Of a DNA stretch of 64,000 nucleotides, positions 1 through 64,000 are shown piece after piece (within the stretch, counting starts at the first letter, position 1; every line of letters starts with the position of its first letter). The stretch lies in NCBI GenBank assembly GCA_044866775.1, contig JBIOUG010000097.1, positions 1,852 through 65,851 on the forward strand, given 5' to 3'. Source of the stretch: Thermoanaerobaculia bacterium (GTDB taxonomy: Bacteria; Acidobacteriota; Thermoanaerobaculia; Multivoradales; UBA5704). Under the pieces are notes generated by a model. That model ran no database searches, was not told the DNA's origin, and was given only the letters and a program-made list of their open reading frames with translations. The position numbers and the translations under genes are program-made.

Positions 1-6
1 AAGGCG

Positions 7-1146
7 ATGGCGGACGCGTCCTGGCGCCTCGGCGCGGTGCGCGTGAAGCCCTGGTTCGGCATCTACGACGTGCGCTACGTCGACAATGCCTTCGGCTCGC
101 CGACCGGCGAAGAGGTCTCGGACTTGACCGGCACCGTCGGCGCCGGCCTCCGCACCTACCTGCACACGGGACCGAAGGTGATCTGGGCCGCGCACCTCCT
201 CCCCGAGTACGTCGCCTGGCGCGAGCTGGACGAGAAGAACACGGTCAACGGCCGCTACGGGCTGGGGTTCTTCGGTTTCTTCAACCGCCTCACGGTCGAG
301 GCGGTGGGCGAGCGCGACCAGCAGCAGCGGCTGGGCTCGCCCGAGGTGCCGGAGCTGGCGCACCAACGCTCCGAGCGCGCGCACGTGGCGCTCGAGCTCG
401 AGGCCACCCGCGCCATCTCGGTCTTCACCGCCGGCCAGGTCGTTCGCCTGCGCAGCTTGATCGAGGCGCCCGAGGAGGCGCCGCTCGATCGGCTGGACCG
501 CGACGCGACCTACCTGCGCGCCGGGCTGCGCTGGCGGCTGCCGCGCGGCTGGTCGGTCGGGCTCGGCGCCGAGCGCAGTGACGTCGAGTTCGACACCGAC
601 GACCCGCGCCACGACCGCTCGAACGCGGGCACCTCGCCTCTCCTCGTGGTGCGGCTGGACCGCGACGACCACTACCTGCGGTTCGAGGCGGCGCAACGCG
701 AGCTCGAGCCCGAGCCGGGCTCCTCCTTCGTGGCGTTCGACGAGACGACGGGCAGCCTCGAGCTCGGCCTCCGCACCGAGTCGCGCCTGACCACCTGGAT
801 CTACGGCCGGCGCGGCCTGCTCTACACGCTCGACGACAGCTACGGCCATGCGCTCGACGACCGCTACGGCCTCTCGGCGCGCCTCGGGCTCGGCGCGCGC
901 AGCCAGCTCCTCGCCTTCGCCGAGGCGGGGCGGCTGGAGTTCGTCGCCGCCGCGCCGGGCGTCGTCGCGCGGCGCGACGACGTGCGCGCGATCGGCGCCT
1001 CGTTCGGCATCAACCTGGCGCGCAAGGTCACCCTGGCGCTGATGGCGCGCCGCCTGGACTACGAGTCCAACGTCGCGGGCCTCGACCGCGCCGTGACCTC
1101 GCTCGGCGTCGGCGTCAGCCTGGGCGGCGGCCGCGCCGCCTGGTGA
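7..1146 (+). CDS. Outer-membrane beta-barrel protein of the polysaccharide export locus (possibly 5'-truncated by window edge)
   Basis: Alternating hydrophobic/aromatic beta-strand pattern throughout, C-terminal W, directly upstream of wza/wzc; no signal peptide seen, so the real start may lie before base 1. Confidence 0.7.
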   Translation: MADASWRLGAVRVKPWFGIYDVRYVDNAFGSPTGEEVSDLTGTVGAGLRTYLHTGPKVIWAAHLLPEYVAWRELDEKNTVNGRYGLGFFGFFNRLTVEAVGERDQQQRLGSPEVPELAHQRSERAHVALELEATRAISVFTAGQVVRLRSLIEAPEEAPLDRLDRDATYLRAGLRWRLPRGWSVGLGAERSDVEFDTDDPRHDRSNAGTSPLLVVRLDRDDHYLRFEAAQRELEPEPGSSFVAFDETTGSLELGLRTESRLTTWIYGRRGLLYTLDDSYGHALDDRYGLSARLGLGARSQLLAFAEAGRLEFVAAAPGVVARRDDVRAIGASFGINLARKVTLALMARRLDYESNVAGLDRAVTSLGVGVSLGGGRAAW

Positions 1147-1173
1147 CCGAGGGCGCCCGCGCGCCGTTGTGTT

Positions 1174-1203
1174 TTGCACTTCCGGCAGCTTCCGGCGTAA
1201 ACT
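1174..1203 (+). promoter_or_regulatory. Putative sigma70 promoter for wza-wzc
   Basis: TTGCAC (1174-1179), 18 bp, TAAACT (1198-1203) in an AT-richer patch; spacer carries CTTCCGGC twice at 10-bp spacing. Confidence 0.45.
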
Positions 1204-1229
1204 GTTGTTACCCAGCGAGTAGACAGACG

Positions 1230-2087
1230 ATGCTCAGACGCAGTGCCCTTTTCCTGCTGGCGGTGGTCACGTTCGCCGCTGCCGATCCCTCCCGCGCCCA
1301 GACCGGCGCCAGCGTCCCGGGTTACCGCATCGGCCCCAAGGACCTGGTGATGATCCAGGTCTACGAGGTGCCGGAGCTCAACGGCGAGCGCCGGGTCGGC
1401 GAGGACGGCAAGATCAACCTGCCGCTGGTCGGCGACGTCGAGGCCGCCGGGCTCACGGCACAGGAGCTCGCCGCCCGCCTCAAGACGCTGCTCGAGTCGA
1501 AGTACATGCAGAGCGGGCGCGCCTCGACCAACGTCGAGGTGCGGGAGTTCCGCTCGCGACCGATCTCGGTGCTCGGCGCCGTCAACCGCCCCGGCGCGCT
1601 CCCCTTCTCCGGGCGCTCGACGCTGCTCGAGGCGATCACCCAGGCCGGCGGGCTGGCGCCGACGCACGGCGGGCGGATCTACGTCCTGCGGCGCGCCGAC
1701 AACGGCCTCTCCGACCAGGTGGTGATCGACGCCAACGACCTGCTGGTGCGCGCCGACCCGAAGGTCAACATCCCGATCGTCGCCAACGACCTGATCAACG
1801 TGCCGGGCGCGGTCGACGTGACGGTCTACTGCCTCGGCGAGGTCTCCAGCCCCGGCGCGGTCGCGTTTCGCAGCACCGATCGCGTCACGCTGCTCGCCGC
1901 CATCGCCCGCGCCGGCGGCCTGACCGACCGCGCCTCGAACCGCATCCAGATCAAGCGCGCCGCGCCGCCCGGGGTGGCGGCGGGGCGCGAGCTGGTGGCC
2001 GACTACAAGCGTATCCTCGCCGGCAAGGAGCCCGACGTCGAGCTCGCCGCAGGAGACGTCATCGTGATCAAGGAGTCGTTCTTTTGA
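1230..2087 (+). CDS. wza: Polysaccharide export protein (OPX/Wza; Poly_export + SLBB domains)
   Basis: Signal peptide from ATG 1230; YRIGPKDL...DGKINLPLVGDVEAAGLT Poly_export motif; GEV/GAV..PG and AGGL SLBB repeats; ends GDVIVIKESFF. Confidence 0.9.
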   Translation: MLRRSALFLLAVVTFAAADPSRAQTGASVPGYRIGPKDLVMIQVYEVPELNGERRVGEDGKINLPLVGDVEAAGLTAQELAARLKTLLESKYMQSGRASTNVEVREFRSRPISVLGAVNRPGALPFSGRSTLLEAITQAGGLAPTHGGRIYVLRRADNGLSDQVVIDANDLLVRADPKVNIPIVANDLINVPGAVDVTVYCLGEVSSPGAVAFRSTDRVTLLAAIARAGGLTDRASNRIQIKRAAPPGVAAGRELVADYKRILAGKEPDVELAAGDVIVIKESFF

Positions 2088-4393
2088 GCGCCGCCCTGAG
2101 CCCCTTCGCCGAGCTGCCGACCGAGCCGGCGCCGCCCGAGTCGGAGTTCAACCTCGCCGAGTACCTCGGCATGGTGCGCCGCCACTGGCGGCTCGTCGCG
2201 GCGCTCTGCGCCGCCGCCGTCACCGCCGGGGTGATCCACTACCTGATCACCCCCAAGGAGTACACGGCCTCGACCACGCTGCAGATCGAGCGCCGCAGCC
2301 TGACGCCGCTGGTCGGCAATCAGCAGAACCCCTGGCTCGAGAACTACTGGAACCTCGAGTTCTACCCCACGCAGTACAAGCTCCTCGAGAGCCGCGGGCT
2401 CGCCGAGCGGGTGGTGCGCAACCTCGACCTGGTCAACGACGTGGCCTGGACCGGGCGCGCCGCCGGCAGCAGCCGGGCGCCGTCGGCGGCGGAGGACCAG
2501 GCGATGCTCGGACAGCTCGCCGACCGCCTGCGCGGCGGCTTGACGGTGCAGCCGATCGGCAACACGCAGCTCGTCATGCTGTCGTACCGCTCGCCGAACG
2601 CGGAGTTCGCGGCGCGCGCCGCCAACGCCTTCGCCGAGGCGTACATCGACATGGGGATCGAGAACCGCTACGCCACCGCCGGCAAGGCCACCACCTTCCT
2701 CGGCGAGCAGATCGACACGCTCAAGCAGGAGATCCAGGACCTCGAGAAGGAGCGCCAGGCATTCAGCCGGCGCAGCGACATCGTCGCCATCGACCCCAGC
2801 TCGAACGTGCTGCTGCAGCGCCTGGAGGCGCTCAACACCGACTACATGGCGGCCAAGAAGACGCGCATCGAGAAGGAGGCGCAGTACCAGAAGGTGCTGA
2901 GCGCCCCCAAGGAGATCGTCGCCGACAGCCTGTCGGGAGGCGTGGTGACCGAGCTGCGCTCCGAGCAGGTGCGCGCCGAGCGGGATTACGAGACCCGCCT
3001 CCGGACCTACAAGCCGCAGCACCCCGACATGGTGCTGCTCAAGGGCAAGATCGACAAGGGACAGCAGTACCTCGACAGCGTCGTCGAGGAGATGGTGGGC
3101 AAGGCGAAGAGCAGCGCCTGGGCCGAGGTCCAGACCGCGCTGCGCCAGGAGCAGGCGCTGCAGGCCGAGCTCAACCGGGTCAAGAGCGAGGCGATCGACC
3201 AGAGCTCGGCGGCGGTCGAGTACTCGAACTTGAAGCTCGAGGCGACCACCCGCCGCGACCTGCTCGACCAGCTCATGAAGAGCCAGTCGGAGACCGAGGT
3301 CGCCGCCCGCCTGCAGGACACCCGCGACAGCAACATCCACGTCATCGATCAGGCGCTGGTCAACAACACCCCGTTCCGGCCGTCGCTGCGGCAGGACGCG
3401 ACCTACGGCCTCTTCATCGGCCTGGTGCTCGGCGTCGGCTGCGCGCTGCTGCTCGAGTTCCTCGATCGGTCGGTCAAGAACCCGGAGGAGGTTGAGCGGC
3501 GGCTCGGGCTCGCCACGCTGGCGGTGATCCCGGACTTGAGCGAGATCGGCAAGCGCTACGGCGGGCGGTACGGCTACGGGTATGGATACGGCCAAGAGGC
3601 CAGCGGTGCCGACGCGCCGCGCGCCAAGGCCGGCAGGGGCGGGGCGGTGGCGTGGATCGAGAAGAAGAAGGGAGCGGCCGAGCCGGCGCAGATCGAGCTC
3701 GTGCCGCACGACCGGCCGCGGACGCCGATCTCCGAGGCCTACCGCTCGCTGCGCACGGCTCTCCTCCTCTCCTCGGCCGAGGAGCTGAAGGTCGTGGCGG
3801 TGACCTCGGCCAGCGCCTCGGAGGGGAAGACCGCCACCGCGACCAACCTGGCGATCGTCCTGGCGCAGCTCGGGCGGCAGGTGCTGGTGGTCGACAGCGA
3901 CCTGCGCAAGCCGCACCTGCATCAGGTGCTCCGCGTCTCGAACCGCCTCGGTCTCGTCAACTACCTGACGGGCGGGGCGGATCTCGAAGCAATTCTCCTG
4001 CGCACCGACATTCCCAATCTCTGGGTGACGCCGTCGGGGCCGATCCCGCCGAACCCGTCCGAGCTCCTGGCCTCCGACCGCATGCGCGAGTGGCTCAAGG
4101 GAGTGCGCGCGCGCTTCGACTACGTCGTCGTCGACACGCCGCCGGTGCTGCCGGTGACCGACTCGACGATCACCGGCCGGTTGGTGGACGGGGTGGTGCT
4201 CATCCTGCGCGCCGGCAAGGTGACGCGCGAGGAGGCGCGCGCCTGTCGCGACCGGCTGCGCCAGGCCGACGTCAAGGTCCTCGGCGTGGTGCTCAACCGC
4301 TTCCGCGCGCACGGACCGGCCGGCAAGCGCTATCGCTACTACACCTCCTACACCGCCTACGAGAGCGAGCCGCAGGCGGGGTCCGCGGCGTGA
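2084..4393 (+). CDS. wzc: Polysaccharide co-polymerase / BY tyrosine autokinase
   Basis: Two TM helices around a coiled-coil; EAYRSLRT, Walker A SEGKT, A' VDSDLRKP, B VVVDTPP; C-terminal Tyr cluster; TTG overlaps wza stop. Confidence 0.93.
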   Translation: MSAALSPFAELPTEPAPPESEFNLAEYLGMVRRHWRLVAALCAAAVTAGVIHYLITPKEYTASTTLQIERRSLTPLVGNQQNPWLENYWNLEFYPTQYKLLESRGLAERVVRNLDLVNDVAWTGRAAGSSRAPSAAEDQAMLGQLADRLRGGLTVQPIGNTQLVMLSYRSPNAEFAARAANAFAEAYIDMGIENRYATAGKATTFLGEQIDTLKQEIQDLEKERQAFSRRSDIVAIDPSSNVLLQRLEALNTDYMAAKKTRIEKEAQYQKVLSAPKEIVADSLSGGVVTELRSEQVRAERDYETRLRTYKPQHPDMVLLKGKIDKGQQYLDSVVEEMVGKAKSSAWAEVQTALRQEQALQAELNRVKSEAIDQSSAAVEYSNLKLEATTRRDLLDQLMKSQSETEVAARLQDTRDSNIHVIDQALVNNTPFRPSLRQDATYGLFIGLVLGVGCALLLEFLDRSVKNPEEVERRLGLATLAVIPDLSEIGKRYGGRYGYGYGYGQEASGADAPRAKAGRGGAVAWIEKKKGAAEPAQIELVPHDRPRTPISEAYRSLRTALLLSSAEELKVVAVTSASASEGKTATATNLAIVLAQLGRQVLVVDSDLRKPHLHQVLRVSNRLGLVNYLTGGADLEAILLRTDIPNLWVTPSGPIPPNPSELLASDRMREWLKGVRARFDYVVVDTPPVLPVTDSTITGRLVDGVVLILRAGKVTREEARACRDRLRQADVKVLGVVLNRFRAHGPAGKRYRYYTSYTAYESEPQAGSAA

Positions 4394-4401
4394 GGCGATC
4401 G

Positions 4402-5154
4402 ATGATCGACCTGCACTGCCACATCCTCCCCGGCATCGACGACGGCGCGCGCAGCATGGAGGCCGCGGTGGCGATGTGCCGGCTGGCGATCGCCGACGGC
4501 TGTACGGCGATGGTCGCGACACCCCACCAGCGGCGCGGCGGGTGGTGGAACTGCGATCCCGAAGCGCTCGCGGAGCTGCGGCTGACGCTGCAATGGGCGG
4601 TGGGCGCCGAGCTCACGATCCACTCCGGCGGCGAGGTGCACGTCGATTCGCACCTCCTGGCCGAGGTGGCGCGGATGCCCGAGAGCGGCATCCTGCCGCT
4701 CGCCGGCTCGCGCTACCTGCTCGTCGAGTTCGACGCCGCCGGCCGGGCGCGCGAGGCCATCGAGCTGGTGCACGAGCTGGCCGTCGCCGGCTGGCGCCCG
4801 GTCCTGGCGCACCCCGAGATGGTACCCTGGCTGGCCGACGATCCGGGCCTGGTCGCGCGCCTGGTCGAGCTCGGGGCGACGACTCAGGTCACGGCGATGA
4901 GCATCACCGGCGACTTCGGGCGGCGGCCGGAGGCCGATGCCTGCCGCCTGCTCGACGCCGGCCTGGTGCACTTCGTGGCCAGCGATTCGCACGACCTCTA
5001 TCGCCGCCCGCCGGGGCTGCGCCGCGCCTACCGCACGATCGCCGGGCGCTGGGGCGAGGAGGTGGCGCAGCGACTGGTCGCCGACAACCCGCGCGCGGTG
5101 GTCGAGAACCAACCGCTACCGGTCGCGAACGCACATCTCGAGAGGAACGCCTGA
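4402..5154 (+). CDS. PHP-family (CpsB/CapC/YwqE) protein-tyrosine phosphatase
   Basis: MIDLHCHILPGIDDGA, ATPH, LAHPE and ASDSH motifs; follows wzc. Confidence 0.92.
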   Translation: MIDLHCHILPGIDDGARSMEAAVAMCRLAIADGCTAMVATPHQRRGGWWNCDPEALAELRLTLQWAVGAELTIHSGGEVHVDSHLLAEVARMPESGILPLAGSRYLLVEFDAAGRAREAIELVHELAVAGWRPVLAHPEMVPWLADDPGLVARLVELGATTQVTAMSITGDFGRRPEADACRLLDAGLVHFVASDSHDLYRRPPGLRRAYRTIAGRWGEEVAQRLVADNPRAVVENQPLPVANAHLERNA

Positions 5155-5155
5155 C

Positions 5156-6232
5156 GTGGCAGCCCGCAGCTTTCGCCTTCCGCTCGCCGCGATCGCCGCG
5201 GTCGCGGCAGCGCTCGTCGCCCTCGGTGGCCCGGCCGCCGCCGCCGCCGAGGTGGACGCCTTCCACGCCGGGCTGCTGATCGACGGCGCCCACGCCTACG
5301 ACCGCCGCGACTTCGCGACGGCGGCGCGCCACCTGCGCCTCGCCTGCTTCGGCTACCTCGAAGAGCCGCCGGCGCTGGCGGGCTGCCTGACCCGGCTCGG
5401 CGCCGCCCAGGCGGCCGCCAACGACGCCGAGGGGTTCGCCGAGAGCTTCCGCCGCATCGTCGAGGTGGAGGAGCGGTTCGGCGCCTACAGCGCCGCGGAC
5501 GTCCCGGCGGCGGTGCGCACGGCGTTCGAGGAGCGCGTGGTGGCGACGATCCCGACCGCCACGCTCGCGGCGGTCCCCGCGTTCGCGCCGCTCGCGAAGC
5601 GCAAGGCCGAGGCCGAGAGGCTGGCCGCGCTGTCGCCCAAGGAGCGGCGGCGCGCGGAGGAGGAGAAGCGCAAGGCGGAGCAGAAGCGGCAGCCGGCTGC
5701 CGAGACGAAGACCGCGAAGCGACCGGCGGCAGCCGGCTCTCCGCCCGGCAACGCGGCGATGACCGCGACCGCCGCGCCGAAGCGGGAAGCGGCCCCCGCG
5801 CCGCCGCCGGCCGCGGCGGCACCCGCCGCCCCGGCGCCGCTCACGCCGGCCGAGCTGGCGAAGCTCGCACAGGCACGGCAGCTCCTCGCCTCGAGCAGCC
5901 CCGACGACCTGGGGCGGGCACTCACTCTGGCGCGCGAGGTCGCCGACGCGCGGCCGGCGGCGCGCGAGGCGCAGCATCTCGCCGGCGAGGCCGCCTACCG
6001 CAGCGCCCGCTGGCGCGAGGCGGCGACCTACTTCCGGCGCGGCGGCGACCCCGGCGACACGCAGCCGGAGCTGCTGTTCTACCTGGCGGTGGCGCTCTAC
6101 GAGTCCGGCGACCGCGATGCCGCCGCGACGGTCCTCGAGCGCTCGCTGCCCAACCTCGAGCGCACTCCGTACGTCGATTCGTACGCCAAGCGCATCCTTC
6201 GCCCGCGCAGCGCGAATCTGCCCGGGCGATGA
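5156..6232 (+). CDS. Exported TPR-containing protein with Pro/Ala linker
   Basis: GTG at 5156, signal peptide, helical N-domain, Ala/Pro/Lys-rich linker, C-terminal TPR-like repeats (AQHLAGEAAYRSARWREAATYF; LFYLAVALYESGDRDAAATVLE). Confidence 0.7.
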   Translation: MAARSFRLPLAAIAAVAAALVALGGPAAAAAEVDAFHAGLLIDGAHAYDRRDFATAARHLRLACFGYLEEPPALAGCLTRLGAAQAAANDAEGFAESFRRIVEVEERFGAYSAADVPAAVRTAFEERVVATIPTATLAAVPAFAPLAKRKAEAERLAALSPKERRRAEEEKRKAEQKRQPAAETKTAKRPAAAGSPPGNAAMTATAAPKREAAPAPPPAAAAPAAPAPLTPAELAKLAQARQLLASSSPDDLGRALTLAREVADARPAAREAQHLAGEAAYRSARWREAATYFRRGGDPGDTQPELLFYLAVALYESGDRDAAATVLERSLPNLERTPYVDSYAKRILRPRSANLPGR

Positions 6233-6238
6233 CTACTC

Positions 6239-6267
6239 TTGACCGCAGAGCCGTTTACGCCTATCGT
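6239..6267 (+). promoter_or_regulatory. Putative sigma70 promoter
   Basis: TTGACC, 17 bp, TATCGT, 36 bp upstream of ATG 6304. Confidence 0.4.
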
Positions 6268-6303
6268 GATGCTCGGACCCCGTCCCCGAAAGCGAGCCTC
6301 GCC

Positions 6304-6939
6304 ATGACGCGATCCCTTCTTCTCGCCGGCGCCGCCGCGCTCGTCCTCGCGGCGTCCGCCCAGGCCCAACCGACGACGAACGTCGACGAGCTGCGCTGCG
6401 TGCCGGTCGCCGGCAACGCCGTCGTCCACGGCAGCGCCAGCGGCGAGCCCGCCGGCAGCTCGATCCGCCTCTACTTCCGCTGGCAGGGGCACGACGAGTT
6501 CTTCTGGGTCGAGATGGAGCCCGAGGGCGCCGGCCGCTACTGGGCGATCCCGCCGCGGCCGGAGCAGCGCAACAACCAGGTCGAGTACTACTCGACGATC
6601 CTCGACGCCGCCGGCAAGGAGCTGGCGCGCAGCGCCCCGCGCATCGCCAAGGTCACCGGCGACTGCAAGATCCAGCTCTCGCCGCGCGAGCAGGGCGTGG
6701 CCAACAACCTCACCGTCGGCGAGACCGCGCCGCACCAGCAGGGCAAGACGGTCCTCGGCTTCCTCTGCGAAGGCATCGTCACCCGCATCAACTGGCAGGG
6801 GATCCGCCGCGCCGACGAAGTCTGCCGCGCCTGCGTCATCGCCTGGTGGGAGCGCAAGGCCGTGCTCATCCCGGCCACCGGCGTCACCGGGATCCTGATC
6901 GTCGATCCGGATCCCGAGCCTTCCCCGTCGCGTCCCTGA
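6304..6939 (+). CDS. Exported hypothetical protein with Cys residues and hydrophobic C-terminal tail ending PSPSRP
   Basis: Signal peptide MTRSLLLAGAAALVLAASAQA; typical GC3 codon bias; five Cys. Confidence 0.7.
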   Translation: MTRSLLLAGAAALVLAASAQAQPTTNVDELRCVPVAGNAVVHGSASGEPAGSSIRLYFRWQGHDEFFWVEMEPEGAGRYWAIPPRPEQRNNQVEYYSTILDAAGKELARSAPRIAKVTGDCKIQLSPREQGVANNLTVGETAPHQQGKTVLGFLCEGIVTRINWQGIRRADEVCRACVIAWWERKAVLIPATGVTGILIVDPDPEPSPSRP

Positions 6940-7045
6940 ACGCGCCGCGCGCGACACTACAGCTTCCAGTACCTCCGCCCGGCACCGCGGCCGGGCGCCG
7001 CCACCACCACGCCGCCTGGCCCGCGCGCCACGCATCAAGGAGCCC

Positions 7046-8830
7046 ATGAGCAAGACACTGCCGTTCCGCCAGCCCGAGACCGACCCCGTGCCAGCGCACA
7101 AAGACCATCTGATCGAGCCGCACGGCGGCCAGCTCGTCGATCTCCTCGCCGCGCCCGAGCGGGCGGCCGAGCTCAAGGCGGCCTCCCGCGACTGGCCGTC
7201 GTGGGACCTGACGCCACGCCAGTACTGCGACCTCGAGCTGCTGCTCGACGGCGCCTTCTCGCCGCTCACCGGCTTCATGGGCCGCGCCGATCACGACGCG
7301 GTCTGCGAGCGCATGCGCCTCGCCGGCGGCGCGCTCTGGCCGCTGCCGATCGTGCTCGACGTCAACGCCGACGTGGCCAAGCGCCTCGCCCCGGGCGGCA
7401 TGCTGGCGCTGCGCGATCCCGAGGGGGTGATGCTCGCGGCGCTGCACGTCGAGGACCTCTGGGAGCGCGACCGCGAGCGGGTCGCCGAGGCGGTCTTCGG
7501 CACCACCGACCGCAAGCATCCGGGCGCGGCCCAGCTCCTCGATCGCGAGGGGAGCCTGACGGTCGGCGGCCGGCTCGAGGGCGTGCAGCTCCCGGTCCAC
7601 TACGACTTCCGCGCCCTGCGCCTGACGCCGGCCGAGGTGCGGGCCGAGTTCGCCCGCCGCGGCTGGCGGCGCGTCGTCGCCTTCCAGACCCGCAACCCGA
7701 TGCACCGCGCGCACTGCGAGCTGACGCTCGCCGCCGCCAAGCACGCGCAGGCGAATCTGCTCATCCACCCGGTCGTCGGCATGACCAAGCCCGGCGACCT
7801 CGACCACTACACGCGCGTGCGCTGCTATCAGGCGGTGCTCGAGCGCTTCCCGCAGCACACCGTGATGCTCGCCCTGCTGTCGCTCGCCATGCGCATGGCC
7901 GGCCCGCGCGAGGCGCTGCAGCACGCCATCATCCGCAAGAACTACGGCTGCACGCACTTCATCGTCGGCCGCGACCACGCCGGCCCCGGCAAGGACTTGC
8001 AGGGGCGCCCGTTCTACGGCCCCTACGACGCGCAGGAGAGGCTGCGCGCGCACGAGGCGGAGCTGGGGGTCGAGATGGTGCCCTTCCAGGAGCTGGTCTA
8101 CGTCGAGGACCAGGACACCTACCTGCCGCAGGACCAGGTCCCGGCCGGGGCGCGCGTCCTCTCGATCTCGGGCACCGAGCTGCGGGCGCGCCTCGCCGAG
8201 GGGCGGGAGCTCCCCGGCTGGTTCACCTACCCCGAGGTGGCGACCGAGCTGCGGCGCACCCATCCGGCGCGCCATCACCAGGGCTTCACGGTCTTCTTCT
8301 CCGGCCTCTCCGGCGCCGGCAAGTCGACCATCGCGAGCGTCCTGCTGGTCAAGTTCATGGAGATGGGCGGCCGGCCGGTGACGCTCCTCGACGGCGACAT
8401 CGTGCGCAAGCACCTCTCCTCGGAGCTCACCTTCTCGAAGGAGCACCGCGACATCAACATCCGCCGCATCGGCTTCGTCGCCGCGGAGATCACCAAGAAC
8501 GGCGGCATCGCGATCTGCGCCCCGATCGCGCCCTACGACGCGGTGCGCCGCGAGGTGCGGCACATGATCGAGTCCGGCGGCGGCTTCGTGCTGGTGCACG
8601 TGGCCACGGCGCTCGACGTCTGCGAGGAGCGCGACCGCAAGGGCCTCTACGCCAAGGCGCGCGCCGGCCTCATCCCGGAGTTCACCGGCATCTCCGATCC
8701 CTACGAGGTGCCGGCCGACGCCGAGCTGTCGATCGATACCGCCGAGATGACGCCCGAGGAGGCGGCGCAGGAGATCCTGCTCTACCTCGAGCGCGAGGGC
8801 TACGTCGGACCGAGCGCGCCGAGCGCCTGA
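7046..8830 (+). CDS. cysC: Bifunctional sulfate adenylyltransferase / adenylylsulfate kinase (Sat-CysC, PAPS synthase)
   Basis: AFQTRNPMHRAH and FIVGRDHAG ATP-sulfurylase motifs; GLSGAGKST P-loop, LDGD, KGLYAKAR, FTGISDPYE APS kinase motifs; AAGGAG RBS. Confidence 0.95.
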   Translation: MSKTLPFRQPETDPVPAHKDHLIEPHGGQLVDLLAAPERAAELKAASRDWPSWDLTPRQYCDLELLLDGAFSPLTGFMGRADHDAVCERMRLAGGALWPLPIVLDVNADVAKRLAPGGMLALRDPEGVMLAALHVEDLWERDRERVAEAVFGTTDRKHPGAAQLLDREGSLTVGGRLEGVQLPVHYDFRALRLTPAEVRAEFARRGWRRVVAFQTRNPMHRAHCELTLAAAKHAQANLLIHPVVGMTKPGDLDHYTRVRCYQAVLERFPQHTVMLALLSLAMRMAGPREALQHAIIRKNYGCTHFIVGRDHAGPGKDLQGRPFYGPYDAQERLRAHEAELGVEMVPFQELVYVEDQDTYLPQDQVPAGARVLSISGTELRARLAEGRELPGWFTYPEVATELRRTHPARHHQGFTVFFSGLSGAGKSTIASVLLVKFMEMGGRPVTLLDGDIVRKHLSSELTFSKEHRDINIRRIGFVAAEITKNGGIAICAPIAPYDAVRREVRHMIESGGGFVLVHVATALDVCEERDRKGLYAKARAGLIPEFTGISDPYEVPADAELSIDTAEMTPEEAAQEILLYLEREGYVGPSAPSA

Positions 8831-8831
8831 G

Positions 8832-9656
8832 ATGGAGCCGACGGGCGGGGTGGGAGCGGCGGTCGCCGGCTGCGGCGACTGGCGCGACGAGCTGGAGCGC
8901 ATCGAGGCCGCGCTCGAGGAGGCGGCCGCGGCGCTCGCCCGCTTCACGCCGGGAGAGGTGGCGGCGCGGCGGAAGAGCGGCGACGACCCGGTGACCGAGG
9001 CCGACACGACGGTCGACGCTCTGCTGCGCCGCCTGCTGCCGCGCCCCGGCGAAGGGTGGCTCTCGGAGGAGACGCTCGACGATCTCTCCCGCACCGAGCG
9101 GCGGCGGGTGTGGGTGGTCGACCCGCTCGACGGCACGCGCGAGTTCGTGGCCGGCATCCCCGAATGGTCGGTCTCGGTCGGGCTGGTCGTCGACGGCGAG
9201 CCAGTGGCCGGTGGCGTCCTCAACCCCGCCACCGGCGAGCGGGTGGTCGGCGCGTGGGGTTGCGGCGTGCGCCTGAACGGCGAGCCGGCGGCGGTCTCGC
9301 CGCGCCAGCACCTCGACGGCGCTCTGGTGCTCGCCAGCAGGAGCGAGGTCGGGCGCGGCCAGTGGCAGCGCTTCGCCGGCGCTCCCTTTACGGTCCGCCC
9401 GATGGGCTCCGTCGCCTACAAGCTGGCGCTGGTCGCCGCCGGCCGGGCCGACGCCACCTGGACCCTGGTCCCGAAGCACGAATGGGACGTGGCGGCGGGC
9501 GTGGCGCTGGTCCTCGCCGCCGGCGGCGAGGTGCGCGCCGGGCACCCCGAGGAGGCGCTCTTCAACCGCCGCGAGCCCCGCCTCACGCGCCTCATCGCGG
9601 CCAACGCCGCGCTCCTGCCCCAGATCGAGGAAGCGATCCGCACGACCGGCGGATAG
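8832..9656 (+). CDS. cysQ: 3'(2'),5'-bisphosphate nucleotidase (inositol monophosphatase family)
   Basis: DPVTEAD, LSEE, WVVDPLDGTREF and EWDVAAG motifs; adjacent to sat-cysC. Confidence 0.88.
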   Translation: MEPTGGVGAAVAGCGDWRDELERIEAALEEAAAALARFTPGEVAARRKSGDDPVTEADTTVDALLRRLLPRPGEGWLSEETLDDLSRTERRRVWVVDPLDGTREFVAGIPEWSVSVGLVVDGEPVAGGVLNPATGERVVGAWGCGVRLNGEPAAVSPRQHLDGALVLASRSEVGRGQWQRFAGAPFTVRPMGSVAYKLALVAAGRADATWTLVPKHEWDVAAGVALVLAAGGEVRAGHPEEALFNRREPRLTRLIAANAALLPQIEEAIRTTGG

Positions 9657-9725
9657 CCGCGCGGCTCTGGCGCGGTTCTTGCGGTGCCGGCCGCAAGGAG
9701 CGGATCCTCGAGGATCCGAAAAGCA

Positions 9726-10037
9726 ATGAGACAGCGTCACCTCCGCCTCACCGTCAGCTTGTCTCTGTTCCTTGTCCTCGCGGCCGCCCCTGCTCTGCAG
9801 GCGCTCCCTTCGCAGCGGCCGGCGGAGGCTCTCTGGCAGTCGCCCGTGGCGCTCTTCGTCGACTGGCTCGCCAAGATCGCCGACCGGCTGGGCTGGGCGG
9901 ACACGGCCGGCGAGCCGGCGCCGCGCGCCGTCCTGGCGCCGGACGAGGAAGGTGGAACCCCGCCCCCACCCACGCCGGATGGCGACGACGGCATGTGCAC
10001 CGACCCCGACGGGCACCGCGTACCCTGCACGCCGTAG
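9726..10037 (+). CDS. Small secreted peptide precursor with C-terminal GMCTDPDGHRVPC motif
   Basis: ATG 9726, Sec signal peptide (..LVLAAAPALQA), amphipathic W-rich helix, Pro/acidic linker, two Cys. Confidence 0.6.
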   Translation: MRQRHLRLTVSLSLFLVLAAAPALQALPSQRPAEALWQSPVALFVDWLAKIADRLGWADTAGEPAPRAVLAPDEEGGTPPPPTPDGDDGMCTDPDGHRVPCTP

Positions 10038-10127
10038 GTGAGCCGTGCCACGGGTCGAGGTTTTGCGCATGCGCCCGGGCCTCGTGGCAACGTTCTCGCA
10101 TGCAATCAGGCCCCTGAAGGGGAAGCT

Positions 10128-11486
10128 GTGCTCGAAGTACTGAAGCAGAAGCGCCACGCGATCCGGACTTCAACGCTCAAGCGCTTCGTCGCCGGGCAGG
10201 CGAACCGGCACGAGGGGCAAGAGATCGTGCGCCATCTCGTCGACGGCTGCGAAGCCTGCCGGCGGTGGATCCGGAACAACGCCTGGGGACCGACAGGGGA
10301 GCGCCCGGAGCCGCCGCCGGGAGCCTACGACCGAGCGTTCGCCGCCGCCGAGGCGGTGGCCCGGGCGGAGGCCGAGCGCCGCAGTCTCGAGGTGCGGGAG
10401 CTGCTCGCCGAGCTCGCGGCGCTGCCAACTGAGGAACGAGAGGCGAGGATCGGCAACTCGCGGCGCTTCGGCTCCACAGCTCTCGCGGCGGTTCTCGTCG
10501 CGCGAAGCCACGAAGCGCGCTATCGCGACGCGGACGCCATGCTCGCCGACGCGCGCCTGGCCGTTGCCGCGGCCGAAGCCGCGGCGGCGGTGGCGCGCGC
10601 CGAGGAGTTGCTCGAGGTCAAGGACTGCCTGGCCAAGGCCTGGGGTCAGCTCGCCAACGTCCATCGCCTGCGGGGCAGCCTGCTCGACGCCGAGGACGCG
10701 TTCGCGGTGGCCTTCCATCACCTCGAGGAGGGGACCGGCGAGCTCGGGCTACGGGCGGAGCTCTACGGCCGTCTCGCTTCGCTGCGCCGCGCGCGACGCC
10801 AGTTCTACGAGTCGATCGAGCTCCTACGGCGAGCGATCGCCATCCATCGGCGCCTCGACGATCCTTCGGGAGAGGCCGCGGCCCGGATCAAGCTCGGCAT
10901 TTCTTACATCTATGCCGGCGATGCCCAGGCGGCGGTCGGGCTCCTCACTCGCTGCCTGGAGGAGCTCGACCCGCGGCACCATCTCGATCTCGTCCGCGCC
11001 GCCAGCCAGAACCTGGTTGTCTGCTACTTGGACCTGGGGCAGCCGGCGCGCGCCCATGCGCTGTGGGTCGAGACGGAGCCGCTGTTCGCCGGCTGCGACG
11101 ACGAGTTGGAGCTGCTCCGCCGCGCTTGGCGCCGCGGCACGATCGACGGCGAGCTGGGGCGTCTCGACATCGCCGAGGCCTGCCTCCTGGCGGTGCGCGA
11201 GGGCTTCCTCGGCCACGGGCTCGCAATGGAGTCGGCGATCGCCTCCCTCCACCTCGCCGCCGTCTACCTGCGGCAGCGCCGTGTCGCCGACGTGGTGCGC
11301 ACGATCGGCGAGATCATCCCCATCTTCCAGTCCTTCGGCTGGGAGCAGGAGATCCTCGCCTCGCTCACCCAGCTCGCCGGCGTCGCGCACGACGTGCGGG
11401 CCGCCCTCGAGCTGCTCAAGCACATCTCGCGCTCCGTCGAGCGCGGCGCCGACAGCCTGGCGAGCGCCGGCCTGCCTCACGACTGA
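10128..11486 (+). CDS. TPR-repeat protein with N-terminal zinc-finger anti-sigma-like motif
   Basis: GTG after GAAGGGGA RBS; H..x17..HLVDGCEAC resembles the ZAS HxxxCxxC motif; multiple TPR-like helix pairs; no signal peptide. Confidence 0.75.
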   Translation: MLEVLKQKRHAIRTSTLKRFVAGQANRHEGQEIVRHLVDGCEACRRWIRNNAWGPTGERPEPPPGAYDRAFAAAEAVARAEAERRSLEVRELLAELAALPTEEREARIGNSRRFGSTALAAVLVARSHEARYRDADAMLADARLAVAAAEAAAAVARAEELLEVKDCLAKAWGQLANVHRLRGSLLDAEDAFAVAFHHLEEGTGELGLRAELYGRLASLRRARRQFYESIELLRRAIAIHRRLDDPSGEAAARIKLGISYIYAGDAQAAVGLLTRCLEELDPRHHLDLVRAASQNLVVCYLDLGQPARAHALWVETEPLFAGCDDELELLRRAWRRGTIDGELGRLDIAEACLLAVREGFLGHGLAMESAIASLHLAAVYLRQRRVADVVRTIGEIIPIFQSFGWEQEILASLTQLAGVAHDVRAALELLKHISRSVERGADSLASAGLPHD

Positions 11487-11712
11487 GCCCGCAGCTCCGG
11501 CGCGAGTCCCTTCTGGCCGACGGGCGGGGCGGAGGAGCTGCTGCCTCCGGCACGATCGCGGGTGCGCTGAGCGGACGGGCCGGCGCGCCGGCCGCGCGGG
11601 CAGAGTGCCGGCGCTCGTCGCGGGCCGCGTGGACCGCGAGGGCCGCCGCCGCGGCCAGATGGGTGACGACCTGCGGCTCGTGGACACTCCGCCTGCCCAG
11701 GCGGGAAAGCGA

Positions 11713-11907
11713 CCGGACCGGCGTCTTTCCCTCCCGGACCGAGCCCTTCCCCTCCTGGCCATCCGTCGTTCCCTCGTGGACCGCGCTTCCGCCCGCATGG
11801 ACGAGGTTCGCTCCCTGCCGGGCGCCGCTCCCGCTGTCGTGGACGGTGGTCGTCGCCTCGCCGCTGACCCTCGCTTCTGGGTGGACGACCGCCCGTCGCT
11901 CCCGCGC
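11713..11907. repeat. Degenerate 21-bp-period tandem repeat
   Basis: NNGGAC-like hexamers at 11713, 11734, 11755, 11776, 11797, 11818, 11839 and 11881, all multiples of 21 bp apart. Confidence 0.6.
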
Positions 11908-11991
11908 GCCCGCGCGGCGGTCCCGGCCCGGCACGCGCCGACGCCGGCAACCAGGTGCGCCCGGCCGCCGCCGGCACGGGGCCTCGGCCGG

Positions 11992-12020
11992 TTGCCAGAC
12001 GGCGCCCCTTCTGCCACAAT
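11992..12020 (+). promoter_or_regulatory. Putative sigma70 promoter for the glycosyltransferase operon
   Basis: TTGCCA, 17 bp, CACAAT with an extended -10 TG at 12012-12013. Confidence 0.45.
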
Positions 12021-12086
12021 TCCGCCCGCGCACCCGCGAACAGTCTGACCGCGTTGGGTTTGACCGCGCAGTAGCAGTCCATCGAC

Positions 12087-13310
12087 GTGCCGATCGCTCG
12101 ACCCGAAGTCGACCTCCGCTTCGCCGGGATGCCTGAGCCGGAAGCGCCGCCGCCGGCGCCCGCCGGCGCGCCATTCCCGCGCCGCCGCCGCGGCCTGGTC
12201 CTGGTCTCGGCCGGGCTGGCGCTCGAGGGCGGCGGCCGGGCCCTGGCCGGGCGCCTCCTGGCCGGCGCCTGCGCCGCCTACGCGCGCGAGGAAGGCATCG
12301 GCTTCCGCGTGCTCGCCCTCGGCTCGGCGCCGCTGCCGGTCGACTGCGCGGCCGCGCGCTGCTTCGGCGATTGCCAGCTCGCCCTCGCCCGTGCCGCCTG
12401 GGCGGGCCAGCTCCGCCGCCGCCCGGAGGCGTACGTCTTCGATCTCCTGGGACCGGCGCGGGTGCAGGCGCTGCTGCCCGCTTCCCGCCGCGCGCCGTAT
12501 CTGGTGCCGCTCTACGGCATCGAGGCCTGGCGCCCGCTCTCCTGGGACCGCGCCCGCGCCCTGCGGCTCGCCGACGCGGTCGTCGCGATCTCGCGCCACA
12601 CCGTCGAGCGTGCCCGCCCGTTCTGCCCCGGCCTCGACCGCGCCGCGGTCCTGCCGCTGGCGCTCGAGGAGCGGCCGCCGGAAGGCGCCGTGGACCGCGC
12701 GCTCCTCGAGCGGCTCGGCGACGGCTTCGTGCTCATCGTCGGGCGCCTGGCGCCCGGCGAGCGCTACAAGGGGCACGACGAGCTGCTCGAGGCGATCCCC
12801 CGCCTGCTGGCCGCGGCGCCGGAAGCGCGGCTCGTCGTGGCGGGCGACGGCGCCGACCGGCCGCGCCTCGCCGCCCGCGCGGCGAGCCTCGGCTTGGACG
12901 GCCGCGTGACCTTCACCGGCTTCGTCAGCGAAGCCACTCTCGCCGAGATCTACCGGCGCTGCGCCCTCTTCGCCATGCCCAGCCGCGGCGAGGGCTTCGG
13001 GCTCGTGTTCCTCGAAGCGATGCGCGCCGCCAAGCCCTGCGTCGCGGCGCGCGGCAGCGCCGCCGAGGAGGTCGTGGTGGACGGCGAGACCGCGCTCCTC
13101 GTCGACCCCGCCGACGGCGAGGCGCTGGCGGCGGCGCTCGCCCGCCTGCTGCGCGAGCCGGCCCTCGCCCACCGCCTCGGCGAGACCGGCCGGCGGCGCT
13201 GGCAGCGCGAGTTCACGGTCGAGCGCTTCCGCGCCGGCCTCCGACCGCATCTCGACCGCCTGACGCGGGAGGCGCCGGCGCTCCCGCGCCGGGCCCCGAG
13301 CGACGTCTAG
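12087..13310 (+). CDS. GT4 family glycosyltransferase
   Basis: VGRL..ERYKGHD and MPSRGEGFGLVFLEAM motifs. Confidence 0.9.
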   Translation: MPIARPEVDLRFAGMPEPEAPPPAPAGAPFPRRRRGLVLVSAGLALEGGGRALAGRLLAGACAAYAREEGIGFRVLALGSAPLPVDCAAARCFGDCQLALARAAWAGQLRRRPEAYVFDLLGPARVQALLPASRRAPYLVPLYGIEAWRPLSWDRARALRLADAVVAISRHTVERARPFCPGLDRAAVLPLALEERPPEGAVDRALLERLGDGFVLIVGRLAPGERYKGHDELLEAIPRLLAAAPEARLVVAGDGADRPRLAARAASLGLDGRVTFTGFVSEATLAEIYRRCALFAMPSRGEGFGLVFLEAMRAAKPCVAARGSAAEEVVVDGETALLVDPADGEALAAALARLLREPALAHRLGETGRRRWQREFTVERFRAGLRPHLDRLTREAPALPRRAPSDV

Positions 13311-13312
13311 CC

Positions 13313-15163
13313 ATGTGCGGCATCAACGGCCTCCTCCGCCTGCGCGACGACGCGCCGCCGCTCGACCCGGGCGAGCTGCTCGCGACGCGCGACGCCATGG
13401 CGCGCCGCGGCCCGGACGGCGAAGGCGCCTGGCTCGCGCCCGACGGCCGCGTCGCCCTCGCCCATCGGCGGCTCGCGATCCTCGACCTCTCTCCCGCCGG
13501 CGCGCAGCCGATGGCCTCGCCCGACGGGCGCCTGCGCATCGTGCTGAACGGCGAGATCTACAACTTCCGCGCCCTGCGGGCCGAGCTCGAGCGCGACGGC
13601 CGGAGCTTCCGCTCGCAGAGTGACACCGAGGTGCTGCTCGCCCTCTACGCGCGCGATGGCGAGGCGATGCTCGGTCGGCTGCGCGGGATGTTCGCGCTGG
13701 CGCTCTGGGACGCCGAGCGCGGCCGGCTGCTGCTGGCCCGCGACCCCCTCGGGATCAAGCCGCTCTACTACGCGGTCGCGGGCGGCGTCCTGCGCTTCGC
13801 CTCGCAGGTCAAGGCGCTCGAGGCCGGCGGCGGCATCCCGCTCGCGCTCGACCCGGCCGGCCTCGGCGGTTTCCTCTTGTGGGGATCGGTCCCCGAGCCC
13901 TGGACCCTGCGCCGCGCCGTGCGGGCGCTACCCGCCGGGCACCTGCTGCGCGTCGAGCAGGGCCGCGTCGACGGACCGCTCGCCTTCTATCGCCCCGCCG
14001 TGGAGCCGCCGCCGGAGCCGGCCGCCGACGCGCCCGATGCGCCCGATCTGGTGACCGCCCTCGCCGAGTCGGTGCGCGACCATCTGGTCTCCGACGTGCC
14101 GGTCGCGGTCTTCCTCTCCGCCGGTCTCGACTCGAGCCTGCTCGCGGCGCTCGCCTGCCGCGCGCTGCCGGAGCCGCCGGCCACCTTCACCTTACGCTTC
14201 GACGCCCTCGCCGGCACGCCGCTCGACGAGGCGCCGCTCGCCGCCGAGGTCGCGCGGCGGCTGGGCACCCGCCACCTCGAGCGCACCGTCCGGCGCGAGG
14301 AGTTCCTCGACCTCTGGCCGGCCGCTCTCGCCGCCATGGACCAGCCGTCGATCGACGGCTTCAACATCTTCCGGGTGAGCCGCGCGGCGCACGCGGAAGG
14401 GCTCAAGGTGGTCCTCTCAGGCCTCGGCGGCGACGAGCTGTTCGGCAGCTATTCCTCGTTCGCCGACGTGCCGCGGCTCGCCCGCGCCGCGCGCCGCGGC
14501 CGGCGCCTGCCGGGCCTCGCGCCGCTCTGGCCGCCGCTCGCCCGCGGCGTCTTCCGCGACCGGCCGAAGCTCGCCGGCGCGCTGCGCTACGGCGCCACGC
14601 TGCCCGGGGCCTACTTTCTGCGCCGCGCCCTGTTCCTGCCCGAAGAGCTGCCGGCGTTGCTCGGGCGCGACGGCGCCGCCGAGACGCTTGCCGCCTACGA
14701 TCCGGTCGCCGACGCCGGCAAGCTCCTGCCGTCGTCTCACCGCAATGGCCACCTAGGCGCCGCCGCTGCCTGGCAGGCGGTGCATCTCATGGAGACGACG
14801 CAGTACATGCGGAACCAGCTCCTGCGCGACGCCGACTGGGCCGCCATGGCCCACTCGCTCGAGCTGCGGGTGCCGCTGGTCGACGCGCGCCTCTACGCCC
14901 AGCTCGCGGCGCTCGACTTCGAGCCGGCGCGGTCGCTGGGCAAGGCCGAGGTGGTGCGGCGGGCGGCGCCGGAGCTGCCGGAGGCGGTCTTCCGCCGGCC
15001 GAAGACGGGCTTCTATGTGCCGGTCACCGCGTGGCTCGCCGGCGCCGGAACCGGAGCGGCTTCCGCGCCGCCGAGTTTGGGGGCGCAATCGCGCTTGCTG
15101 GCGCGCCGGGTGCTGGCGGAGCACGGGGTTACGCTCGCCGACGATCCCAGGGGAGACGGCTGA
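13313..15163 (+). CDS. asnB: Asparagine synthase-family glutamine amidotransferase (likely polysaccharide amidation, WbpS-like)
   Basis: MCGI with catalytic Cys, RRGPD, HRRLAILD, NGEIYN, LSAGLDSS, SGLGGDELF; inside the glycan locus. Confidence 0.9.
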   Translation: MCGINGLLRLRDDAPPLDPGELLATRDAMARRGPDGEGAWLAPDGRVALAHRRLAILDLSPAGAQPMASPDGRLRIVLNGEIYNFRALRAELERDGRSFRSQSDTEVLLALYARDGEAMLGRLRGMFALALWDAERGRLLLARDPLGIKPLYYAVAGGVLRFASQVKALEAGGGIPLALDPAGLGGFLLWGSVPEPWTLRRAVRALPAGHLLRVEQGRVDGPLAFYRPAVEPPPEPAADAPDAPDLVTALAESVRDHLVSDVPVAVFLSAGLDSSLLAALACRALPEPPATFTLRFDALAGTPLDEAPLAAEVARRLGTRHLERTVRREEFLDLWPAALAAMDQPSIDGFNIFRVSRAAHAEGLKVVLSGLGGDELFGSYSSFADVPRLARAARRGRRLPGLAPLWPPLARGVFRDRPKLAGALRYGATLPGAYFLRRALFLPEELPALLGRDGAAETLAAYDPVADAGKLLPSSHRNGHLGAAAAWQAVHLMETTQYMRNQLLRDADWAAMAHSLELRVPLVDARLYAQLAALDFEPARSLGKAEVVRRAAPELPEAVFRRPKTGFYVPVTAWLAGAGTGAASAPPSLGAQSRLLARRVLAEHGVTLADDPRGDG

Positions 15164-16473
15164 TGGAGGCCGTCACCGTCGCCGTCGCTCCGGCGGGTCC
15201 GGTCGCCCGCCTCAAGCGCTGGAGCGGCATTTTCGCCGCCTACTTCACCACGCAGACCGTGACTCAGCTCGCCGGAATCGCGGCCGGCCTGCTGCTGGTA
15301 CGGGCGCTGCCCGTGCGCGAGTTCGCGCTCTATACGATGGCCGCGTCGGTGATCGGCTTCTTTTCCTTCGTCACCGACTTGGGGAGCACGACCTCCCTTC
15401 TCCACTTCTTCCGCCGCGACAAGGGAGGAGCGGAGTTCGCTGCCTACCGGCGAGCGGTGTTGTCGCTTCGGCGCCTCGCCTTCCTGCTCGGGATGCTGGC
15501 GGTTCTCGCCGCGTTTCCGGCGGCGGCCGCCGCCGAGGGATTCAGCGCCGGTGAGTCGCTGCTGGCCACCGCCGGCATCCTCCTCTGCGTCTGGTTTCAG
15601 ATCGACGCCTCGCTCCGGCTCCTGACGCTCCGTCTCCAAGATCGCTACGGCCGCTCCTACCGCGCCGAGCTGGCGGGCGCGCTCCTCCGTCTCGGCGCGA
15701 CCGCGGCTCTGATCGCGCTCGCCTGGCTCGAGGCGTGGCTCGCAATCCTCGCCACCACCGCCGGCACGGCGCTCGCCGCGCGCCTCGCCACGGCGGCGGA
15801 GCCAGCCGAGGCGGGCGCTGCCGAGTCCGTACCGCCCTTGGGCCCCTACCGCCGACGGGTCGTCCACTACCTCCTCCCCACTCTGCCGAGCGCCTTCTAT
15901 TTCGCTCTTCGGGGGCCGCTCACGGTCTGGCTCGCTGCCGCCTTCGGCGCTCCTCAGACCATCGCCGAGGTCGGGGCGCTCGGGCGCCTCGGGCTCATCG
16001 TCGGTCTCTTCTCGGGGCTGATCGGCGTCGTCTTCCTGCCCCATCTTTCGCGCACCGACGACCGCCTCTACCTCCTCCGCTATCTGCAGTTCGGCGGACT
16101 GCTGGCGGCGGTGGCGGCGGCGCTCCTCCTCGCCGCCTGGGTGTCGCCGCGCCCGTTCCTCTGGCTCCTCGGCGAGCGCTATTCTGGCCTCGACCACGAG
16201 TTGCTGCTGGTGGTGGCCAACGCCGGAGTCGCGCTGATCGGCGGCTATGTGGTGAGCGTCAACATGGCCCGCTCCTGGACCCGGTGGCAGGCGCTGACCG
16301 TCGTCCTCGAGATGTGCGTGCTGGCCGCCGGCGTTGCTGCGCTGCCGCTGTCGACGAGCGCCGGGATCCTCACGCTGGGCCTCCTCTGCGCGGCCAGCGG
16401 CACGCTCCTCCAGACAGTCGTCACCTATGTCGGCTTCCGCCGCCCCGCCTGGGTCCAGTGGCACCGCGCCTGA
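15163..16473 (+). CDS. Polysaccharide flippase (Wzx-like, MOP superfamily)
   Basis: About 12 hydrophobic segments; N-terminal LLLVRALPVREFALYT pattern; locus context. Confidence 0.72.
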   Translation: MEAVTVAVAPAGPVARLKRWSGIFAAYFTTQTVTQLAGIAAGLLLVRALPVREFALYTMAASVIGFFSFVTDLGSTTSLLHFFRRDKGGAEFAAYRRAVLSLRRLAFLLGMLAVLAAFPAAAAAEGFSAGESLLATAGILLCVWFQIDASLRLLTLRLQDRYGRSYRAELAGALLRLGATAALIALAWLEAWLAILATTAGTALAARLATAAEPAEAGAAESVPPLGPYRRRVVHYLLPTLPSAFYFALRGPLTVWLAAAFGAPQTIAEVGALGRLGLIVGLFSGLIGVVFLPHLSRTDDRLYLLRYLQFGGLLAAVAAALLLAAWVSPRPFLWLLGERYSGLDHELLLVVANAGVALIGGYVVSVNMARSWTRWQALTVVLEMCVLAAGVAALPLSTSAGILTLGLLCAASGTLLQTVVTYVGFRRPAWVQWHRA

Positions 16474-16483
16474 GCGAGGAACC

Positions 16484-17479
16484 TTGTCTGCCGCGGTGAC
16501 GACCATCGAACCCCTGCGCGGAAAGCGTGTGCTGATCACGGGAGGCCTCGGCTTCATCGGCCTCAACGTGGCGCCGGCCTTCCTGGCCGCGGGGGCGCAG
16601 GTGCGCATCCTCAACCGCTCCGCCCACCCGCTGGCGCTGAAGTGGCTCGGCCAGATCGCGGACGGCCACCCGGTCGAGGTCTGCCAGGGGAACATCGGCG
16701 ATGGTGACGGGATGCGGGCGTGGCTCGCAGGCGTCGACGTCGTTGTCAACCTCGCCGGGGAGTCAGGCGCGGTCAAGAGCCTGCAGGAGGCGCGGTCGGA
16801 CATGCAGGTCAATGTCGCCGGCCACCTCACTCTCCTCGACACGGTGCGCACCATCGGGGCCTTGCCGCGCGTCGTCTTCGTCTCGAGCCGGCTCGTCTAC
16901 GGAGTGACCGGCTCGACTCCAGTTGCCGAGGAGCGCCCGGCGCGGCCGACCAGCCTCTACGGCTTGCACAAGCTGACGGTGGAGCACTACCACCGCATCC
17001 ATTGGGAGCAGTACGGCATCCCGTCGACGATCCTGCGGCTGACCAATCCCTACGGTCCGTTCCAACTGCCCCACCGCCTGCACTATGGCGTGGTCAACCG
17101 CTTCATCATGACCGCAATCCAAGGGGGGACCATCACCCTCTTCGGCGACGGCGGTCAGCTCCGCGACTACGTTTTCGCCGCGGACGTCGCGGAGGCCCTG
17201 CTGCGCGCGTGCGTCGAGGAACGCGCCGTAGGCCAGGTCCTGAACGTCGGCTCCGGAGTCTCGGTCGGTGTCGGAGAGGTGGCACGCCGCATCGTCGCCG
17301 CCGCGGGCTCAGGCAGCGTCGAATCCGCTCCTTGGCCGCACGACGAACAGAAGGTCGAGACCGGTGACTTCCTCTGCGACACCAGCCGTATCCGGGAGAT
17401 CCTCGGCTGGCAGGCCCGGACAGACCTCGACGACGGTCTGCGCCTGACCGTGCAGAGCTACCGGAGCCTCCTCACGTGA
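16484..17479 (+). CDS. NAD-dependent epimerase/dehydratase
   Basis: ITGGLGFIG, YGLHK (YxxxK), NPYGP and GDGGQLRDYVF motifs. Confidence 0.9.
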   Translation: MSAAVTTIEPLRGKRVLITGGLGFIGLNVAPAFLAAGAQVRILNRSAHPLALKWLGQIADGHPVEVCQGNIGDGDGMRAWLAGVDVVVNLAGESGAVKSLQEARSDMQVNVAGHLTLLDTVRTIGALPRVVFVSSRLVYGVTGSTPVAEERPARPTSLYGLHKLTVEHYHRIHWEQYGIPSTILRLTNPYGPFQLPHRLHYGVVNRFIMTAIQGGTITLFGDGGQLRDYVFAADVAEALLRACVEERAVGQVLNVGSGVSVGVGEVARRIVAAAGSGSVESAPWPHDEQKVETGDFLCDTSRIREILGWQARTDLDDGLRLTVQSYRSLLT

Positions 17480-18435
17480 CCGCCCTGACCTCACCGCCCA
17501 AGTCTCCAGGACGCGCACGGGCGGGTCTCACCCGCGTGCGCAACTCGGCCGCCTATCGCTCGTCGGCGGTCTACCGCCTCCTGTTGCGGCTGGTGCCGCC
17601 CCCCGCCACCCGCTCCCGGCCGGAGCTGCCGCTGACTCTGCTCACCTTCGGCGGCGCCGCCCACCTGGCGATGATCGAGCAGCTCCTCGCCTCCGTGCAC
17701 CGCGCGTGGCCGCGCCTGCCGCGGGTCCGTGTGGTGTCGGACGGGTCACTGCCGCTGGCGGCGGCGAGGGAGGCCCTGGCCTGGTGGCCCGGGAGCTGTG
17801 AGCTCGCGGTCTGGACCGATACCATCCCCGCGCTGCGCGCCGCGGGCCACGATCACCTCGTTCGCTTCGCCGAGCGCGAGCCCATGGGGAGGAAACTCGC
17901 GGCGGTGGCAGCCAGCGCCGCCGCCGGACCGACGGTCTACTGCGACGCGGACGTTCTCTGGTTCCGGTTCCCCGCGAGCCTCCAGCGGCTCCTCGCGATG
18001 CCGCCGCCGGCCCTCGTGATGTCGGAGGACCCGCACCCCGCCTACGATCCGGCGCTGGTGCCGGGGCTCCTTCCCCATCTCGCCGCGCCACCCCACTCCT
18101 GCGCCGGCCTGCTCTACGCGGCAGGCGACTTCCTGGGCGCGTGCGAGGTCGAGGACCTTCTTGCCTACGCGGCCGCGCACGGGATCGGAGTGACGGAGCA
18201 GACGATCCTCGCCGAGGTGAGTCATCAGCTCGGCGGCGGCCTTTGGCCGGCACGCGAGATCGCCCTCGTGGAAGGCGACCGCTTCACAATGGCCCCGAGC
18301 TTCCGCGGCTGCGCCTGGGCGGCGCGACACTACGTCGGCCAGGTGCGGCACATCTTCTGGCGCGATGCGCTGGCGCTGCGGATCGGCATGGCTCCCGGAC
18401 CGGTGCGGGATGACGGAACGGGGACGGCGCCATGA
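17476..18435 (+). CDS. Putative GT-A fold glycosyltransferase
   Basis: YCDADVLWF DxD motif, AGLL, TEQT, RHYVG; translationally coupled within the operon. Confidence 0.6.
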   Translation: MTALTSPPKSPGRARAGLTRVRNSAAYRSSAVYRLLLRLVPPPATRSRPELPLTLLTFGGAAHLAMIEQLLASVHRAWPRLPRVRVVSDGSLPLAAAREALAWWPGSCELAVWTDTIPALRAAGHDHLVRFAEREPMGRKLAAVAASAAAGPTVYCDADVLWFRFPASLQRLLAMPPPALVMSEDPHPAYDPALVPGLLPHLAAPPHSCAGLLYAAGDFLGACEVEDLLAYAAAHGIGVTEQTILAEVSHQLGGGLWPAREIALVEGDRFTMAPSFRGCAWAARHYVGQVRHIFWRDALALRIGMAPGPVRDDGTGTAP

Positions 18436-19487
18436 GCCTCATCCAGCTCGTTCCCCGCCTGCCGTCGCCGCCCGAGGGGGTCGGCGGCCACGCCCAAGCT
18501 CTCGCCGCGGCGTTGCGCGAGCGCGGCGGCGTCGAGAGCCGTTTCCTGGTGGGCGATCCCGCGTGGCCGGCCGGCGAGGCCGCCCGCGAGGCGAGGACGA
18601 TCCCGGCGCGCAGCGCCGTGACGCTCGAGCGCGTGCTCGAGGAGATGCGGGCCGAGACGGTGCTCCTCCACTACGCCAACTATGGCTATCAGCGCCGCGG
18701 CTGCCCCGCCTGGCTCGTCGCCGGACTGGCGCGCTGGCGCGCGCGCGGCGACGGCCGGCGCCTGGTGACGATCTTCCACGAGGTCCACGCCAGCGGCCCG
18801 CCGTGGCGCAGCTCGTTCTGGCTGCGGCCGCTGCAACGGCGGCTGGCGGCGGCTCTCGCCGCGGCGAGCGACGCGCTCGCGACCAGCCTCGACCTCTATG
18901 CTCGCGCGCTCCTGTCCTGGGCGCCGGGCAAGCGGATCGTGGTCTTGCCGGTCTTCTCGAACGTCGGCGAGCCGGCCGCCGTGTCGCCGCTCGCGACCCG
19001 CCGGCGGCGGCTGATCGTCTTCGGCGGCGCCGGCGTCCGCGCGCGCGCTTACGGACGGGCGCTGCCGGAGCTGGCGGTGGCCTGCGAGCGGCTGGGCATC
19101 GAGGAGGTGCTGGACGTCGGCCCGGGGGCGGAGACGCCGGCGCCGGCGACGATCGGCGGCGTGCCGGTGCGGTCGGTCGGACCGCTCCCCGGCTCGGCGG
19201 TGGGGACTCTCCTCGGCGAGTCCCTCGCCGGCTTCCTCGCCTACCCGCCGCCGTTTCTCGCCAAGTCGACGATCTTCGCCGCCTATTGCGCGCACGGCAT
19301 GCTGCCGGTCTGCTCCTGGACCGGCGCTTCCCGCCCCGGCGCTCCGCTCGACGCCCGGCTCTACTGGCGGCCGCGATCCAACGGCTTCCCGCCCGATGCC
19401 CAGGCGATCGCCAGCGCCGGCCGGAGCTGGTACCTCGAGCACGCGTTGGCCCGGCAAGCCGAGACCTACCGCGAGCTGCTGGCGTGA
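18432..19487 (+). CDS. GT-B fold glycosyltransferase (divergent GT4-like)
   Basis: EGVGGHA N-terminal motif, FHE, SNVGEP, KSTIFAAYCAHG. Confidence 0.7.
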   Translation: MSLIQLVPRLPSPPEGVGGHAQALAAALRERGGVESRFLVGDPAWPAGEAAREARTIPARSAVTLERVLEEMRAETVLLHYANYGYQRRGCPAWLVAGLARWRARGDGRRLVTIFHEVHASGPPWRSSFWLRPLQRRLAAALAAASDALATSLDLYARALLSWAPGKRIVVLPVFSNVGEPAAVSPLATRRRRLIVFGGAGVRARAYGRALPELAVACERLGIEEVLDVGPGAETPAPATIGGVPVRSVGPLPGSAVGTLLGESLAGFLAYPPPFLAKSTIFAAYCAHGMLPVCSWTGASRPGAPLDARLYWRPRSNGFPPDAQAIASAGRSWYLEHALARQAETYRELLA

Positions 19488-20518
19488 GGTTGCTCGCGTA
19501 CTCCCCGGCGTTTCTGCCGCAGGTCGGCGGCGTCGAGATCAATCAGGCGACGCTCGCCGCGGAGTTCGCGCGCGCCGGGCATGAGGTCGTCGTGTTGACG
19601 CAGACGCCGAGCCGCGAACCGGACGACCATCCGTTCCGCGTCGTTCGCCGCCCCTCCTCGCGCGAGCTGCTGCGCTGGATCCGCTGGTGCGACGTCTTCA
19701 TCCAGGCCAACGTCAGTCTGCGCGGCCTCTGGCCGCTGCTGCTGGTGCGCCGCCCGTGGGTGGTCTCGCACCACAGTTGGTATTGCCGCACCGATGGCCG
19801 CATCGCCTGGCAGGACCGCCTGAAGCGATACCTGCTGCGCCACGCGGCGGCGTCGATCGCGGTGAGCGAGGCGATGGCCGCCGACCTCGCGACGCCGAGC
19901 ACGGTCATTCCCAACGGCTACCGGGACGGGTTGTTCCGGCTCGTCCCGGGCGTCGAGCGCAGCGGCGAGCTCCTCTTCGTGGGTCGGCTGGTGTCGGACA
20001 AGGGGGTCGACGTGCTGCTCGCGGCCCTCGCCCTGCTCGCCGCCGACGGGCTGACGCCGCGTCTCACGATCGTCGGCGACGGGCCGGAGGCGCCGCTGCT
20101 GCGCGCAGAGGCGCGCCGGCTGGGGCTCGCGGACCGCGTCGAGCTTGCCGGCGTCCGCACCGGCGAGGAGCTGGTGCTGACCCTCAATCAGCACCGGGTC
20201 CTGGTGGTGCCGTCGCGCTACCAGGAGCCGTTCGGGATCGTGGCCCTGGAAGGGATCGCCTGCGGCTGCCTCGTCGTGGGCTCCGAGGGCGGCGGCCTCA
20301 AGGAGGCGATCGGCCCCTGCGGGCGCACGTTCCGCAACGGCGACGCCGCCGACCTGGCGCGCGTTCTCGCCGAGGTGCTGCGCGGGCCCGGCGCGCTGGC
20401 CGCGGCGCAACGTCTGGCGCCCCAACACCTCGCCGGCCACCGCAGCGCCGCGGTGGCGGCGGCCTACCTGCGGGTGATCGCGACCGCAGCCGGCGGCCAC
20501 GCCGGAGGAGCCGCGTGA
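19484..20518 (+). CDS. GT4 family glycosyltransferase
   Basis: PQVGGVE, FVGRLVSDKG and PSRYQEPFGIVALEGIACG motifs; GTGA overlap with upstream stop. Confidence 0.9.
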   Translation: MRLLAYSPAFLPQVGGVEINQATLAAEFARAGHEVVVLTQTPSREPDDHPFRVVRRPSSRELLRWIRWCDVFIQANVSLRGLWPLLLVRRPWVVSHHSWYCRTDGRIAWQDRLKRYLLRHAAASIAVSEAMAADLATPSTVIPNGYRDGLFRLVPGVERSGELLFVGRLVSDKGVDVLLAALALLAADGLTPRLTIVGDGPEAPLLRAEARRLGLADRVELAGVRTGEELVLTLNQHRVLVVPSRYQEPFGIVALEGIACGCLVVGSEGGGLKEAIGPCGRTFRNGDAADLARVLAEVLRGPGALAAAQRLAPQHLAGHRSAAVAAAYLRVIATAAGGHAGGAA

Positions 20519-21972
20519 ACACCCGCTTGCTGCTGATGCTGGCCGGCGCCGCGGCCGCCGTCTGGGCGTTCAACCACTGGCGGCGGGCGGTCAAGATCGC
20601 CATGGTGCTGCTGATCGTCGAAGGCGGCTTGCGCAAGTGGGTGTTCCCCGAAGCCCAGGATCTCTTGTACTTCGCGAAGGACGTCCTCCTGGTCGCGGCG
20701 TACCTCGGCTTCCTGCGACAGTGGCCGCGAGTCCGCTACCGGCTGCCGCACTTGCCGCTGTTCTACGCCGTTCTCGGGCTGGCGATGCTGCTCGGCGTGC
20801 TGCAGATCTTCAACCCCCGGCTGCCGAACCCGCTGGTGGGAGTGTTCGGTTTCAAGGCCTATTTCCTCTACGTGCCGTTGATGTTCGTGCTGCCGGCGGT
20901 GTTCGAGAGCGACGCCGACGTCTTCCGCTTCCTGCGCCGCTACGCGCTGCTCGCCATACCGCTCGGCGTGCTGGCGCTGCTGCAGTTCACCAGCCCGGCA
21001 TCGAGCGCGCTCAACACCTATGCGCGGAGCTCGGGCGAGGTCGGCTACATCGCGACGTTCGGCAGCTCGACGCACGTGCGGGTCACCGGGACGTTCGCCT
21101 TCATCACCGGCTACACGGCGTACCTGCTGACCACGGCGATCCTCATCCTGACCCTGCTCGGCGCCAGCGGCTGGCGCCTGCGCGGCAGTCTCTTCCTGTA
21201 CGCCGGTCTGGGCATGACTCTCCTCGGAATGCTGATGAGCGGCTCCCGCGGACCGGTGCTCCTGCTGGCCCTGCTGCTGCCGGTCTACTGGTGGTTCGCG
21301 GTGGTGCGCGAGCGGGGCAGCGGCGCGACGTTCGGACGGCTCCTGCTCGCCGTCGGGCTGCTCGCGGGCTTCATGGTGTTCGTCGGCGAGGACGCTCTCT
21401 CCGCATTCATCGGCCGGGCGGCGGGCCACAGCGACGTGCCCTCCCGCCTCACCTCGCCGCTGCTGTCCCCTTACCTGCTGTTGCCCGCGACCGGCGTCCT
21501 CGGGTACGGCATCGGCGCGACGCACCAGACCGCGGCCGCGGTGGCGCCCAGCCTGGTGCCGTACAGTTGGCTGCACGGGCTCGTCGTCGAGGTGGAGAGC
21601 GGGCGGGTGATGATCGAGCTGGGCCCGCTGGGCTTCCTGTTCGTGTACTTCCTCCGCCTCTTCCTGCTCGGCTACGCGTTCGTGCAGGTGCGGCGGCTGC
21701 GCACCCGCTTCCATCGCGCCCTCGCCCTCACCAGCCTGCTGATCTTCCTGGCGCAGCTTCCGGGCGGCTCGGTGTTCGACGTCACCGCCGGGGTCTACTA
21801 CTGGTTCGCCGCCGGGCTCCTGCTGCTGGCCGGCAGGCTCGATGAGGTCGCCGTGCGCGCCGCGCTCGCTGCCGCGGCGCAGCCCGTGGGAAGGCCCCCG
21901 GCGCGGCCGTACGAGGCGCCGGCGCCCGTCCCGGCGCGGCCGGCGGCGGCCTGGCTGCCGAGGACACGTTGA
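20515..21972 (+). CDS. O-antigen/EPS polymerase (Wzy-like)
   Basis: About 11 TM segments; RVTGTF, MSGSRG, GYGIG and ELGPLG O-antigen ligase/Wzy-like motifs. Confidence 0.72.
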   Translation: MNTRLLLMLAGAAAAVWAFNHWRRAVKIAMVLLIVEGGLRKWVFPEAQDLLYFAKDVLLVAAYLGFLRQWPRVRYRLPHLPLFYAVLGLAMLLGVLQIFNPRLPNPLVGVFGFKAYFLYVPLMFVLPAVFESDADVFRFLRRYALLAIPLGVLALLQFTSPASSALNTYARSSGEVGYIATFGSSTHVRVTGTFAFITGYTAYLLTTAILILTLLGASGWRLRGSLFLYAGLGMTLLGMLMSGSRGPVLLLALLLPVYWWFAVVRERGSGATFGRLLLAVGLLAGFMVFVGEDALSAFIGRAAGHSDVPSRLTSPLLSPYLLLPATGVLGYGIGATHQTAAAVAPSLVPYSWLHGLVVEVESGRVMIELGPLGFLFVYFLRLFLLGYAFVQVRRLRTRFHRALALTSLLIFLAQLPGGSVFDVTAGVYYWFAAGLLLLAGRLDEVAVRAALAAAAQPVGRPPARPYEAPAPVPARPAAAWLPRTR

Positions 21973-23195
21973 AGGTGCTGGTCACGCATCCCGGCAGGCA
22001 GCACTCGCACCAGGCGGCGCTCGGCCTCGCAGCGGCCGGTCTGCTCGCCGGCTACTGGGCCGGCGTCCCCTGCGTCGCAGAGCAGGGGCGCTGGGTGCCG
22101 CGCGCGCTCTGGCGGCGGCTCGTCCACTACGCTCCGCTGCCGCTGCCGGCGGCGCGCGTCCGCTGGGCCCCCTGGGTGCCGGCGCTGCGCCGGCTGGCGG
22201 AGCGGCTCCTGCCGGCGGGCGCCGCGCGCTGGGTGGACCTGTGGGCCTGCCGCCTCTTCGACCGCTGGGTGGCGCACCACCTGCCGCGCGCCGGGGCCGA
22301 CGCCGTGGTCGCCTGCGAGATCTCGGCGCTCGCCACCTTTCGCGCCGCGCGGCGGCTCGGGATGACGACCATCCTCGACGCGCCGTCGATCCACCGCACG
22401 GCGCAGGACCGGCTGCACGGCACCGCCGACTCGCCGCGCCTGCACGCCCGGATCGCCGCCATCAAAGACGGCGAGGTGGCGCTCGCGGACCATGTGCTGA
22501 CGGTCTCGGAGCTGGCCCGCCGGACGTATCTCGAGGCGGCTGTGCCGGCGGAGAAGGTCCACGCCGTGACGCTGGGCGCCGATACCGACCTCTTCGCGCC
22601 GGCCACCGCCGCGCCGGCGCCGCGCTCCGAATTCGTCTTCCTCTTCGCCGGCGCGACGCTCCACCGCAAGGGGTTCGATCTCCTGCTCGCGGCCTTCGCC
22701 CAGGTGGCGGCCGACGACGCGGGCGCGCGGCTGCGCATCGTCGGGCCGCTCGGCGACTCCGCCCCGCTCCTCGCTCGCTACCCGGACGAGCGGATCGCGG
22801 TCGCCGGCGCCGTCGACCAGCGGCAGCTCGCGGCCGAGCTGCGGGGCGCCGACGTCCTCGTGCTCCCGTCGCGCCAGGACTCCTTCGCCATGGTCGTCGT
22901 CGAGGCGCTGGCCTCGGGCGTGCCGGTCCTCGTCTCCGACATGGTGGGAGCGAGGGCGCTGGTCGACGACGGGCGGAACGGCTGGGTGGTGCCGGCGGGG
23001 GACGGCGGGGCGCTCGGCGAGAGGATGGCCTGGTGCCTGCGCCATCGCGCAGCGGTACGGGCCATGCGCGAGGAGTGCCGGCGCTCGGCCGAGGCGGCCA
23101 CCTGGCCGGCCTACCACCGGCGCCTGGTCGAGCTGCTGGCGCGGCTTCTTGCCTCGCCGGGGAGCGGAGCGGCGGCTGCGGGGAGGGCCCGGTGA
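21969..23195 (+). CDS. GT4 family glycosyltransferase
   Basis: HPGRQHS, RKGFDLL and LPSRQDSFAMVVVEALASG motifs. Confidence 0.88.
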   Translation: MKVLVTHPGRQHSHQAALGLAAAGLLAGYWAGVPCVAEQGRWVPRALWRRLVHYAPLPLPAARVRWAPWVPALRRLAERLLPAGAARWVDLWACRLFDRWVAHHLPRAGADAVVACEISALATFRAARRLGMTTILDAPSIHRTAQDRLHGTADSPRLHARIAAIKDGEVALADHVLTVSELARRTYLEAAVPAEKVHAVTLGADTDLFAPATAAPAPRSEFVFLFAGATLHRKGFDLLLAAFAQVAADDAGARLRIVGPLGDSAPLLARYPDERIAVAGAVDQRQLAAELRGADVLVLPSRQDSFAMVVVEALASGVPVLVSDMVGARALVDDGRNGWVVPAGDGGALGERMAWCLRHRAAVRAMREECRRSAEAATWPAYHRRLVELLARLLASPGSGAAAAGRAR

Positions 23196-24358
23196 GGGTG
23201 CTCCACGTCGTCCCGACCTACGCGCCGGCGTGGCGGCACGGCGGGCCGATCCGCGCCGTCCACGGCCTCTGCCGGGCGCTCGCCGCACGCGGTCACGCGG
23301 TGACGGTCTTCACGACCGACGTCGACACCGGCGGCGCGGTGCCGGCGGGGCGGCCGGTGCCGCTCGACGGCGTCGAGGTGTGGTACTTCCCGGTGGCGGC
23401 GCCGCGGCGGCTCTACCGGGCGCCGGCCATGGCGGCGGCGCTCGCGGCACGGCTGCGCGATGTCGACCTCGTGCACCTCCACTCGGTGTTCCTCTGGCCG
23501 ACGGCGGCGGCGGCACGCGCCGCCGTGCGGGCGGGCGTGCCCTACCTGCTGGCCCCGCGCGGCATGTTGGTGCGCGACCTGCTGCGCCGGCGCGGCCGGC
23601 TGCGCAAGGCGCTCTGGATCGGGCTCGTCGAGCGGCGCACGCTGGCGCGCGCCGCGGGCCTCCACGCCACCAGCGCGCTCGAGGCCGAGCAGGCGGCGGC
23701 GCTCGGGCTGCGGCTGCCGCCGGTCTTCGTGGTGCCGAACGGGGTGGAGCCCGAGCCCTGGGACGGCGAGGAGGCAGCCCTCGCGCCGGCGGTCCGCGAG
23801 GTGCTGCGGCAGCCGTTCCTGCTCTTCCTCGGCCGCCTCTCCTGGAAAAAGGGGCTGGACCGGCTGGTCGGGGCGCTGGCGCAGGTTCCCGGCGCCGTCC
23901 TGGCGCTCGCCGGCCCCGACGACGAGCACTATCGCCCGCAACTCGAGCGGCAGGCGCGGGAGCTGGGCGTGGACGATCGCGTGCGCTTCCTCGGGCCGGT
24001 GGACGGCAAGGACAAGGCCGCGCTCCTCCACCGCACCGCCGCCCTCGTCCTTCCCTCTTACTCCGAGAACTTCGGCAATGCCGCGCTGGAGGCGATGGCC
24101 GCCGGGCGGCCGGTGGTGGTGACGCCGGAGGTGGGGCTCGCCGCGCCGGTGCGGGAAAGCGGCGCCGGGATCGTCGTCGAGGGCGAGCCGCGCCGGCTGG
24201 GTGAAGCGCTGCGCGGCCTCATCGCCGACCCCGGCCGGGCCGACGAGATGGGCCGGCGGGGGGCCCGGGTGGCACGGGAGCGGTTCGGCTGGGCGGCGAT
24301 CGCTCGCGAGATGGAGGCGGTCTACGCCACGGCCGTCGGTGCGGCCAGCGCGTCCTGA
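23192..24358 (+). CDS. GT4 family glycosyltransferase
   Basis: HGGP, PNGV, LGRLSWKKG and LPSYSENFGNAALEAMAAG motifs. Confidence 0.9.
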   Translation: MRVLHVVPTYAPAWRHGGPIRAVHGLCRALAARGHAVTVFTTDVDTGGAVPAGRPVPLDGVEVWYFPVAAPRRLYRAPAMAAALAARLRDVDLVHLHSVFLWPTAAAARAAVRAGVPYLLAPRGMLVRDLLRRRGRLRKALWIGLVERRTLARAAGLHATSALEAEQAAALGLRLPPVFVVPNGVEPEPWDGEEAALAPAVREVLRQPFLLFLGRLSWKKGLDRLVGALAQVPGAVLALAGPDDEHYRPQLERQARELGVDDRVRFLGPVDGKDKAALLHRTAALVLPSYSENFGNAALEAMAAGRPVVVTPEVGLAAPVRESGAGIVVEGEPRRLGEALRGLIADPGRADEMGRRGARVARERFGWAAIAREMEAVYATAVGAASAS

Positions 24359-24364
24359 GCGACG

Positions 24365-25273
24365 ATGGCGATTCCTCCTCTCTGCTCGGCGCCGGAGTGC
24401 AGCCTCGCCAACACCGCCGTCTGGCTGCGCGGGACCGCCCCCTACCGGCGCAACGGCGAGCCTCGGGTCCTCGACTACGAGCTCCGCCGCTGCTCGCGCT
24501 GCGACATGGCCTTCGTCCATCCCACGCCGTCCGCCGAGGTCATGGCCTGCTTCTACTCGCCGGAGTACACCTACTACGCGCCCGTGCCCGAGGAGACGGC
24601 GGAGCGCGAGGCGAGGTCATGGAAGTACAGCGTGGCGCGCCTGCGCTACGCGTTCCTGCTGGCGCCGGGCGCGCTGAGCCTCGCCCAGTCCCTCGCCGGG
24701 AAGGTGGCGGAGCTGCTCAGCGGCAGGATCGTCAGCTTCACGCTGGGCGTGCCTCTCCGCCTGCCTGAGGAAACCCCGATCCTCGACTTCGGCTGCGGCA
24801 GCGGCACCTGGCTGCGCTCGCTCGCGCGGCGCGGCTACCGCAACCTCTTGGGGTACGATCTCGACGCCAACCAGGGCTGCAGAGAAGAGCTGGAGCTCCA
24901 GGGCGTACGCGTCCTCTCGCCGGCGACGCTCCTCGAGGTGCCGCCGGGCTCGCTCGGGTGCGTCCGCCTGGAGCACGTCTTCGAGCACCTGACCGATCCG
25001 CCGGGGACGTTGCGCCTGCTCTTCGGGCTCCTGCGGCCGCGCGGCCTCCTGGTCATGACGTTTCCGAGCGTCTACCCGTGGACGGCGATCGAGGATCTGG
25101 CGTCCTCTCCCGCTCTCCCGCACGTGCAGTTGCCGATCCATCTCGCGCACCACTCGATCGCCTCCGCGACGCGCCTGGTGCGAGACGCCGGCTTCGAGGT
25201 CGTGGGGACGCGCATCACGCGGCGCGAGAAGCTGATCACCATGCTCGCGCGCCGGCCCGGAGACCGCCGTTGA
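24365..25273 (+). CDS. Class I SAM-dependent methyltransferase with N-terminal Cys cluster
   Basis: CSAPEC...CSRC; ILDFGCGSG; EHVFEHL. Confidence 0.85.
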   Translation: MAIPPLCSAPECSLANTAVWLRGTAPYRRNGEPRVLDYELRRCSRCDMAFVHPTPSAEVMACFYSPEYTYYAPVPEETAEREARSWKYSVARLRYAFLLAPGALSLAQSLAGKVAELLSGRIVSFTLGVPLRLPEETPILDFGCGSGTWLRSLARRGYRNLLGYDLDANQGCREELELQGVRVLSPATLLEVPPGSLGCVRLEHVFEHLTDPPGTLRLLFGLLRPRGLLVMTFPSVYPWTAIEDLASSPALPHVQLPIHLAHHSIASATRLVRDAGFEVVGTRITRREKLITMLARRPGDRR

Positions 25274-26460
25274 AGCTCGCCTTCGTCGTCGAGCGCCCGA
25301 CGCAGTTCGAGGTCCCGTTCTTTCGCCACGTGGCGGCGGACCCCGAGCACCGGCTGCGCGTCCTCTACACCGCTCCCGACCCGGCCGCACCCCCGTTCGA
25401 TCCCGAGCTGGGCCGCACGGTCGCGTGGGGCTTCGAGCTGCTCGATGGCTACGAGCACGCGGTCTGTCCGGCGGCCGGCGCGCGGCGCTGGCTGGCGGCG
25501 GAGATGCGCCGCGAGAGCTACGACCTGGTGATCGTCAACGGCTACACGCAGGCGCGCTACCTGCTGGCGACGGCGGCGGCGCGGCGGGCGGGAGCGTCGA
25601 CCGCGTTGCGCCTCGACTCGGCGCTCTTCGCCGGCAGCGCGCCGCCGGCGGCGAAGAAGCTCCTCTTCTCGACGCTGCTCGAACGGCTCTACGACGTCTT
25701 TTTCGGGGTCGGGACCCTGACCCTGGAGTACCTCCGGGCCCTCGGCGTTCCCGGCTCGCGCACCGCGCTCTTCCCGTATGCGGTCGACGTGGAGGCCTTT
25801 CGGCGCGAATCGCGGCTCTCGCCAGACCAGCGTGCCGCGGTGCGGGCGCGGACCGGGGTGGCGGCCCGGGCTCGCGTCGTCCTCTGCGTCGCCAAGCTCC
25901 ACGTGCGCGAAGCGCCATGGGACCTCCTGCGCGCCCAGGCGCAGCGGGGCAGCGATGACTGGCTGGTGATCGCCGGCGACGGCCCCCTGCGCTCCGACCT
26001 GGAGCGGTTCGCACGCGAGCACGGCCTCTCCCGCGTCGTCTTTCTCGGCTACGTCCCGTACCCCGAGCTGCCGGCCCTCTACGCTGCGGCGGACGTCTTC
26101 GTCCATCCGGCGCGCGAGGAGCGTTGGGGGGTCTCGGTCGCCGAGGCGCTGGCCTGCGGCCTGCCGGTCGTGGCCTCCTCGCGGGTCGGGGCGGCGCGCG
26201 ACCTGGTCGCCGCCGGACGGAACGGCTGCACCTACCCCGCCGGGGACCACGCCGGCCTGGCGCGCTGCCTGGACGAGACGGCGGCGCTCGCGCCGGCCGC
26301 GGTGCGCGCGCACAATGCCGCCGTGCTCGCTGCCTGGGATTACGCCGCCACCTGGCGCGGCCTGCTGGCCGCGGCCCGGAGCGCAGCGGCTCGCCGGAGG
26401 GGCCCGTCGGCGGAGGCAAGCTCCGCCCCGCCACGGAGCTCGACGCGGAGGGGCCGGTGA
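25270..26460 (+). CDS. GT4 family glycosyltransferase
   Basis: PYAVD, GDGPLR and HPAREERWGVSVAEALACG motifs. Confidence 0.88.
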   Translation: MKLAFVVERPTQFEVPFFRHVAADPEHRLRVLYTAPDPAAPPFDPELGRTVAWGFELLDGYEHAVCPAAGARRWLAAEMRRESYDLVIVNGYTQARYLLATAAARRAGASTALRLDSALFAGSAPPAAKKLLFSTLLERLYDVFFGVGTLTLEYLRALGVPGSRTALFPYAVDVEAFRRESRLSPDQRAAVRARTGVAARARVVLCVAKLHVREAPWDLLRAQAQRGSDDWLVIAGDGPLRSDLERFAREHGLSRVVFLGYVPYPELPALYAAADVFVHPAREERWGVSVAEALACGLPVVASSRVGAARDLVAAGRNGCTYPAGDHAGLARCLDETAALAPAAVRAHNAAVLAAWDYAATWRGLLAAARSAAARRRGPSAEASSAPPRSSTRRGR

Positions 26461-27380
26461 CCGCGGTCGTATCCTCCGTCGTCCGGACGCGCCGCGCTGC
26501 GGGCACCGCCGGGCCGGTGCCGCTGACGGTGATCGTCACCACCCGCAACGAGGAGCTCAACATCGAGCGCTCTCTCGCCAGCGTCCACGGCTTCGCCGAC
26601 CAGGTCTTCGTCCTCGACTCCGAGAGCGGCGACCGCACGGTCGAGATCGCGCGCCGCTACGCCGACGAGGTGCGGCAGCTCGCCTACGAGCACGGGCGCA
26701 TCATTCCCTGGATCTTCCAGTGGGGGCTCGACAACCTGCCGATCCGCAACGACTGGGTGCTGATCCTGGAGGCCGATCAGGCGCTGACCCCGGCGCTGCG
26801 GGCGGAGATCGCGGCGCTCTTGGCGCGCGGCGAGGTGCGCGAGGACGGCTTCTACATCCGCCGCCGCCAGATCTTCCGCGGCCGGCCGCTCCGCTTCGGC
26901 GGCTACGGGAGCAAGCTGCTGCTCAAGCTCTTCCGCCGCGGCCGCGGCGAGCTCGACCCCGCGGAGCAGGACACGCGCGTCTACGTCCGCGGTGCCGTGG
27001 GACGGCTGCGCGCCCCGCTCGAGGAGTGGAACCGCAAGGAGGACTCGATCCTCTTCTACCTCGAGAAGCACCTGCGCTACGCCGAGGCCTTCGCTCGCGA
27101 GGAGCTGGCGCGCCGGCGCGGCCTCGCCTGGAAGCGCCGGCCGCGCCTCTTCGGCACCCCCGACGAGCGGGTGCTCTGGCTGAAGACCGTCTACTACCGG
27201 CTGCCGCTCTTCGTGCGGCCGGCGCTCTACTTCGTCTACCGCTACGTCCTGCTGCTCGGTTTCCTCGACGGCAGGAACGGCTTTCTCTTCCACTTCCTCC
27301 AGGCCTTCTGGTTCCGCCTCGTGGTCGACGTGCGCCTGCAGGAGCTGCTGCGCCGGCCGCCGGGACCGGAGCTCGATTGA
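26457..27380 (+). CDS. GT2 family glycosyltransferase
   Basis: TRNEELNI, DSESGDRT, WVLILEAD; C-terminal LGFLDGRNG..FHFLQAFWFR. Confidence 0.9.
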   Translation: MTAVVSSVVRTRRAAGTAGPVPLTVIVTTRNEELNIERSLASVHGFADQVFVLDSESGDRTVEIARRYADEVRQLAYEHGRIIPWIFQWGLDNLPIRNDWVLILEADQALTPALRAEIAALLARGEVREDGFYIRRRQIFRGRPLRFGGYGSKLLLKLFRRGRGELDPAEQDTRVYVRGAVGRLRAPLEEWNRKEDSILFYLEKHLRYAEAFAREELARRRGLAWKRRPRLFGTPDERVLWLKTVYYRLPLFVRPALYFVYRYVLLLGFLDGRNGFLFHFLQAFWFRLVVDVRLQELLRRPPGPELD

Positions 27381-28255
27381 CGGCACGGCCGACAGTACGC
27401 GAGCGGGCGGCGCAGGCATGGTCCTGGGCCTGGCGCTTCCGTACCCTGCCGTTCTCGGAGCGCCTGTTCGGCGGCTTGACGGCCCCCCGCGTGCTGCGCC
27501 GCCGGCTGTTCGGCCGCTCGTTCTATGCCGACGTCTCGCGCTCGAGCGTGCAGCGGCTGCTGTTCCTCCAGGGGGAGGTCTTCATCGCCGAGCGGCGGCT
27601 CCTGCGCCGGCTGCTCGCGCCGGCCCACCGGGTCGTGGACGTCGGCGCCAACATCGGGTACTACGTGCTGCTCTTCGAGAGCGCCGTCGGCGCGCGGGGC
27701 CGTCTCTTCTGCTTCGAGCCCGAGCCGGACAACTTGACCGAGCTGCGGCGGAACGTCGAGCGCAACGGCCTGGCCAACGTCGAGATCTTCCCCATGGCCC
27801 TCGGGTGCGCCGCCGCCGTCGTGTCCCTCGACCGCGGCATCAACGGCCAGGTCCGCGAGGACGGCAGCGGCGAGGTCGAGGTGCCGCTGCGCCGCCTCGA
27901 CGACGTGGTGACCTCGCCGGTCGACTTCGTCAAGGTGGACGTCGACGGCTACGAGGGCCACGTCCTCGCCGGGGCCGAGCGCTGCCTGCGGCAACACCGC
28001 CCGACGCTCTTCCTCGAGCTGCACCCGGCCCTCATTCGTCCGCCCTTCACGATCCGCGGCATCCTCGCGCGCCTGGCGGCGCTCTACCCCACGATCGAGC
28101 TCTACGAGCCGGCCCATGAGCGCACCGTCACCGACCGGTTGCGCGCCCGGTACCTCGGCCGCGGGGTGCGCCGGATCGCGGACCAGGAGGAGCTGCTCAG
28201 GGTGTCCGAGCAGCCGGGAGGGAGGGACCCTTTCTGGGCGGTCTGCCTCCGCTGA
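27377..28255 (+). CDS. FkbM family methyltransferase
   Basis: VDVGANIG, FEPEP and KVDVDGYE motifs. Confidence 0.88.
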   Translation: MTARPTVRERAAQAWSWAWRFRTLPFSERLFGGLTAPRVLRRRLFGRSFYADVSRSSVQRLLFLQGEVFIAERRLLRRLLAPAHRVVDVGANIGYYVLLFESAVGARGRLFCFEPEPDNLTELRRNVERNGLANVEIFPMALGCAAAVVSLDRGINGQVREDGSGEVEVPLRRLDDVVTSPVDFVKVDVDGYEGHVLAGAERCLRQHRPTLFLELHPALIRPPFTIRGILARLAALYPTIELYEPAHERTVTDRLRARYLGRGVRRIADQEELLRVSEQPGGRDPFWAVCLR

Positions 28256-28259
28256 CGCG

Positions 28260-30032
28260 ATGAAGCTCCTCGGCCTTTCCGCCTACCACGCCGACGCCTC
28301 GGCGGCGGCGCTCGCCGGCGGCCGCTTCGTGGCCGGCGTCGAGGAGGAGCGCTTCCGCCGCGTCAAGCACTGGGCGGGCTTCCCCGAGCAGGCGCTGCGC
28401 TGGTGCCTCGGCGAGATCGGCGGCGACATCCGCGAGGTGGCGGCGATCGCGGTGTCGCGCCAGCCGCGGGCCTATCTCTGGCGCAAGGCGGCGCTCGCGC
28501 TCGCGCACCCGCGCAGCCTGCGGCGCGCCGCCGGCCGCGCCCGCAACCTGGCGCAGATCCAGGCGCTCGAGGGGCGGCTCGCGGCCGCCTTCGGGCGTGC
28601 GCCGCGGGTCGTCCCGGTCGAGCACCACCTGGCGCACGTCGCCTCGGCCTTCTTCTGCTCGCCGTTCGAGGAGGCGATGTGCCTCTCGGTCGACGGCTTC
28701 GGCGACTTCGTCTCCACCATGCTGGCGGTCGGACGCGGCGCGACGGTCGAGGTGCTCGACCGGGTCTGCTTCCCGCACTCGCTCGGGCTCTACTACACCG
28801 CCCTCACCCAGCACCTGGGTTTCCTCGGTTTCGGCGACGAGTACAAGGTGATGGGGCTCGCCGCCTACGGCGAGCCGTCCTTCGCCGAACGCCTGCGCCG
28901 GCTCGTGCCGGCGCGCCCGGACGGCACCTTCCGCCTCGACCTGCGCTACTTCCGCCACCTCTCCGAGGGCGTCGACATGACCTGGGAGGACGGGGCGCCG
29001 GCGCTCGGCCGCGTCTACACCCGGGCGCTCGAGGAGCTGCTGGGACCGGCGCGGCGGCCCGACGAGGAGCTGACGCAGCGGCACCGGGACCTCGCCGCCT
29101 CGCTGCAGCAGGTCTACGAGGAGCGCTTCTTCGCCCTGGTGCGGGCGCTCGCGCGGCGCACCGGCCTGCGGCGGCTGGCGCTCGCCGGCGGCTGCGCCTT
29201 GAATTCGCTCGCCAACGGCAAGCTCTACGCGGCGACCGGCGTCGAGAGCGTCTACATCCAGGCCGCGGCCGGCGACGCCGGCACCTCGCTCGGCGCCGCG
29301 CTCTGGGCGCAGCACGCGGTGCTCGGAGCGCCGCGCGACGGCTTCGTGATGGAGCACTCCGCCTGGGGACCGGCCTACGGCGAGGCCGAAGCGCGGCGGG
29401 CGATCGCGGCGGGGATCCCGGAGTCGGGCGGGCGCGACGGCGTCTGGGGCGAGATCCGCGTCGCGGCCGTCGCGCCCGAGGAGCGGCTGATGCGCGAGAC
29501 CGCGGCGGCGCTCGCCGGCGGCGAGGTCGTCGGCTGGTACCAGGGGCGGTCGGAGTGGGGGCCGCGGGCCCTCGGCAACCGCTCGATCCTCGCCGATCCG
29601 CGGCGGGCCGACATGAAGGAGCTCCTGAACCGCAAGATCAAGCGCCGCGAGTCCTTCCGCCCGTTCGCGCCGTCGGTGCTCGAGGAGCGGACCGGCGACT
29701 GGTTCACCCTCGACCACCCCGACCCGTTCATGCTCAAGGTCTACCCCATCCGCCCCGAGAAGCGGCCGCTGGTGCCGGCCGTGACCCACGTCGACGGCAC
29801 CGGCCGCCTGCAGACCGTGGCGCGGAGCGCCAATCCGCGCTATTGGGCGCTGATCCGCGCCTTCGCGGAGCAGACCGGCGTGCCCATGGTGCTCAACACC
29901 TCGTTCAACGAGAACGAGCCGATCGTCAACACCCCGGCCGAGGCGCTCGACTGCTTCCTGCGCACCCGCATGGACCGGCTGGTGCTGGGGGACGTGGTGC
30001 TCGTGCGGACCGATCCGTGCTCCGCGACCTGA
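28260..30032 (+). CDS. Carbamoyltransferase (NodU/CmcH family)
   Basis: EEERF.R.KH, HHLAH, DGFGD, EYKVMGLAAYG, GPRALGNRS, FRPFAP and NTSFN motifs. Confidence 0.95.
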   Translation: MKLLGLSAYHADASAAALAGGRFVAGVEEERFRRVKHWAGFPEQALRWCLGEIGGDIREVAAIAVSRQPRAYLWRKAALALAHPRSLRRAAGRARNLAQIQALEGRLAAAFGRAPRVVPVEHHLAHVASAFFCSPFEEAMCLSVDGFGDFVSTMLAVGRGATVEVLDRVCFPHSLGLYYTALTQHLGFLGFGDEYKVMGLAAYGEPSFAERLRRLVPARPDGTFRLDLRYFRHLSEGVDMTWEDGAPALGRVYTRALEELLGPARRPDEELTQRHRDLAASLQQVYEERFFALVRALARRTGLRRLALAGGCALNSLANGKLYAATGVESVYIQAAAGDAGTSLGAALWAQHAVLGAPRDGFVMEHSAWGPAYGEAEARRAIAAGIPESGGRDGVWGEIRVAAVAPEERLMRETAAALAGGEVVGWYQGRSEWGPRALGNRSILADPRRADMKELLNRKIKRRESFRPFAPSVLEERTGDWFTLDHPDPFMLKVYPIRPEKRPLVPAVTHVDGTGRLQTVARSANPRYWALIRAFAEQTGVPMVLNTSFNENEPIVNTPAEALDCFLRTRMDRLVLGDVVLVRTDPCSAT

Positions 30033-30781
30033 TCCAGCTCGTCAGCCAGGAGCGGGTGGTCCGCCGGCGGCTGCCGCGAGAGTTCGGCGGCCACGCCCTC
30101 TTCGTCTCGCCCGACGCCTCGCTGCGCTTCTGGCGGCCGGGCCTGGGCGGCGCCGACCCGCTCCTGCTCCGCCTCGCCGGCGAGCTCGTCGCCCCCGGCG
30201 CCAGAGTGTGGGACGTCGGCGCCAACGTCGGCCTCTTCGCATTCGCCGCCGCCTACCGCGCCGGCCCCGGCGGCGAGGTGGTGGCGGTCGAGGCGGACGA
30301 CTGGCTGACCTGGCTCCTCCGCCGCTCGGCGCGCTCGCTCCCCGCGCGCTACGCGCCGGTGCACGTGGTCACGGCCGCGGCCTCCGACGCGCCGGGGATC
30401 GCGGCGCTGTGCATCGCCCGGCGCGGCCGCGCGGCGAGCCACCTGCGCGACGTCGCCGGCTCGAGCCAGGCCGGCGGCACGCGCGCGGTCGCGCACGTCG
30501 CCGCGCTCGCGCTCGACTCGCTGCTCGCCAGCTTCGCGCCGCCCCAGGTGCTCAAGATCGACGTCGAGGGCGCCGAGGCGCGCTGTTTGCGCGGCGCCGA
30601 GCGCCTGCTCGCCGAGGTCCGTCCGACGCTCCTCTGCGAGGTCGCCGCCGGCAACGCGGAAGCGGCGACCGAGATCCTGCGCCGCCATCGCTACACGATC
30701 CTCGACGCCGCGGCCGCGCCCGAGGCGCGCACGCCGCTCGCCAGCGCGCCCTGGAACACGCTGGCCGTGCCGCGGCCGTGA
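30017..30781 (+). CDS. FkbM family methyltransferase
   Basis: WDVGANVG and LKIDVEGAE motifs. Confidence 0.88.
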   Translation: MLRDLIQLVSQERVVRRRLPREFGGHALFVSPDASLRFWRPGLGGADPLLLRLAGELVAPGARVWDVGANVGLFAFAAAYRAGPGGEVVAVEADDWLTWLLRRSARSLPARYAPVHVVTAAASDAPGIAALCIARRGRAASHLRDVAGSSQAGGTRAVAHVAALALDSLLASFAPPQVLKIDVEGAEARCLRGAERLLAEVRPTLLCEVAAGNAEAATEILRRHRYTILDAAAAPEARTPLASAPWNTLAVPRP

Positions 30782-31845
30782 GGGTGCTCGTGATCAGCCA
30801 CCCGCCGCTGACGGCGGAGCTCGGCGCCGCCCAGATCGCGGTCAACCTCGCCGATGCCCTGCGCGCGCGCGGCCACGACGCCATGGCCTGGTCGCCGGAG
30901 CCGCTGCCGCCGGGCACCCGCTGGTGGGACTTCTGGCGCCGGCAGCGGCAGGCGATCGAGCGCTTCGCCGCCGCCGCCGGCCCCTTCGACGTCATCGACA
31001 CCCCGGCCGTCTCGGCGAGCGCCCGGCTCGCGCGGCGCGCGCGCCTCGTGGTCCGCAGCATTCAGCCCGAGCTGCTCTACCTGCTGCACGACCTGCGGGC
31101 CGATCTCGGGCGGCGGCCGATCCCCTCGCCGCGCACCCTGGTCAACACGCTCGTCGGCGGCGCGCGCGGCGCGGCCATCGTCGGCGGCTGGCGCCGCGCC
31201 GATGCGATCCTCTGCCTGGGAAGCTGGGAGCAGGCGTGGATGCGCCGCCGCCTGCCCTGGCTCGGAGCGAAGCTCGGGGTCTACCTCTGCGCGCCACCCG
31301 CGGCCGAGCGCGCCGCGCTCGCCGAGGTCCGCCGCGGGCGTCCGCCGGCCGCGGCCGGGAGCGGTATCCGCTTCCTCTGGATCGGCCGCTGGGCGGCCCA
31401 CAAGGGGACCCGCCGCCTGAGCCGCTTCCTAGAGCAGCGCTCGCGCACGCATCCGGGCGACACCTTCACGCTGGCCGGCTGCGGCCCGGCCGCGCGCCAC
31501 CTGCCGGCCGCGCTGCTGGCGGACGGCCGCGTTCGTCTCGTGCCCTCGTTCGCCCGCCACGAGCTGGCGCCGCTCCTCGCCGCCCACGACGCCGGGCTCT
31601 TCACCAGCGTCGTCGAGGGATGGGGCCTGAGCCTCAACGAGATGCTCGAGGCCGGGCTCACCGTCTACGCCACCACGGCCGGCGCGGTGACCGACCTGCG
31701 GCCGTTCTGGGGCGACCGCCTGCGCCCCTTTCCGCCGCCGCCGGAGCCCGCTCCCGCCGGCCCGCCGCCCGACCTCGAGGGCTATCTGGCGCGCTTCTCG
31801 TGGCCGGAGATCGCCCGCAGCTACGAAGCGCAGGCGCTGCGGTGA
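30778..31845 (+). CDS. GT4-like glycosyltransferase
   Basis: IGRWAAHKG and FTSVVEGWGLSLNEMLEAG motifs. Confidence 0.82.
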   Translation: MRVLVISHPPLTAELGAAQIAVNLADALRARGHDAMAWSPEPLPPGTRWWDFWRRQRQAIERFAAAAGPFDVIDTPAVSASARLARRARLVVRSIQPELLYLLHDLRADLGRRPIPSPRTLVNTLVGGARGAAIVGGWRRADAILCLGSWEQAWMRRRLPWLGAKLGVYLCAPPAAERAALAEVRRGRPPAAAGSGIRFLWIGRWAAHKGTRRLSRFLEQRSRTHPGDTFTLAGCGPAARHLPAALLADGRVRLVPSFARHELAPLLAAHDAGLFTSVVEGWGLSLNEMLEAGLTVYATTAGAVTDLRPFWGDRLRPFPPPPEPAPAGPPPDLEGYLARFSWPEIARSYEAQALR

Positions 31846-32954
31846 GCGCCCCGGTCATCCTGCACGTGGCGCAGATCGACATCCGCCGTGAGTCCGGGAT
31901 GGGCCGCGTGGCCTGGCACTGGCGGGCCGAGCTCGAAGCCCGCGGCTACGCCTTCGTCCACCTCGGCGCCGCGGAAGTGGGAGCGGTGCACCCGGCGGTC
32001 TTTCCGCTGGCGGCCTATCGCCGCGCCCGGCGGCTCGGCATCCGGCCGGCGGCCGTGCTCGTCCACGAGCCGGCCGGCGCGCCGTTCCTCCTCGGCTCCC
32101 GCCCGGTCATCGCGTTCAGCCACGGTCTCGAGCGGCGGGGCTGGGAGGCGAACCTGGCGATGGCGGCGGCGGGAATCGTCTCGATCCGCCGGCGCTCGCG
32201 CCTGCTCTTCCCGCTCTGGCGCCTGCGGCAGGCTGACCTGGCACTGCGGCGCGCAACGGCGGTGCTGGTCCTCAACACGGACGACCTGGCCTATGTGCGC
32301 CGCGTCTACCGGCGGACCGCCGAGGACGTCTTCCTCTACAGCAACGGCTCCTACCCGCTGCCGGAGCGGGTCGACCCGCCCGCCGCGGAGATCCCATCGC
32401 TCCTGTTCGCCGGCGCCTGGCTGCCGCGCAAGGGCGTGCGCACGCTGATCGGGGCCGTCGCCCTCCTGTCGCGGCGCGGCATGCCCGTGCGCGTGCGCCT
32501 CGCCGGCACGGGCGCCGGCGCGGCCGCGGTCCTCGCCGAGTGGCCGGAGGGGCTGCGCGGCTCGGTCGAGGTGATTCCCCGCTTCGACCTCGACGCGGAG
32601 GCGGCGCTCTACGCGCGCGGCGGCATCTTCGTCCTGCCGAGCCATTTCGAGGGACAGCCGCTCGCCCTGCTCCAGGCGATGGCGGCCGGGTGCTGCTGCA
32701 TCGCCTCCGACGTCGGCGGCAACCGCGACCTCGTCGTCCATGGCGAGACCGGCCTCCTCCACCCGGCGGGAGACGCCGAGGCGCTGGCCGATCGCATCGC
32801 GCAGTGCCTCGAGGATCCGGAGCTCCGGCGAATGCTCGGCGAGCGGGCGCGGCGGGCGGCGGCGCCGCGCACCTGGCAGGCGGCGGCCGCCGGCGTGGCG
32901 GACTTCGTCGAGCGGGTGATCGCGCGCAGCTCGGCCCGGAAGGAGCGCCGGTGA
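31842..32954 (+). CDS. GT4 family glycosyltransferase
   Basis: RKGV, LPSHFEGQPLALLQAMAAG and SDVGG motifs. Confidence 0.88.
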   Translation: MSAPVILHVAQIDIRRESGMGRVAWHWRAELEARGYAFVHLGAAEVGAVHPAVFPLAAYRRARRLGIRPAAVLVHEPAGAPFLLGSRPVIAFSHGLERRGWEANLAMAAAGIVSIRRRSRLLFPLWRLRQADLALRRATAVLVLNTDDLAYVRRVYRRTAEDVFLYSNGSYPLPERVDPPAAEIPSLLFAGAWLPRKGVRTLIGAVALLSRRGMPVRVRLAGTGAGAAAVLAEWPEGLRGSVEVIPRFDLDAEAALYARGGIFVLPSHFEGQPLALLQAMAAGCCCIASDVGGNRDLVVHGETGLLHPAGDAEALADRIAQCLEDPELRRMLGERARRAAAPRTWQAAAAGVADFVERVIARSSARKERR

Positions 32955-34579
32955 GGGGGCCGGCGGACCCCCTCCGGCCTGACTCGCGGCGCCAGGCGGC
33001 ACGGCGCGCCGCGGCGCTCTTCGCGGTCTTCCTCGTCCTCGGACAGCTCTTCATGTTCCACCGCCTGATCTGGAGCGGCCTGCGCGAGACGCCGGGCGAC
33101 TACGTCAACCACCTGCTCGGCCAGTTCGTCCTCGAGCACGAGTACCTCTGGCTGCGCGGCCATCCCGGCCATGCGGCGCTGTGGGACCCCCCGGTCTACC
33201 ACCCGGCCCGCGGCACCCTGGCCTACGCCGAGAGCATGCTCGGAGTCGCGCCCCTCTACTGGCTGCCGCGCCTCGCCGGGCTCTCGCCGGCGACCGCCTA
33301 TCAGCTCTGGCTGCTGGCGCTCCCCGCGCTGTCGTTCGCCGCCGCCTGGCTGCTCTTCCGCCGCGGCTTCGGCTTTGCGCCGCTCCCGAGCGCTCTCGGC
33401 GCCTTCCTCTGCAGCTACGGCCTGAGCCTCGGGGCGCAGGTCAACAACCCGCAGCTCCACACCCTCTTCCTGACCTACCTGGCGCTCTACGGCCTCTGCC
33501 GGCTGATCGCGGCGGACGGCCCGCGGCCCTGGTGGGTGGCGCTCGCCGGCGCAGCTCTCGTGGCCCAGCTCTACGCCTGCTTCTACCTCGGCTGGATGGC
33601 GGCGCTCCTCCTCGGCGCCACCGGCCTGGCGATGCTCACCGTGCCGGAGCTGCGCGGGCGCCTGCTCCAGACCGTCCGCCGCAACGCCGTAGCGGCGATC
33701 GCGACGGCCCTCGTCGCCGCCCTCGCGCTCGCGCCGCTCGTCGTCCACTCGCTGGCGGTCGTCCGCGAGCTCGGCTGGAGCAACGACCCGGGCGGCGGGC
33801 AGACCCTGGCGCAGCTCCGGTCCTGGATCTATCCGGGACGGCGCTCCGTCGCCTATTTCTGGCTCGCCCGCACGGGGGTCTTCGACGATCTCGCCGGCGA
33901 GCCCGAGCAGCGGCTGTTCCTCGGCGCCGCGACCGCCCTCTGCGCCGCTCTCGGCCTCTGGCACGGCCGCCGCGATCCGTGGCTGCGGCTGACGGCCGTG
34001 ATGGCGGTGGTGCTCGTTGTCGTGCTCACCGAGCTGCCGGGCGGCTGGTCGCTCTGGCAAGGAGTGCGCGCGCTGGTCCCCGGGGCCGGCGCCTTGCGCA
34101 TCGTCTCGCGGGCCGGCACCCTCCTGCTCGTGCCGGCGGCGATCGGCGTGGCCGCCTTCGCGAGCCGCCGGCGAGGGCCCGTCGCCGGGGCGCTCCTCGC
34201 GCTCTGCGTCGCCGAGCAGCCCTACTCGGAGTACACGTTCGTGAAGGCCGAGCAGCAGGCGCGCGTCGAACGCTTCGCGAGCGCCCTGGACCCGGCCTGC
34301 CGCAGCGTCTACGTGAGCGTCGTGCCCCCGCCCGGCGGCGGCGCTCCGCACTGGATCTACGAGGCCGAGATCATGCTGGCGCAGACCGCTGCCGGCGTGC
34401 CGACGGTCAACGGCGGATACACTCGCTTCCAGCCCCCCGGCTACGGCAGCTTGGCGCGCAACGTCGTGCGCGGCGCCGAGGACCGGCGGAGGATCGAGCA
34501 CGACCTGGCGAGCTGGCGTCGCCGGCACGGCATGACCGCAGACGACGTGTGCCGGGTAGCCGTCGTCCCGGCGCGCTGA
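32951..34579 (+). CDS. Multi-pass membrane protein, putative GT-C (lipid-linked donor) glycosyltransferase
   Basis: About 12 TM segments; periplasmic loop WDPPVYHPARGTLAYAES; C-terminal PTVNGGY; YfhO/ArnT-like architecture. Confidence 0.6.
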   Translation: MRGPADPLRPDSRRQAARRAAALFAVFLVLGQLFMFHRLIWSGLRETPGDYVNHLLGQFVLEHEYLWLRGHPGHAALWDPPVYHPARGTLAYAESMLGVAPLYWLPRLAGLSPATAYQLWLLALPALSFAAAWLLFRRGFGFAPLPSALGAFLCSYGLSLGAQVNNPQLHTLFLTYLALYGLCRLIAADGPRPWWVALAGAALVAQLYACFYLGWMAALLLGATGLAMLTVPELRGRLLQTVRRNAVAAIATALVAALALAPLVVHSLAVVRELGWSNDPGGGQTLAQLRSWIYPGRRSVAYFWLARTGVFDDLAGEPEQRLFLGAATALCAALGLWHGRRDPWLRLTAVMAVVLVVVLTELPGGWSLWQGVRALVPGAGALRIVSRAGTLLLVPAAIGVAAFASRRRGPVAGALLALCVAEQPYSEYTFVKAEQQARVERFASALDPACRSVYVSVVPPPGGGAPHWIYEAEIMLAQTAAGVPTVNGGYTRFQPPGYGSLARNVVRGAEDRRRIEHDLASWRRRHGMTADDVCRVAVVPAR

Positions 34580-34596
34580 AAGGTACGATCGCCACC

Positions 34597-35613
34597 GTGC
34601 TTCGCATCGCGGTCCTCGGCGCCGGCCAGTGGGGTCCCAACCTGGTCCGCAACTTCCACACCCGCGAGGCGAGCGAGGTCGCCTGGGTGGTGGACCGCGA
34701 CCCGGCGCGCCTGGCGCTCGTCCGCCAGCGCTACCCGGACGTCGAGGCCGCATCCGACCCCGCGCTCGCCCTCGCCGACGCCACGGTGGACGGCGTCGTC
34801 GTCGCCACGCCCACGGCCACCCACTACGAGCTCGCCGCCGCCGCCCTCGAGGCCGGCAAGCACGTGCTCGTCGAGAAGCCGATCGCCACCTCGGTCCCCG
34901 AGGCCGAGGCTCTCTGCGCCCTCGCCGAGCGGCAGGAGCGGGTCCTCATGGTGGGGCACGTCTTCCTCTACAACCGCGCCATCCGGCGGGTGAAGGGCTA
35001 TCTCGACGAGGGACAGCTCGGCCGGGTCTTCTATCTCGCGATGGTGCGCACCAACCTCGGGCCGATCCGCATGGACGTCAACGCCGCCTGGGACCTCGCG
35101 GCGCACGACGTCGCGATCGCCAACTACTGGCTCGGGACGACGCCGGTCGCGGCGGCGGCGCAGGGCGGCTCCTGGATCAACGACGGGATCGAGGACGCCG
35201 TCTTCGCCAATCTCTTCTATCCCGACGGCGCCATCGCCAACCTCCACGTCTCCTGGCTCAACCCGCGCAAGGTGCGCGACATCACGGTGGTGGGCGAGAA
35301 GGGGATGCTGACCTTCGACGACATGAACCTCGCCGAGCCGCTGCGGCTCTACGACAAGCAGGTCACCGACGAGCGGCGGCCCGGCTTCATCGACACCTTC
35401 GCCTCCTTCCGCACCAGCGTCCGCGAAGGCGACATCCTGATCCCGCGCGTCGGCACCGGCGAGCCGCTCAAGGCCGAGTGCGAACACTTCCTCGAGTGCA
35501 TCGCGACCGGCGCGCGGCCGCTCTCCGACGGCTGGAGCGGCGCCGCCGCGGTGCGCGTGCTGGCGGCGCTGGCCGCTTCGCTCGCCGACGGCGGCCGGAG
35601 GCAGCCGGTTTGA
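34597..35613 (+). CDS. Gfo/Idh/MocA oxidoreductase (nucleotide-sugar dehydrogenase, WbpB/WlbA-like)
   Basis: LGAGQWG, ATPTATH, HVLVEKP and WDLAAHD motifs. Confidence 0.9.
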   Translation: MLRIAVLGAGQWGPNLVRNFHTREASEVAWVVDRDPARLALVRQRYPDVEAASDPALALADATVDGVVVATPTATHYELAAAALEAGKHVLVEKPIATSVPEAEALCALAERQERVLMVGHVFLYNRAIRRVKGYLDEGQLGRVFYLAMVRTNLGPIRMDVNAAWDLAAHDVAIANYWLGTTPVAAAAQGGSWINDGIEDAVFANLFYPDGAIANLHVSWLNPRKVRDITVVGEKGMLTFDDMNLAEPLRLYDKQVTDERRPGFIDTFASFRTSVREGDILIPRVGTGEPLKAECEHFLECIATGARPLSDGWSGAAAVRVLAALAASLADGGRRQPV

Positions 35614-36743
35614 GCGGCGCCGCGATCCCGCCCGCCATCCCCCTGGTCGACCTCGCGGCCCAGCACGCCGAGGTGGCCGACGAGATCTCCCGCGGCATGG
35701 CGGCGGTCATCGCGCGCTCGGCCTTCATCCTCGGCGAGGAGGTGGGCGCGTTCGAGGCGGACTTCGCGCGCGCCTGCGGCGCCGCCCACGCGATCGGCGT
35801 CGGCAACGGCACCGACGCCATCGAGCTGGTGCTGCGCGCGCTCGGGATTGGCGCCGGCGGCGAGGTTCTGGTCCCCGCCAACACCTTCATCGCCACCGCC
35901 CTCGCGGTGCTGCGCGCCGGCGCCCGGCCGGTGCTCGTCGACTGCGACGCGCACCACCTGATCGATCCCGAGCGCCTGGCGGCGGCGGTGACGCCGCGCA
36001 CCCGCGCCATCCTGCCGGTCCACCTCTTCGGCCAGCTCGCCGACATGGAAGCGGTCGCCGCGGTGGCGGCGGCCCACGGCCTCCTGGTGCTCGAGGACGC
36101 GGCGCAGGCGCACGGGGCGCGCCGGCAGGGCCGTCCGGCGGGCAGCTTCGGCCGCGCCGCCGCCTTCAGCTTCTATCCGGGGAAGAACCTCGGCGCCTAC
36201 GGCGACGCCGGCGCGGTCGTCACCTCGGACGACGCGCTCGCCGGCCGCATCCGCCATCTGCGCAACTGGGGGAGCGAGCGCAAGTACCATCACCCGGAGG
36301 CGGGCTTCAACTCGCGCCTCGACACGCTGCAGGCGGTCGTCCTCGCGGCGAAGCTGCGGCGGCTCGCCGACTGGAACGCGGCGCGGCGGCGCGCGGCGGC
36401 GCGCTACGAGGCCCTGCTCGCCGGCCTCGACGAGGTCGAGACGCCGCGCGTCCTGCCCGGCAACGACCACGTCTGGCACCTCTACGTCGTGCGCGTGCCG
36501 CGGCGCGACGCGGTGCTGGCGCGCCTCCAGGCCGACGGCATAGGCGCCGGCATCCACTACCCGACGCCGCTCCACCTGCACGGCGCCTTGCGCCCGCTCG
36601 GCTACAGCGCCGGAGACTTCCCGCACGCCGAGCGCGCGGCGGCCGAGATCCTCTCCCTCCCCATGTACCCGCACCTCGGCGCCGCGCAGCAGGAGCGAGT
36701 CGTCGCGGCGCTGCGGCGGGCGCTGCGGGAGACCGCGGCGTGA
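35610..36743 (+). CDS. DegT/DnrJ/EryC1/StrS sugar aminotransferase
   Basis: NGTDA, PVHLFGQ, EDAAQAHGA, SFYPGKNLGAYGDAG and NSRLD motifs. Confidence 0.95.
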   Translation: MSGAAIPPAIPLVDLAAQHAEVADEISRGMAAVIARSAFILGEEVGAFEADFARACGAAHAIGVGNGTDAIELVLRALGIGAGGEVLVPANTFIATALAVLRAGARPVLVDCDAHHLIDPERLAAAVTPRTRAILPVHLFGQLADMEAVAAVAAAHGLLVLEDAAQAHGARRQGRPAGSFGRAAAFSFYPGKNLGAYGDAGAVVTSDDALAGRIRHLRNWGSERKYHHPEAGFNSRLDTLQAVVLAAKLRRLADWNAARRRAAARYEALLAGLDEVETPRVLPGNDHVWHLYVVRVPRRDAVLARLQADGIGAGIHYPTPLHLHGALRPLGYSAGDFPHAERAAAEILSLPMYPHLGAAQQERVVAALRRALRETAA

Positions 36744-37513
36744 GCTGCACGCGGATCGCGCCGGGGGCCAGGCTCGGCGACGGCGTCACGATCGGCGAGC
36801 ACACCACGATCCACGACCACGTCGTGCTCGGCGACGGCGTCGCGATCGGCGACTACTGCACGATCGGCAGCGAGGCCCCGCCGGCCGGCGGCGACCCCGG
36901 GCTCGAGATCGGCGCCGGCGGCACGGTCCGCAGCCACAGCGTGCTCTACGGCGGCTCACGCTTCGGGCCGGGCCTGCAGACCGGGCACCACGTGCTGGTG
37001 CGCGAGGGCACCCGGGCCGGCGCGGGACTGCGCCTCGGCTCCTACACCGACCTCGAAGGCGACTGCACGCTCGGCGACTACGTCTCGTGCCACGGCTACG
37101 TGCACGTGGGGCGGGGCTCGCGCCTCGGCGACTTCGTCTGGCTCTACTCGCTGGTGACGCTGACCAACGACCCGCTGCCGCCGTCGTTCCTCACCCGCCC
37201 GGTGACGCTCGAGGACGGCGTCGTCGTCTGCGTCGGCTGTATCCTCATGCCCGGCGCCCACATGCGCTTCGGCTCCTACGCGACGGCCGGCACGCTGGTG
37301 CAGGGCGAGGTGCCGCCGGGCGCCGTCGTCGCGGGCCGGGACGGCGCGGTCGCCGGGCACGTCGCGCACCTCTTCGACCTCGAGACCATGACCCGGCACC
37401 CCTGGATGCGGCACTACGCCGAGCGCTATCCGGAGGCGGCGCGCGAGCGGATCCGGGCGCTGGGCGAGCGCATTCAGGCCGCGAAGGTGGAGCTGCCGGA
37501 GCGGGCGCGATGA
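36740..37513 (+). CDS. Hexapeptide-repeat (left-handed beta-helix) N-acyltransferase
   Basis: Repeated [LIV]Gxxxx hexads; LTNDPLPP; follows the aminotransferase. Confidence 0.85.
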   Translation: MSCTRIAPGARLGDGVTIGEHTTIHDHVVLGDGVAIGDYCTIGSEAPPAGGDPGLEIGAGGTVRSHSVLYGGSRFGPGLQTGHHVLVREGTRAGAGLRLGSYTDLEGDCTLGDYVSCHGYVHVGRGSRLGDFVWLYSLVTLTNDPLPPSFLTRPVTLEDGVVVCVGCILMPGAHMRFGSYATAGTLVQGEVPPGAVVAGRDGAVAGHVAHLFDLETMTRHPWMRHYAERYPEAARERIRALGERIQAAKVELPERAR

Positions 37514-37761
37514 TCGAGCGCTCGGCGGTCGTGGCGCTCATCGGCTCGATCCTCGAGCGGCAGGGGATCGCCGTGCCCGACCTCGAGGAGTCGGCCGCGC
37601 TGCGCGAGATCGCCTTCCGCAGCCTCGACTTCTCGGAGCTGTGCCTGCGGGTCGAGCAGGCGCTCGGGCGCGAGCTCGACTTCTCCGCCGCCACCGTGCG
37701 CAGCGTGCGCACGGTGGGGGACGTCTGCGACTTCATCGCCCAGGCGGCCGGTGGCGGATGA
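37510..37761 (+). CDS. Acyl carrier protein (variant FRSL attachment motif)
   Basis: 83 aa acidic helical protein; LREIAFRSLDFSEL...VE...TVGDV ACP pattern. Confidence 0.8.
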   Translation: MIERSAVVALIGSILERQGIAVPDLEESAALREIAFRSLDFSELCLRVEQALGRELDFSAATVRSVRTVGDVCDFIAQAAGGG

Positions 37762-37763
37762 AA

Positions 37764-37813
37764 CTCAGGAGGTCATCCTGAGCGTAGCGCCCGGGCTACG
37801 TCCCGGGCGTTTT
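37764..37813 (+). terminator. Tandem hairpins after ACP (possible weak terminator or REP remnant)
   Basis: CTCAGGA/TCCTGAG stem (37764-37782) and CGCCCGGG/CCCGGGCG stem (37788-37809) followed by TTTT. Confidence 0.4.
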
Positions 37814-37849
37814 CGGAGGACGTACCGAATTTCTAGGTAGGAGAAGGAA

Positions 37850-39154
37850 GTGGAACTGCAGCGGGACAACCTGCTGGTCGTTGCGGGGCGCGAGGAGGCG
37901 CTCGGGGGCCTTGCGCCGCGGTTCGCCGAGTGGGCAGGCGCCGAGGGCGCCCAGGCGCCTCGGCTGGCCGTGGTGTCGGAGGACCCGCGGGTGCTGATCG
38001 CCGCCGCGATCGGTCTCTACGCGTCGCGAGCCGACGGCGCGATCGTCGCGGCGGCTACGGCGACCCCGCACGCGCGGGCGCTGCTCGCCGGATGCGGCTA
38101 CTCCCTGCTCGAAATCTCCCCCGGGGGTGTCTCGACCACGCTCACCAAGAGCGCCGCCGCGGCGGCGCGGCGGGAGGGGCGGATCGCCATCCTGACCTCG
38201 GGCACGACCGGCACCCCGACGCTCCACCTCCACACCTGGGATTCGCTGGTGACGCTCCGGAGCGCCGGCGGCGCGGCGACGCTTCAGCCCCGCCGCTGGC
38301 TCCTCACCTACCTGCCCGGCACCTACGCCTGGTTCCAGATGCTGACGCTCTGGATGTTCCATCCCCGTCAGACGCTGGTCGCGTCCTCCCATTCCGCGCC
38401 CGAGGAGGTCTGGGACGACGGCGCGCGCGCCGGCGTCGACGCCGTCAGCTCGACCCCTTCGTTCTGGCGCTACCTGCTGGCCCTGCGCCCGGCCGGCGAG
38501 CTGGCGCGGCTGCCGCTCGCCCAGATCACGCTCGGCGGCGAGCCGGTGCGGCAGGATCTGCTCGACCGGCTGGCGGCGTTCTTCCCCGCCGCCCGTCTGA
38601 CCCACATCTACGCCTCGACCGAGGCGGGGGCGGCGATCGTCGTGCACGACGGGCGCGAGGGCTTCCCGGCGGAGTGGCTGGACGGTGAGGAGCACGGCGC
38701 CTGCCGGTTGCGCGCGGTCGACGGCATCCTCGAGGTCCGCTCGCCGTTCGCCGCCGCGGGGACCGGCGGCGCCGGCGGCTGGCACGTGACCGGCGACCGT
38801 GTCGAGATCGCCGGCGGCCGCGCCGTCGTCGTCGGCCGCGCCGAGCGCGACCTGCTCAACGTCGGCGGCCGCAAGGCCTCGGCGGCGGCGATCGAGCAGC
38901 TCTTGGCGGCCAGCCCGCTGGTCGACTGGTGCCGGGTGCGCGGGGCGCGGGCGCCGCTGGCCGGCACGCTGGTGGCGGCCGACGTCGTGCTCTCCGCGAG
39001 CGCGCACGCCTTGACTGCGGCGGAGGCCGAGCGCGCGCTGACCGCCCACTGCGCCGCGCGCGGCCTCCCCGACTGGATGGTGCCGCGGCTCTGGACGCTG
39101 CTCGAGCGGGTGCCGGTGTCGCCCACCTTCAAGGTGGAGCGGGCGGATGGCTGA
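37850..39154 (+). CDS. AMP-binding (ANL) adenylating enzyme / acyl-ACP ligase
   Basis: TSGTTGTP, IYASTE, TGD, GR..D and terminal Lys (SPTFK) motifs; AGGAG RBS. Confidence 0.85.
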   Translation: MELQRDNLLVVAGREEALGGLAPRFAEWAGAEGAQAPRLAVVSEDPRVLIAAAIGLYASRADGAIVAAATATPHARALLAGCGYSLLEISPGGVSTTLTKSAAAAARREGRIAILTSGTTGTPTLHLHTWDSLVTLRSAGGAATLQPRRWLLTYLPGTYAWFQMLTLWMFHPRQTLVASSHSAPEEVWDDGARAGVDAVSSTPSFWRYLLALRPAGELARLPLAQITLGGEPVRQDLLDRLAAFFPAARLTHIYASTEAGAAIVVHDGREGFPAEWLDGEEHGACRLRAVDGILEVRSPFAAAGTGGAGGWHVTGDRVEIAGGRAVVVGRAERDLLNVGGRKASAAAIEQLLAASPLVDWCRVRGARAPLAGTLVAADVVLSASAHALTAAEAERALTAHCAARGLPDWMVPRLWTLLERVPVSPTFKVERADG

Positions 39155-39866
39155 CTGCGTCATCCTCTCGGGCGGCTCGCGCGGGCTCGGGCTCGCCCTC
39201 GCCGCCTGCTGCCTGGAGAACGGACTCAGGGTCGCCACCTTCGCGCGGCGCGAGACCGGCGAGGTGCGCGAGCTGGCGGCGCGCCATCCCGAGCGCCTCC
39301 TCTTCCGCGCCCTCGACGCCACCGATCGGCCGGCGGTGGCGGCCTTCGTGCGCGACGCCGTCGCCGCCCTCGGCCCCGTCCACGCCCTGGTCAACAACGC
39401 CGCGGTGGGCCAGGACCACCTGCTGGTGCACATGCCGGAGGAGCAGATCGCGGCGCTCCTTGCGACCAACCTCGAAGCGCCCATCCTCCTCACCCGCCTG
39501 GTGCTGCGCGAGATGCTCCTCGCCGGGGAGGGCGGGCGGATCATCACCATCTCCTCGATCTGCGCCGAGCGCGGCTTCGCCGGGCTCGCCGTCTACTCGG
39601 CGGCCAAGGGCGCGCTCGAAGCCTTCACCCGCTCGCTCGCCCACGAAGTGGGGCCGCGCGGCATCCTGGTCAACGCCATCGCCCCGGGGTTCTTCGCTTC
39701 CGAGATGTCGGCGGTGCTCGACGAGCGGCAGGTCGAGACGATCCGCCGGCGCGCCGCGACCGAGCGGCTGGTGACGGCGGCCGACGTCCTCGCCGCCTTC
39801 CGCTTCCTGCTCCTCGCGGACTGCAACCTGACGGGGCAGGTGATCCGTGTCGACGGCGGCTACTGA
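39147..39866 (+). CDS. SDR oxidoreductase (FabG-like ketoreductase)
   Basis: SGGSRGLG, NNAA, YSAAK, VNAIAPG and TGQVIRVDGG motifs. Confidence 0.9.
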   Translation: MADCVILSGGSRGLGLALAACCLENGLRVATFARRETGEVRELAARHPERLLFRALDATDRPAVAAFVRDAVAALGPVHALVNNAAVGQDHLLVHMPEEQIAALLATNLEAPILLTRLVLREMLLAGEGGRIITISSICAERGFAGLAVYSAAKGALEAFTRSLAHEVGPRGILVNAIAPGFFASEMSAVLDERQVETIRRRAATERLVTAADVLAAFRFLLLADCNLTGQVIRVDGGY

Positions 39867-40629
39867 ACCCGGCGCGCCGGCCGGCGGCGGCGCGAGCGTC
39901 GTTTTCATGCCGGTCTTCAACCAGGCGCGGGAGTTTCCGGCGGTGCTCGCCGAGCTGCGCGCCGCGCCGCTCGCCTGCGACACGCTGCTGCTGGTCAACA
40001 ACGGCTCCGCCGACGGCTCCGAGGAGCTGGTGCGGGCGAGCGGCTACCCGTACCTCGACCTGCCGCGCAACCGCGGCGTCGGCTACAGCTACATGCTGGC
40101 CCTCGACTGGGCGCTCGAGCGCGGATACGCGGTCTTCGGCACCATGGCGAGCAACGGCAAGATGCTCCCGGCCGAGATGCCGCGCGTGCTCGGACCGGTC
40201 CTCCGCGGCGAGGCGGACTACGTCACCGGCAGCCGCTTCCTGCCGGGCGGCGAGTCGCCTCACCTGCCGTCCTTCCGCCGCCGCTCGATCCCGCTGGTCA
40301 ACGTCTTCGTGCGGCTCTGCACCGGCGCCCGCCTGACCGACGCCACCTGCGGCTACCGCGCCTTCCGCCTCGACCTCCTGCGCCGGGCGGCGTTCGACTG
40401 GCGCGCCGCCTGGCTCCACACCTACGGTCTCGAGTACTACCTCTACGCCAAGGTGCTGCTCGACGGCCGCCTGCGCTGGCGGGAGGTGCCGATCACGATG
40501 CGCTACCCGGCCTCCGGCCGCTACTCGAAGATCCGCGGCGCCCGCGACTGGTACGCCATGCTCGAGCCGTGGCTCCGCGCGCGGCTCGACGGCCGGGGTT
40601 TCGCAGCCGCCGCCGCCGGCGCCGGGTGA
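39847..40629 (+). CDS. GT2 glycosyltransferase, polyprenol-phosphate (DPM/ArnC)-like
   Basis: PVFNQ, NNGSADG, NRGVG, GSRF, LTDATCGYRAF and EVPI motifs. Confidence 0.82.
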   Translation: MSTAATEPGAPAGGGASVVFMPVFNQAREFPAVLAELRAAPLACDTLLLVNNGSADGSEELVRASGYPYLDLPRNRGVGYSYMLALDWALERGYAVFGTMASNGKMLPAEMPRVLGPVLRGEADYVTGSRFLPGGESPHLPSFRRRSIPLVNVFVRLCTGARLTDATCGYRAFRLDLLRRAAFDWRAAWLHTYGLEYYLYAKVLLDGRLRWREVPITMRYPASGRYSKIRGARDWYAMLEPWLRARLDGRGFAAAAAGAG

Positions 40630-41423
40630 TGGCCCTCGTCCTCCCAGGCCCGCTGCGGCGGGTTGTGCCGGCCCGCCTCGTCGAGCCCCTCCGGCGGCTG
40701 ATCTGGCGGCTGCCGAACCTGCGGCGCCGGCTTCCCTCCGGGCTCGAGCTCGCCGTCGAGAGCCCCGCCGACTGGACGATCTACAACGACGTCTTCGCCG
40801 AGGGCGAGTACGACGCGGCGATCCACGCCTGCCTCGACGCCGCGCCGCGGGACCGGCCGCTCACGGTGCTCGACCTCGGCGCCAACGTCGGCTATTTCGC
40901 GCTGCGGCTCGCCGATCTCGCCCTCCGCCGCGGCGGCGTCGACTTCCGCCTGATCGCCGTCGAGGCGAGCGCCGGGCTGGCGCAGGCGATCGAACGGCGC
41001 CTGCGCGCGCAGCCTGCGCTCACCGAGCGCGTGCGGGTCGTGCACGGCCTCGCCGGCCGGCGGAGCGGCGAAGGCCGGCTCTACGAGTCCGCGCTCCACT
41101 TCGAGCACTCCGCGCTGCCGCGCGGCGACGGCCGGGGCCGCGCGGTGTCGTACGTCGATCTGGCGGCGCTGACGGCGAGCTGGCCGCAGATCGACCTGCT
41201 CAAGTGCGACATCGAAGGGGCGGAGCTCGAGCTCCTCGAGACCTACGGCGGCGACCTGCTCCCGCGCGTGCGCCGCGCCGTCGTCGAGCTGCACCACGCC
41301 CGCTGCGACACCGGACGCTGCCGCGAGCTGCTGCACGCCACCGGGCTCGCCCGCGAGCGCGTCCTGCGCGACGCCTACGGCTGCTCGGTCGTCCTCCTCA
41401 GCCGGCCCGAGGACCCGTCGTGA
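40629..41423 (+). CDS. FkbM family methyltransferase
   Basis: LDLGANVG, LKCDIEGAE and VELH motifs. Confidence 0.88.
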   Translation: MALVLPGPLRRVVPARLVEPLRRLIWRLPNLRRRLPSGLELAVESPADWTIYNDVFAEGEYDAAIHACLDAAPRDRPLTVLDLGANVGYFALRLADLALRRGGVDFRLIAVEASAGLAQAIERRLRAQPALTERVRVVHGLAGRRSGEGRLYESALHFEHSALPRGDGRGRAVSYVDLAALTASWPQIDLLKCDIEGAELELLETYGGDLLPRVRRAVVELHHARCDTGRCRELLHATGLARERVLRDAYGCSVVLLSRPEDPS

Positions 41424-42325
41424 GCCGGCCGCCGCCGTCCGGCGCGCCCGCCGTCGGCGTCGTCGTCACCAACTACCAGACCTGGGACCTCACCCGCCGC
41501 TGCGTCGAGGCGGTGGCGCGCCTGGGCGGCGCCGGCGACGTGGTGGTCGTCGACGACGCCTCGCCGGCGCCGCCGCCGCCGGCCGTCGCGGCCCACGCGC
41601 GGGTCCTGGTCAACGCCGCCAACCAGGGGCTCTGCCGCAGCTTGAACCGCGGCATCCGCGAGTGCGCCACGGACGTCGTCGTGCTCTTCGACTCGGACGC
41701 CTACCCGCTGGTCGAGTTCGCCGCGCCGCTGCGCGCCGCCTTCGCCGCCGACCCTCGCCTCGCCGTCGTCGGCTTCGCCACCGTCGGCGCCGGCGGCCGG
41801 CCGACCGGCTCGTGGGAGGACGAGCCGGGAGTGCTGGGCTTTGTCCTCGGACCGCGCCTCGACGCCCTGCGGCGGCGGCTCCGCCCGAGGCGCTCCCCGC
41901 CGGACCGCCTGTCGGTCTTCACCTGCGCCATGGCGGTGCGGCGCGACGCCTTCCTGGCGATCGGCGGCTTCGACGAGGCGTTCGACTGGCTCGACCTCGA
42001 CCACGACCTCTCGATGCGCCTGCGCCGCGCCGGCTACCGCCTCGCGGTGCGCTCCGACCTCGTCGCCTTCCACGAAGGGGGCGGCGCGCCGCAGGCCACC
42101 GGCGAGCGTGTCCTCCGCGCCTACAAGAACCGCTGGCGGCTGCTGCGCAAACACGGCAAGATCCGCCGCCCGGCGCTGGTCGGCGCCCTCGTCCGGCTGC
42201 GCCTGCGGGGCGAATGGCTGCTGCTCCGGCTCGCCGGCGCCGTCCTGCGGACCCGGCCCGAGCTGGCGGCCAAGGCGGCGGGACGGCGCGCGCTCGTCCG
42301 CTGGTGCGCCGAGAACTACCGGTAA
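41420..42325 (+). CDS. GT2 family glycosyltransferase
   Basis: VVTNY, VVDDAS, FDSDA, GGFDE and DHDLSMR motifs. Confidence 0.88.
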   Translation: MSRPPPSGAPAVGVVVTNYQTWDLTRRCVEAVARLGGAGDVVVVDDASPAPPPPAVAAHARVLVNAANQGLCRSLNRGIRECATDVVVLFDSDAYPLVEFAAPLRAAFAADPRLAVVGFATVGAGGRPTGSWEDEPGVLGFVLGPRLDALRRRLRPRRSPPDRLSVFTCAMAVRRDAFLAIGGFDEAFDWLDLDHDLSMRLRRAGYRLAVRSDLVAFHEGGGAPQATGERVLRAYKNRWRLLRKHGKIRRPALVGALVRLRLRGEWLLLRLAGAVLRTRPELAAKAAGRRALVRWCAENYR

Positions 42326-42540
42326 AGGCGGCGGCAGCCCGCTCTCTTGAGCCAGCCGAACTTGGCTCAGCGAGTCAAGTTTGCGCGGGCTCAAGTGGCC
42401 GAAGGGAGGTCGAGCCGCAAGGCGCAGACCGCGCTAGACCTTGCTAGACTAGGGCGACTTCAACGAGCCACGCGTCGAGAGCCAAGGCGTCGCGCGACGG
42501 CGCAGGTGCGTCCCGCCGCAGCAGGAGTGTGAGACGGAGC

Positions 42541-43560
42541 ATGGACTGGACCGACAAGCGCATCCTCGTCACCGGCGGGGCGTCGTTCATCAGCTCGCAC
42601 CTGGTCGACCTGCTGGTCGCCAAGGGCGCGGGCGCCGTCCGCGTCGTCGACGACCTGTCGAGCGGCAAGCTGGCCAACATCCAGGAGCACGTCGACGCCG
42701 GCCGGGTCGACTTCCAGCGCGCCGACCTCCTGGGGCCCGGGGTCGCGCAGCGGGCAGTCGTCGGGATCGACGTCGTCTTCCACCTTGCCGCCATCCACGG
42801 CGGGCGCGGCTTCGTCGACCTCCACCAGGCGGCCTGCGCGCAGAACCTGGCGCTGGACGGCATGCTGATCAAGGCCGCGCACGAGGCCGGCGTCGAGAAG
42901 TTCGTCTTCGCCTCGTCGGGCTGCGTCTACCCCAATCACCTGCAGGGCGACGTGACGCAGGAGCTGTACCTGAGCGAGGAGATGGTAGGACCCCCCTACG
43001 ACGCCGACAACCTCTACGGCTGGGCGAAGCTGATGGCCGAGATGACGCTCCAGGCCTACGCCCGGGATCTCGGGATGAAGTCGGCCTGCTGCCGCTTCTT
43101 CACCGTCTACGGCGAGCGCGGCGTCGAGAACCACGCGGTCATCGCCATGATCGCCCGCGCCTTCGTGCGCCAGGACCCGTTCCAGGTCTGGGGCGACGGC
43201 ACCCAGGTGCGCAACTGGACCTACGTCGGCGACATCGTGCGCGGCATGGTGCTGGCGGCCGAGAAGATCGACGACGGCACCGCCGTCAACCTCGGCACCG
43301 AGGAGCGGACGCGCGTCATCGACGCCGTGCGCGAGGTGCTGCGCTACACCGGCCATCGCGCCGAGATCGAGTTCCTCCCCCACATGCCGACGGGGCCGCT
43401 CAACCGCGTGGCGAGCAACCGGCTGGCGCGCGACCTCTTGGGCTGGGAGCCGGAGATGAAGTTCATGGCTGGCCTCCACCGCACGATCGACTGGTACTTC
43501 GCGACCAAGCAGCGCGAGAAGGTCGGCGGCTATCTCCAGGAGATGCTGACCGAGAGGTAG
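42541..43560 (+). CDS. NAD-dependent epimerase (GDP-mannose 3,5-epimerase-like)
   Basis: TGGASFISSHL, FASSGCVYP, YGWAK and WGDGTQVRNWTY motifs. Confidence 0.88.
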   Translation: MDWTDKRILVTGGASFISSHLVDLLVAKGAGAVRVVDDLSSGKLANIQEHVDAGRVDFQRADLLGPGVAQRAVVGIDVVFHLAAIHGGRGFVDLHQAACAQNLALDGMLIKAAHEAGVEKFVFASSGCVYPNHLQGDVTQELYLSEEMVGPPYDADNLYGWAKLMAEMTLQAYARDLGMKSACCRFFTVYGERGVENHAVIAMIARAFVRQDPFQVWGDGTQVRNWTYVGDIVRGMVLAAEKIDDGTAVNLGTEERTRVIDAVREVLRYTGHRAEIEFLPHMPTGPLNRVASNRLARDLLGWEPEMKFMAGLHRTIDWYFATKQREKVGGYLQEMLTER

Positions 43561-43567
43561 CCGGACG

Positions 43568-44683
43568 CTGCACAAGCTCCTCTACCTCTGCGACTGGCTC
43601 CCCCCGGACTTCGGCGCGGTCGGCCAGTACAGCCTGCTCTTCGCGCGCGAGCGGGCGGCGGTGGGCGAGGACGTGCTCTTGGCCGGGCTTTCGTCGACGG
43701 CTTCGTCGCTCGACGAGGAGGCGGTCGGCGCCGGGCGGCTGCGAGTGCTGCGCCTGCGGGCGCCCGTCTATGACCGCGCCGACTTCCGCACCCGCGCGCT
43801 GTGGACGGCGAAGACCGACCTCGCCCTCCTCTGGCGGCTGCGGCGCGAGCTCGCGCGCGCCGACGAGATCCTCTTCACCGGCAGCCCGCCGTTCCTGATC
43901 CAGCTCCTGGTGCCGGCGAACCTCGTGCTGCGCAAGCGGCTCACCTACCGCATCACCGACTTCCATCCCGAGTGCCTGATGGCGGAGCTCGAGCACGTGC
44001 CGGCGGCGCTCGCGGCGTTCCACCGCTGGACAATGGCGCTGCGCCGTTGCGTCGACCGCTTCGAGGTGCTGGGGGAGGACCAGCGCGAGCGCCTCCTCGC
44101 CCAGGGCATCCCGGCGGAGCGGATCGTGCTCAAGCGCGATCCCTCGCCGGTCGCGATCCCGCCCGGGACGGCGCCGCTCGCGCCGCCCGCAGCGCTGGCC
44201 GGCCGCGCGCTCCTCCTCTACTCCGGGAACTTCGGGGTGGCGCACGAGCACGAGACCTTCGTCGCCGGCTACCGTCTCCACCACCGCCAAGGCACGGGGC
44301 GGGTGGGGCTCTGGCTCAACGCCACCGGCGCCCGCGCCGACTGCGTGGAGGCAGCGCTGCGCGCGGCGGGCCTCCCCCACCACCGCAGCCGCCCGGTGCC
44401 GCTCGACCTCCTGCCGCGCCTCCTGGTCACTCCCGCGGCCCACCTGATCACCTTGCGCGACGCCTTCGTCGGCTACGTGCTGCCGTCGAAGGTCCACGCC
44501 TGCGTCGCCTCCGGCCGCCCGGTGCTCTACGTCGGCAGCGAGCGCTCGGACGTCCACCGCCTGTGCGCCGCCGGGCTGCCGGCGGACGCCTACTGGCGAG
44601 TGGACGTCGGGAACGCCGCGGGGGTGGCGTGGGCGCTCGAGGCGGTCGCCGACGGCGCCGAGGCTCCTCCAAGCTCCACGTAG
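43568..44683 (+). CDS. GT4 / WcaI-like glycosyltransferase (probable CTG start)
   Basis: In-frame N-terminal KLLYLCDWLPPDFGAVGQ upstream of the GTG at 43661; YSGNFGVAH and LPSKVHAC motifs. Confidence 0.8.
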   Translation: MHKLLYLCDWLPPDFGAVGQYSLLFARERAAVGEDVLLAGLSSTASSLDEEAVGAGRLRVLRLRAPVYDRADFRTRALWTAKTDLALLWRLRRELARADEILFTGSPPFLIQLLVPANLVLRKRLTYRITDFHPECLMAELEHVPAALAAFHRWTMALRRCVDRFEVLGEDQRERLLAQGIPAERIVLKRDPSPVAIPPGTAPLAPPAALAGRALLLYSGNFGVAHEHETFVAGYRLHHRQGTGRVGLWLNATGARADCVEAALRAAGLPHHRSRPVPLDLLPRLLVTPAAHLITLRDAFVGYVLPSKVHACVASGRPVLYVGSERSDVHRLCAAGLPADAYWRVDVGNAAGVAWALEAVADGAEAPPSST

Positions 44684-44786
44684 GGGCGGGCTCAGGAGCC
44701 CGGCGCGAACGCTTTCGCGTTTTTTTGGAGCCCGGCGCGAAAATCTTCGCGCCTTAGGATCCCGGCGCGAAAGCCTTCGCGCCGAG
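44680..44786. repeat. Cluster of three REP-like palindromes between convergent genes
   Basis: CCCGGCGCGAA-N4-TTCGCG(CC) at ~44699, 44731 and 44761, preceded by GTAGGGGCGGG; a fourth copy lies at 60931. Confidence 0.75.
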
Positions 44787-47030
44787 GTCCCGCGCCAGCG
44801 CCTCGTAGGCGGCGGCGCTCTCCTCGGCGAGCAGGAAGCGGGCGTGGATGGCGGCCTTCTGCAGGTAGCCGAGCGCCCGCTCGGGCTGGCCGGCGGCGCG
44901 GTGGTGGTGGGCCAGGACGTCGTAGGCGCGCCCGCGCGCGCTGCTCTCGAGCCGCTCGAGCGCGGCGGCGACCTGAGCGTGCAGCACGCGCCGCCGCGCC
45001 GGATCGAGGCCCGCGTAGACGGCGTGGCGGATCGCGGCGTGCGCAAACTCGAAGCGGCCGCGCCGCGCGCCGCGCGCCCAGCGCACCAGGTCGTGCTCGG
45101 GGCCGCCGCTCCGCCACTGGCCGGTCGACTGGCGCAGGAGCCAGCGCTGGAGCAGCTCCTCGAGGGCGAACTCGACCACGGCCGGATGCTCGTCGGCGCC
45201 GAGCTGGAGCAGCGCCGGCTCGAAGCTCTGGCCGGCGACCGCGGCGAAGGCGAGGAGCCGCCGCGCCGAGGCGGGGAGGCGCAGCACCCGATCGCGGGCG
45301 AGCACGTCCACCGTCGCCGGCTGCGGCAGCCCGAGGTCGTCGAGCGGCCGCGCGAGCTGCCACCCCCCGGCCGCGCGCGGCTCGAGCGCGCCGCTGTCGT
45401 GCAGCAGGTTCACCAGCTCCGTCACCGCCAGCGGCAGGCCGCCGCCGCGGGCGACGAGGAGTCCCCCAAGCTCCGCCACCTGCCCCTCCGGCACCAGCGC
45501 GGTGGCGATCTCCCACACCGCGGCCGGGGTGAGGCGCGGCAGCTCGAACCGCACGCAGCCGGCGCCGGCCGGCGGCCGTGCCGCGGCGGAGCGCCGCGCC
45601 GCCGCGGCCTCCTCGTCGTCGCCAACGCCCGGGCGTGCGGCGGCCACGATCCAGGCCGGCGGCGGCAGGCGCTCGAGCACGTGCTCCAGCAGGTCGAGGC
45701 TCGCCGCGTCGGCCAGGTCGAGGTCGTCGAGGAAGACGACCAGCGGCTGGCGGCGCGCCGCCGCGAGGTCGCCCAGGAAGCGCGTCACCGCGGCGAAGAG
45801 CCGCCGGCGCCCCTCGCCGCCCGCGGCGGGCGGCACCGGCGTGAAGGCGCCGGGGGGCAGGGCGAAGGAGCGGGGGAGGAGGTGCGCGAGCGCCTCGAGC
45901 GCGGCGCGCGGCAGCGCCGCGAGCACCCGCTCGGCCGTCTCGCTGTCCTCGACCCGCGCCTGACCGAGCACCTCGACCCAGGGCAGGTAGGGTGACGGCG
46001 GCAGCAGCTCGGCGCCACTCCCCTTGAGCACCAGCGCCGGGCGCTGCGCCGTCGCCGCGTCGAGGAAGGTCTTGATCAGCCGGCTCTTCCCCACCCCGGC
46101 CTCGCCGACGACGACGCAGCAGCGCACGCCGCCGGCGAGGGCCTCCTGCCAGCTCTCGTCGAGCAGCGTCCAGCCGACCTCCCGCCCGACGAGCGGCACC
46201 AGCGGCCCGATCGGCGCCGCCTCGCCGGCCGGCGCCTCCGCCGGCGCCGCCTCGGCGAGGATCGACTCGTAGAGGGCGCGCGTCTCCTCGAGCGGCTCGA
46301 CCCCCAGCTCCTCGTGCAGCCGGCGGCGCAGCTCGTCGTAGTGGGCGAGGGCGCCGCTGCGGTGCCCGGAGAGCGCGGTCAAGCGCATCAGCTCGCGGTG
46401 GATGGGCTCGGCCAGCGGCTCGAGGGTGAGCAGGCGGCGCGCGTAGTGGATGCCGTAGCGATACTCGCCGCGCCCGCGGTAGCTCTCGACCAAGGCGCGC
46501 AGGGCCTCGATCGCCCCGTCGCGCAGCCGCGCCTGCTCGGTGAGCTGCCACTCCTCGAAGTCCTGGGCGTCCTTGACGAAGAAGCCGGCGAGGAAATCGC
46601 CGCGGTAGAGCTGCACCGCGGCGGCCAGGTGATGGGGATCGACGGCGTGGCCGCCGGCCGCCGGCCGCGGGCCGCCGCCGCCGAGGCGCAGCGCCTCTTC
46701 GAAGGCTTCGACGTCGAGCCAGACGTCGGCCGCCGGGTCGAGCCCCAGCTCCTGGTGGGTGCCGGTGACGAGCCGCTGCCCGGGGATCGCCGCGCGCAGG
46801 TTGTAGGCGGCCTGGCGCAAGGCGTGGCGCGCCGCCTCCGGCCCGCTCTCCCCCCACAGCAGCCCGGCCAGGTGGTCGCGGCTGAACGTCCGCCCGCGAT
46901 GGCAGACCAGGTAGGCGAGCAGCGCCCGCGCCTTCTGCGACTCGAAGCCGCCGGCCTGGCGCTCGCCGCACCAGACCGCGAAACCGCCGAGGAGGCGGAT
47001 GCGGAGGTTGGAAGAGGGGACCGTCTTCAC
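44754..47030 (-). CDS. SARP/AfsR-type regulator: OmpR-like HTH + BTAD + AAA ATPase
   Basis: IRLLGGF, ALLAYL, LYRGDFLAG, F.EW...E..RL, EP..ET..LY; Walker A GEAGVGKS; LDDL..AD; GGLPL; FAHAAIRHAVY. Confidence 0.9.
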   Translation of the reverse strand: MKTVPSSNLRIRLLGGFAVWCGERQAGGFESQKARALLAYLVCHRGRTFSRDHLAGLLWGESGPEAARHALRQAAYNLRAAIPGQRLVTGTHQELGLDPAADVWLDVEAFEEALRLGGGGPRPAAGGHAVDPHHLAAAVQLYRGDFLAGFFVKDAQDFEEWQLTEQARLRDGAIEALRALVESYRGRGEYRYGIHYARRLLTLEPLAEPIHRELMRLTALSGHRSGALAHYDELRRRLHEELGVEPLEETRALYESILAEAAPAEAPAGEAAPIGPLVPLVGREVGWTLLDESWQEALAGGVRCCVVVGEAGVGKSRLIKTFLDAATAQRPALVLKGSGAELLPPSPYLPWVEVLGQARVEDSETAERVLAALPRAALEALAHLLPRSFALPPGAFTPVPPAAGGEGRRRLFAAVTRFLGDLAAARRQPLVVFLDDLDLADAASLDLLEHVLERLPPPAWIVAAARPGVGDDEEAAAARRSAAARPPAGAGCVRFELPRLTPAAVWEIATALVPEGQVAELGGLLVARGGGLPLAVTELVNLLHDSGALEPRAAGGWQLARPLDDLGLPQPATVDVLARDRVLRLPASARRLLAFAAVAGQSFEPALLQLGADEHPAVVEFALEELLQRWLLRQSTGQWRSGGPEHDLVRWARGARRGRFEFAHAAIRHAVYAGLDPARRRVLHAQVAAALERLESSARGRAYDVLAHHHRAAGQPERALGYLQKAAIHARFLLAEESAAAYEALARDLGAKAFAPGS

Positions 47031-47096
47031 TCGGCGACCAGTTCGGGTGAGGCGAGCAGCCGAGCTGCTTCCCGCCTTACTGCGTTGACCCGATCT

Positions 47097-47134
47097 CCCT
47101 CACCCCTGGCCCCTCTCCCACATGGGAGAGGGGG
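47097..47134. repeat. Palindromic intergenic repeat (CCCTCACCCC..CCCCTCTCCC-loop-GGGAGAGGGG type)
   Basis: Stem CCCCTCTCCCA/TGGGAGAGGGG with 5' CCCTCACCCC leader, a widespread small dispersed repeat type. Confidence 0.7.
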
Positions 47135-47381
47135 ACGCTTGCGTGTTGAGTCCCCCCTCGTGGACTCTGCGGAGTCTAGCAGTGGCGGAGACGAAGGCCG
47201 TTACGTGCCAGTAGTTTAGCAGTCGTCGCCACGCTCACTCGGGGGCGCGGATCGCCTGACGATCTCCTGACGATCGCGGTGCAGACTGTTGCGTACCGCA
47301 GAGCACCAGACGTGCCGCGCTTCGGCAGGAGGGGCCGTGCGGCCCCTCTTGCCGTGCCTTCGGTCGAGAGGAGAGCTGACG

Positions 47382-49997
47382 ATGATCCCCCTACGTTCAA
47401 GGTTCCGGAGAGGACTCGGCATGGCGCTGCTGTGGACGGCGCTGGCGGCGAGCGCCGCCGTGGCGGCCCGCCCGCGCGCGGCCGTGGGACCGGGCAGCGG
47501 CCCCAAGTGCCTGCCGACCTGCAGCGCCGCCGACGGCCGCTTCCTCACCATCGCCGGCCAGAACTTCGTCACCCTCTCGGACACCGTGTTCACGCTCAAG
47601 ATCGGGGTGCCGGCGGGCGCCGCCACCTTCAGCGTCGGCTTCTTCGACGGCGAAAGCGGCGGCCTCAGCCTCGGGGGCTCGCACTGGGACAACGGCGTGC
47701 TGGCGGAGTACCACTACCGCCTGTCCTCGGACCCCGACAACGACGGCGTCCCCGACGCGCCGGTCGACCTGGTGCCGGGATTCCCGGCGGTCAGCTCGTT
47801 CGGCATGCCCGACAACGACTGGATCGACTTCACCGTCGCCACCACCCCCGGGGCCCAGGCGCCGAGCGGCAACTACTTCTACGTCCTCGAGATCGAGCTG
47901 CTGAACCCGCTGCTGACGACGCTCAACGCCTTCAAGGTGCGCACCGACGCCGTGGTCTCCGGTCTCGACGTCGAGCCGATCGCGCAGCCCTTCTCCTACA
48001 TCGCCACCTGGACCGGGCTCGCCGACATCACCATCATCTATCCGGGCTTCCCCGCCACCTCACCGACCACCTACGACGGCGTCTTCAGCTTCTGGTTCGA
48101 CGCCCCCCTGCCGCAGCCGGAGATGGCGGTCTGGGACGGCGACTTCGACCGCGGCAAGTTCGACGGCACGCAGCAGGACACCGACGACGCGGACACTCCG
48201 GGCGCTCCTTTCCTGCCGACCTGGGCGACGCCGGACGCCGTGTCCGAAGCCATCGCCGTCGGCGGCATCGGGTCGACCGGCGCGCCGCCGGACGACCGCA
48301 GCAGCGCCGGCACGGGGATCTATTTGGTGCGTCCCCCCTCGGTGCGTTACGAGCTGATCCACGACCTCACCGGCGCCACCTACCTCAACGACAACCCCTC
48401 CGGCAACCAGGAGTGGGAGCAGTTCAAGCTCTCGACCGCTCCGTTCGACGGCTCGGTCATGGATTACAGCGTCGCCGACATCCCGGCCGGCCTCTGGGAG
48501 CTGCGGGCGCAGGGCGTGGACATGCAGAACCTGAACGCCCTGCTCCTCCCCTTCCCGGTGCTCTGCGTCGACGAGCAGGGCGATCCGTGCCAGACGTTGC
48601 GCACGCTGCGCCTCGGCGACACCGTCTTCTCCGATCCCGACGGCGACGGCCTGCAGGACGCAGGCGAGCCGGGCATCCCGGGCGTCACCGTCGAGCTGCT
48701 CGACGCGGCCGGGGCCTTCGTCGCCAGCACGACGACCGATGCCGCCGGCCATTACGACTTCCAGGTGGAAGCGGGGACCTACACGGTGCGGGTGGCGGCG
48801 TCCAACTTCGCGCCCGGCGGCCGCCTCGCCGGCGCCGCTTCGACGACCGGCGGCGAGGAGCTTAGCCGCACGCTCGGCGACGCCATCGACCTCACCTACG
48901 ACTTCGGCTACCGCGGCAGCGGCGCGATCGGCGACTACGTCTGGTTCGACGGCGACGGCGACGGCATCAACGACGAGCCGCCGACCGCCGGTCTGGGCGG
49001 CGTCGTGCTGCGGCTCACCGAGGCCGGCCTCGACGGCGTCTTCGGCACCGGCGACGACATCGCGCTCGGCACGCAGACGACGGCCGCCAGCGGCATCTAT
49101 CCCCTCTTCACCGACCTCCTCGCCGGCCTCTACCGGGTGGACGTCGACGAGGCGACGCTGCCGGCCGGCGTCATGCTGACCACCGCCAACGAGCCGCTCG
49201 CCGTCACCCTGGCCGGCGGCGAGAGCTTCCTCGACGCCGACTTCGGCTACGGCGGCGAGGCCGGGGGCGCGAGCGGGGGCTTGGGCGACCGGGTGTGGCG
49301 CGACACCGACGGCGACGGCGTCCTCGACGCCTTCGAGGTCGGCATCGACGGCGTGCGCGTCGAGCTCGCGGGCGACCTCGACGGCGACGGCATCGCCGAG
49401 CTGACGCGCTTCGACATCACCGAGACGATGGCCGCCGTCGCCGGTCTCTACGGCTTCTCCGACCTGCCCGCCGGCGTCTACACCGTCACCGTCGTGCCCT
49501 CGACCCTGCCGGCCGGCCACGTCCAGACCTTCGACCTCGACGGACTCGCCACCCCGCACACCGCCCGCGTCACGCTAGAGGGTGACGAGACCCGGCTGGA
49601 CGTCGACTTCGGCTACCGCCCGCTGACGGCCCCGGGCGCCGGCACCCCCGGCTTCTGGAAGAACCACCCCGAGGCCTGGCCGGTCGAGACGATCACCATC
49701 GGCGGCGTCACCTACACCAAGGCGCAGGCGATCTGGTGGCTCGGGCAGGACGACAGCCACGACAAGACGATCACCCTCTTCCGCGCGCTGGTGGCGGCCA
49801 AGCTGAACGTGGCGATCGGCAACCCGGTCTCCTGCATCCAGACGGCGCTCGCCGCCGCCGACCAGTGGATGGCGACCTACGGCCCGGTGGGGAGCGGCGT
49901 GCGCGGGTCGAGCGTCGCCTGGAAGCTGGGCGAGCCGCTCTACCTGCGGCTCGACGCCTACAACAACGGGCGGCTGTGCGCGCCGCCGCGCAGCTAG
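47382..49997 (+). CDS. Secreted surface protein with three SdrD B-like domains and a C-terminal TPGFWKNH domain
   Basis: Signal peptide; three [LI]GD.VW/F.D.DGDG..D..E..G..GV...L...DFGY units with DxDxDG Ca-binding loops; GAGAGGAGAG RBS. Confidence 0.85.
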   Translation: MIPLRSRFRRGLGMALLWTALAASAAVAARPRAAVGPGSGPKCLPTCSAADGRFLTIAGQNFVTLSDTVFTLKIGVPAGAATFSVGFFDGESGGLSLGGSHWDNGVLAEYHYRLSSDPDNDGVPDAPVDLVPGFPAVSSFGMPDNDWIDFTVATTPGAQAPSGNYFYVLEIELLNPLLTTLNAFKVRTDAVVSGLDVEPIAQPFSYIATWTGLADITIIYPGFPATSPTTYDGVFSFWFDAPLPQPEMAVWDGDFDRGKFDGTQQDTDDADTPGAPFLPTWATPDAVSEAIAVGGIGSTGAPPDDRSSAGTGIYLVRPPSVRYELIHDLTGATYLNDNPSGNQEWEQFKLSTAPFDGSVMDYSVADIPAGLWELRAQGVDMQNLNALLLPFPVLCVDEQGDPCQTLRTLRLGDTVFSDPDGDGLQDAGEPGIPGVTVELLDAAGAFVASTTTDAAGHYDFQVEAGTYTVRVAASNFAPGGRLAGAASTTGGEELSRTLGDAIDLTYDFGYRGSGAIGDYVWFDGDGDGINDEPPTAGLGGVVLRLTEAGLDGVFGTGDDIALGTQTTAASGIYPLFTDLLAGLYRVDVDEATLPAGVMLTTANEPLAVTLAGGESFLDADFGYGGEAGGASGGLGDRVWRDTDGDGVLDAFEVGIDGVRVELAGDLDGDGIAELTRFDITETMAAVAGLYGFSDLPAGVYTVTVVPSTLPAGHVQTFDLDGLATPHTARVTLEGDETRLDVDFGYRPLTAPGAGTPGFWKNHPEAWPVETITIGGVTYTKAQAIWWLGQDDSHDKTITLFRALVAAKLNVAIGNPVSCIQTALAAADQWMATYGPVGSGVRGSSVAWKLGEPLYLRLDAYNNGRLCAPPRS

Positions 49998-50012
49998 GCG
50001 AAAGGAGGCGAC

Positions 50013-51548
50013 GTGCGCAGCCGGCCCTTCATCTGTGTGACCTTGCCCGTGGCGCTCTCCGTCTCGGTGCTGAGCGCCGCCGCCCGCCCGACACTGGCAC
50101 AGGAGCACGTGCCGGGGCAGCTTCTCGTCCGCTTCGCCAACGGCACCTCGGCGCTCGGCAAGCTCCTCACCCACACCCGCTGCGGCGGCACGGCCGTCGA
50201 CCTCCTCGACCTGATCGGAGTCGAGGTGGTGCAGGTCGTGCCGCTCCTCGAGGAGACGGCCGCCTCCTGCTACGGCGGTGACCCGTCCGTCGACTACGCC
50301 GAGCTCGACTACCTGGCGTCGGGCGACGCCACGCCCAACGACCCGTACTACGCCAGCCAGCAGTACGGCCCGCAGAAGGTCCAGGCGCCGGCGGCCTGGG
50401 ACATCACGACCGGCGACACCAACGTGCTGGCCGCCGTGCTCGACAGCGGCGCCGACTTCGCCCACCCCGACCTTGCGGGCAAGCTCGTCTTGGGCTGGGA
50501 CTACGTCAACAACGACTCCGACCCCAGCGACGACCACGGGCACGGCACGCACGTCGCCGGCATCCTCGGCGCCGCCACCAACAACCAGCAGGGCGTGGCG
50601 GGGATCGCCTGGCAGGTGCGCGTGCTGGCGGTCAAGGTACTCGACAAGAACAACAAGGGGAGCTACAGCAACATCGCCAAGGGCATCCTCTACGCCGCCG
50701 ACCAGGGCGCGCGCGTCATCAACCTGAGCCTCGGCGGCACCAGCGCCTCCTCGACGCTCCTCGACGCCGTCGAGTACGGCTGGGGAAAGGGCGCGCTGCT
50801 GGTGGCGGCGGCCGGCAACGGGGCGACGAGCGCTCCTTACTACCCGGCCGCCTACGCGCACGTCGTGGCGGTCGCCGCGACCGACGCCGCCGACGGCCGC
50901 TGGAGCCTCTCGAACTACGGCGACTGGGTGGCGCTCGCGGCGCCGGGCGACACGGTCTACAGCACCAACTGGAAGAGCGGCGTCTCGGGGTACCTGGCGC
51001 GCAGCGGCACCTCGCAGGCGGCCCCGCACGTCAGCGGCGTGGCGGCGCTGCTCCTGGCGCAGAACGGCGGCCGCACCAACGCCGAGCTGCGGACGCTGCT
51101 CGAGTCGACCGCCGACGACCTCGGCGCCGCCGGCCGCGATGTCTACTTCGGCTATGGACGGGTGAACGCCGCCCGCGCCCTCGGCGGCTCGCTCCCTCCA
51201 CCCGGCCAATCGCCGGCGCACATCGGCGACCTCGACGGCAGCGGCGCCGCCGGCGCCAAGAACTGGAAGGCGACGGTGACGGTCGGCGGCCACGACGGCG
51301 GCCACGGCGCTCTCGCCGGGGCGACGGTCTCCGGCGCCTGGGGGGGCGGCACCTCGGGCACCGCCTCGTGCACGACGGACGCGGCTGGCAGCTGCAGCGT
51401 CACCAGCCGCACGATCCAGAACAGCAAGTCCTCGGCGACCTTCACCGTGACGAACGTCAGCCACCCCACGAAGACCTACCAGCCGGCCGGCAATCACGAC
51501 GCCGATGGCGACAGCAACGGCACGCAGATCACCGTCGTCCGTCCCTGA
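50013..51548 (+). CDS. S8 subtilisin/thermitase-like serine protease with C-terminal beta-sandwich domain
   Basis: Signal peptide; catalytic triad VLDSG, HGTHVAG, SGTSQAAPHV; AAAGN oxyanion motif; AAAGGAGG RBS. Confidence 0.93.
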   Translation: MRSRPFICVTLPVALSVSVLSAAARPTLAQEHVPGQLLVRFANGTSALGKLLTHTRCGGTAVDLLDLIGVEVVQVVPLLEETAASCYGGDPSVDYAELDYLASGDATPNDPYYASQQYGPQKVQAPAAWDITTGDTNVLAAVLDSGADFAHPDLAGKLVLGWDYVNNDSDPSDDHGHGTHVAGILGAATNNQQGVAGIAWQVRVLAVKVLDKNNKGSYSNIAKGILYAADQGARVINLSLGGTSASSTLLDAVEYGWGKGALLVAAAGNGATSAPYYPAAYAHVVAVAATDAADGRWSLSNYGDWVALAAPGDTVYSTNWKSGVSGYLARSGTSQAAPHVSGVAALLLAQNGGRTNAELRTLLESTADDLGAAGRDVYFGYGRVNAARALGGSLPPPGQSPAHIGDLDGSGAAGAKNWKATVTVGGHDGGHGALAGATVSGAWGGGTSGTASCTTDAAGSCSVTSRTIQNSKSSATFTVTNVSHPTKTYQPAGNHDADGDSNGTQITVVRP

Positions 51549-51591
51549 ATCCGGGGGCGCCGCCGCAGGCATTCCGTCGCTCGCGGCGCGG

Positions 51592-51873
51592 GTGCGGGTG
51601 CCGGAGTCGGTGCTGTTCTGCGACCTCGACGGCGAGGCGGTGCTCCTCGAGTCGACGAGCGGACGCTACTTCGGCCTCGACGAGGTGGGGACGCGGATCT
51701 GGTCGCTGCTCGCCGCCGACGGCCGGGTCGGAACCGCCTTCGAGGCGCTGCTCGCCGAGTACGAAGTCGAGGCCGACCACCTGCGGCGCGAGCTCCTCGC
51801 TTTCGTCGCCACCCTGGCGGCACGGCGGCTGCTGGCGCTCGAGGCGGTAGGAGTGGCGGAGGAAAGGGCCTGA
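51592..51873 (+). CDS. PqqD-family RiPP recognition element (lasso B1-like); start uncertain
   Basis: LDGEAVLL...GRYFGLDEVGTRIWSLL...LLAEYEV.....ELLAFVATL...LL PqqD pattern. Confidence 0.9.
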   Translation: MRVPESVLFCDLDGEAVLLESTSGRYFGLDEVGTRIWSLLAADGRVGTAFEALLAEYEVEADHLRRELLAFVATLAARRLLALEAVGVAEERA

Positions 51874-53690
51874 GCGCCGTGCGCGGCAGCGTCGACTTCG
51901 CGCGCGCGACGACGGGCGCCGGAGAGCTCGCGGCGACCCTCGCCGGCGCAGTGCGCGGCGGACCGGACGACGGCGTCTGGCTGGCCGCGGACGCCCGGCT
52001 CGACAACCGCCCGGAGCTCCTCGCCACGCTCGGCCTCGCCGCCGCTGCGGACGACTCCCCGACCGACGCCGAGTTGATCCTCGCCGCCTGGCTGCGCTGG
52101 GGCGAAGGGACTCCCGAGCGCCTGCTCGGCGACTTCGCGTTCGCCGTCTGGGAGGCGCGGGCGCGGCGCCTGGTCTGCGTCCGCGACGGGCTGGGGATCA
52201 AGCCCCTGCACTACGCCCGCCCGGGATCGCTTCTCGTCGTCGCTGCGACGGCCGAACAGGTGCTGGAGCATCCGGCGGTGCCGTGCCGGCTCGACGAGAC
52301 GGCGGTCGCGCGCTACCTCGGCTCGCCCACCGACGACCCGGAGCGCAGCTTCTTCGCCGATGTTCACCCGCTGCCGCCCGGCTCGCTCCTCGTCGCCACC
52401 GCCGGCGGCTGCGTCGTGCGGCGCTGGTGGGAGCCGGCGCGCGCGGCGGGAACCGCCGCCCGGCCAGCGGGAGACGACGCCGAGGCGCTGCGCGAGCTGC
52501 TCGGCCGCGCCGTCGCGGACCGGCTGCGCGGCGCGGACGCCGCCGCCGGAATCTCGCTCTCCGGAGGCCTCGACTCGGGTTCGGTCGCAGCCCTCGCCCG
52601 CCGCGCCCTCGCCGGTCGCTCCGGCGCTCCGGCGCTGGTCGCGAGCTCCTGTGTCTTCGCGCGGCTGAAGCGGTGCGACGAGCGCGGCTACCTGCGGGCG
52701 CTCGCCGCCGAGCTCGATCTCGAGCTCGAAGAGGTGGCGGCCGAGCGCCGCTGGTTCCTCGGTCATCCGCAGGCGCTGCGCCCTGCGCTCGAGACTCCCT
52801 TTCAGGGCTGGGAGTGGGCCTTCGGCGAGCTCCTCGGCCGGCTCGCGCGGCGCGGAGTGCGCGTGCTCTTGACGGGCCAGGCCGGCGACGAGCTCCTGGG
52901 CGGCAGCCGGCTCGTCTATGCCGACCGGCTGCTGCGCGGCGACCTCACCGCAGTCCGGGAGATCGCGCGCTATGCCGCCGCGCACCCCGGCATGCGGCGG
53001 CGCATTCTCTATCTCTATTTCGGCCAGCCGCTCCTGCCGCGATGGGCCGACGGCACCCTCCGCAGGCTGCGCGGGTTGCCCACCGACGCTCTTCCTTCCT
53101 GGATCTCTCCCGCCTTCGCGCGCCGCACCGGGCTCGCCGAGCGGGCGCGGCGCCGGCCGGCGCCGGGACGGATGGCGCGCGCGGCGATCTACGCCAGCAC
53201 GGTCGGCGATCCCGCCTACCGGCGCGCGGTTGGCTGGTACGACCGGGTCGCGGCGCCGTACGGCATCGAGGTGCGCCACCCGTTTCTCGACCGCCGGCTG
53301 GTCGAGTTCGTGCTGGCGCTTCCACCCGACCGACTGTTCCGCGCCGGTGGCTGGAAGCCGCTGCTGCGCGAGGCGATGGCGGGAATCCTTCCGGAGATCG
53401 TCCGCCGGCGCCCGGACAAGGCCTCCTTCAGCAGCTTCGTCGATCTCGCGCTGCGGGAGCGCGAGGCGGCGCGCGTCGAGGCTCTGCTGACCGATCCCTT
53501 GGTGGTCGAGCTCGGGTTCGTGGAGGGCGAGCGGCTGCAGGCCTCCTATCGCCGTTACCGTGACGGCGCGCTCGCGGAGGAGCACCTGATGCTGTGGTAC
53601 GTCGTGACGCTCGAGATCTGGCTGCGGCACCACAGTGCGAGGCTCGGGCTCGCCGGCACCGGCCGGCAGGCGCTGCGGCCGGCGGCCTGA
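51870..53690 (+). CDS. Lasso peptide cyclase (asparagine synthase-like isopeptide-bond enzyme)
   Basis: No catalytic Cys1; ADARLDNR, GDFAFAVW, LSGGLDS, TGQAGDE and RHPFLDRRLVEF motifs; lies between RRE and precursor; probable CTG start (track start GTG 51879). Confidence 0.85.
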   Translation: MSAVRGSVDFARATTGAGELAATLAGAVRGGPDDGVWLAADARLDNRPELLATLGLAAAADDSPTDAELILAAWLRWGEGTPERLLGDFAFAVWEARARRLVCVRDGLGIKPLHYARPGSLLVVAATAEQVLEHPAVPCRLDETAVARYLGSPTDDPERSFFADVHPLPPGSLLVATAGGCVVRRWWEPARAAGTAARPAGDDAEALRELLGRAVADRLRGADAAAGISLSGGLDSGSVAALARRALAGRSGAPALVASSCVFARLKRCDERGYLRALAAELDLELEEVAAERRWFLGHPQALRPALETPFQGWEWAFGELLGRLARRGVRVLLTGQAGDELLGGSRLVYADRLLRGDLTAVREIARYAAAHPGMRRRILYLYFGQPLLPRWADGTLRRLRGLPTDALPSWISPAFARRTGLAERARRRPAPGRMARAAIYASTVGDPAYRRAVGWYDRVAAPYGIEVRHPFLDRRLVEFVLALPPDRLFRAGGWKPLLREAMAGILPEIVRRRPDKASFSSFVDLALREREAARVEALLTDPLVVELGFVEGERLQASYRRYRDGALAEEHLMLWYVVTLEIWLRHHSARLGLAGTGRQALRPAA

Positions 53691-53707
53691 GCGAGCGAGG
53701 ACGAGCC

Positions 53708-53908
53708 GTGGCGAGAGCGAACGACCGGTCCCGTGAGCGCGCAGGCGAGCGGCGGCACGCCCCGGCGCCAGTCCCACCGGCAGGCCAGCGCCGTAAGCCC
53801 TGGCGCCGGCCGGAGCTCCTCGAATGGGGCTCTCTCGGCGACCTGACCCATGGTCCCCTGGCTCCGCCCGAGGACTTCCCCAACCCCGGCGGCTCGCAGC
53901 CGGTCTAG
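53708..53908 (+). CDS. Lasso peptide precursor (leader ...KPWRRPELLEWGSLGDLTH; core GPLAPPEDFPNPGGSQPV)
   Basis: WxxPxL RRE-binding motif, G..x4..T(-2), core Gly1 with E7/D8; GAGGA RBS then GTG. Confidence 0.82.
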   Translation: MARANDRSRERAGERRHAPAPVPPAGQRRKPWRRPELLEWGSLGDLTHGPLAPPEDFPNPGGSQPV

Positions 53909-53924
53909 CGAGGCGCGTTCCGGC

Positions 53925-54956
53925 GTGCGTACCTGGCGTCTCTTCGACCTCAGCCTCGCGAGCGACTTTCCGTTCGCCAGCGCGCTCGCCGCGCCCGGCG
54001 CGAAGGCGCTGGCCCCGGGCTCGGACCGCGGTCGCCCCGACCTGACCTTCTCCCACACCGGCGGCTCCCCTGCCGCGGGCGACCTCGCCGGCCGCGCGCC
54101 GCTCTACACGACGCCCTTCCGCGGCCGCGACGGCTCGCCGTACTGCCGCCTCTACCGCACGCCCGCCGGCGCGGCGCTGCGCTTCGCAGGCACCGACTTC
54201 CACCTCGGCGCCCGGGAGATCCGCGCCCGCGGCACGGCGCCTGCCGCGGAGGTCGAGGAGCAGCTCCTAGGGCCGGTGCTCGCCTTTTGGCTCGAGCAGC
54301 GGGGAATCGTCGCGCTCCACGCTTCGGCGGTGGCGCTGGACGGCGCCGCCGTCGCCTTCCTCGCCCCGAGCGGCGCCGGCAAGAGCTCGCTCGCCGCGGC
54401 GCTCGTCGCGACGGGAGGCGAGCTGGTGACCGACGACGTGCTCGCCGTCGACGAGCGCGGCGGCCGGCCGCACGCCCGCGCCGGCTACCCGCAGCTCCGC
54501 CTGGCGCCGAGCGCGGCGGCGCGCTGGGCCGGCGGCCGCGTGGCGGCGCCGCGGCGCGACGGCGACAAGTGCCGCGTGCCGGTCGGCGACGGCGGCTGGG
54601 GCGCCTTCTGCGGCGCGCCCGTGCCGCTCGCGCGCCTCGTGCTGCCGAGGCGCGGCGGCCCGGCGGCGGCGGTCGAGCTCGCGCCGCTCGGCCGGTGCGA
54701 GGCGCTGATCGAGCTGGTACGGCACTCGTACACCCCGCGACTGACGGAGGCGGCGGGGCTGCAGCCGGCGCGCTTGGCGCGGCTGGCGCGGCTCGTCGCG
54801 CAGGTGCCGGCGCGGCTGCTGGTCTATCCGTCCGGTTACGACCGCCTGCCCGAGGTCGTCGCGGCGCTGCGGCGCGAGCTCGCGGCGAGCGCGGCGGCGG
54901 CGGCGGACGGCGTGCTAGGATCGCCGCATCGCTTCAAGGCGGCACCACCGAGCTGA
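53925..54956 (+). CDS. HPr-kinase-related kinase (PadeK/lasso-associated type)
   Basis: LHASAV, APSGAGKSS P-loop, LVTDD and PQLRL motifs. Confidence 0.85.
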   Translation: MRTWRLFDLSLASDFPFASALAAPGAKALAPGSDRGRPDLTFSHTGGSPAAGDLAGRAPLYTTPFRGRDGSPYCRLYRTPAGAALRFAGTDFHLGAREIRARGTAPAAEVEEQLLGPVLAFWLEQRGIVALHASAVALDGAAVAFLAPSGAGKSSLAAALVATGGELVTDDVLAVDERGGRPHARAGYPQLRLAPSAAARWAGGRVAAPRRDGDKCRVPVGDGGWGAFCGAPVPLARLVLPRRGGPAAAVELAPLGRCEALIELVRHSYTPRLTEAAGLQPARLARLARLVAQVPARLLVYPSGYDRLPEVVAALRRELAASAAAAADGVLGSPHRFKAAPPS

Positions 54957-55013
54957 ACGAGGGGGACGGCGCTCGCAGGGGGCGTGCTGTAGGCAAACCA
55001 CAAGGAGGAGAGG

Positions 55014-55583
55014 ATGAAGCGTTGGCTGACGATTGCCGCCCTCACGGGGAGCCTCCTCGTGCTCGGCGGGCCCGCGATGGCACAGGTCGAGGAGTACGAG
55101 GGAGACAACCAGCACCGCATGGCGCTGGCGATCGGGGCGGGGCTGGTCGAGCCGGGCGAAGAGGTGGAGACCTATCTCATGGCAGCGCTGCGCATCCGCG
55201 TCGGCGGGCGGACCGACAACCAGCGCGGGCAGCGGCCCAACGAAGGGGTCGAGGCGCACCTCGAGCCGGAGATCGGCTATTGGGAGAACGACAAGGGGGC
55301 GAGCGACCTGCTGGCGGGGGTCAACCTGATCGGCGTCGTCCCCTTCGGCAACGTCGACAGCTTCTTCGGCGTCGGCGCCGGCCTGCACTTCGTCGACGGC
55401 GAGCTGCTCTCAACGCCGGACGAGGACAGCGCGACCAAGATCGGCGCCAACTCGCAGTTCGGCATCGACGTCTATCTCTCCGACAGTTGGAGCCTCTTCG
55501 GCACCGGCCGCTTCGACCTGGTGCAGGACGCCCAGGACGACATCCAGGGGAAGATCTACCTCGGAGTGCGCGGGCGGTTCTAG
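55014..55583 (+). CDS. Small outer-membrane beta-barrel protein (OmpA/OmpW-like)
   Basis: Signal peptide, GVGAGLH and FGIDVYL strands, C-terminal GVRGRF; AGGAGAGG RBS. Confidence 0.82.
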   Translation: MKRWLTIAALTGSLLVLGGPAMAQVEEYEGDNQHRMALAIGAGLVEPGEEVETYLMAALRIRVGGRTDNQRGQRPNEGVEAHLEPEIGYWENDKGASDLLAGVNLIGVVPFGNVDSFFGVGAGLHFVDGELLSTPDEDSATKIGANSQFGIDVYLSDSWSLFGTGRFDLVQDAQDDIQGKIYLGVRGRF

Positions 55584-56032
55584 CTGGCCTCCGGGTCGGG
55601 CGGCGTCTCGATGCTCGCGGCAGCCGCCGGCGGTTGCTCCTTGCGCCGCGTCGAGCGCCGCCGGCGCGGGTTCACGCCGTAGGCGATGAGGCGCTCGCTC
55701 TCCGGGCCGTAGTGGCCCTGCAGCGCGGCGACGATGCGGTTGCGCAGCCGCCGCAGGCGCAACGTCGAATCCTGCCGCCGCCGGGTCAGCTCGCGCAGCC
55801 GCGCGGTCGCCGTCGCGTGTTCCTGATCGATCGCGATCATCTCCGCCAGCTCCTTGCCGAGAGCGGCGTGATCGTGCCGCACGTGCGGCACCTCGTCGAG
55901 CGCGCGCTCCACCTCCGCGTACAGGTAGCGCCAGTGCTTGAGCTTGTCGGACGACCGCCGGGCGGCGTAGACGACCGTCGTGCGCGACGTACGACGGTCG
56001 GTTGCCGCGCATGACGGCCGCCTGCGGCGCAC
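55580..56032 (-). CDS. Small coiled-coil hypothetical protein with basic tail; 5' end overlaps the 20-bp array, start uncertain
   Basis: Heptad helix ending HYGPESERLIAYGVNPRRRR; good codon bias from ~55950 to 55580. Confidence 0.6.
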   Translation of the reverse strand: MRRRRPSCAATDRRTSRTTVVYAARRSSDKLKHWRYLYAEVERALDEVPHVRHDHAALGKELAEMIAIDQEHATATARLRELTRRRQDSTLRLRRLRNRIVAALQGHYGPESERLIAYGVNPRRRRSTRRKEQPPAAAASIETPPDPEAS

Positions 56033-56150
56033 GACGGCCGGTAGCGCCCGCCGAGGATCGGTTGCCGCTCACGACGGTCGTCTATGGCTGACGACGGTCG
56101 TCTGTCGCGCACGACGGTCGTCGGCTCCAAGCGACGAGCGCGCATCGATC
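55951..56150. repeat. 20-bp-period array: conserved ACGAC(G/C)G(T/C)CG + variable 10-mers, 10 units
   Basis: Cores start at 55951, 55971, 55991, 56011, 56031, 56051, 56071, 56091, 56111 and 56131. Confidence 0.85.
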
Positions 56151-56284
56151 GCGACCCGCAGGAGCCTCCGGCGAACGATCTGCGCAGCAGAGCAGCGTTG
56201 TCTAGCCTACACGATGCCGCCTTGCCCGCCAACTTCGCTCCAGCACGCGGCAACTCATGCCGCACGCCCCAAAGTCGGAATGGT

Positions 56285-58303
56285 CGCGGCGGGATCGGCA
56301 TGCGCGGCGGTGCCGTGCGCCATATGAGATCGATCTCCTCTGCCGTCACCAGAGGTCAACGACAAGATCTTCTTTCTCCCCGCTTCGGATCGGTACCTGC
56401 TCGCGCTCCTCAACTCTCCGCTGCTCTTCGCCTGGCTGAATGCCGCGTAGTACGAGCACTTCCGCAGCTCCCACCAGAAGCAGCCTTGATCCCAGCGTTC
56501 CACCAGCCGCTCGCGCCAGCCACTCAAATGACCATGTAGAGCAGGAAAGCTCGCCGCGAAAGCGTTCTCGGCCTCCGCGCCCGCCAGCGACGACCACGGC
56601 CACTGGTGGTCGTCGCTCGACTTGAGCAGGATCATCCACAGCCCGACCCACTCCGCGCGCCACCGCCGCACGTCTTGTCCTCGCAGATACGGCTTCAGGA
56701 TCTCCGCCGAGCGGCCGTCCTCGGCGACAAGCCGGTCCCGCGTGGCGGTGTCGACGAGAAACGCCTCGTTGAGGCCCGTCTTGATCCCGTAATACGGCTT
56801 CACCCCCGCGTACTCCAGGAGCGGCACGCCCCGCGCGCGGATCTTCGCCATCAACGCCTCGACGCCCGCCGGCTCCAGCACCCACGGCCCGCCGCCGAGC
56901 CGCTCGCGGGGCACGTCGAAGCCTCCCTCCTCCACCTGCCGCCCGAGGTCGTCGAGCCGTACCTCGTCGCGCGAGATCACGGACACCCGCGGCACGGGGG
57001 GCGGCGCCTCCGGCTGCGGCTTCGCGAGGACGACGATCGACGGGAACACGTCCGCCTCCGGGAAGATCTCCTTGGCGTGACCCAGGTCCACCAGCGTCTC
57101 GAGCCAAGCGTGCTCTGCGAGCAGGCGGCGCAGCGGCTCGGCGTAGCCCGCCCGCAGCCACTTGTTGGTCACCACGAAGGAGAGGCGGCCGCCCGGTCGA
57201 AGCAGCTCGAGCCCGCGCTCGAAGAAGTAGACGTAGAGGTCGGCCACGCCGTGGTAGGCGCGGAAGCGGTGGGCGAGATAGGGCTTGAGGCTGCCGAGGA
57301 GCTCCTGGCGGACGTACGGCGGGTTACCGACGACCACCTCGAAGCCGCCGTCGGCGAACACCTCCGGGAAAGCCGCCTGCCAGTCGAGCGCGCTGCGGAG
57401 GTCGACCTCCGGATCGGCGACCAGGCTGTTGCCGATCCGGATCGTGCGATCGAGGTCGGTCAGCCGCTTGCCGCGCTCCGCCGTCTTGATCCAGATCGAC
57501 AGGCGGCAGATCTGGATCGCCTCCTCGTTCAGCAGGCGGGGTCCAGCACCCGCACCCGTTCGACCTCTCCGATCCAGGCGTCCCAGAAGCGGAGCAGCGC
57601 CTCCTGCTGCGGCTTGTTGAGCGCGGTAGGGTCGTAGGCCCGCGGCTCGTCCAGAGCCTTGACCGCCGTTCCCTCCGCTCGCGCCTGCTGCTTGCGGCGC
57701 AGCGCCTCGAAGCGTTCGTCGAGGACGCGGTGGAGCGCGTGGCCGACGATGAACCGCGTCACGACGCGCGGTGTGTAGAAAGCTCCCTCGCGCCGCCGCC
57801 GGGAGACGCGCTCGACGGCGAAGCTGCCGCCCGCCAGCTCCTGCTCGATGCGCTCCAGGTCGGTGATCGACTGCTCGAAGATGTGGCCGAGGATCTCCAC
57901 GTCGACGAGCTGGGCGACGGCGCCTTCCTCGATCGCCGCGGGCGGCGAGCGGTAGTCGTAGTCGCCGAGCCGCTTGAACTCGGCGAAGACCTCGTCGGGA
58001 ACTTGCAGGCGGTCGAGACCCGGGTCGCGGGCGAAGAGTCCGCCGTTGTAGCCGGGGATCCCGAGGGCGCCGCTGCCGCCGTCGATCGCCTGGAACAGGC
58101 CCTTGAAGGTCTCCCATTGCGTGCGCGGGTTGTAGGGGTCGCGGTGCGCGAAAGCGCGCCGGAGCGTCTCGGCCGGGAGCAGCCCGCGGTCCTCCGCGAA
58201 GGCCACGAAGAGCACCCGGTCGAGGAGCTTCTGCGTGTAGAGCAGCCGCGGCGCGGGGAGCGAGGACCTCGGCGCGGAAGAGCGGCTTGCGTTCGACCGG
58301 CAT
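56285..58303 (-). pseudogene. Type IIG (Eco57I/TaqI-like) restriction-modification gene with deletions, frameshifts and a small inversion
   Basis: QKLLDRVLFVAFAED, YNGGLF, LGHIFEQS, GAFYTP, LDPAC, IGNSL, VVGNPPYVRQE, KTGLNEAF, WWELR and IWRTAPPRMP fragments spread over different frames. Confidence 0.85.
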
Positions 58304-58432
58304 GAGTGCGAGAACCAGACGAAGTCTATCGTGCTCCGAGGCACGCTTCTTGCTCGTTGCGATGCGCGAATCCGCCTGGGCGCGGAATGATCTCTCGATG
58401 TGCGATCGCAATGATCGAAAAGGAGGTGGGCG

Positions 58433-58942
58433 GTGGCAGAGAGCGGAAAGAAGCCAACGAACGAGACGCTGGGCAGCGCCGTGAGCACGGCGGCCTCGAC
58501 GCCGTCCGGCCGCTCGACGGCTCGTCGCGCGACGGGTGGAACGACCGGCGGCGCCGCGCGCGCGGCGGCCAAGGCCAAGAGCACGGCGGCGAAGGTGCGG
58601 AAGACGCTGCGCGCGAAGACCGCCGGTCGCGGCAAGAAGGTGGCGGCGGCCGCGGCCGCGGCGGCCGGGCTCGCGGCGGCGGCGGCCGGCCTCGCGGCGG
58701 CGCGGCGCAGCGCGAAGCGTAAGTCGTCGTCGAAGAGCGCCAAGAGCTCGAGCCGGTCCGCGAAGAAGAGCGGCGGCGCCAAGAAGAGCAGCACGAAGCG
58801 GAGCAGCGCCGCGAAGAAGGGCAGCGGCACGAAGCGCCGCAGCGCTGCCAAGAAGAGCGGCGGCACGAAGCGGGGCGGCGCCGCGAGGAAGGGCGGCGGC
58901 GCGAAGCGCGGCGCCGCGTCGCCGAACGTCACCAGCAGCTAG
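58433..58942 (+). CDS. Histone H1-like Lys/Ala/Ser-rich basic protein
   Basis: AAAGGAGG RBS; AKKxxG(T/A)KRxxA repeats; strongly basic; central Ala-rich stretch. Confidence 0.7.
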   Translation: MAESGKKPTNETLGSAVSTAASTPSGRSTARRATGGTTGGAARAAAKAKSTAAKVRKTLRAKTAGRGKKVAAAAAAAAGLAAAAAGLAAARRSAKRKSSSKSAKSSSRSAKKSGGAKKSSTKRSSAAKKGSGTKRRSAAKKSGGTKRGGAARKGGGAKRGAASPNVTSS

Positions 58943-59081
58943 ACGGACAGGCTTCTCCCACACGGCGGCCGGCGCGGCAGGGCGAGCGCTCCCCCTCCGC
59001 GCCGGCTTCGGCGTGTGCCATCTTGCCGCTTCGCGCCCGCAGCGCTTGCCAGCGCCGCGCGCTTGTGCATAACCTCCCCCC

Positions 59082-59627
59082 ATGCAGCAGCCGGAGGAGA
59101 GCGGCGCCACGCAGGTGGAGGTCCCGGCGCCCGCCGTCAGAGTGCTGATGCCCTCGCCGCTCGGCGTGCTCGGGCTCGAGCTCGCCGGCACCGTGGTCAC
59201 CCGCGTGCGCATCGACCTGCCGCCCGCGGACCACGACGGCTACACGCCGCTGCACGACATCGAGGGCGATTTCCTGGAGGAGGTCTGCGGGCGCTTCGCC
59301 GAGTACTTCGCCGGCGCGCGGCGCAAGCTCGAGGTGGACTTCGACCTCTGCGCCTGCGGCCTCGAGCCGTTCGCGCGGCGCGTGCTGCGCGAGACGGCGA
59401 AGATCCCCTACGGCAAGACGCGTACGTATCGCGCGGTGGCGGAAGGGGCCGGCCGGCCCGAGGCCTACCGGCAGGTGCTCGCCGTGCTGGCCGAGAACCC
59501 GCTGCCGATCGTCATCCCGTGCCATCGCGTGGTGGCGAACCGCACCGGGGTCGGCAGCTACGTCGGCGGCTGGGAGCGGAAGGTCTGGCTCCTGCGGATG
59601 GAGGAGGAGGGGCTGGAGAGCGACTGA
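59082..59627 (+). CDS. ogt: Methylated-DNA--protein-cysteine methyltransferase
   Basis: SPLG, EYFAG, IPYGKTRTY and NPLPIVIPCHRVV active-site motifs. Confidence 0.92.
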   Translation: MQQPEESGATQVEVPAPAVRVLMPSPLGVLGLELAGTVVTRVRIDLPPADHDGYTPLHDIEGDFLEEVCGRFAEYFAGARRKLEVDFDLCACGLEPFARRVLRETAKIPYGKTRTYRAVAEGAGRPEAYRQVLAVLAENPLPIVIPCHRVVANRTGVGSYVGGWERKVWLLRMEEEGLESD

Positions 59628-59686
59628 GGGGCGGCGCGCGGCGTCGCTCGCCGCCCTCTTGCCGACGCAGGTCGATTGCCGAGCCG

Positions 59687-60988
59687 CTAGCTTCCGGGCT
59701 CGAGCTCCACTTCCAATTCGACGTCCTCGCCCGCCTCGACCTCGAACTGCAGGTCGCGCTGGCGATAGCCCGGCCGGACGACGGCGAGGCGGTGCTGGCC
59801 GCGATCGACGAGCAGGCCCGAGTGGAGCCGGGAGAGCTCGGAGCCGGTGCCGAGGAAGCGACCGTCGAGATAGACCGAGGCGTCGTCCGGCTGCACCTCG
59901 AGGCGCACGCGTCCCGGGATGGCGCGCGCGTCGCTGCGCACGGCGCCCCGGCCGTCGTCCTCCTCCTCCACCTCCGCCGCCTCGCCGGCCTCGGCCGCGG
60001 CCTCTTCGCGCTCGTCGTCCTCGACGTCGGCTTCGTCGTCGTCCCTCTCGCCGGCCCGCTCGCGCGCCTCGCGCTCGTAGCGCAGGCGGCGGTCGCGCCG
60101 CTCGTGCGTCGTCGACGTCAGGTTCTCCGGCCGCACGGACTCGCCGCGCTCGAGCTCGTGCTCGACCTGGATCACCACCCCCGGCCGGACGGTGACCTGG
60201 CGGGCGATCGTCTGGTAGCCCTCGCGGAAGAGCACGAGGTCGTAGGTCCCTTCCCGCAGCCAGAGGTACTGCGGGAAGCCGTCGAAGGAGTCGACGCGGC
60301 CGACGTACTCGCCGTCGACGTAGACCTCGGTCTTCGCGGGGCTGACGTCGAGGTCGAGCGCGCCGAGGTCGAAGTCCGACGCGCTACGCCCGTAGTGGCC
60401 GTAGCGGCCGCTGCCGTAGTGGCCGTAGCCGCCGTAGCGGCCATAGCCGTCGTAGAGCCCATACCCGTACGGCGCCGGGTAGTACCAGGGGAAGCCGTAG
60501 TGGCCCCAGAAGACGCTGCCCCAGTACCCGCCGTACCAGCCCCAGCCTCCCGAGTAATAGGGATAGTAAGGGTTGTGCCAGTACCAGGGGTCGCGGTCGC
60601 GATGACGGAAGCGGTTCTCCGCCTGGTCGCGGCGCTCGCCGCGGCGGTTGTCCGGCACGCGCACCGCGCTGCCGGGGTCGCCGGAGCCGCGGTCGGACGA
60701 GCGGGCGCCCGGCGACGACGGCGCCGAGGGAGTCGACGGGGTCGACGACCGCGGCACCGCCGTGCGGTCGGCGGAGGCGGGACCGCGCTCGCGCGAGGCG
60801 CTGCCCTCGCGGTCGGCGAGCGCCGCCGCGGGAGCGAGGACGGCTGCCAGCAGGAGCGCCGCCGCGGCAGCGGCGCTAGAAGCCCGTCGCGCTGGTCGCG
60901 CGACGGAAAGCGCTTCTAGCGTTGATCGAAGCCCGGCGCGAAAGCCTTCGCGCCTAGGACGCCACGACGCTCGTTTCGGGTGAAGCAT
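59687..60988 (-). CDS. Exported PEGA-domain protein with Gly/Tyr/Trp-rich segment; start uncertain
   Basis: Hydrophobic signal-like segment; two PEGA domains (LDVSPAKTEVYVDGEYVG; VQPDDASVYLDGRFLG...RPGY). Confidence 0.8.
   Translation of the reverse strand: MLHPKRASWRPRREGFRAGLRSTLEALSVARPARRASSAAAAAALLLAAVLAPAAALADREGSASRERGPASADRTAVPRSSTPSTPSAPSSPGARSSDRGSGDPGSAVRVPDNRRGERRDQAENRFRHRDRDPWYWHNPYYPYYSGGWGWYGGYWGSVFWGHYGFPWYYPAPYGYGLYDGYGRYGGYGHYGSGRYGHYGRSASDFDLGALDLDVSPAKTEVYVDGEYVGRVDSFDGFPQYLWLREGTYDLVLFREGYQTIARQVTVRPGVVIQVEHELERGESVRPENLTSTTHERRDRRLRYEREARERAGERDDDEADVEDDEREEAAAEAGEAAEVEEEDDGRGAVRSDARAIPGRVRLEVQPDDASVYLDGRFLGTGSELSRLHSGLLVDRGQHRLAVVRPGYRQRDLQFEVEAGEDVELEVELEPGS
60931..60958. 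repeat. Isolated copy of the REP-like palindrome
   Basis: GCCCGGCGCGAAAGCCTTCGCGCC; 23-bp identity to 44761-44783. Confidence 0.75.
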
Positions 60989-61931
60989 GGAAAGTCTCCT
61001 TTCGGTCTCCCGCGCTCACGACCGCGCGTGCGAGCCAGCCACGCTGCAGGCCGCGGATGTAATGGTACCGGAGCACCTCATCCCAGAGTCGCGGGAACTT
61101 CAGCGGCCATTTTTGCAAGGCGCGCACCAGCCATTCCAGCACGCGCTGGCGGCCGCGCGGGGGCAGCGGCGGCGGCCCCTCCGGCCCGAGGCCGAGGAAG
61201 CCGCCGAGCTCGGGGTGCAGGGCGTGGAAGACGACCGCGCAGTAGCCCGCCTTCTCCTGGCGGGCGGCGAAGCGCGCGAGGTCGGTCGGGTGGTCGTGCG
61301 CCGCCACCGCCCGCGGCTCGTAGACCAGCCGTAAACCACGCTGCCGCAAGCGGTAGGCGCATTCGATGTCCTCCCACGCCGGATAGGGAAAGCGGGTGTC
61401 GAAGGGCTCGGCGAGGAGCAGCGCGCGCGGCAGCGAGAGGTTCGAGGTGTAGAGGAAGTTGAACGGCACGTCCTCGGGACGGTCGATCAGCGCGTAGCCG
61501 AACTGCAGGCCGTGCTCGTTGATGTAGCGCAGGAACGGCGTCGGGCGCAGGCGCGGGTGCCAGCCGGTGTAGCCGATGACGGCGAGATCCGGGTCGTCGC
61601 CGCGGGCGGCGTGGGCGGCGCGGTGGGCCGCCAACCAGCCACTCGCGGGGACGGTATCGTCCCCCAGGAAGGCCACCCAGCGGCCGCGCGCCGCCGCCAC
61701 GCCGGCGTTGCGCGCCGCGGCCGGGCCGCGGTTGTCCTGGTAGATCACCCGCGCCGGCACGCGCCAGGCGCGGCCGGCGAGCCAGACCGCCGTGCCGTCG
61801 GTCGAGCCGTCGTCCACCACCACGAGCTCGAACGGCGGCGCCCCCACCTGCGCCTCGACCGCCGCCACCACCTCCGGCAGCACGTCGAGGCGATTGTAGG
61901 TGGGGACGACGACCGAGACCTCCGGGTGCAT
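60954..61931 (-). CDS. GT2 family glycosyltransferase
   Basis: VVPTYNR, VVDDGSTDGT, GPAAARNAG, FLGDD and WEDIE motifs. Confidence 0.92.
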   Translation of the reverse strand: MHPEVSVVVPTYNRLDVLPEVVAAVEAQVGAPPFELVVVDDGSTDGTAVWLAGRAWRVPARVIYQDNRGPAAARNAGVAAARGRWVAFLGDDTVPASGWLAAHRAAHAARGDDPDLAVIGYTGWHPRLRPTPFLRYINEHGLQFGYALIDRPEDVPFNFLYTSNLSLPRALLLAEPFDTRFPYPAWEDIECAYRLRQRGLRLVYEPRAVAAHDHPTDLARFAARQEKAGYCAVVFHALHPELGGFLGLGPEGPPPLPPRGRQRVLEWLVRALQKWPLKFPRLWDEVLRYHYIRGLQRGWLARAVVSAGDRKETFHASPETSVVAS

Positions 61932-62108
61932 GCCGGGAGCTTACATCCGCCGCCGGCGGCGGACTCATTGACCGGCGGCGAGGCAGGAACGGCGCCTACC
62001 GGGCCCGCATCTCTGGCCGCGCTGGCGACGGCGAGAAAGGGCTCGTCATCGGATCTTCATGCCCCAAAGCATGCCGCAGTGAGTGACATGGTCACCGCGA
62101 GAAGCCGC

Positions 62109-63998
62109 TCACTGCACGTACCCGAGGGCGCGGAGGCGCTCGCGCTCCTCGGGGCTGAGGTCGGGGGGGACCGCGGCCGGGGCGCGCCGGCGGGCGGCGA
62201 GCCATTGGGCGAGGACGCCGGCGAGCTGGCGCTCGGCGGGGAGGCCGCGGCCGGCGAGGTTCGCGGTCTCGCGCGGGTCGCGGGCGAGGTCGTAGAGGTA
62301 GGCGCCGTCGGGGACGAAGCGGTTGCCGCGCGACAGCCAGTACTTGTGGCGCGCCGTGCGCACCATCGCGCCGAGGCGGCCGGTGTGCTCGGCGAAGACG
62401 GCCGGGCGTCCGGCGCGGCCGCCGGCGCGCGCGCCGGCCCGGATCAACCGCCGCAGGTCGATCCCGTCCTGGGGTGGCACCGGCAGGCCGGCGGCGGCGA
62501 GGACGGTGGGAAAGAGGTCGACGTTCTGCACCAGGCCGTGAAGGCGGCGGCCGCGCCGGTGCTCGCCCGGCCAGCGGACGAGCAGCGGCACGTGGGTCGT
62601 CGAGTCCCAGAGGCCGGCGTGGCGGTAGCGGACGCCGTGCTCCTCGAGGTTCTCGCCGTGGTCGGAGACGAAGACCACGATCGTGGTCGCCAGCAGGTCG
62701 CGGCTCGCGAGGAAGCCGAGGAGGCGGTCGAGCTGGCGGTCGAGATAGGCCACCTCGCCGGCGTAGAGGTCGGGGTGGCCGCCGAGGATGCCATGGCGGA
62801 AGGCGCGCGGGCCGAGGCGGCGGAAGGGGACCCAGCGCTCCGGCGGCGCCAGGCCGGTGGCCGCCGCTGGCCGCTCGCCGAGCGCGAAGGGGGCGGGCGG
62901 CGTGTGGGGGGTGTGCGGGTCGAAGAGGTGGAGCCAGAGGAAGAACGGGCGCGCCGGCGCGCCGGCGCCGTCCTCTCCGGCCGCGAGCCAGTCCATCGCC
63001 CAGTCGACCGCCCGCTCGGCCGCGAACTGCCCGCCGCTCGCCGCGACCGCGCCGAAGCCCTGGCCGAGCCCGGAGCGGCGTGGCGCCAGGTGATCGATCG
63101 AGACTACCGCGCCGGTGCGGTATCCCGCCGCGGCGAGCGCCTCGGCGAGCGTCGTGTGCGCCGCCGGCAGCGGCGTGTCGAAGTCGTAGACGCCGTGGTG
63201 CTTGCCGTAGAGGCCGGTCAACAGCGAGGCGAAGCTCGGGTTGGTGACGTTGAAGCACGAGAAGGCGGCGAGGAAGACGTCGCTCTCGCCGGCCAGACGG
63301 TCGAGCGCCGGGGTCAGCGAAGGCGTGCGCCCCCAGGCGCCGAGGGCGTCGACGCGCAAGGTGTCGGCGCCGACGAGGAGGACGTTCGGACGGCGGGCGG
63401 CGCCGTCCGCCCGGCGCCGCCGCGGTGGCTCCGGGGCCGCCGCGCGCCGGCGCGCCGAGCCGCCCCGCGAGAAGACCGCCGGGCTCCCCCAGAGCGCCCG
63501 CGCGCCGGAGGCGGCGCCGCCCGGCGCGGTCACCTCGAGCAGCAGCTCGACTTCCTGCCCGGCCCAGGGGTCGAGGCCGACGGCGACCGCAGCCGCCGCG
63601 GGCGGCACCGGAGGCGGCGCCGGCGCGCGGTGCACCGCCACCAGGCGGCCGCGGGCGTCGCGCACCAGCACCCGTGTCCGGTAGTAAGGGATGCCTTCCT
63701 CGCGCAGCGGCACGAAGGAGAGGTACGGCTGCGCGCCGAGCGCCAGCCGCCAGCCGACGCGCGAGCCGGGGAGCTGCACCAGCGCCCGCACCTCGCCGGC
63801 CGCGAGCCGCGCCACCACGCCGCCGCCGCGCGCCGCGAGCGCCCGCGGGTCGCGCACCTCGCCGGCGCCGAGCCAGGCGACGCGGCGGCGCAGCGGCGGC
63901 CACTCTCCCCCGCCGCGGCGCTCGATCGTCGCCGGCTCGCGCCAGAGGTCGTAGCGCTGCCAGGGGCCGCCGGTGGGGCGGGAGCAGGCGACGAGGGC
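62109..63998 (-). CDS. Sulfatase-like (alkaline phosphatase superfamily) lipoprotein, 5' end beyond window
   Basis: Frame is open to the edge with lipobox LVAC; PNVLL..DTLR.D, TNPSFASLLTG, HLFDPH.P, SDHGE, HVPL, YDL..DP.E..NL and terminal LRALGY motifs. Confidence 0.88.
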   Translation of the reverse strand, partial: ALVACSRPTGGPWQRYDLWREPATIERRGGGEWPPLRRRVAWLGAGEVRDPRALAARGGGVVARLAAGEVRALVQLPGSRVGWRLALGAQPYLSFVPLREEGIPYYRTRVLVRDARGRLVAVHRAPAPPPVPPAAAAVAVGLDPWAGQEVELLLEVTAPGGAASGARALWGSPAVFSRGGSARRRAAAPEPPRRRRADGAARRPNVLLVGADTLRVDALGAWGRTPSLTPALDRLAGESDVFLAAFSCFNVTNPSFASLLTGLYGKHHGVYDFDTPLPAAHTTLAEALAAAGYRTGAVVSIDHLAPRRSGLGQGFGAVAASGGQFAAERAVDWAMDWLAAGEDGAGAPARPFFLWLHLFDPHTPHTPPAPFALGERPAAATGLAPPERWVPFRRLGPRAFRHGILGGHPDLYAGEVAYLDRQLDRLLGFLASRDLLATTIVVFVSDHGENLEEHGVRYRHAGLWDSTTHVPLLVRWPGEHRRGRRLHGLVQNVDLFPTVLAAAGLPVPPQDGIDLRRLIRAGARAGGRAGRPAVFAEHTGRLGAMVRTARHKYWLSRGNRFVPDGAYLYDLARDPRETANLAGRGLPAERQLAGVLAQWLAARRRAPAAVPPDLSPEERERLRALGYVQ

Positions 63999-64000
63999 CG

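Follow-up and report, generated by a model that had tools for sequence, protein, structure and literature searches.

Signalling by genetically encoded peptides through cytoplasmic TPR receptors is treated, in the relevant part of PMC10075063, as a trait of the Bacillota, and tandem duplicated peptide units are described in RRNPP pro-peptides in a section of PMC11343458. Regulation of ECF sigma factors is explained mostly by membrane-spanning anti-sigma factors in the sections of PMC7826278 on this subject. The same sections describe a C-terminal TPR extension in ECF42 and assign soluble anti-sigma factors to 10 ECF groups; they present no ECF group from Thermoanaerobaculia and none in which a secreted peptide is encoded alongside.

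Here, we analysed a gene pair in a 64-kb window (the whole stretch of DNA studied, 64,000 nucleotides) from a member of this class, in which a cytoplasmic TPR protein is encoded beside a small pro-peptide gene of exported type. Our searches of the literature, Pfam and NCBIfam found no model or paper on this module, and the papers listed for its peptide motif dealt mostly with the invertase NDPNG motif and otherwise with unrelated subjects. We are highly confident of the anatomy of the pair as one copy of a lineage-specific module of the class Thermoanaerobaculia. In this unannotated family, from a soil phylum that has received little study, the gene for a secreted peptide is coupled to that for a soluble anti-sigma/TPR protein.

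A small exported-type protein with a C-terminal DPDG unit

The first gene of the pair and its product have the following features.

9726..10037, + strand: gene for a 103-aa pro-protein of exported type (P0001), from its coding GC pattern and family alignments
9726..9803, + strand: signal peptide, residues 1-26 (MRQRH, hydrophobic core, ALQA), with putative SPase I-type cleavage
9837..9899, + strand: predicted amphipathic Trp-rich helix, residues ~38-58, family pattern W..W...WLGW, from hydrophobic moment and family alignments
9921..9932, + strand: conserved PRA[VI] patch, P66-R-A-V69, between helix and loop, in close paralogues (family alignment)
9939..9980, + strand: degenerate first repeat unit PDEEGGTPPPPTPD (family alignments)
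9996..10028, + strand: intact unit C91-T-D-P-D-G-H-R-V-P-C101, then T-P (family alignment)

The small ORF starts with ATG at 9726 and stops with TAG at 10037. The ORF is supported as a real gene, since its GC content at the three codon positions (0.77/0.57/0.87) follows the pattern seen in the TPR gene (0.78/0.49/0.89) and both the ORF and its pairing are kept in paralogues, relatives and metagenomes. The N-terminus of its product reached a Kyte-Doolittle maximum of 1.93 (19-residue window) over a hydrophobic stretch that closes with ALQA, and 89 of 94 family peptides carried a small-x-small signature where the hydrophobic core ends. Residues 38-58 are consistent with an amphipathic helix, the basis for this being a peak in hydrophobic moment, and the PRA[VI] patch that follows may be a candidate processing site. 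A Pro/acidic stretch separates the helix from the Cys-DPDG-Cys unit. Upstream of the intact unit lies PDEEGGTPPPPTPD, which aligned to unit one of those paralogues that have two Cys-DPxG-Cys units; in it, neither the Cys pair nor the motif is left. The protein ends in the 13-mer CTDPDGHRVPCTP; across a 33-sequence alignment G96 was invariant and D93 nearly so, and a disulfide between Cys91 and Cys101 would close the DPDG loop. The signal peptide, helix, Pro/acidic spacer and C-terminal Cys loop that the initial annotation had read in this 103-aa ORF are all borne out by the sequence.

Comparison across the family did not uphold the Cys-Cys loop as its conserved element, as many relatives are devoid of Cys and the paired Cys residues mark a sub-family. 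The shared core is hydrophobic-D-P-(N/D)-G (extended motif, D-x-G-x-x-hydrophobic-D-P-(N/D)-G), present in one to four tandem copies, often at the extreme C-terminus; the motif Gly was the last residue in 28/94 peptides. Within one genome, ~15 paralogues of the peptide were almost identical in the D-P-(N/D)-G core, so that any specificity would have to lie in the flanking residues. Paralogues of the Rap-Phr type diverge and thereby stay orthogonal.

A soluble TPR protein with a ZAS-type N-terminus

The second gene lies downstream on the same strand.

10038..10127, + strand: 90-bp spacer between the two genes (sequence inspection)
10117-10126, spacer: Shine-Dalgarno-like GAAGGGGAAG, before GTG 10128
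10128..11486, + strand: gene for a soluble 452-aa ZAS-TPR protein (P0002), from Pfam, family alignment and a structure model
10128..10292, + strand: putative ZAS-type anti-sigma domain, residues ~1-55, with H10, H36, C41 and C44 (family profile, alignments)
10425..11387, + strand: TPR superhelix, residues ~100-420, ~8 repeats, pLDDT mostly >90 (Pfam, AF2 model)

No stop codon interrupts this frame from 10038 on, and translation probably begins at the GTG at 10128, just after the Shine-Dalgarno-like site; this start gives the spacer its 90 bp. No transmembrane-grade segment was present in the protein (hydropathy maximum 1.38). The 452-aa sequence matched Pfam TPR_12 (E = 9e-9) and its AF2 model had a pLDDT of 85. 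The best matches in a fold search were peptide-binding TPR superhelices, LGN first (E = 1e-7) and chains of the Rap pheromone receptors below it (Foldseek E ~1e-5, rmsd 12-13 Å); such matches are generic for TPR superhelices. Pfam and NCBIfam scans of the protein gave no sequence-family match to Rap/NprR/PlcR/PrgX/Rgg/AimR receptors. Complex prediction with the mature peptide (residues 27-103) scored 0.00 in both runs, made without controls, and counts neither for nor against the pair.

The zinc motif of ZAS domains is H-x3-C-x2-C. A profile of the N-terminal family matched ChrR (2q1z, E = 1e-4), DdvA (8rlz, 2e-4) and RslA (3hug, 0.014), the alignment to these known ZAS domains spanning both His positions and the C-x2-C, with H10 aligned to the N-terminal His-His pair of ChrR. 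H36, C41 and C44 were invariant among 32 relatives and the His at position 10 was also conserved. The window protein reads H36-x4-C41-x2-C44, as do most relatives (H-x3-C occurs in a few), and thus departs from the canonical spacing. Pfam zf-HC2 gave no match to the window protein at E ≤ 1; it matched 6 of the 32 N-terminal segments of relatives (best E = 6.5e-6), and two further relatives (P0024, P0140) passed its curated cut-off. None of nine long relatives scanned carried a fused sigma domain. Homology of the N-terminus to ZAS anti-sigma domains is supported by these sequence comparisons. The protein first described as a TPR protein with an HxxxCxxC-like N-terminus is soluble, TPR-bearing and ZAS-homologous (ChrR, DdvA, RslA), with its spacing corrected to H-x4-C-x2-C.

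Conserved pairing and sigma- or HTH-linked variants

The genome held 21 TPR matches, ~15 of them with a same-strand ORF upstream that bears a signal peptide and the motif. Among relatives, the TPR gene lay directly downstream in 29 of 30 peptide-seeded loci. Metagenome loci were gathered with the TPR family alignment as query (a single-protein query confirmed none), and a motif peptide was found within 1 kb upstream in at least 39 of 66 evaluable TPR-seeded loci, compared with control counts of 4/66 for the opposite strand and 3/39 for the downstream side. In at least 14 further TPR-seeded metagenome loci the peptide gene lay 5' of an intervening sigma gene. The initial annotation had staked its reading on TPR homologues having adjacent DPxG peptide genes, and on inspection the pairing holds from both the peptide-seeded and the TPR-seeded side. 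In total, ~3,900 clusters (50% identity) matched the family at E ≤ 1e-30, with up to 50 module copies per genome, representing a very large and previously undescribed Acidobacteria gene family.

An ECF sigma gene was located between the peptide and TPR genes in 26/79 metagenome loci and an XRE-HTH gene downstream in 18/79; the two never occurred together. ECF sigma genes (Sigma70_r2 + r4) also stood immediately 5' of a TPR gene twice on a single contig (G000:C116). Relatives with adjacent ECF sigma genes thus exist, which supports the anti-sigma part of the initial reading. Recurrent neighbours across 118 loci were sigma (23) and HTH (20) genes, together with syntenic LptF/G-like and Ndh-like genes, and no importer, protease, modifying enzyme (radical-SAM, cyclase) or transporter recurred beside the module in these loci. 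Within the 64-kb window, no sigma or HTH gene of the linked families was found. The motif type co-varied with the module type at clade level: D-x-N-G lacking Pro was found in 13/17 sigma-linked modules and D-P-x-G in 75/77 other modules.

Genomic setting and non-coding sequence

The pair lies within a Wza/Wzc/PAPS-synthase/glycosyltransferase locus and occupies a fixed place in three species of the genus. Location in the EPS locus, with conserved synteny, agrees with the early description, but the pair is no recent insertion, being stably placed there in all three species. Identity to the positional orthologues was 28% for the window peptide and 55% for the TPR protein, and flanking EPS genes (aligned over ≥80% of their length) were 61-83% identical to theirs; the pair diverges much faster than neighbouring genes.

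Several sequence elements were recognised in and near the spacer.

9701..9718, no strand: perfect 18-nt palindrome CGGATCCTCGAGGATCCG, 7 nt 5' of the peptide ATG (sequence inspection)
10065-10074, spacer: palindrome GCGCATGCGC, which houses the first CGCATGC (10066-10072)
10085-10100, spacer: sigma-54-like TGGCAACGTTCTCGCA
10097-10103, spacer: second CGCATGC, 31 bp from the first

CGCATGC was locally enriched, three of its nine matches in the window falling in the spacer, an enrichment judged post hoc. The pair of repeats noted at the start, one inside a palindrome, is indeed present at that distance, but is not conserved: positional orthologues have no spacer (gap of 2-3 nt) and the spacers of paralogues bear a TTGAC...TATAGAAT-type promoter instead. 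The repeats were therefore rejected as a family operator, being missing from both orthologues and paralogues. The sigma-54-like TGGCAACGTTCTCGCA was the sole match in 64 kb (0.33 expected), for a pattern written after the site had been seen; rpoN is encoded in the genome and the site is not conserved. A sigma-54 reading of the conserved TGGCACTATGCG found 5' of paralogous peptide genes was rejected by eye owing to the wrong GG-to-GC spacing. The palindrome CGGATCCTCGAGGATCCG, which is not present in paralogues, might serve as an operator or form a hairpin in the RNA. A sigma-70/terminator scan of 9400-12200 returned no site near the pair, its only promoter-like site (11992-12020) lying 5' of a glycosyltransferase gene, and Rfam at gathering thresholds gave 0 matches in the whole window.

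Possible mechanism and alternative explanations

Our preferred, though tentative, reading takes the peptide as a ligand for a soluble ZAS-TPR anti-sigma switch, a possibility suggested by sequence which we take seriously while stopping short of calling it probable. In its favour stand the conserved pairing, the anti-sigma homology with its sigma-linked relatives, the match of the TPR model to peptide-binding superhelices, the pheromone-like tandem units of the peptide, the co-variation at clade level and the fast divergence of the pair. The pro-protein would be exported through Sec and then cut, and its C-terminal peptide, or the state of the whole small protein, would report from the extracytoplasmic space. 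The peptide would re-enter the cell and be bound by the TPR groove, altering the grip of the ZAS domain on a partner that in sister modules would be the ECF sigma or XRE-type regulator and for the window copy is presumably encoded elsewhere. Because of its fixed place in the EPS cluster, the likely output of the window copy would be expression of (sulfated) exopolysaccharide genes. The genome encodes three binding proteins of the OppA/DppA type, which are compatible with possible peptide import. Against the ligand mechanism count the near-invariant core, the lack of a recurrent importer, protease or modifying enzyme in the loci surveyed, the lack of a sigma or HTH gene of the linked families in the window, the absence of a zf-HC2 match and the H-x4-C spacing of the window protein, and the generic nature of the fold matches. 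The conserved pro-region helix also counts against it, as it hints that the small protein may work in folded form in the periplasm and be more than a carrier.

That the small exported protein is itself the output seems rather doubtful to us. Its gene would then head an auto-regulated sigma/anti-sigma operon, and the product might, for instance, be associated with the matrix, bind metal or Ca, or act as an adhesive or antagonistic peptide. The TPR domain would sense another cytoplasmic signal or protein. The order peptide-sigma-anti-sigma suits an auto-regulated operon with its cargo first, as the EPS-locus location suits a matrix component; the near invariance of the core among paralogues, the conserved pro-region helix, which suggests a folded secreted protein, and the absence of an importer linked to the module point the same way. 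However, the strict 1:1 pairing survives loss of the sigma gene or its replacement by HTH, and a separate promoter-like site precedes the TPR gene in the spacer of close paralogues, so that co-transcription is not what holds the genes together. Peptide motif type also follows module type, and short units in tandem at the very C-terminus resemble pro-pheromones more than structural proteins.

We weighed two further explanations. In an export-monitoring switch, which we regard as improbable, the TPR protein would bind the C-terminal DPxG unit of the unexported precursor in the cytoplasm, and anti-sigma activity would depend on how much precursor is left there, a measure of the state of Sec or the envelope. 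The two proteins arise in one compartment, so neither re-import nor an importer is necessary; an anti-sigma protein that is soluble, with no transmembrane segment, needs some envelope link, and an invariant core motif would be tolerated. Yet dozens of paralogous modules per genome fit a single Sec-status signal poorly, and the Cys-bracketed loops suggest a disulfide made outside the cytoplasm. Very improbable is a RiPP-like product, with the small ORF as precursor and the TPR protein as scaffold or recognition partner for modifying enzymes. The repeated core-like units of the peptide and a weak NCBIfam likeness between the TPR region and HaaT, a TPR protein of cyclophane RiPPs (E = 3e-6, well short of its cut-off), speak for it, against which stand a Sec-type signal peptide in place of a leader, a partner with an anti-sigma domain that is sigma-linked in relatives, and the 118 loci, where no radical-SAM, cyclase, protease or transporter recurred.

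Extended to the whole lineage, the ligand reading would give each Thermoanaerobaculia cell dozens of parallel peptide-pheromone channels, in each of which the returning hydrophobic-D-P-(N/D)-G peptide, disulfide-closed in the window copy, would bind the TPR groove and free an ECF sigma or, in sister modules, an XRE regulator, and the window copy would gate sulfated EPS; in this full form we think it unlikely. If true, a diderm phylum would for the first time be seen to use RRNPP-like signalling by genetically encoded peptides, and there would be a new route from the outside to an ECF sigma factor that dispenses with a membrane-spanning anti-sigma factor. The fixed EPS-locus site of the window copy offers a concrete phenotype, polysaccharide or biofilm production.

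Comparison with known systems

The module shares with the RRNPP(A) systems of Bacillota (Rap-Phr, NprR-NprX, PlcR-PapR) a small Sec-type pro-peptide gene adjoining that of a cytoplasmic TPR protein, a conserved extreme C-terminus, tandem units and many paralogous pairs per genome; Rap proteins were returned by the fold search of the ZAS-TPR model, and the XRE-HTH partner added in some modules recalls Rap_pLS20 with its XRE-type repressor Rco. Unlike RRNPP systems, it belongs to another phylum with a diderm cell, its peptide gene lies upstream, its core motif is nearly invariant between paralogues, and its output is an anti-sigma domain and not a fused HTH or phosphatase surface, the HTH being a separate gene. 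The likeness found to RRNPP receptors does not go beyond the generic TPR fold. Of the RRNPP-analogous module that had been proposed, an exported-type pro-protein beside a soluble ZAS-homologous TPR protein, in conserved pairing, still stands; the Cys loop and spacer repeats are not among its conserved parts.

As in the ECF42-type control described in part of PMC7826278, an ECF sigma factor would be governed through a cytoplasmic TPR-bearing module, here with a soluble anti-sigma factor; the TPR is carried by the anti-sigma factor and not fused to the sigma factor, as it is in the ECF42 proteins covered there.

With class I ZAS anti-sigma factors (ChrR of Cereibacter sphaeroides, 2q1z/2z2s; DdvA of Myxococcus xanthus, 8rlz; RslA of Mycobacterium tuberculosis, 3hug) the window protein has in common a helical N-terminus with a distal His and H...C-x2-C, and relatives are encoded directly behind an ECF sigma gene whose stop codon overlaps their start codon. 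In contrast to these factors, the spacing here is mostly H-x4-C-x2-C, many copies, including that of the window, have no adjacent sigma gene, the sensor is a large cytoplasmic TPR superhelix in place of a transmembrane/periplasmic or cupin domain, and a secreted peptide gene belongs to the module.

The window pair belongs to a large module family

The window pair is a member of a large family of modules, each pairing a gene for a small exported-type peptide with one for a soluble tetratricopeptide repeat (TPR) protein that carries a zinc-type anti-sigma (ZAS) domain. The window copy comprises:
9726-10037, +, peptide gene (103 aa, by ORF translation)
10128-11486, +, ZAS-TPR gene (452 aa)

The window's own genome (G000; 196 contigs, 92% complete) contains 21 matches to the TPR protein, with identities of 29-47%, self apart. 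Directly upstream of 13 of these lies a same-strand small ORF with a signal peptide and the hydrophobic-D-P-(N/D)-G (DPxG) motif (contigs C97, C177, C189, C143, C145, C186, C62, C147, C52, C139, C194, C72 and C66). At two C116 copies the peptide ORF stands upstream of an intervening sigma gene, and one of these ORFs has a degenerate ...SLGSDG end. An upstream peptide ORF was not found at the other six copies (C161, C17, C71, C35, C95 and a fragment on C4).

The TPR family occurred in 28/31 related genomes (1-50 matches per genome), including 18/18 of the same taxonomic family, and a profile built from ten G000 peptides matched in 19/31, including 17/18 of that family. In 29/30 fetched peptide-seeded loci a TPR homologue adjoined the peptide match, the exception being L039. 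We also sampled 79 metagenome loci chosen on the TPR gene alone; in 66 of them 350 nt or more of upstream sequence was available. The screen asked for an ORF that has a signal peptide, carries [DE]-P-x-G among its C-terminal 70 residues and stops no more than 1 kb before the TPR gene, and 39/66 loci had one. Applied to the opposite strand it gave 4/66, and to the downstream side 3/39. In most negatives a sigma gene intervenes, at least 14 of these having a peptide ORF upstream of it, and several of the remainder end at contig edges. The pairing is strict and ancient, and the proposal in the initial annotation that TPR paralogues should neighbour small DPxG ORFs was upheld in all three sets.

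In a phylum-wide sample, with eight candidates scored per genome, 8/201 Acidobacteriota genomes had the family (E<=1e-20), and all eight belong to one and the same class (7/200 without G053, a positive genome flagged as unpublished). A full-length profile searched against 1.84 billion cluster representatives returned 3,927 proteins at E<=1e-30; with the threshold loosened to E<=1e-10 the number was 26,945. The homologues are all named merely 'tetratricopeptide repeat protein' in their sources, and the sole organism name, 'Thermoanaerobaculia bacterium', accompanies a 54%-identical homologue.

The small protein and its conserved unit

The small protein is of export type. Its N-terminus (MRQRH, a hydrophobic core, ALQA) follows the signal-peptide pattern (Kyte-Doolittle 19-residue maximum 1.93), a hydrophobic-moment peak marks residues ~38-58 as amphipathic, and a Pro/acidic stretch leads to the C-terminus C91-T-D-P-D-G-H-R-V-P-C101-T-P. 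The signal peptide, amphipathic segment, spacer and Cys-bracketed DPDG end originally described for this ORF were thus found again. Codon-position GC was alike in the peptide gene (0.77/0.57/0.87) and the TPR gene (0.78/0.49/0.89), a coding signature.

Across 94 distinct upstream peptides, at least two of which look like wrong-frame artefacts, the common elements were a signal peptide, a helix rich in Trp and between one and four DPxG units. By a loose motif count, 53 peptides had one unit, 27 two, 7 three, 2 four and 5 none; the types were IDPNG (37), IDPDG (14), VDPNG (9), MDPNG (8), IDGNG (6), LDPNG (5) and MDPDG (5). Family alignments gave the window peptide one intact unit and a decayed first one. 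The motif Gly is the last residue in 28/94 peptides. The extended unit reads D-x-G-x-x-hydrophobic-D-P-(N/D)-G, in which only G96 is invariant and D93 nearly so (33-sequence alignment). Since a Cys pair flanks the unit in just 37/94 peptides, the possible disulfide loop pointed out in the initial annotation is a sub-family ornament. No Pfam or NCBIfam model reached cut-off on the window peptide or 30 diverse relatives, and the ESM Atlas matches were all Acidobacteriota clusters labelled 'hypothetical protein' and lacking a Pfam family.

The large protein joins a ZAS-homologous domain to a TPR superhelix

The large protein is soluble, with a ZAS-homologous domain fused to a TPR superhelix. Its Pfam matches were TPR models only (TPR_12, E 9e-9), zf-HC2 was not reached at E<=1, and hydropathy gave no transmembrane-grade segment. 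The AF2 model (21 homologues as input, mean pLDDT 85) is all-helical: three short helices at the N-terminus and a long connecting one lead into the superhelix, which is built of about eight TPR pairs. Peptide-binding TPR superhelices topped the Foldseek search against the PDB (LGN/Pins, E ~1e-7, TM ~0.7 on target); Rap pheromone receptors appeared from rank 25 (E ~1e-5) with poor rmsd. The likeness of this predicted structure to Rap is a generic fold resemblance and no evidence for ancestry in RRNPP, the Bacillota peptide/TPR-receptor systems.

Aligning 32 N-terminal segments (paralogues, relatives and metagenome sequences) showed invariant H36, C41 and C44 and a near-invariant H10. Their profile matched three anti-sigma domains of known structure, those of ChrR (2q1z_B, E 1e-4), DdvA (8rlz_A, 2e-4) and RslA (3hug_B, 0.014), in alignments that take in the distal His as well as the H...C-x2-C cluster. 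In ChrR the zinc ligands are His6, His31, Cys35 and Cys38. Pfam zf-HC2 matched 6/32 segments (best 6.5e-6), and two further relatives lay above its curated cut-off. The ZAS-like N-terminus first read from an HxxxCxxC-like motif therefore stands by homology, but its exact spacing does not: the window protein and most relatives have H-x4-C-x2-C, and a few the canonical H-x3-C.

Three module forms

Module copies have alternative sigma or HTH partners. Form A runs peptide, ECF sigma, ZAS-TPR, its sigma proteins having Sigma70_r2 and r4; on C116 the sigma stop codon is overlapped by the anti-sigma start codon. Form B runs peptide, ZAS-TPR and then a ~140-aa XRE-type HTH gene (HTH_31, E 1e-7), mostly convergent. 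Neither gene is present in form C, which comprises the window copy together with its orthologues, and no sigma or HTH gene of the module-linked families lies within the 64-kb window. The 79 metagenome loci had a sigma gene in 26 cases, an HTH gene in 18 and both in none. The peptide motif tracks module form, with an I-D-(G/D/N)-N-G end lacking Pro in 13/17 sigma-linked peptides and D-P-x-G in 75/77 others, which is descriptive and not a test because relatives share labels.

Besides sigma and HTH genes, the only neighbours recurring around the module were syntenic LptF/G-like and Ndh-like genes; no gene for an importer, a protease or a modifying enzyme did so. C62 (L007 region) has one module with two tandem XRE-HTH genes downstream. 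C116 carries two peptide-sigma-ZAS-TPR units in tandem, with Ndh-like and LptG-like genes after them; the same context was seen again in 7-10 metagenome loci.

The exopolysaccharide locus

The genes around the window pair, in order, are:
5' of the pair, +, Wza-like (Poly_export/SLBB)
5', +, Wzc-like (Wzz/GNVR/AAA_31)
5', +, two ORFs without a Pfam family
5', +, bifunctional ATP-sulfurylase/APS kinase
5', +, CysQ-like phosphatase
3' of the pair, +, GT4 glycosyltransferase
3', +, asparagine synthase
3', +, epimerase
3', +, second GT4
3', +, methyltransferase
3', +, GT2
3', +, carbamoyltransferase

The order Wzc ... PAPS synthase, peptide, TPR, GT4, AsnB is kept in two other species of the genus, without CysQ. 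Flanking genes, where aligned over at least 80% of their length, were 61-83% identical, and the positional orthologues 55% (TPR protein) and 28% (peptide). The kept order and lower pair identity indicate that the pair is long established in the locus and is changing much faster than the genes around it. The pair had been described as inserted in an exopolysaccharide (EPS) locus; the EPS context (Wza, Wzc and glycosyltransferase genes) holds, but in three species the pair is a long-standing resident and not a recent insertion.

The CysQ-like gene (8832-9656), between the PAPS synthase and peptide genes, was not found there in the syntenic species (G001, G004; L143/L144). Four long ORFs in the locus (7-1143, 4937-6936, 15163-16470 and 17476-19484) have a strong coding GC3 pattern and no Pfam family at E<=1e-5.

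Spacer, flanking DNA and paralogue leaders

The TPR frame is open from 10038, with a homologue-consistent GTG start at 10128 preceded by GAAGGGGAAG; the 90-bp spacer first reported follows from this start. CGCATGC was confirmed twice in it, at 10066-10072, within the palindrome GCGCATGCGC, and at 10097-10103. In the positional orthologues the two genes abut (gap of 2-3 nt), so the 90-bp spacer, along with its motifs, is peculiar to G000.

Several further features were observed. A hairpin with 12-nt arms (9673-9702) immediately follows the cysQ stop codon, and a perfect 18-nt palindrome, CGGATCCTCGAGGATCCG (9701-9718), lies 7 nt 5' of the peptide start codon. TGGCAACGTTCTCGCA (10085-10100) has sigma-54-like GG-N10-GC spacing and is the sole window match to a pattern written post hoc; its -12 part overlaps the second CGCATGC, and rpoN was found on C116. 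Between the TPR and GT4 genes, none of the frames of 11487-12086 (600 bp, 77% GC) shows the GC3 pattern of coding sequence; a sigma-70-like site, TTGCCA-17-CACAAT (11992-12020), lies within this stretch.

A highly conserved leader of ~75 nt precedes paralogous peptide genes in G000 and is absent upstream of the window peptide gene. Its copies are:
L002:3242-3331, -
L005:3233-3322, -
L004:3209-3298, -
L006:1012-1101, +
L007:980-1069, +
L011:1324-1413, -
L003:174-263, +

The leader runs (G/T)GGCACTATGCG, GCGGGCGCCCCGCGCCGC, CGGGCTCCGACCCGCCGGAGGAGG, ATG, and is predicted to form two hairpins, with the Shine-Dalgarno sequence occluded by a CUCC:GGAG pairing; no covariation was present among the paralogue copies, which are too similar. 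Paralogue spacers (e.g. C177, C145, C62, C143) carry a TTGAC(-35)/TATAGAAT(-10)-like site between the two genes. With the TPR GTG merely 10-11 nt past the -10 box, the TPR gene of these paralogues seems to have a promoter of its own and an almost leaderless mRNA.

Possible working and comparison with known systems

We tentatively favour, at somewhat below an even chance, a model in which the peptide or its C-terminal fragment is a signal read by the TPR protein. This extracytoplasmic input would be read by the TPR groove, altering the grip of the ZAS domain on a sigma factor, which for the window copy would be encoded elsewhere in the genome; the output may be the EPS genes. G000 encodes three Opp/Dpp-type binding proteins, which makes peptide re-import possible. 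Against a signalling ligand stand the near-invariant core motif among paralogues, the conserved pro-region and an importer or protease not being linked to the module. That the peptide is cargo seems somewhat less likely, that the module monitors export improbable, and that the peptide is a RiPP very improbable.

Taken singly, the components of the module are of known kinds. The combination of a secreted DPxG peptide gene with a soluble ZAS-TPR gene, with or without an ECF sigma or XRE gene, was not found in Pfam or NCBIfam. The same peptide/ZAS-TPR combination was not found in the literature searched, which covered text of PMC7826278 for ECF groups and of PMC10075063 for RRNPP; the sigma group could be among those tabulated in the supplement to PMC7826278. 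Three distant TPR relatives (P0022, P0023 and P0133) carry fused XRE-type HTH domains (PF01381/PF13560), so the same TPR type also occurs in a single-chain HTH-TPR architecture like that of the RRNPP member PlcR.

Follow-up and report, generated by a model that had tools for sequence, protein, structure and literature searches.

A lasso peptide operon without its own leader peptidase, linked to a family of large secreted proteins, in a soil Thermoanaerobaculia genome

The gene clusters of the phosphorylated lasso peptides paeninodin (pade), pseudomycoidin (psm), ThcoK/SyanK, and that of Bradymonas sediminis (bsf) are described as encoding a split B1 protein (RiPP recognition element, RRE), an Asn-synthase-type cyclase, and an HprK-like kinase with His, GxGKS, and Asp-Asp motifs (PMC9266682, PMC10368454, PMC6993621). 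Their leaders carry [Y/W]xxPxL at positions −17 to −12 and a small residue stands at +1; according to the same papers, the kinase acts on the linear precursor, aided by B1. The leader positions used by RRE/B2 systems are described in PMC10368454 and PMC13381572, the latter reporting that the Tyr/Trp position (−17) can alter RRE selectivity. B1/B2 pairs can be strict: in the experiments of PMC6993621, PsmB1/B2 left a close non-cognate precursor uncut. A further point of comparison is given by the Bacillota clusters for linear polyphosphorylated peptides (LPPs) and the paeninodin-like clusters next to them (Popov et al. 2026, PMC13381572). As described there, each genome holds two related RRE-dependent systems that differ by Tyr or Trp at the first leader-motif position, the clusters are placed inside polysaccharide biosynthesis loci, and one of the two systems is without canonical components (cyclase and B2 in LPP).

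The operon described here, from Acidobacteriota, has the gene set, leader pattern, and genomic setting of the two groups in common with them, and its kinase would likewise act on the linear precursor; the component without a counterpart in the operon is B2. It also differs from the phosphorylated lasso clusters by having no ABC exporter and no nucleotidyltransferase, and its unit additionally comprises a SARP regulator, a large secreted protein, an S8 protease, and an outer-membrane barrel. LPP clusters, as reported in PMC13381572, encode a serine leader peptidase of their own but no cyclase; the present one has a cyclase and no dedicated peptidase, and it is again without an exporter or NTP transferase.

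The window, the 64-kb stretch of contig C97 analyzed here, comes from a metagenome-assembled genome of a soil Thermoanaerobaculia bacterium (92% complete, 196 contigs). In the operon region (44754–55583), a SARP-type regulator gene is divergent from genes for an SdrD-repeat protein, S8, RRE (B1), cyclase, precursor, HprK-like kinase, and outer-membrane barrel, whose successive gaps are 15, −44, 5, 17, −59, and 57 bp (Table 1). Gene calls rest on third-position GC and Pfam. None of the seven ORFs of the operon is interrupted, and each shows the GC3 bias expected of a real gene. The gene content and the tight co-directional run divergent from the regulator, both claimed in the earlier note, are borne out by third-position GC, Pfam, and spacing. 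We conclude that the region holds a genuine cluster for a small, knotted lasso peptide, without a leader protease of its own.

Table 1 Features of the lasso peptide operon and its borders in the window.
Feature	Size	Position	Strand	Basis or content
SARP-type regulator	758 aa	44754–47030	−	Trans_reg_C 27.8 bits, BTAD 86.2 bits, AAA_16 103 bits (Pfam)
Divergent promoter region		47031–47381	.	Between regulator and SdrD-like gene
SdrD-repeat secreted protein	871 aa	47382–49997	+	Three SdrD_B stretches, 161.6 bits (Pfam)
Secreted subtilase (S8)	511 aa	50013–51548	+	Peptidase_S8 188.9 bits (Pfam)
RRE/B1 leader-binding protein, PqqD fold	122 aa	51505–51873	+	PqqD 60 bits (Pfam)
Lasso cyclase (Asn-synthase-like macrolactam synthetase)	603 aa	51879–53690	+	Asn_synthase 179.7 bits (Pfam)
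Precursor	66 codons	53708–53908	+	Homologous precursors at the same place in relatives
HprK-like peptide kinase	368 aa	53850–54956	+	Weak Hpr_kinase_C match, 22.3 bits (Pfam)
Small outer-membrane beta-barrel, signal peptide, last operon gene	189 aa	55014–55583	+	OMP_b-brl 21.7 bits, under cut-off (Pfam)
Insertion, outside the system	3.5 kb	55580–59212	−	150-aa multi-copy ORF and Eco57I-type restriction-modification gene

The precursor (66 aa; VARANDRSRERAGERRHAPAPVPPAGQRRKPWRRPELLEWGSLGDLTHGPLAPPEDFPNPGGSQPV) consists of a leader (residues 1–48) and a core (residues 49–66) with Gly1, Glu7/Asp8, and Ser15. The lasso precursor pattern (a [Y/W]xxPxL leader motif with Thr at −2, and a core that opens with Gly/Ala/Ser/Cys and has Asp/Glu at position 7–9) is present as Trp32, Pro35, Leu37, Thr47, Gly49, Glu55, and Asp56. 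All leader positions used by RRE/B2 systems are kept, namely Trp at −17, Pro at −14, Leu at −12, Gly at −8, and Thr at −2, and Gly1 and Asp8 come after them in the core. The same leader and core pattern was found in all 26 related precursors, which have Tyr at the first motif position, and the window precursor is the sole case with Trp at −17 among the 27. A C-terminal Ser, the phosphate acceptor of the paeninodin type, is absent: the precursor ends in Val and its conserved Ser occupies the fourth position from the C-terminus, within a conserved Gly-Gly-Ser motif, which is neither the terminal Ser of paeninodin nor Ser3 of the Bsf type.

The proteins expected to act on this precursor are recognizable. 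The closest solved chain to the RRE is TbiB1 (5v1u), to which a profile of 17 RREs matches at 77 bits; the window RRE itself scores 55.8 bits against the NCBIfam model lasso_PqqD_Bac, under the cut-off of 80. The cyclase has the ATP-binding loop SGGLDS at residue 228, and its best NCBIfam model is the lasso cyclase NF033535 (325 bits, under the cut-off of 525). The kinase, whose start overlaps the 3′ end of the precursor gene by 59 nt, scores weakly in Pfam and NCBIfam (22–33 bits), with an intact catalytic motif: the catalytic His157, the P-loop GAGKS (175–179), and Asp195-Asp196, as in the motif given in PMC10368454, are kept in 20 of 20 aligned kinases. The lasso peptide is probably phosphorylated. 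The leader WxxPxL motif would be bound by the operon's own RRE, and the kinase would phosphorylate the linear precursor, most likely at core Ser15. A B2 cysteine protease not encoded in the operon would then remove the leader, cleaving behind Thr-His (residue 48), and the cyclase would join Gly1 to Asp8 (or Glu7) to give an 18-residue class II lasso peptide, which may be exported.

Neither B2 nor an ABC exporter is encoded on contig C97, as searched with PF13471 and ABC_membrane (PF00664), and a B2 profile from 15 relatives found nothing in the six-frame translation of the window; the earlier note had likewise seen neither in the window. Its proposed genome-wide PF13471 search gave a single match over the cut-off (82.3 bits; next best 21.1 bits), on contig C6. 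The C6 cluster is complete (S8, C25-type protein, cyclase, 66-aa precursor, kinase, RRE, and B2), and the Cys and His of its B2 are invariant in a 15-sequence alignment. PF00664 has no match on C6 and nine in the genome (C188, C74, C176, C54, C195, C142, C119 [two], and C64). At the very end of C188, a leader-like ORF interrupted by two in-frame stops neighbours genes for a PF01841 transglutaminase-like protein and an ABC exporter, so that a further cluster with its own B2 may be unassembled.

The closest cyclase relatives have B2 in or beside the cluster, and for 10 of the 11 other members of the window cyclase clade (support 0.96) the fetched stretch includes a B2. Its lack next to the window cyclase is therefore a derived state. 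Within the genus, the syntenic island is without B2 in all three genomes (the window, G001, and G004). G001, assembled as one contig, and G004 have the island at the same place, lacking the RRE as well as B2, and each keeps B2 in a C6-type cluster; that of G001 is its sole PF13471 match and lies 55 kb from the island, which still encodes a precursor with a canonical leader. Likewise, in a sister family (G037, G048, and G057), an SdrD-linked lasso locus has no B2 and the single strong B2 of each genome is on another contig.

Because relatives keep B2, the genus island is without it in three of three genomes, the G001 B2 is 55 kb away, and the leader is canonical with Thr at −2, we favor, at slightly better than an even chance, the reading that the window operon is a satellite lasso locus whose leader peptidase is supplied in trans, most likely by the B2 of the complete C6 cluster, the sole copy found in this genome. 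Of the three options in the earlier note, B2 acting in trans is thus the best supported, given the lone B2 on C6 and the same situation in two congeners. The two RREs of the genome (window and C6) share only 43% identity, so docking of the C6 protease on the window RRE is putative. The strictness seen for PsmB1/B2, the unique Trp at −17, the incomplete assembly, and the leader-like ORF on C188 also weigh against the satellite reading.

Several other explanations were weighed against the satellite reading. The operon's S8 protease could have taken over from B2 as the leader peptidase, in parallel to the serine SpI-like LppS of LPPs; its gene lies directly upstream of the RRE gene, its stop overlapping the RRE start, and PMC13381572 offers a precedent for an RRE-helped serine protease in place of B2. 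However, S8, whose triad Asp144/His177/Ser332 is in subtilisin order (DSG at 144, HGTH at 177, and GTS at 332), has a C-terminal extension, a Sec signal peptide (predicted by reading the sequence directly), and an inhibitor-type pro-domain (fervidolysin N-pro), and would therefore be active outside the cytoplasm, whereas ATP-dependent cyclization requires a cut core inside the cell. Moreover, it is absent from 22 of 24 related loci, and its orthologues were found only in G066, where a tandem pair (67% and 65% identity) stands after the closest SdrD homologue and is followed by B2. On these grounds S8 was rejected as a B2 substitute: the replacement is extremely improbable, and the earlier note's option of S8 in leader removal falls with it; the extracellular role for which, in the note, the signal peptide argued agrees with this. 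It is also doubtful that the cognate B2 sits in an unassembled part of the genome. The completeness of 92% in 196 contigs, the leader-like ORF at the end of C188, and the position of B2 at the cluster periphery of relatives, upstream of groES-groEL, speak for it, but contig C136 contains groES-groEL in its interior and no B2 upstream of it, the flanks on either side of the island are unbroken and in synteny with G001 and G004, where B2 is also absent, and the one-contig G001 has a single B2. We regard this as very unlikely.

The leader could instead be removed by an unrelated housekeeping protease with no need for B2, as for pseudomycoidin in E. coli and B. subtilis: in PMC6993621, psmCAD without B1/B2 still gave a lasso peptide and a leaderless core was cyclized efficiently. 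The same paper reports leader removal without B1/B2 as the limiting step, and the window keeps the RRE and the Thr(−2) signature, which would be unconstrained were B2 unused, making this route distinctly unlikely. Finally, the island may be a dead or decaying remnant whose precursor is never matured without a protease in cis, its genes persisting through recent history or selection on the secreted proteins. The missing B2, the additional loss of the RRE in G001 and G004, and the divergence of the island proteins (31–63% identity within the genus, against 74–89% for the flanks) are in line with decay. Against it stand the seven open ORFs with their GC3 bias, the intact catalytic motifs, a precursor retaining all conserved leader and core positions, and the persistence of the B2-less island in three species of the genus; a remnant is, in our judgment, unlikely.

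The SdrD-like ORF begins with a TTG at 47289; a GAGGAG ribosome-binding site precedes the ATG at 47382. Besides its signal peptide, the protein has an N-terminal domain of ~400 aa that is conserved and unnamed, three SdrD_B repeats, and a helical C-terminal domain (49635–49994), likewise conserved and unnamed, for which Pfam gave no match and the PDB no clear fold. It has the three SdrD_B (B-repeat) beta-sandwich modules in common with the staphylococcal MSCRAMM adhesins SdrC/SdrD, but its N- and C-terminal domains are unrelated to theirs and the host organism is diderm. Of the parts of a full-length SdrC/SdrD (A domain, B repeats, SD repeats, and LPXTG), the B repeats alone match, and the NCBIfam models NF000535 and NF012181 score 84.9 and 79.8 bits against cut-offs of 1700 and 2500. 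Its defining parts are the unnamed N-terminal domain and the C-terminal domain. The linkage of this protein to these lasso cyclases is strongly conserved (15 of 17 loci picked by cyclase similarity alone). The earlier note had named, as signs against its reading, B2 at this locus in relatives together with an unconserved S8/SdrD linkage; B2 is in or next to the clusters of relatives and the S8 linkage is not conserved, but the SdrD linkage is.

The regulator has the SARP/AfsR-type arrangement of an OmpR-type winged helix and BTAD, here with an AAA ATPase. Its homologues (37–55% identity) flank the SdrD-like gene in L039, L040, L041, L043, L049, L145, L146, L148, L149, L151, and L152. It probably turns on the divergent operon. 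A repeat search found a tandem 11-nt direct repeat in the promoter region (47250–47271), a candidate regulator site, which is absent from all 150 other loci searched; no sigma-70-like consensus was found in this region. At the other end of the operon, barrel homologues (44–63% identity) directly follow the kinase in L066, L148 (same place as L068), L146, L149, L151, and L152, and follow kinase-RRE in L045. The insertion separates the barrel gene from the conserved flank downstream; in G001 and G004, a homologue of window 59082–59627 lies within ~0.6 kb after the barrel gene.

The EPS locus that the earlier note saw adjoining the operon is real and surrounds the island, with genes for Poly_export, Wzz/P-loop chain-length protein, PAPS synthesis, GT1 and GT2 glycosyltransferases, and carbamoyltransferase. 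The S8 protease and SdrD-like protein would be exported separately via Sec and act extracellularly in or on the polysaccharide matrix of this locus. The note's option of a surface- or matrix-associated RiPP system is supported in part, by the SdrD linkage and the island's location; any link between the peptide and the secreted proteins is putative. The window lasso operon is associated, within a polysaccharide locus, with large secreted proteins of an unstudied family. Tentatively, and as a possibility that we do not rate as probable, the lasso peptide and SdrD-like protein may be two halves of one extracellular system in polysaccharide or matrix loci, switched by SARP, in which the phosphorylated peptide would bind, lock, or regulate the secreted protein or matrix, and the lasso loci of the clade may comprise a hub (one cluster with B1/B2) and borrowing satellites. 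If this is true, the SdrD-like protein would be the first testable partner for phosphorylated lasso peptides.

Genes in the window (G+C content, ca. 74%) were called by third-position GC and then assigned by Pfam and NCBIfam family searches. These calls bore out the coordinates and the gene list of the earlier note for 44754–55583, hereafter the island: a regulator gene on the minus strand is divergent from an operon of seven genes, all on the plus strand, with intergenic gaps of 15, −44, 5, 17, −59, and 57 bp. Between regulator and operon lies a tandem 11-nt direct repeat (47250–47271; one mismatch, 11-nt spacing), a candidate with the geometry expected for SARP sites; a repeat search found it in none of the other fetched loci.

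Features of the island in the window
Feature	Position	Strand	Remark
Regulator (Trans_reg_C + BTAD + AAA_16)	44754–47030	−	family search
Secreted protein with three SdrD_B repeats	47382–49997	+	
S8 subtilase with signal peptide and pro-domain	50013–51548	+	
PqqD-fold RRE	51505–51873	+	
Asn-synthase-type lasso cyclase	51879–53690	+	best NCBIfam NF033535, 325 bits, under its cut-off of 525
Precursor, 66 codons	53708–53908	+	
HprK-like kinase	53850–54956	+	
Outer-membrane barrel, 189 aa	55014–55583	+	

The precursor gene starts with GTG, eight bases past AGGA. Its leader carries Trp32, Pro35, Leu37, Gly41, and Thr47 at positions −17, −14, −12, −8, and −2, and thus matches [Y/W]xxPxL...T-x/G, which parts of PMC10368454 and PMC13381572 give as the pattern of lasso leaders dependent on the RRE (the PqqD-fold leader-binding protein) and B2 (the transglutaminase-like leader peptidase, PF13471). 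In the core, Gly49 is residue 1, Glu55/Asp56 are residues 7/8, and Ser63 is residue 15, the predicted site of phosphorylation. The SGGLDS loop is present in the cyclase, and the kinase retains His157, GAGKS (175–179), and Asp195-Asp196, which are common to all 20 kinases aligned. The cluster is a kinase-type lasso cluster in all tested features but three, namely no B2 in cis, no exporter in cis, and a conserved Ser that is not C-terminal. Cores of the window type have a Gly-(Gly/Ser)-(Ser/Thr) motif three to four residues before the end.

The earlier note had reported neither B2 nor an ABC exporter in the window and had proposed a genome-wide PF13471 search; that search was run, and both absences were confirmed. 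Across the genome (5.8 Mb in 196 contigs; completeness, 92%), PF13471 gave a single match above the cut-off, at 31271–31612 of another contig, C6 (82.3 bits; runner-up, 21.1 bits), and none on C97, the contig of the window. A B2 profile built from 15 proteins had no match in the six-frame translation of the window, and ABC_membrane had none on C97 or C6. The B2 gene on C6 belongs to a second, complete lasso cluster on the minus strand, which consists, in this order, of genes for an S8 protease (489 aa), a 1502-aa PorU/C25-type protein, a cyclase, a 66-aa precursor, a P-loop kinase, an RRE, and B2. The window and C6 clusters share 32% identity in their cyclases, 43% in their RREs, 33% in their kinases, and 35% in their S8 proteases; judged by these values, they are old paralogues. 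Cores of the C6 type (C6 precursor, L009 8940–9140; also L050, L051, and L052) have Ser/Thr at core position 3, the position that BsfK phosphorylates in Bradymonas.

Two other places in this genome resemble parts of a lasso locus. An Asn-synthase homologue at ca. 13370–14137 of the window is 33–37% identical to the N-terminal region of the two lasso cyclases and probably represents an amidotransferase of the exopolysaccharide (EPS) locus, not a third cyclase. On contig C188 (38423–40089; L150 8423–10089), a leader-like ORF with Tyr-x-x-Pro-x-Leu...Thr-Gly is interrupted by two in-frame stops and stands 91 bp short of the contig end. The 360-aa product of the gene divergent from it is transglutaminase-like (PF01841), and a LysR regulator, an ABC exporter, and a ManC-type nucleotidyltransferase are encoded nearby. 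This site may be a third lasso-like locus, decayed or unassembled.

A single-protein scan for relatives returned only distant matches (nine loci; best, 36% identity), and the relatives used here came from a genome-wise search and an alignment-based scan. Cyclase relatives were found in MAGs of Thermoanaerobaculia (Acidobacteriota). Among the matches listed, none from the same genus is a close orthologue of the window cyclase (best, 37%), and orthologues of 40–53% identity come from other genera and the sister family. In a FastTree phylogeny it falls within a 12-member clade (support, 0.96), and B2 is in the fetched stretch for 10 of the 11 other members, L069 being cut by a contig end.

Across the 24 loci compared, window included, B2 lies within the fetched stretch in 14, so relatives do carry it in or beside the cluster, a case that the earlier note had set against its own reading. 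It was not found in eight (window, L146, L151, L047, L048, L049, L072, and L073), and the remaining two (L069 and L152) end before the place that B2 occupies in relatives. The place varies: between RRE and cyclase (genomes G010, G027, and G020), upstream of the cyclase (G026), convergent after the kinase (G009), convergent just upstream of a divergent kinase (G061, after the SdrD gene; G066, after two S8 genes), directly upstream of the housekeeping groES-groEL genes adjoining the cluster (G008, G031, G036, G084, and L066), or in the cluster (L074 and L097). In the five relatives with B2-groES-groEL adjacency (e.g., L063 5467–8008, L066 13933–16519, and L148 14794–17699), GroEL is 91–96% identical between genomes, and B2 may share a transcript with these chaperonin genes. 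At least one B2 copy occurs in 44 of the 61 family genomes, with a maximum of three per genome. A locus of G009 (L043, contig C317) has the SdrD-like gene, cyclase, precursor, kinase, and B2, while no RRE was found there by tblastn or profile search, which indicates that different lineages dropped different B components. In two B2-less loci (L048 6168–7382 and L073 11883–13169), the RRE forms the C-terminal end of a ca. 400-aa ORF whose N-terminal part has a phosphoribosyltransferase-like acidic motif, read by eye; this part may represent another partner enzyme to which the RRE is fused.

Two genomes of the same genus, G001 (one contig) and G004, have the island at exactly the site of the window. 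The upstream flank is collinear (epimerase, 89%; glycosyltransferase-like gene, 79% identity), as is the downstream flank (MGMT-domain gene, 76–77%; PEGA protein, 58%; GT2, 82%; sulfatase, 74%). The island proteins share 51% (regulator), 37% (SdrD-like protein), 31–32% (cyclase), 49–50% (kinase), and 63% (barrel) identity with those of the window. With 31–63% identity inside the island against 74–89% in the flanks, apart from the PEGA protein, comparison of the window with L146 and L151 indicates that a fixed site is occupied by a cassette that is hypervariable or has been replaced repeatedly. The G001 precursor has the canonical Tyr leader, Thr(−2), and a Gly-Gly-Ser tail. Profile searches found neither B2 nor RRE in the G001 and G004 islands. 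The one PF13471 match of G001 lies in its counterpart of the C6 cluster, 55 kb off the island, which also contains its only lasso-type PqqD; a strong B2 and a PqqD are likewise in the C6-type cluster of G004. Thus, B2 is absent from the island in all three genus members that have it, and all three have a C6-type cluster with RRE and B2. In the sister family, three genomes (G037, G048, and G057) have SdrD-linked lasso loci without B2 and one strong B2 each on another contig.

How the island came to lack B2 is suggested by G018, in which it is bounded by the same glycosyltransferase-like gene and by groEL; from this arrangement, the genus of the window most likely lost the groESL-B2 flank once. 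The groESL genes of the window's genome are assembled on contig C136 without B2 upstream. A 3.5-kb insertion (55580–59212) next to the island carries a 150-aa multi-copy ORF (ca. nine paralogues in the genome, 27–46% identity) and an Eco57I-type restriction-modification gene. The insertion is genome-specific and missing at the syntenic place in G001 and G004; since these two have neither insertion nor B2, it was rejected as the cause of B2 loss.

The S8 protease of the operon, which the earlier note had considered for leader removal, is very unlikely to be a replacement leader peptidase. Inspection of its sequence shows a Sec-type signal peptide, and it also carries a pro-domain and an intact catalytic triad. 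S8 occurs in only two of the 24 loci, so that its linkage is not conserved, as that note had thought possible. Orthologues at E ≤ 1e-60 were found only in G066 among the 61 family genomes, as two tandem copies (67% and 65%); G009 has a 50% partial match elsewhere in the genome. In G066, the pair comes immediately after the closest SdrD-like homologue (59%) and immediately before B2, indicating that S8 goes with the secreted protein and co-exists with B2. Most likely, S8 processes the SdrD-like secreted protein or other matrix proteins.

We slightly favor the reading that the island is a satellite lasso locus relying on the genome's single B2, encoded elsewhere. The Thr(−2) kept in the precursor and the retained RRE suggest that a B2-type enzyme is still in use. 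This reading is weakened by the strictness of certain B1/B2 pairs (from part of PMC6993621), by the incomplete draft assembly, and by the leader-like ORF on C188. That a host protease cuts the leader instead of B2 has a precedent in pseudomycoidin, for which a portion of the same paper describes such a protease standing in within heterologous hosts; we regard it as improbable here. The window precursor alone has Trp at −17, the other 26 of the 27 precursors having Tyr, and work by Popov et al., as described in part of PMC13381572, reports that Tyr/Trp at −17 drives RRE discrimination where two systems share a genome; Trp(−17) may keep the two pathways of this genome apart at the RRE step. In the LF[R]DL stretch of the RRE, Arg is present in 15 of 16 relatives and is replaced by Cys in the window. 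Co-variation of this change with that of leader Tyr to Trp was dropped because the Tyr/Trp pocket is elsewhere, between β4 and helices 1–3 in the description that PMC13381572 gives in part.

The SdrD linkage, whose possible lack of conservation the earlier note had also raised, proved instead to be conserved. Among 17 loci chosen by cyclase similarity alone (L039–L049, L066, L068, L069, and L072–L074), the SdrD-like gene adjoins the lasso genes in 15; the exceptions are L045, cut by a contig end, and L073, with only a weak match (48 bits). The number of SdrD_B repeats varies from 0 to more than 20, between a constant N-terminal domain of ca. 400 aa (alignment A2; 35–58% identity to the window sequence) and a constant C-terminal domain of ca. 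118 aa (alignment A3; mean column identity, 59%; two conserved Cys). The C-terminal profile scored above 130 bits in 18 of the 37 genomes also scanned for the cyclase (G000–G036). In at least 14 of these, a listed cyclase match is no more than 4 kb away from the profile match; for G014, G026, G030, and G032, none among the matches listed was paired with it. The pairing also occurs in a Chloroflexi MAG (L072), an Anaerolineales MAG (L074), and a Kapaibacterium MAG (L097 3552–20986), the last having six paralogues with both terminal domains on either side of an RRE-B2-cyclase-kinase cluster. Library-wide, the C-terminal profile matched 5119 cluster representatives (577 at E ≤ 1e-30), and in most of the 150 matches listed it ends a few residues from the protein C-terminus.

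Pfam gave only SdrD_B and related β-sandwich models (best stretches, residues 441–510), and NCBIfam matched only the repeat region (410–717), so that neither terminal domain is named there. Searches of the ESM Atlas with both domains returned only unnamed clusters (scores, 0.88–0.91). The model of the C-terminal domain (pLDDT, 95.8) had no Foldseek match at E ≤ 0.001 and only generic helical matches in VIA-align (best Z, 6.2); that of the N-terminal domain (pLDDT, 74.7) had only β-sandwich matches (TM ≤ 0.21). The predicted structures thus gave no convincing PDB fold match for either domain. An analogous pairing of the C6-type cluster with a C25/PorU-like protein was seen in G001 and G004, two Competibacteraceae MAGs, and one Promineifilum MAG. 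The conserved gene neighborhoods indicate that the lasso locus is coupled to an uncharacterized secreted-protein family.

The earlier note had also placed the island beside a large EPS locus, and the gene content of window 1–44683 agrees: export, chain-length, PAPS-synthesis, glycosyltransferase, and carbamoyltransferase genes. With PEGA protein, GT2, and sulfatase genes downstream, the island is embedded in a polysaccharide locus. The same holds for paeninodin-like and linear polyphosphorylated peptide clusters of Bacilli; as part of PMC13381572 describes, phosphorylated lasso peptides sit in capsule loci, their role in biofilms being speculation only. Our searches found no literature on lasso peptides in Thermoanaerobaculia, although the supplements of PMC10368454 and PMC13381572 and RODEO datasets may list such loci, and nothing relevant joining lasso peptide, surface protein, exopolysaccharide, and SARP. 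The placement in a polysaccharide locus is now seen in a distant phylum, and a partner family with two undescribed domains accompanies the cyclase in Acidobacteriota, Chloroflexota, and a Kapaibacterium MAG. In this clade, one leader protease per genome, and sometimes one RRE, is apparently shared, and such loci would be overlooked or misclassified by mining rules that demand an in-cluster B2.
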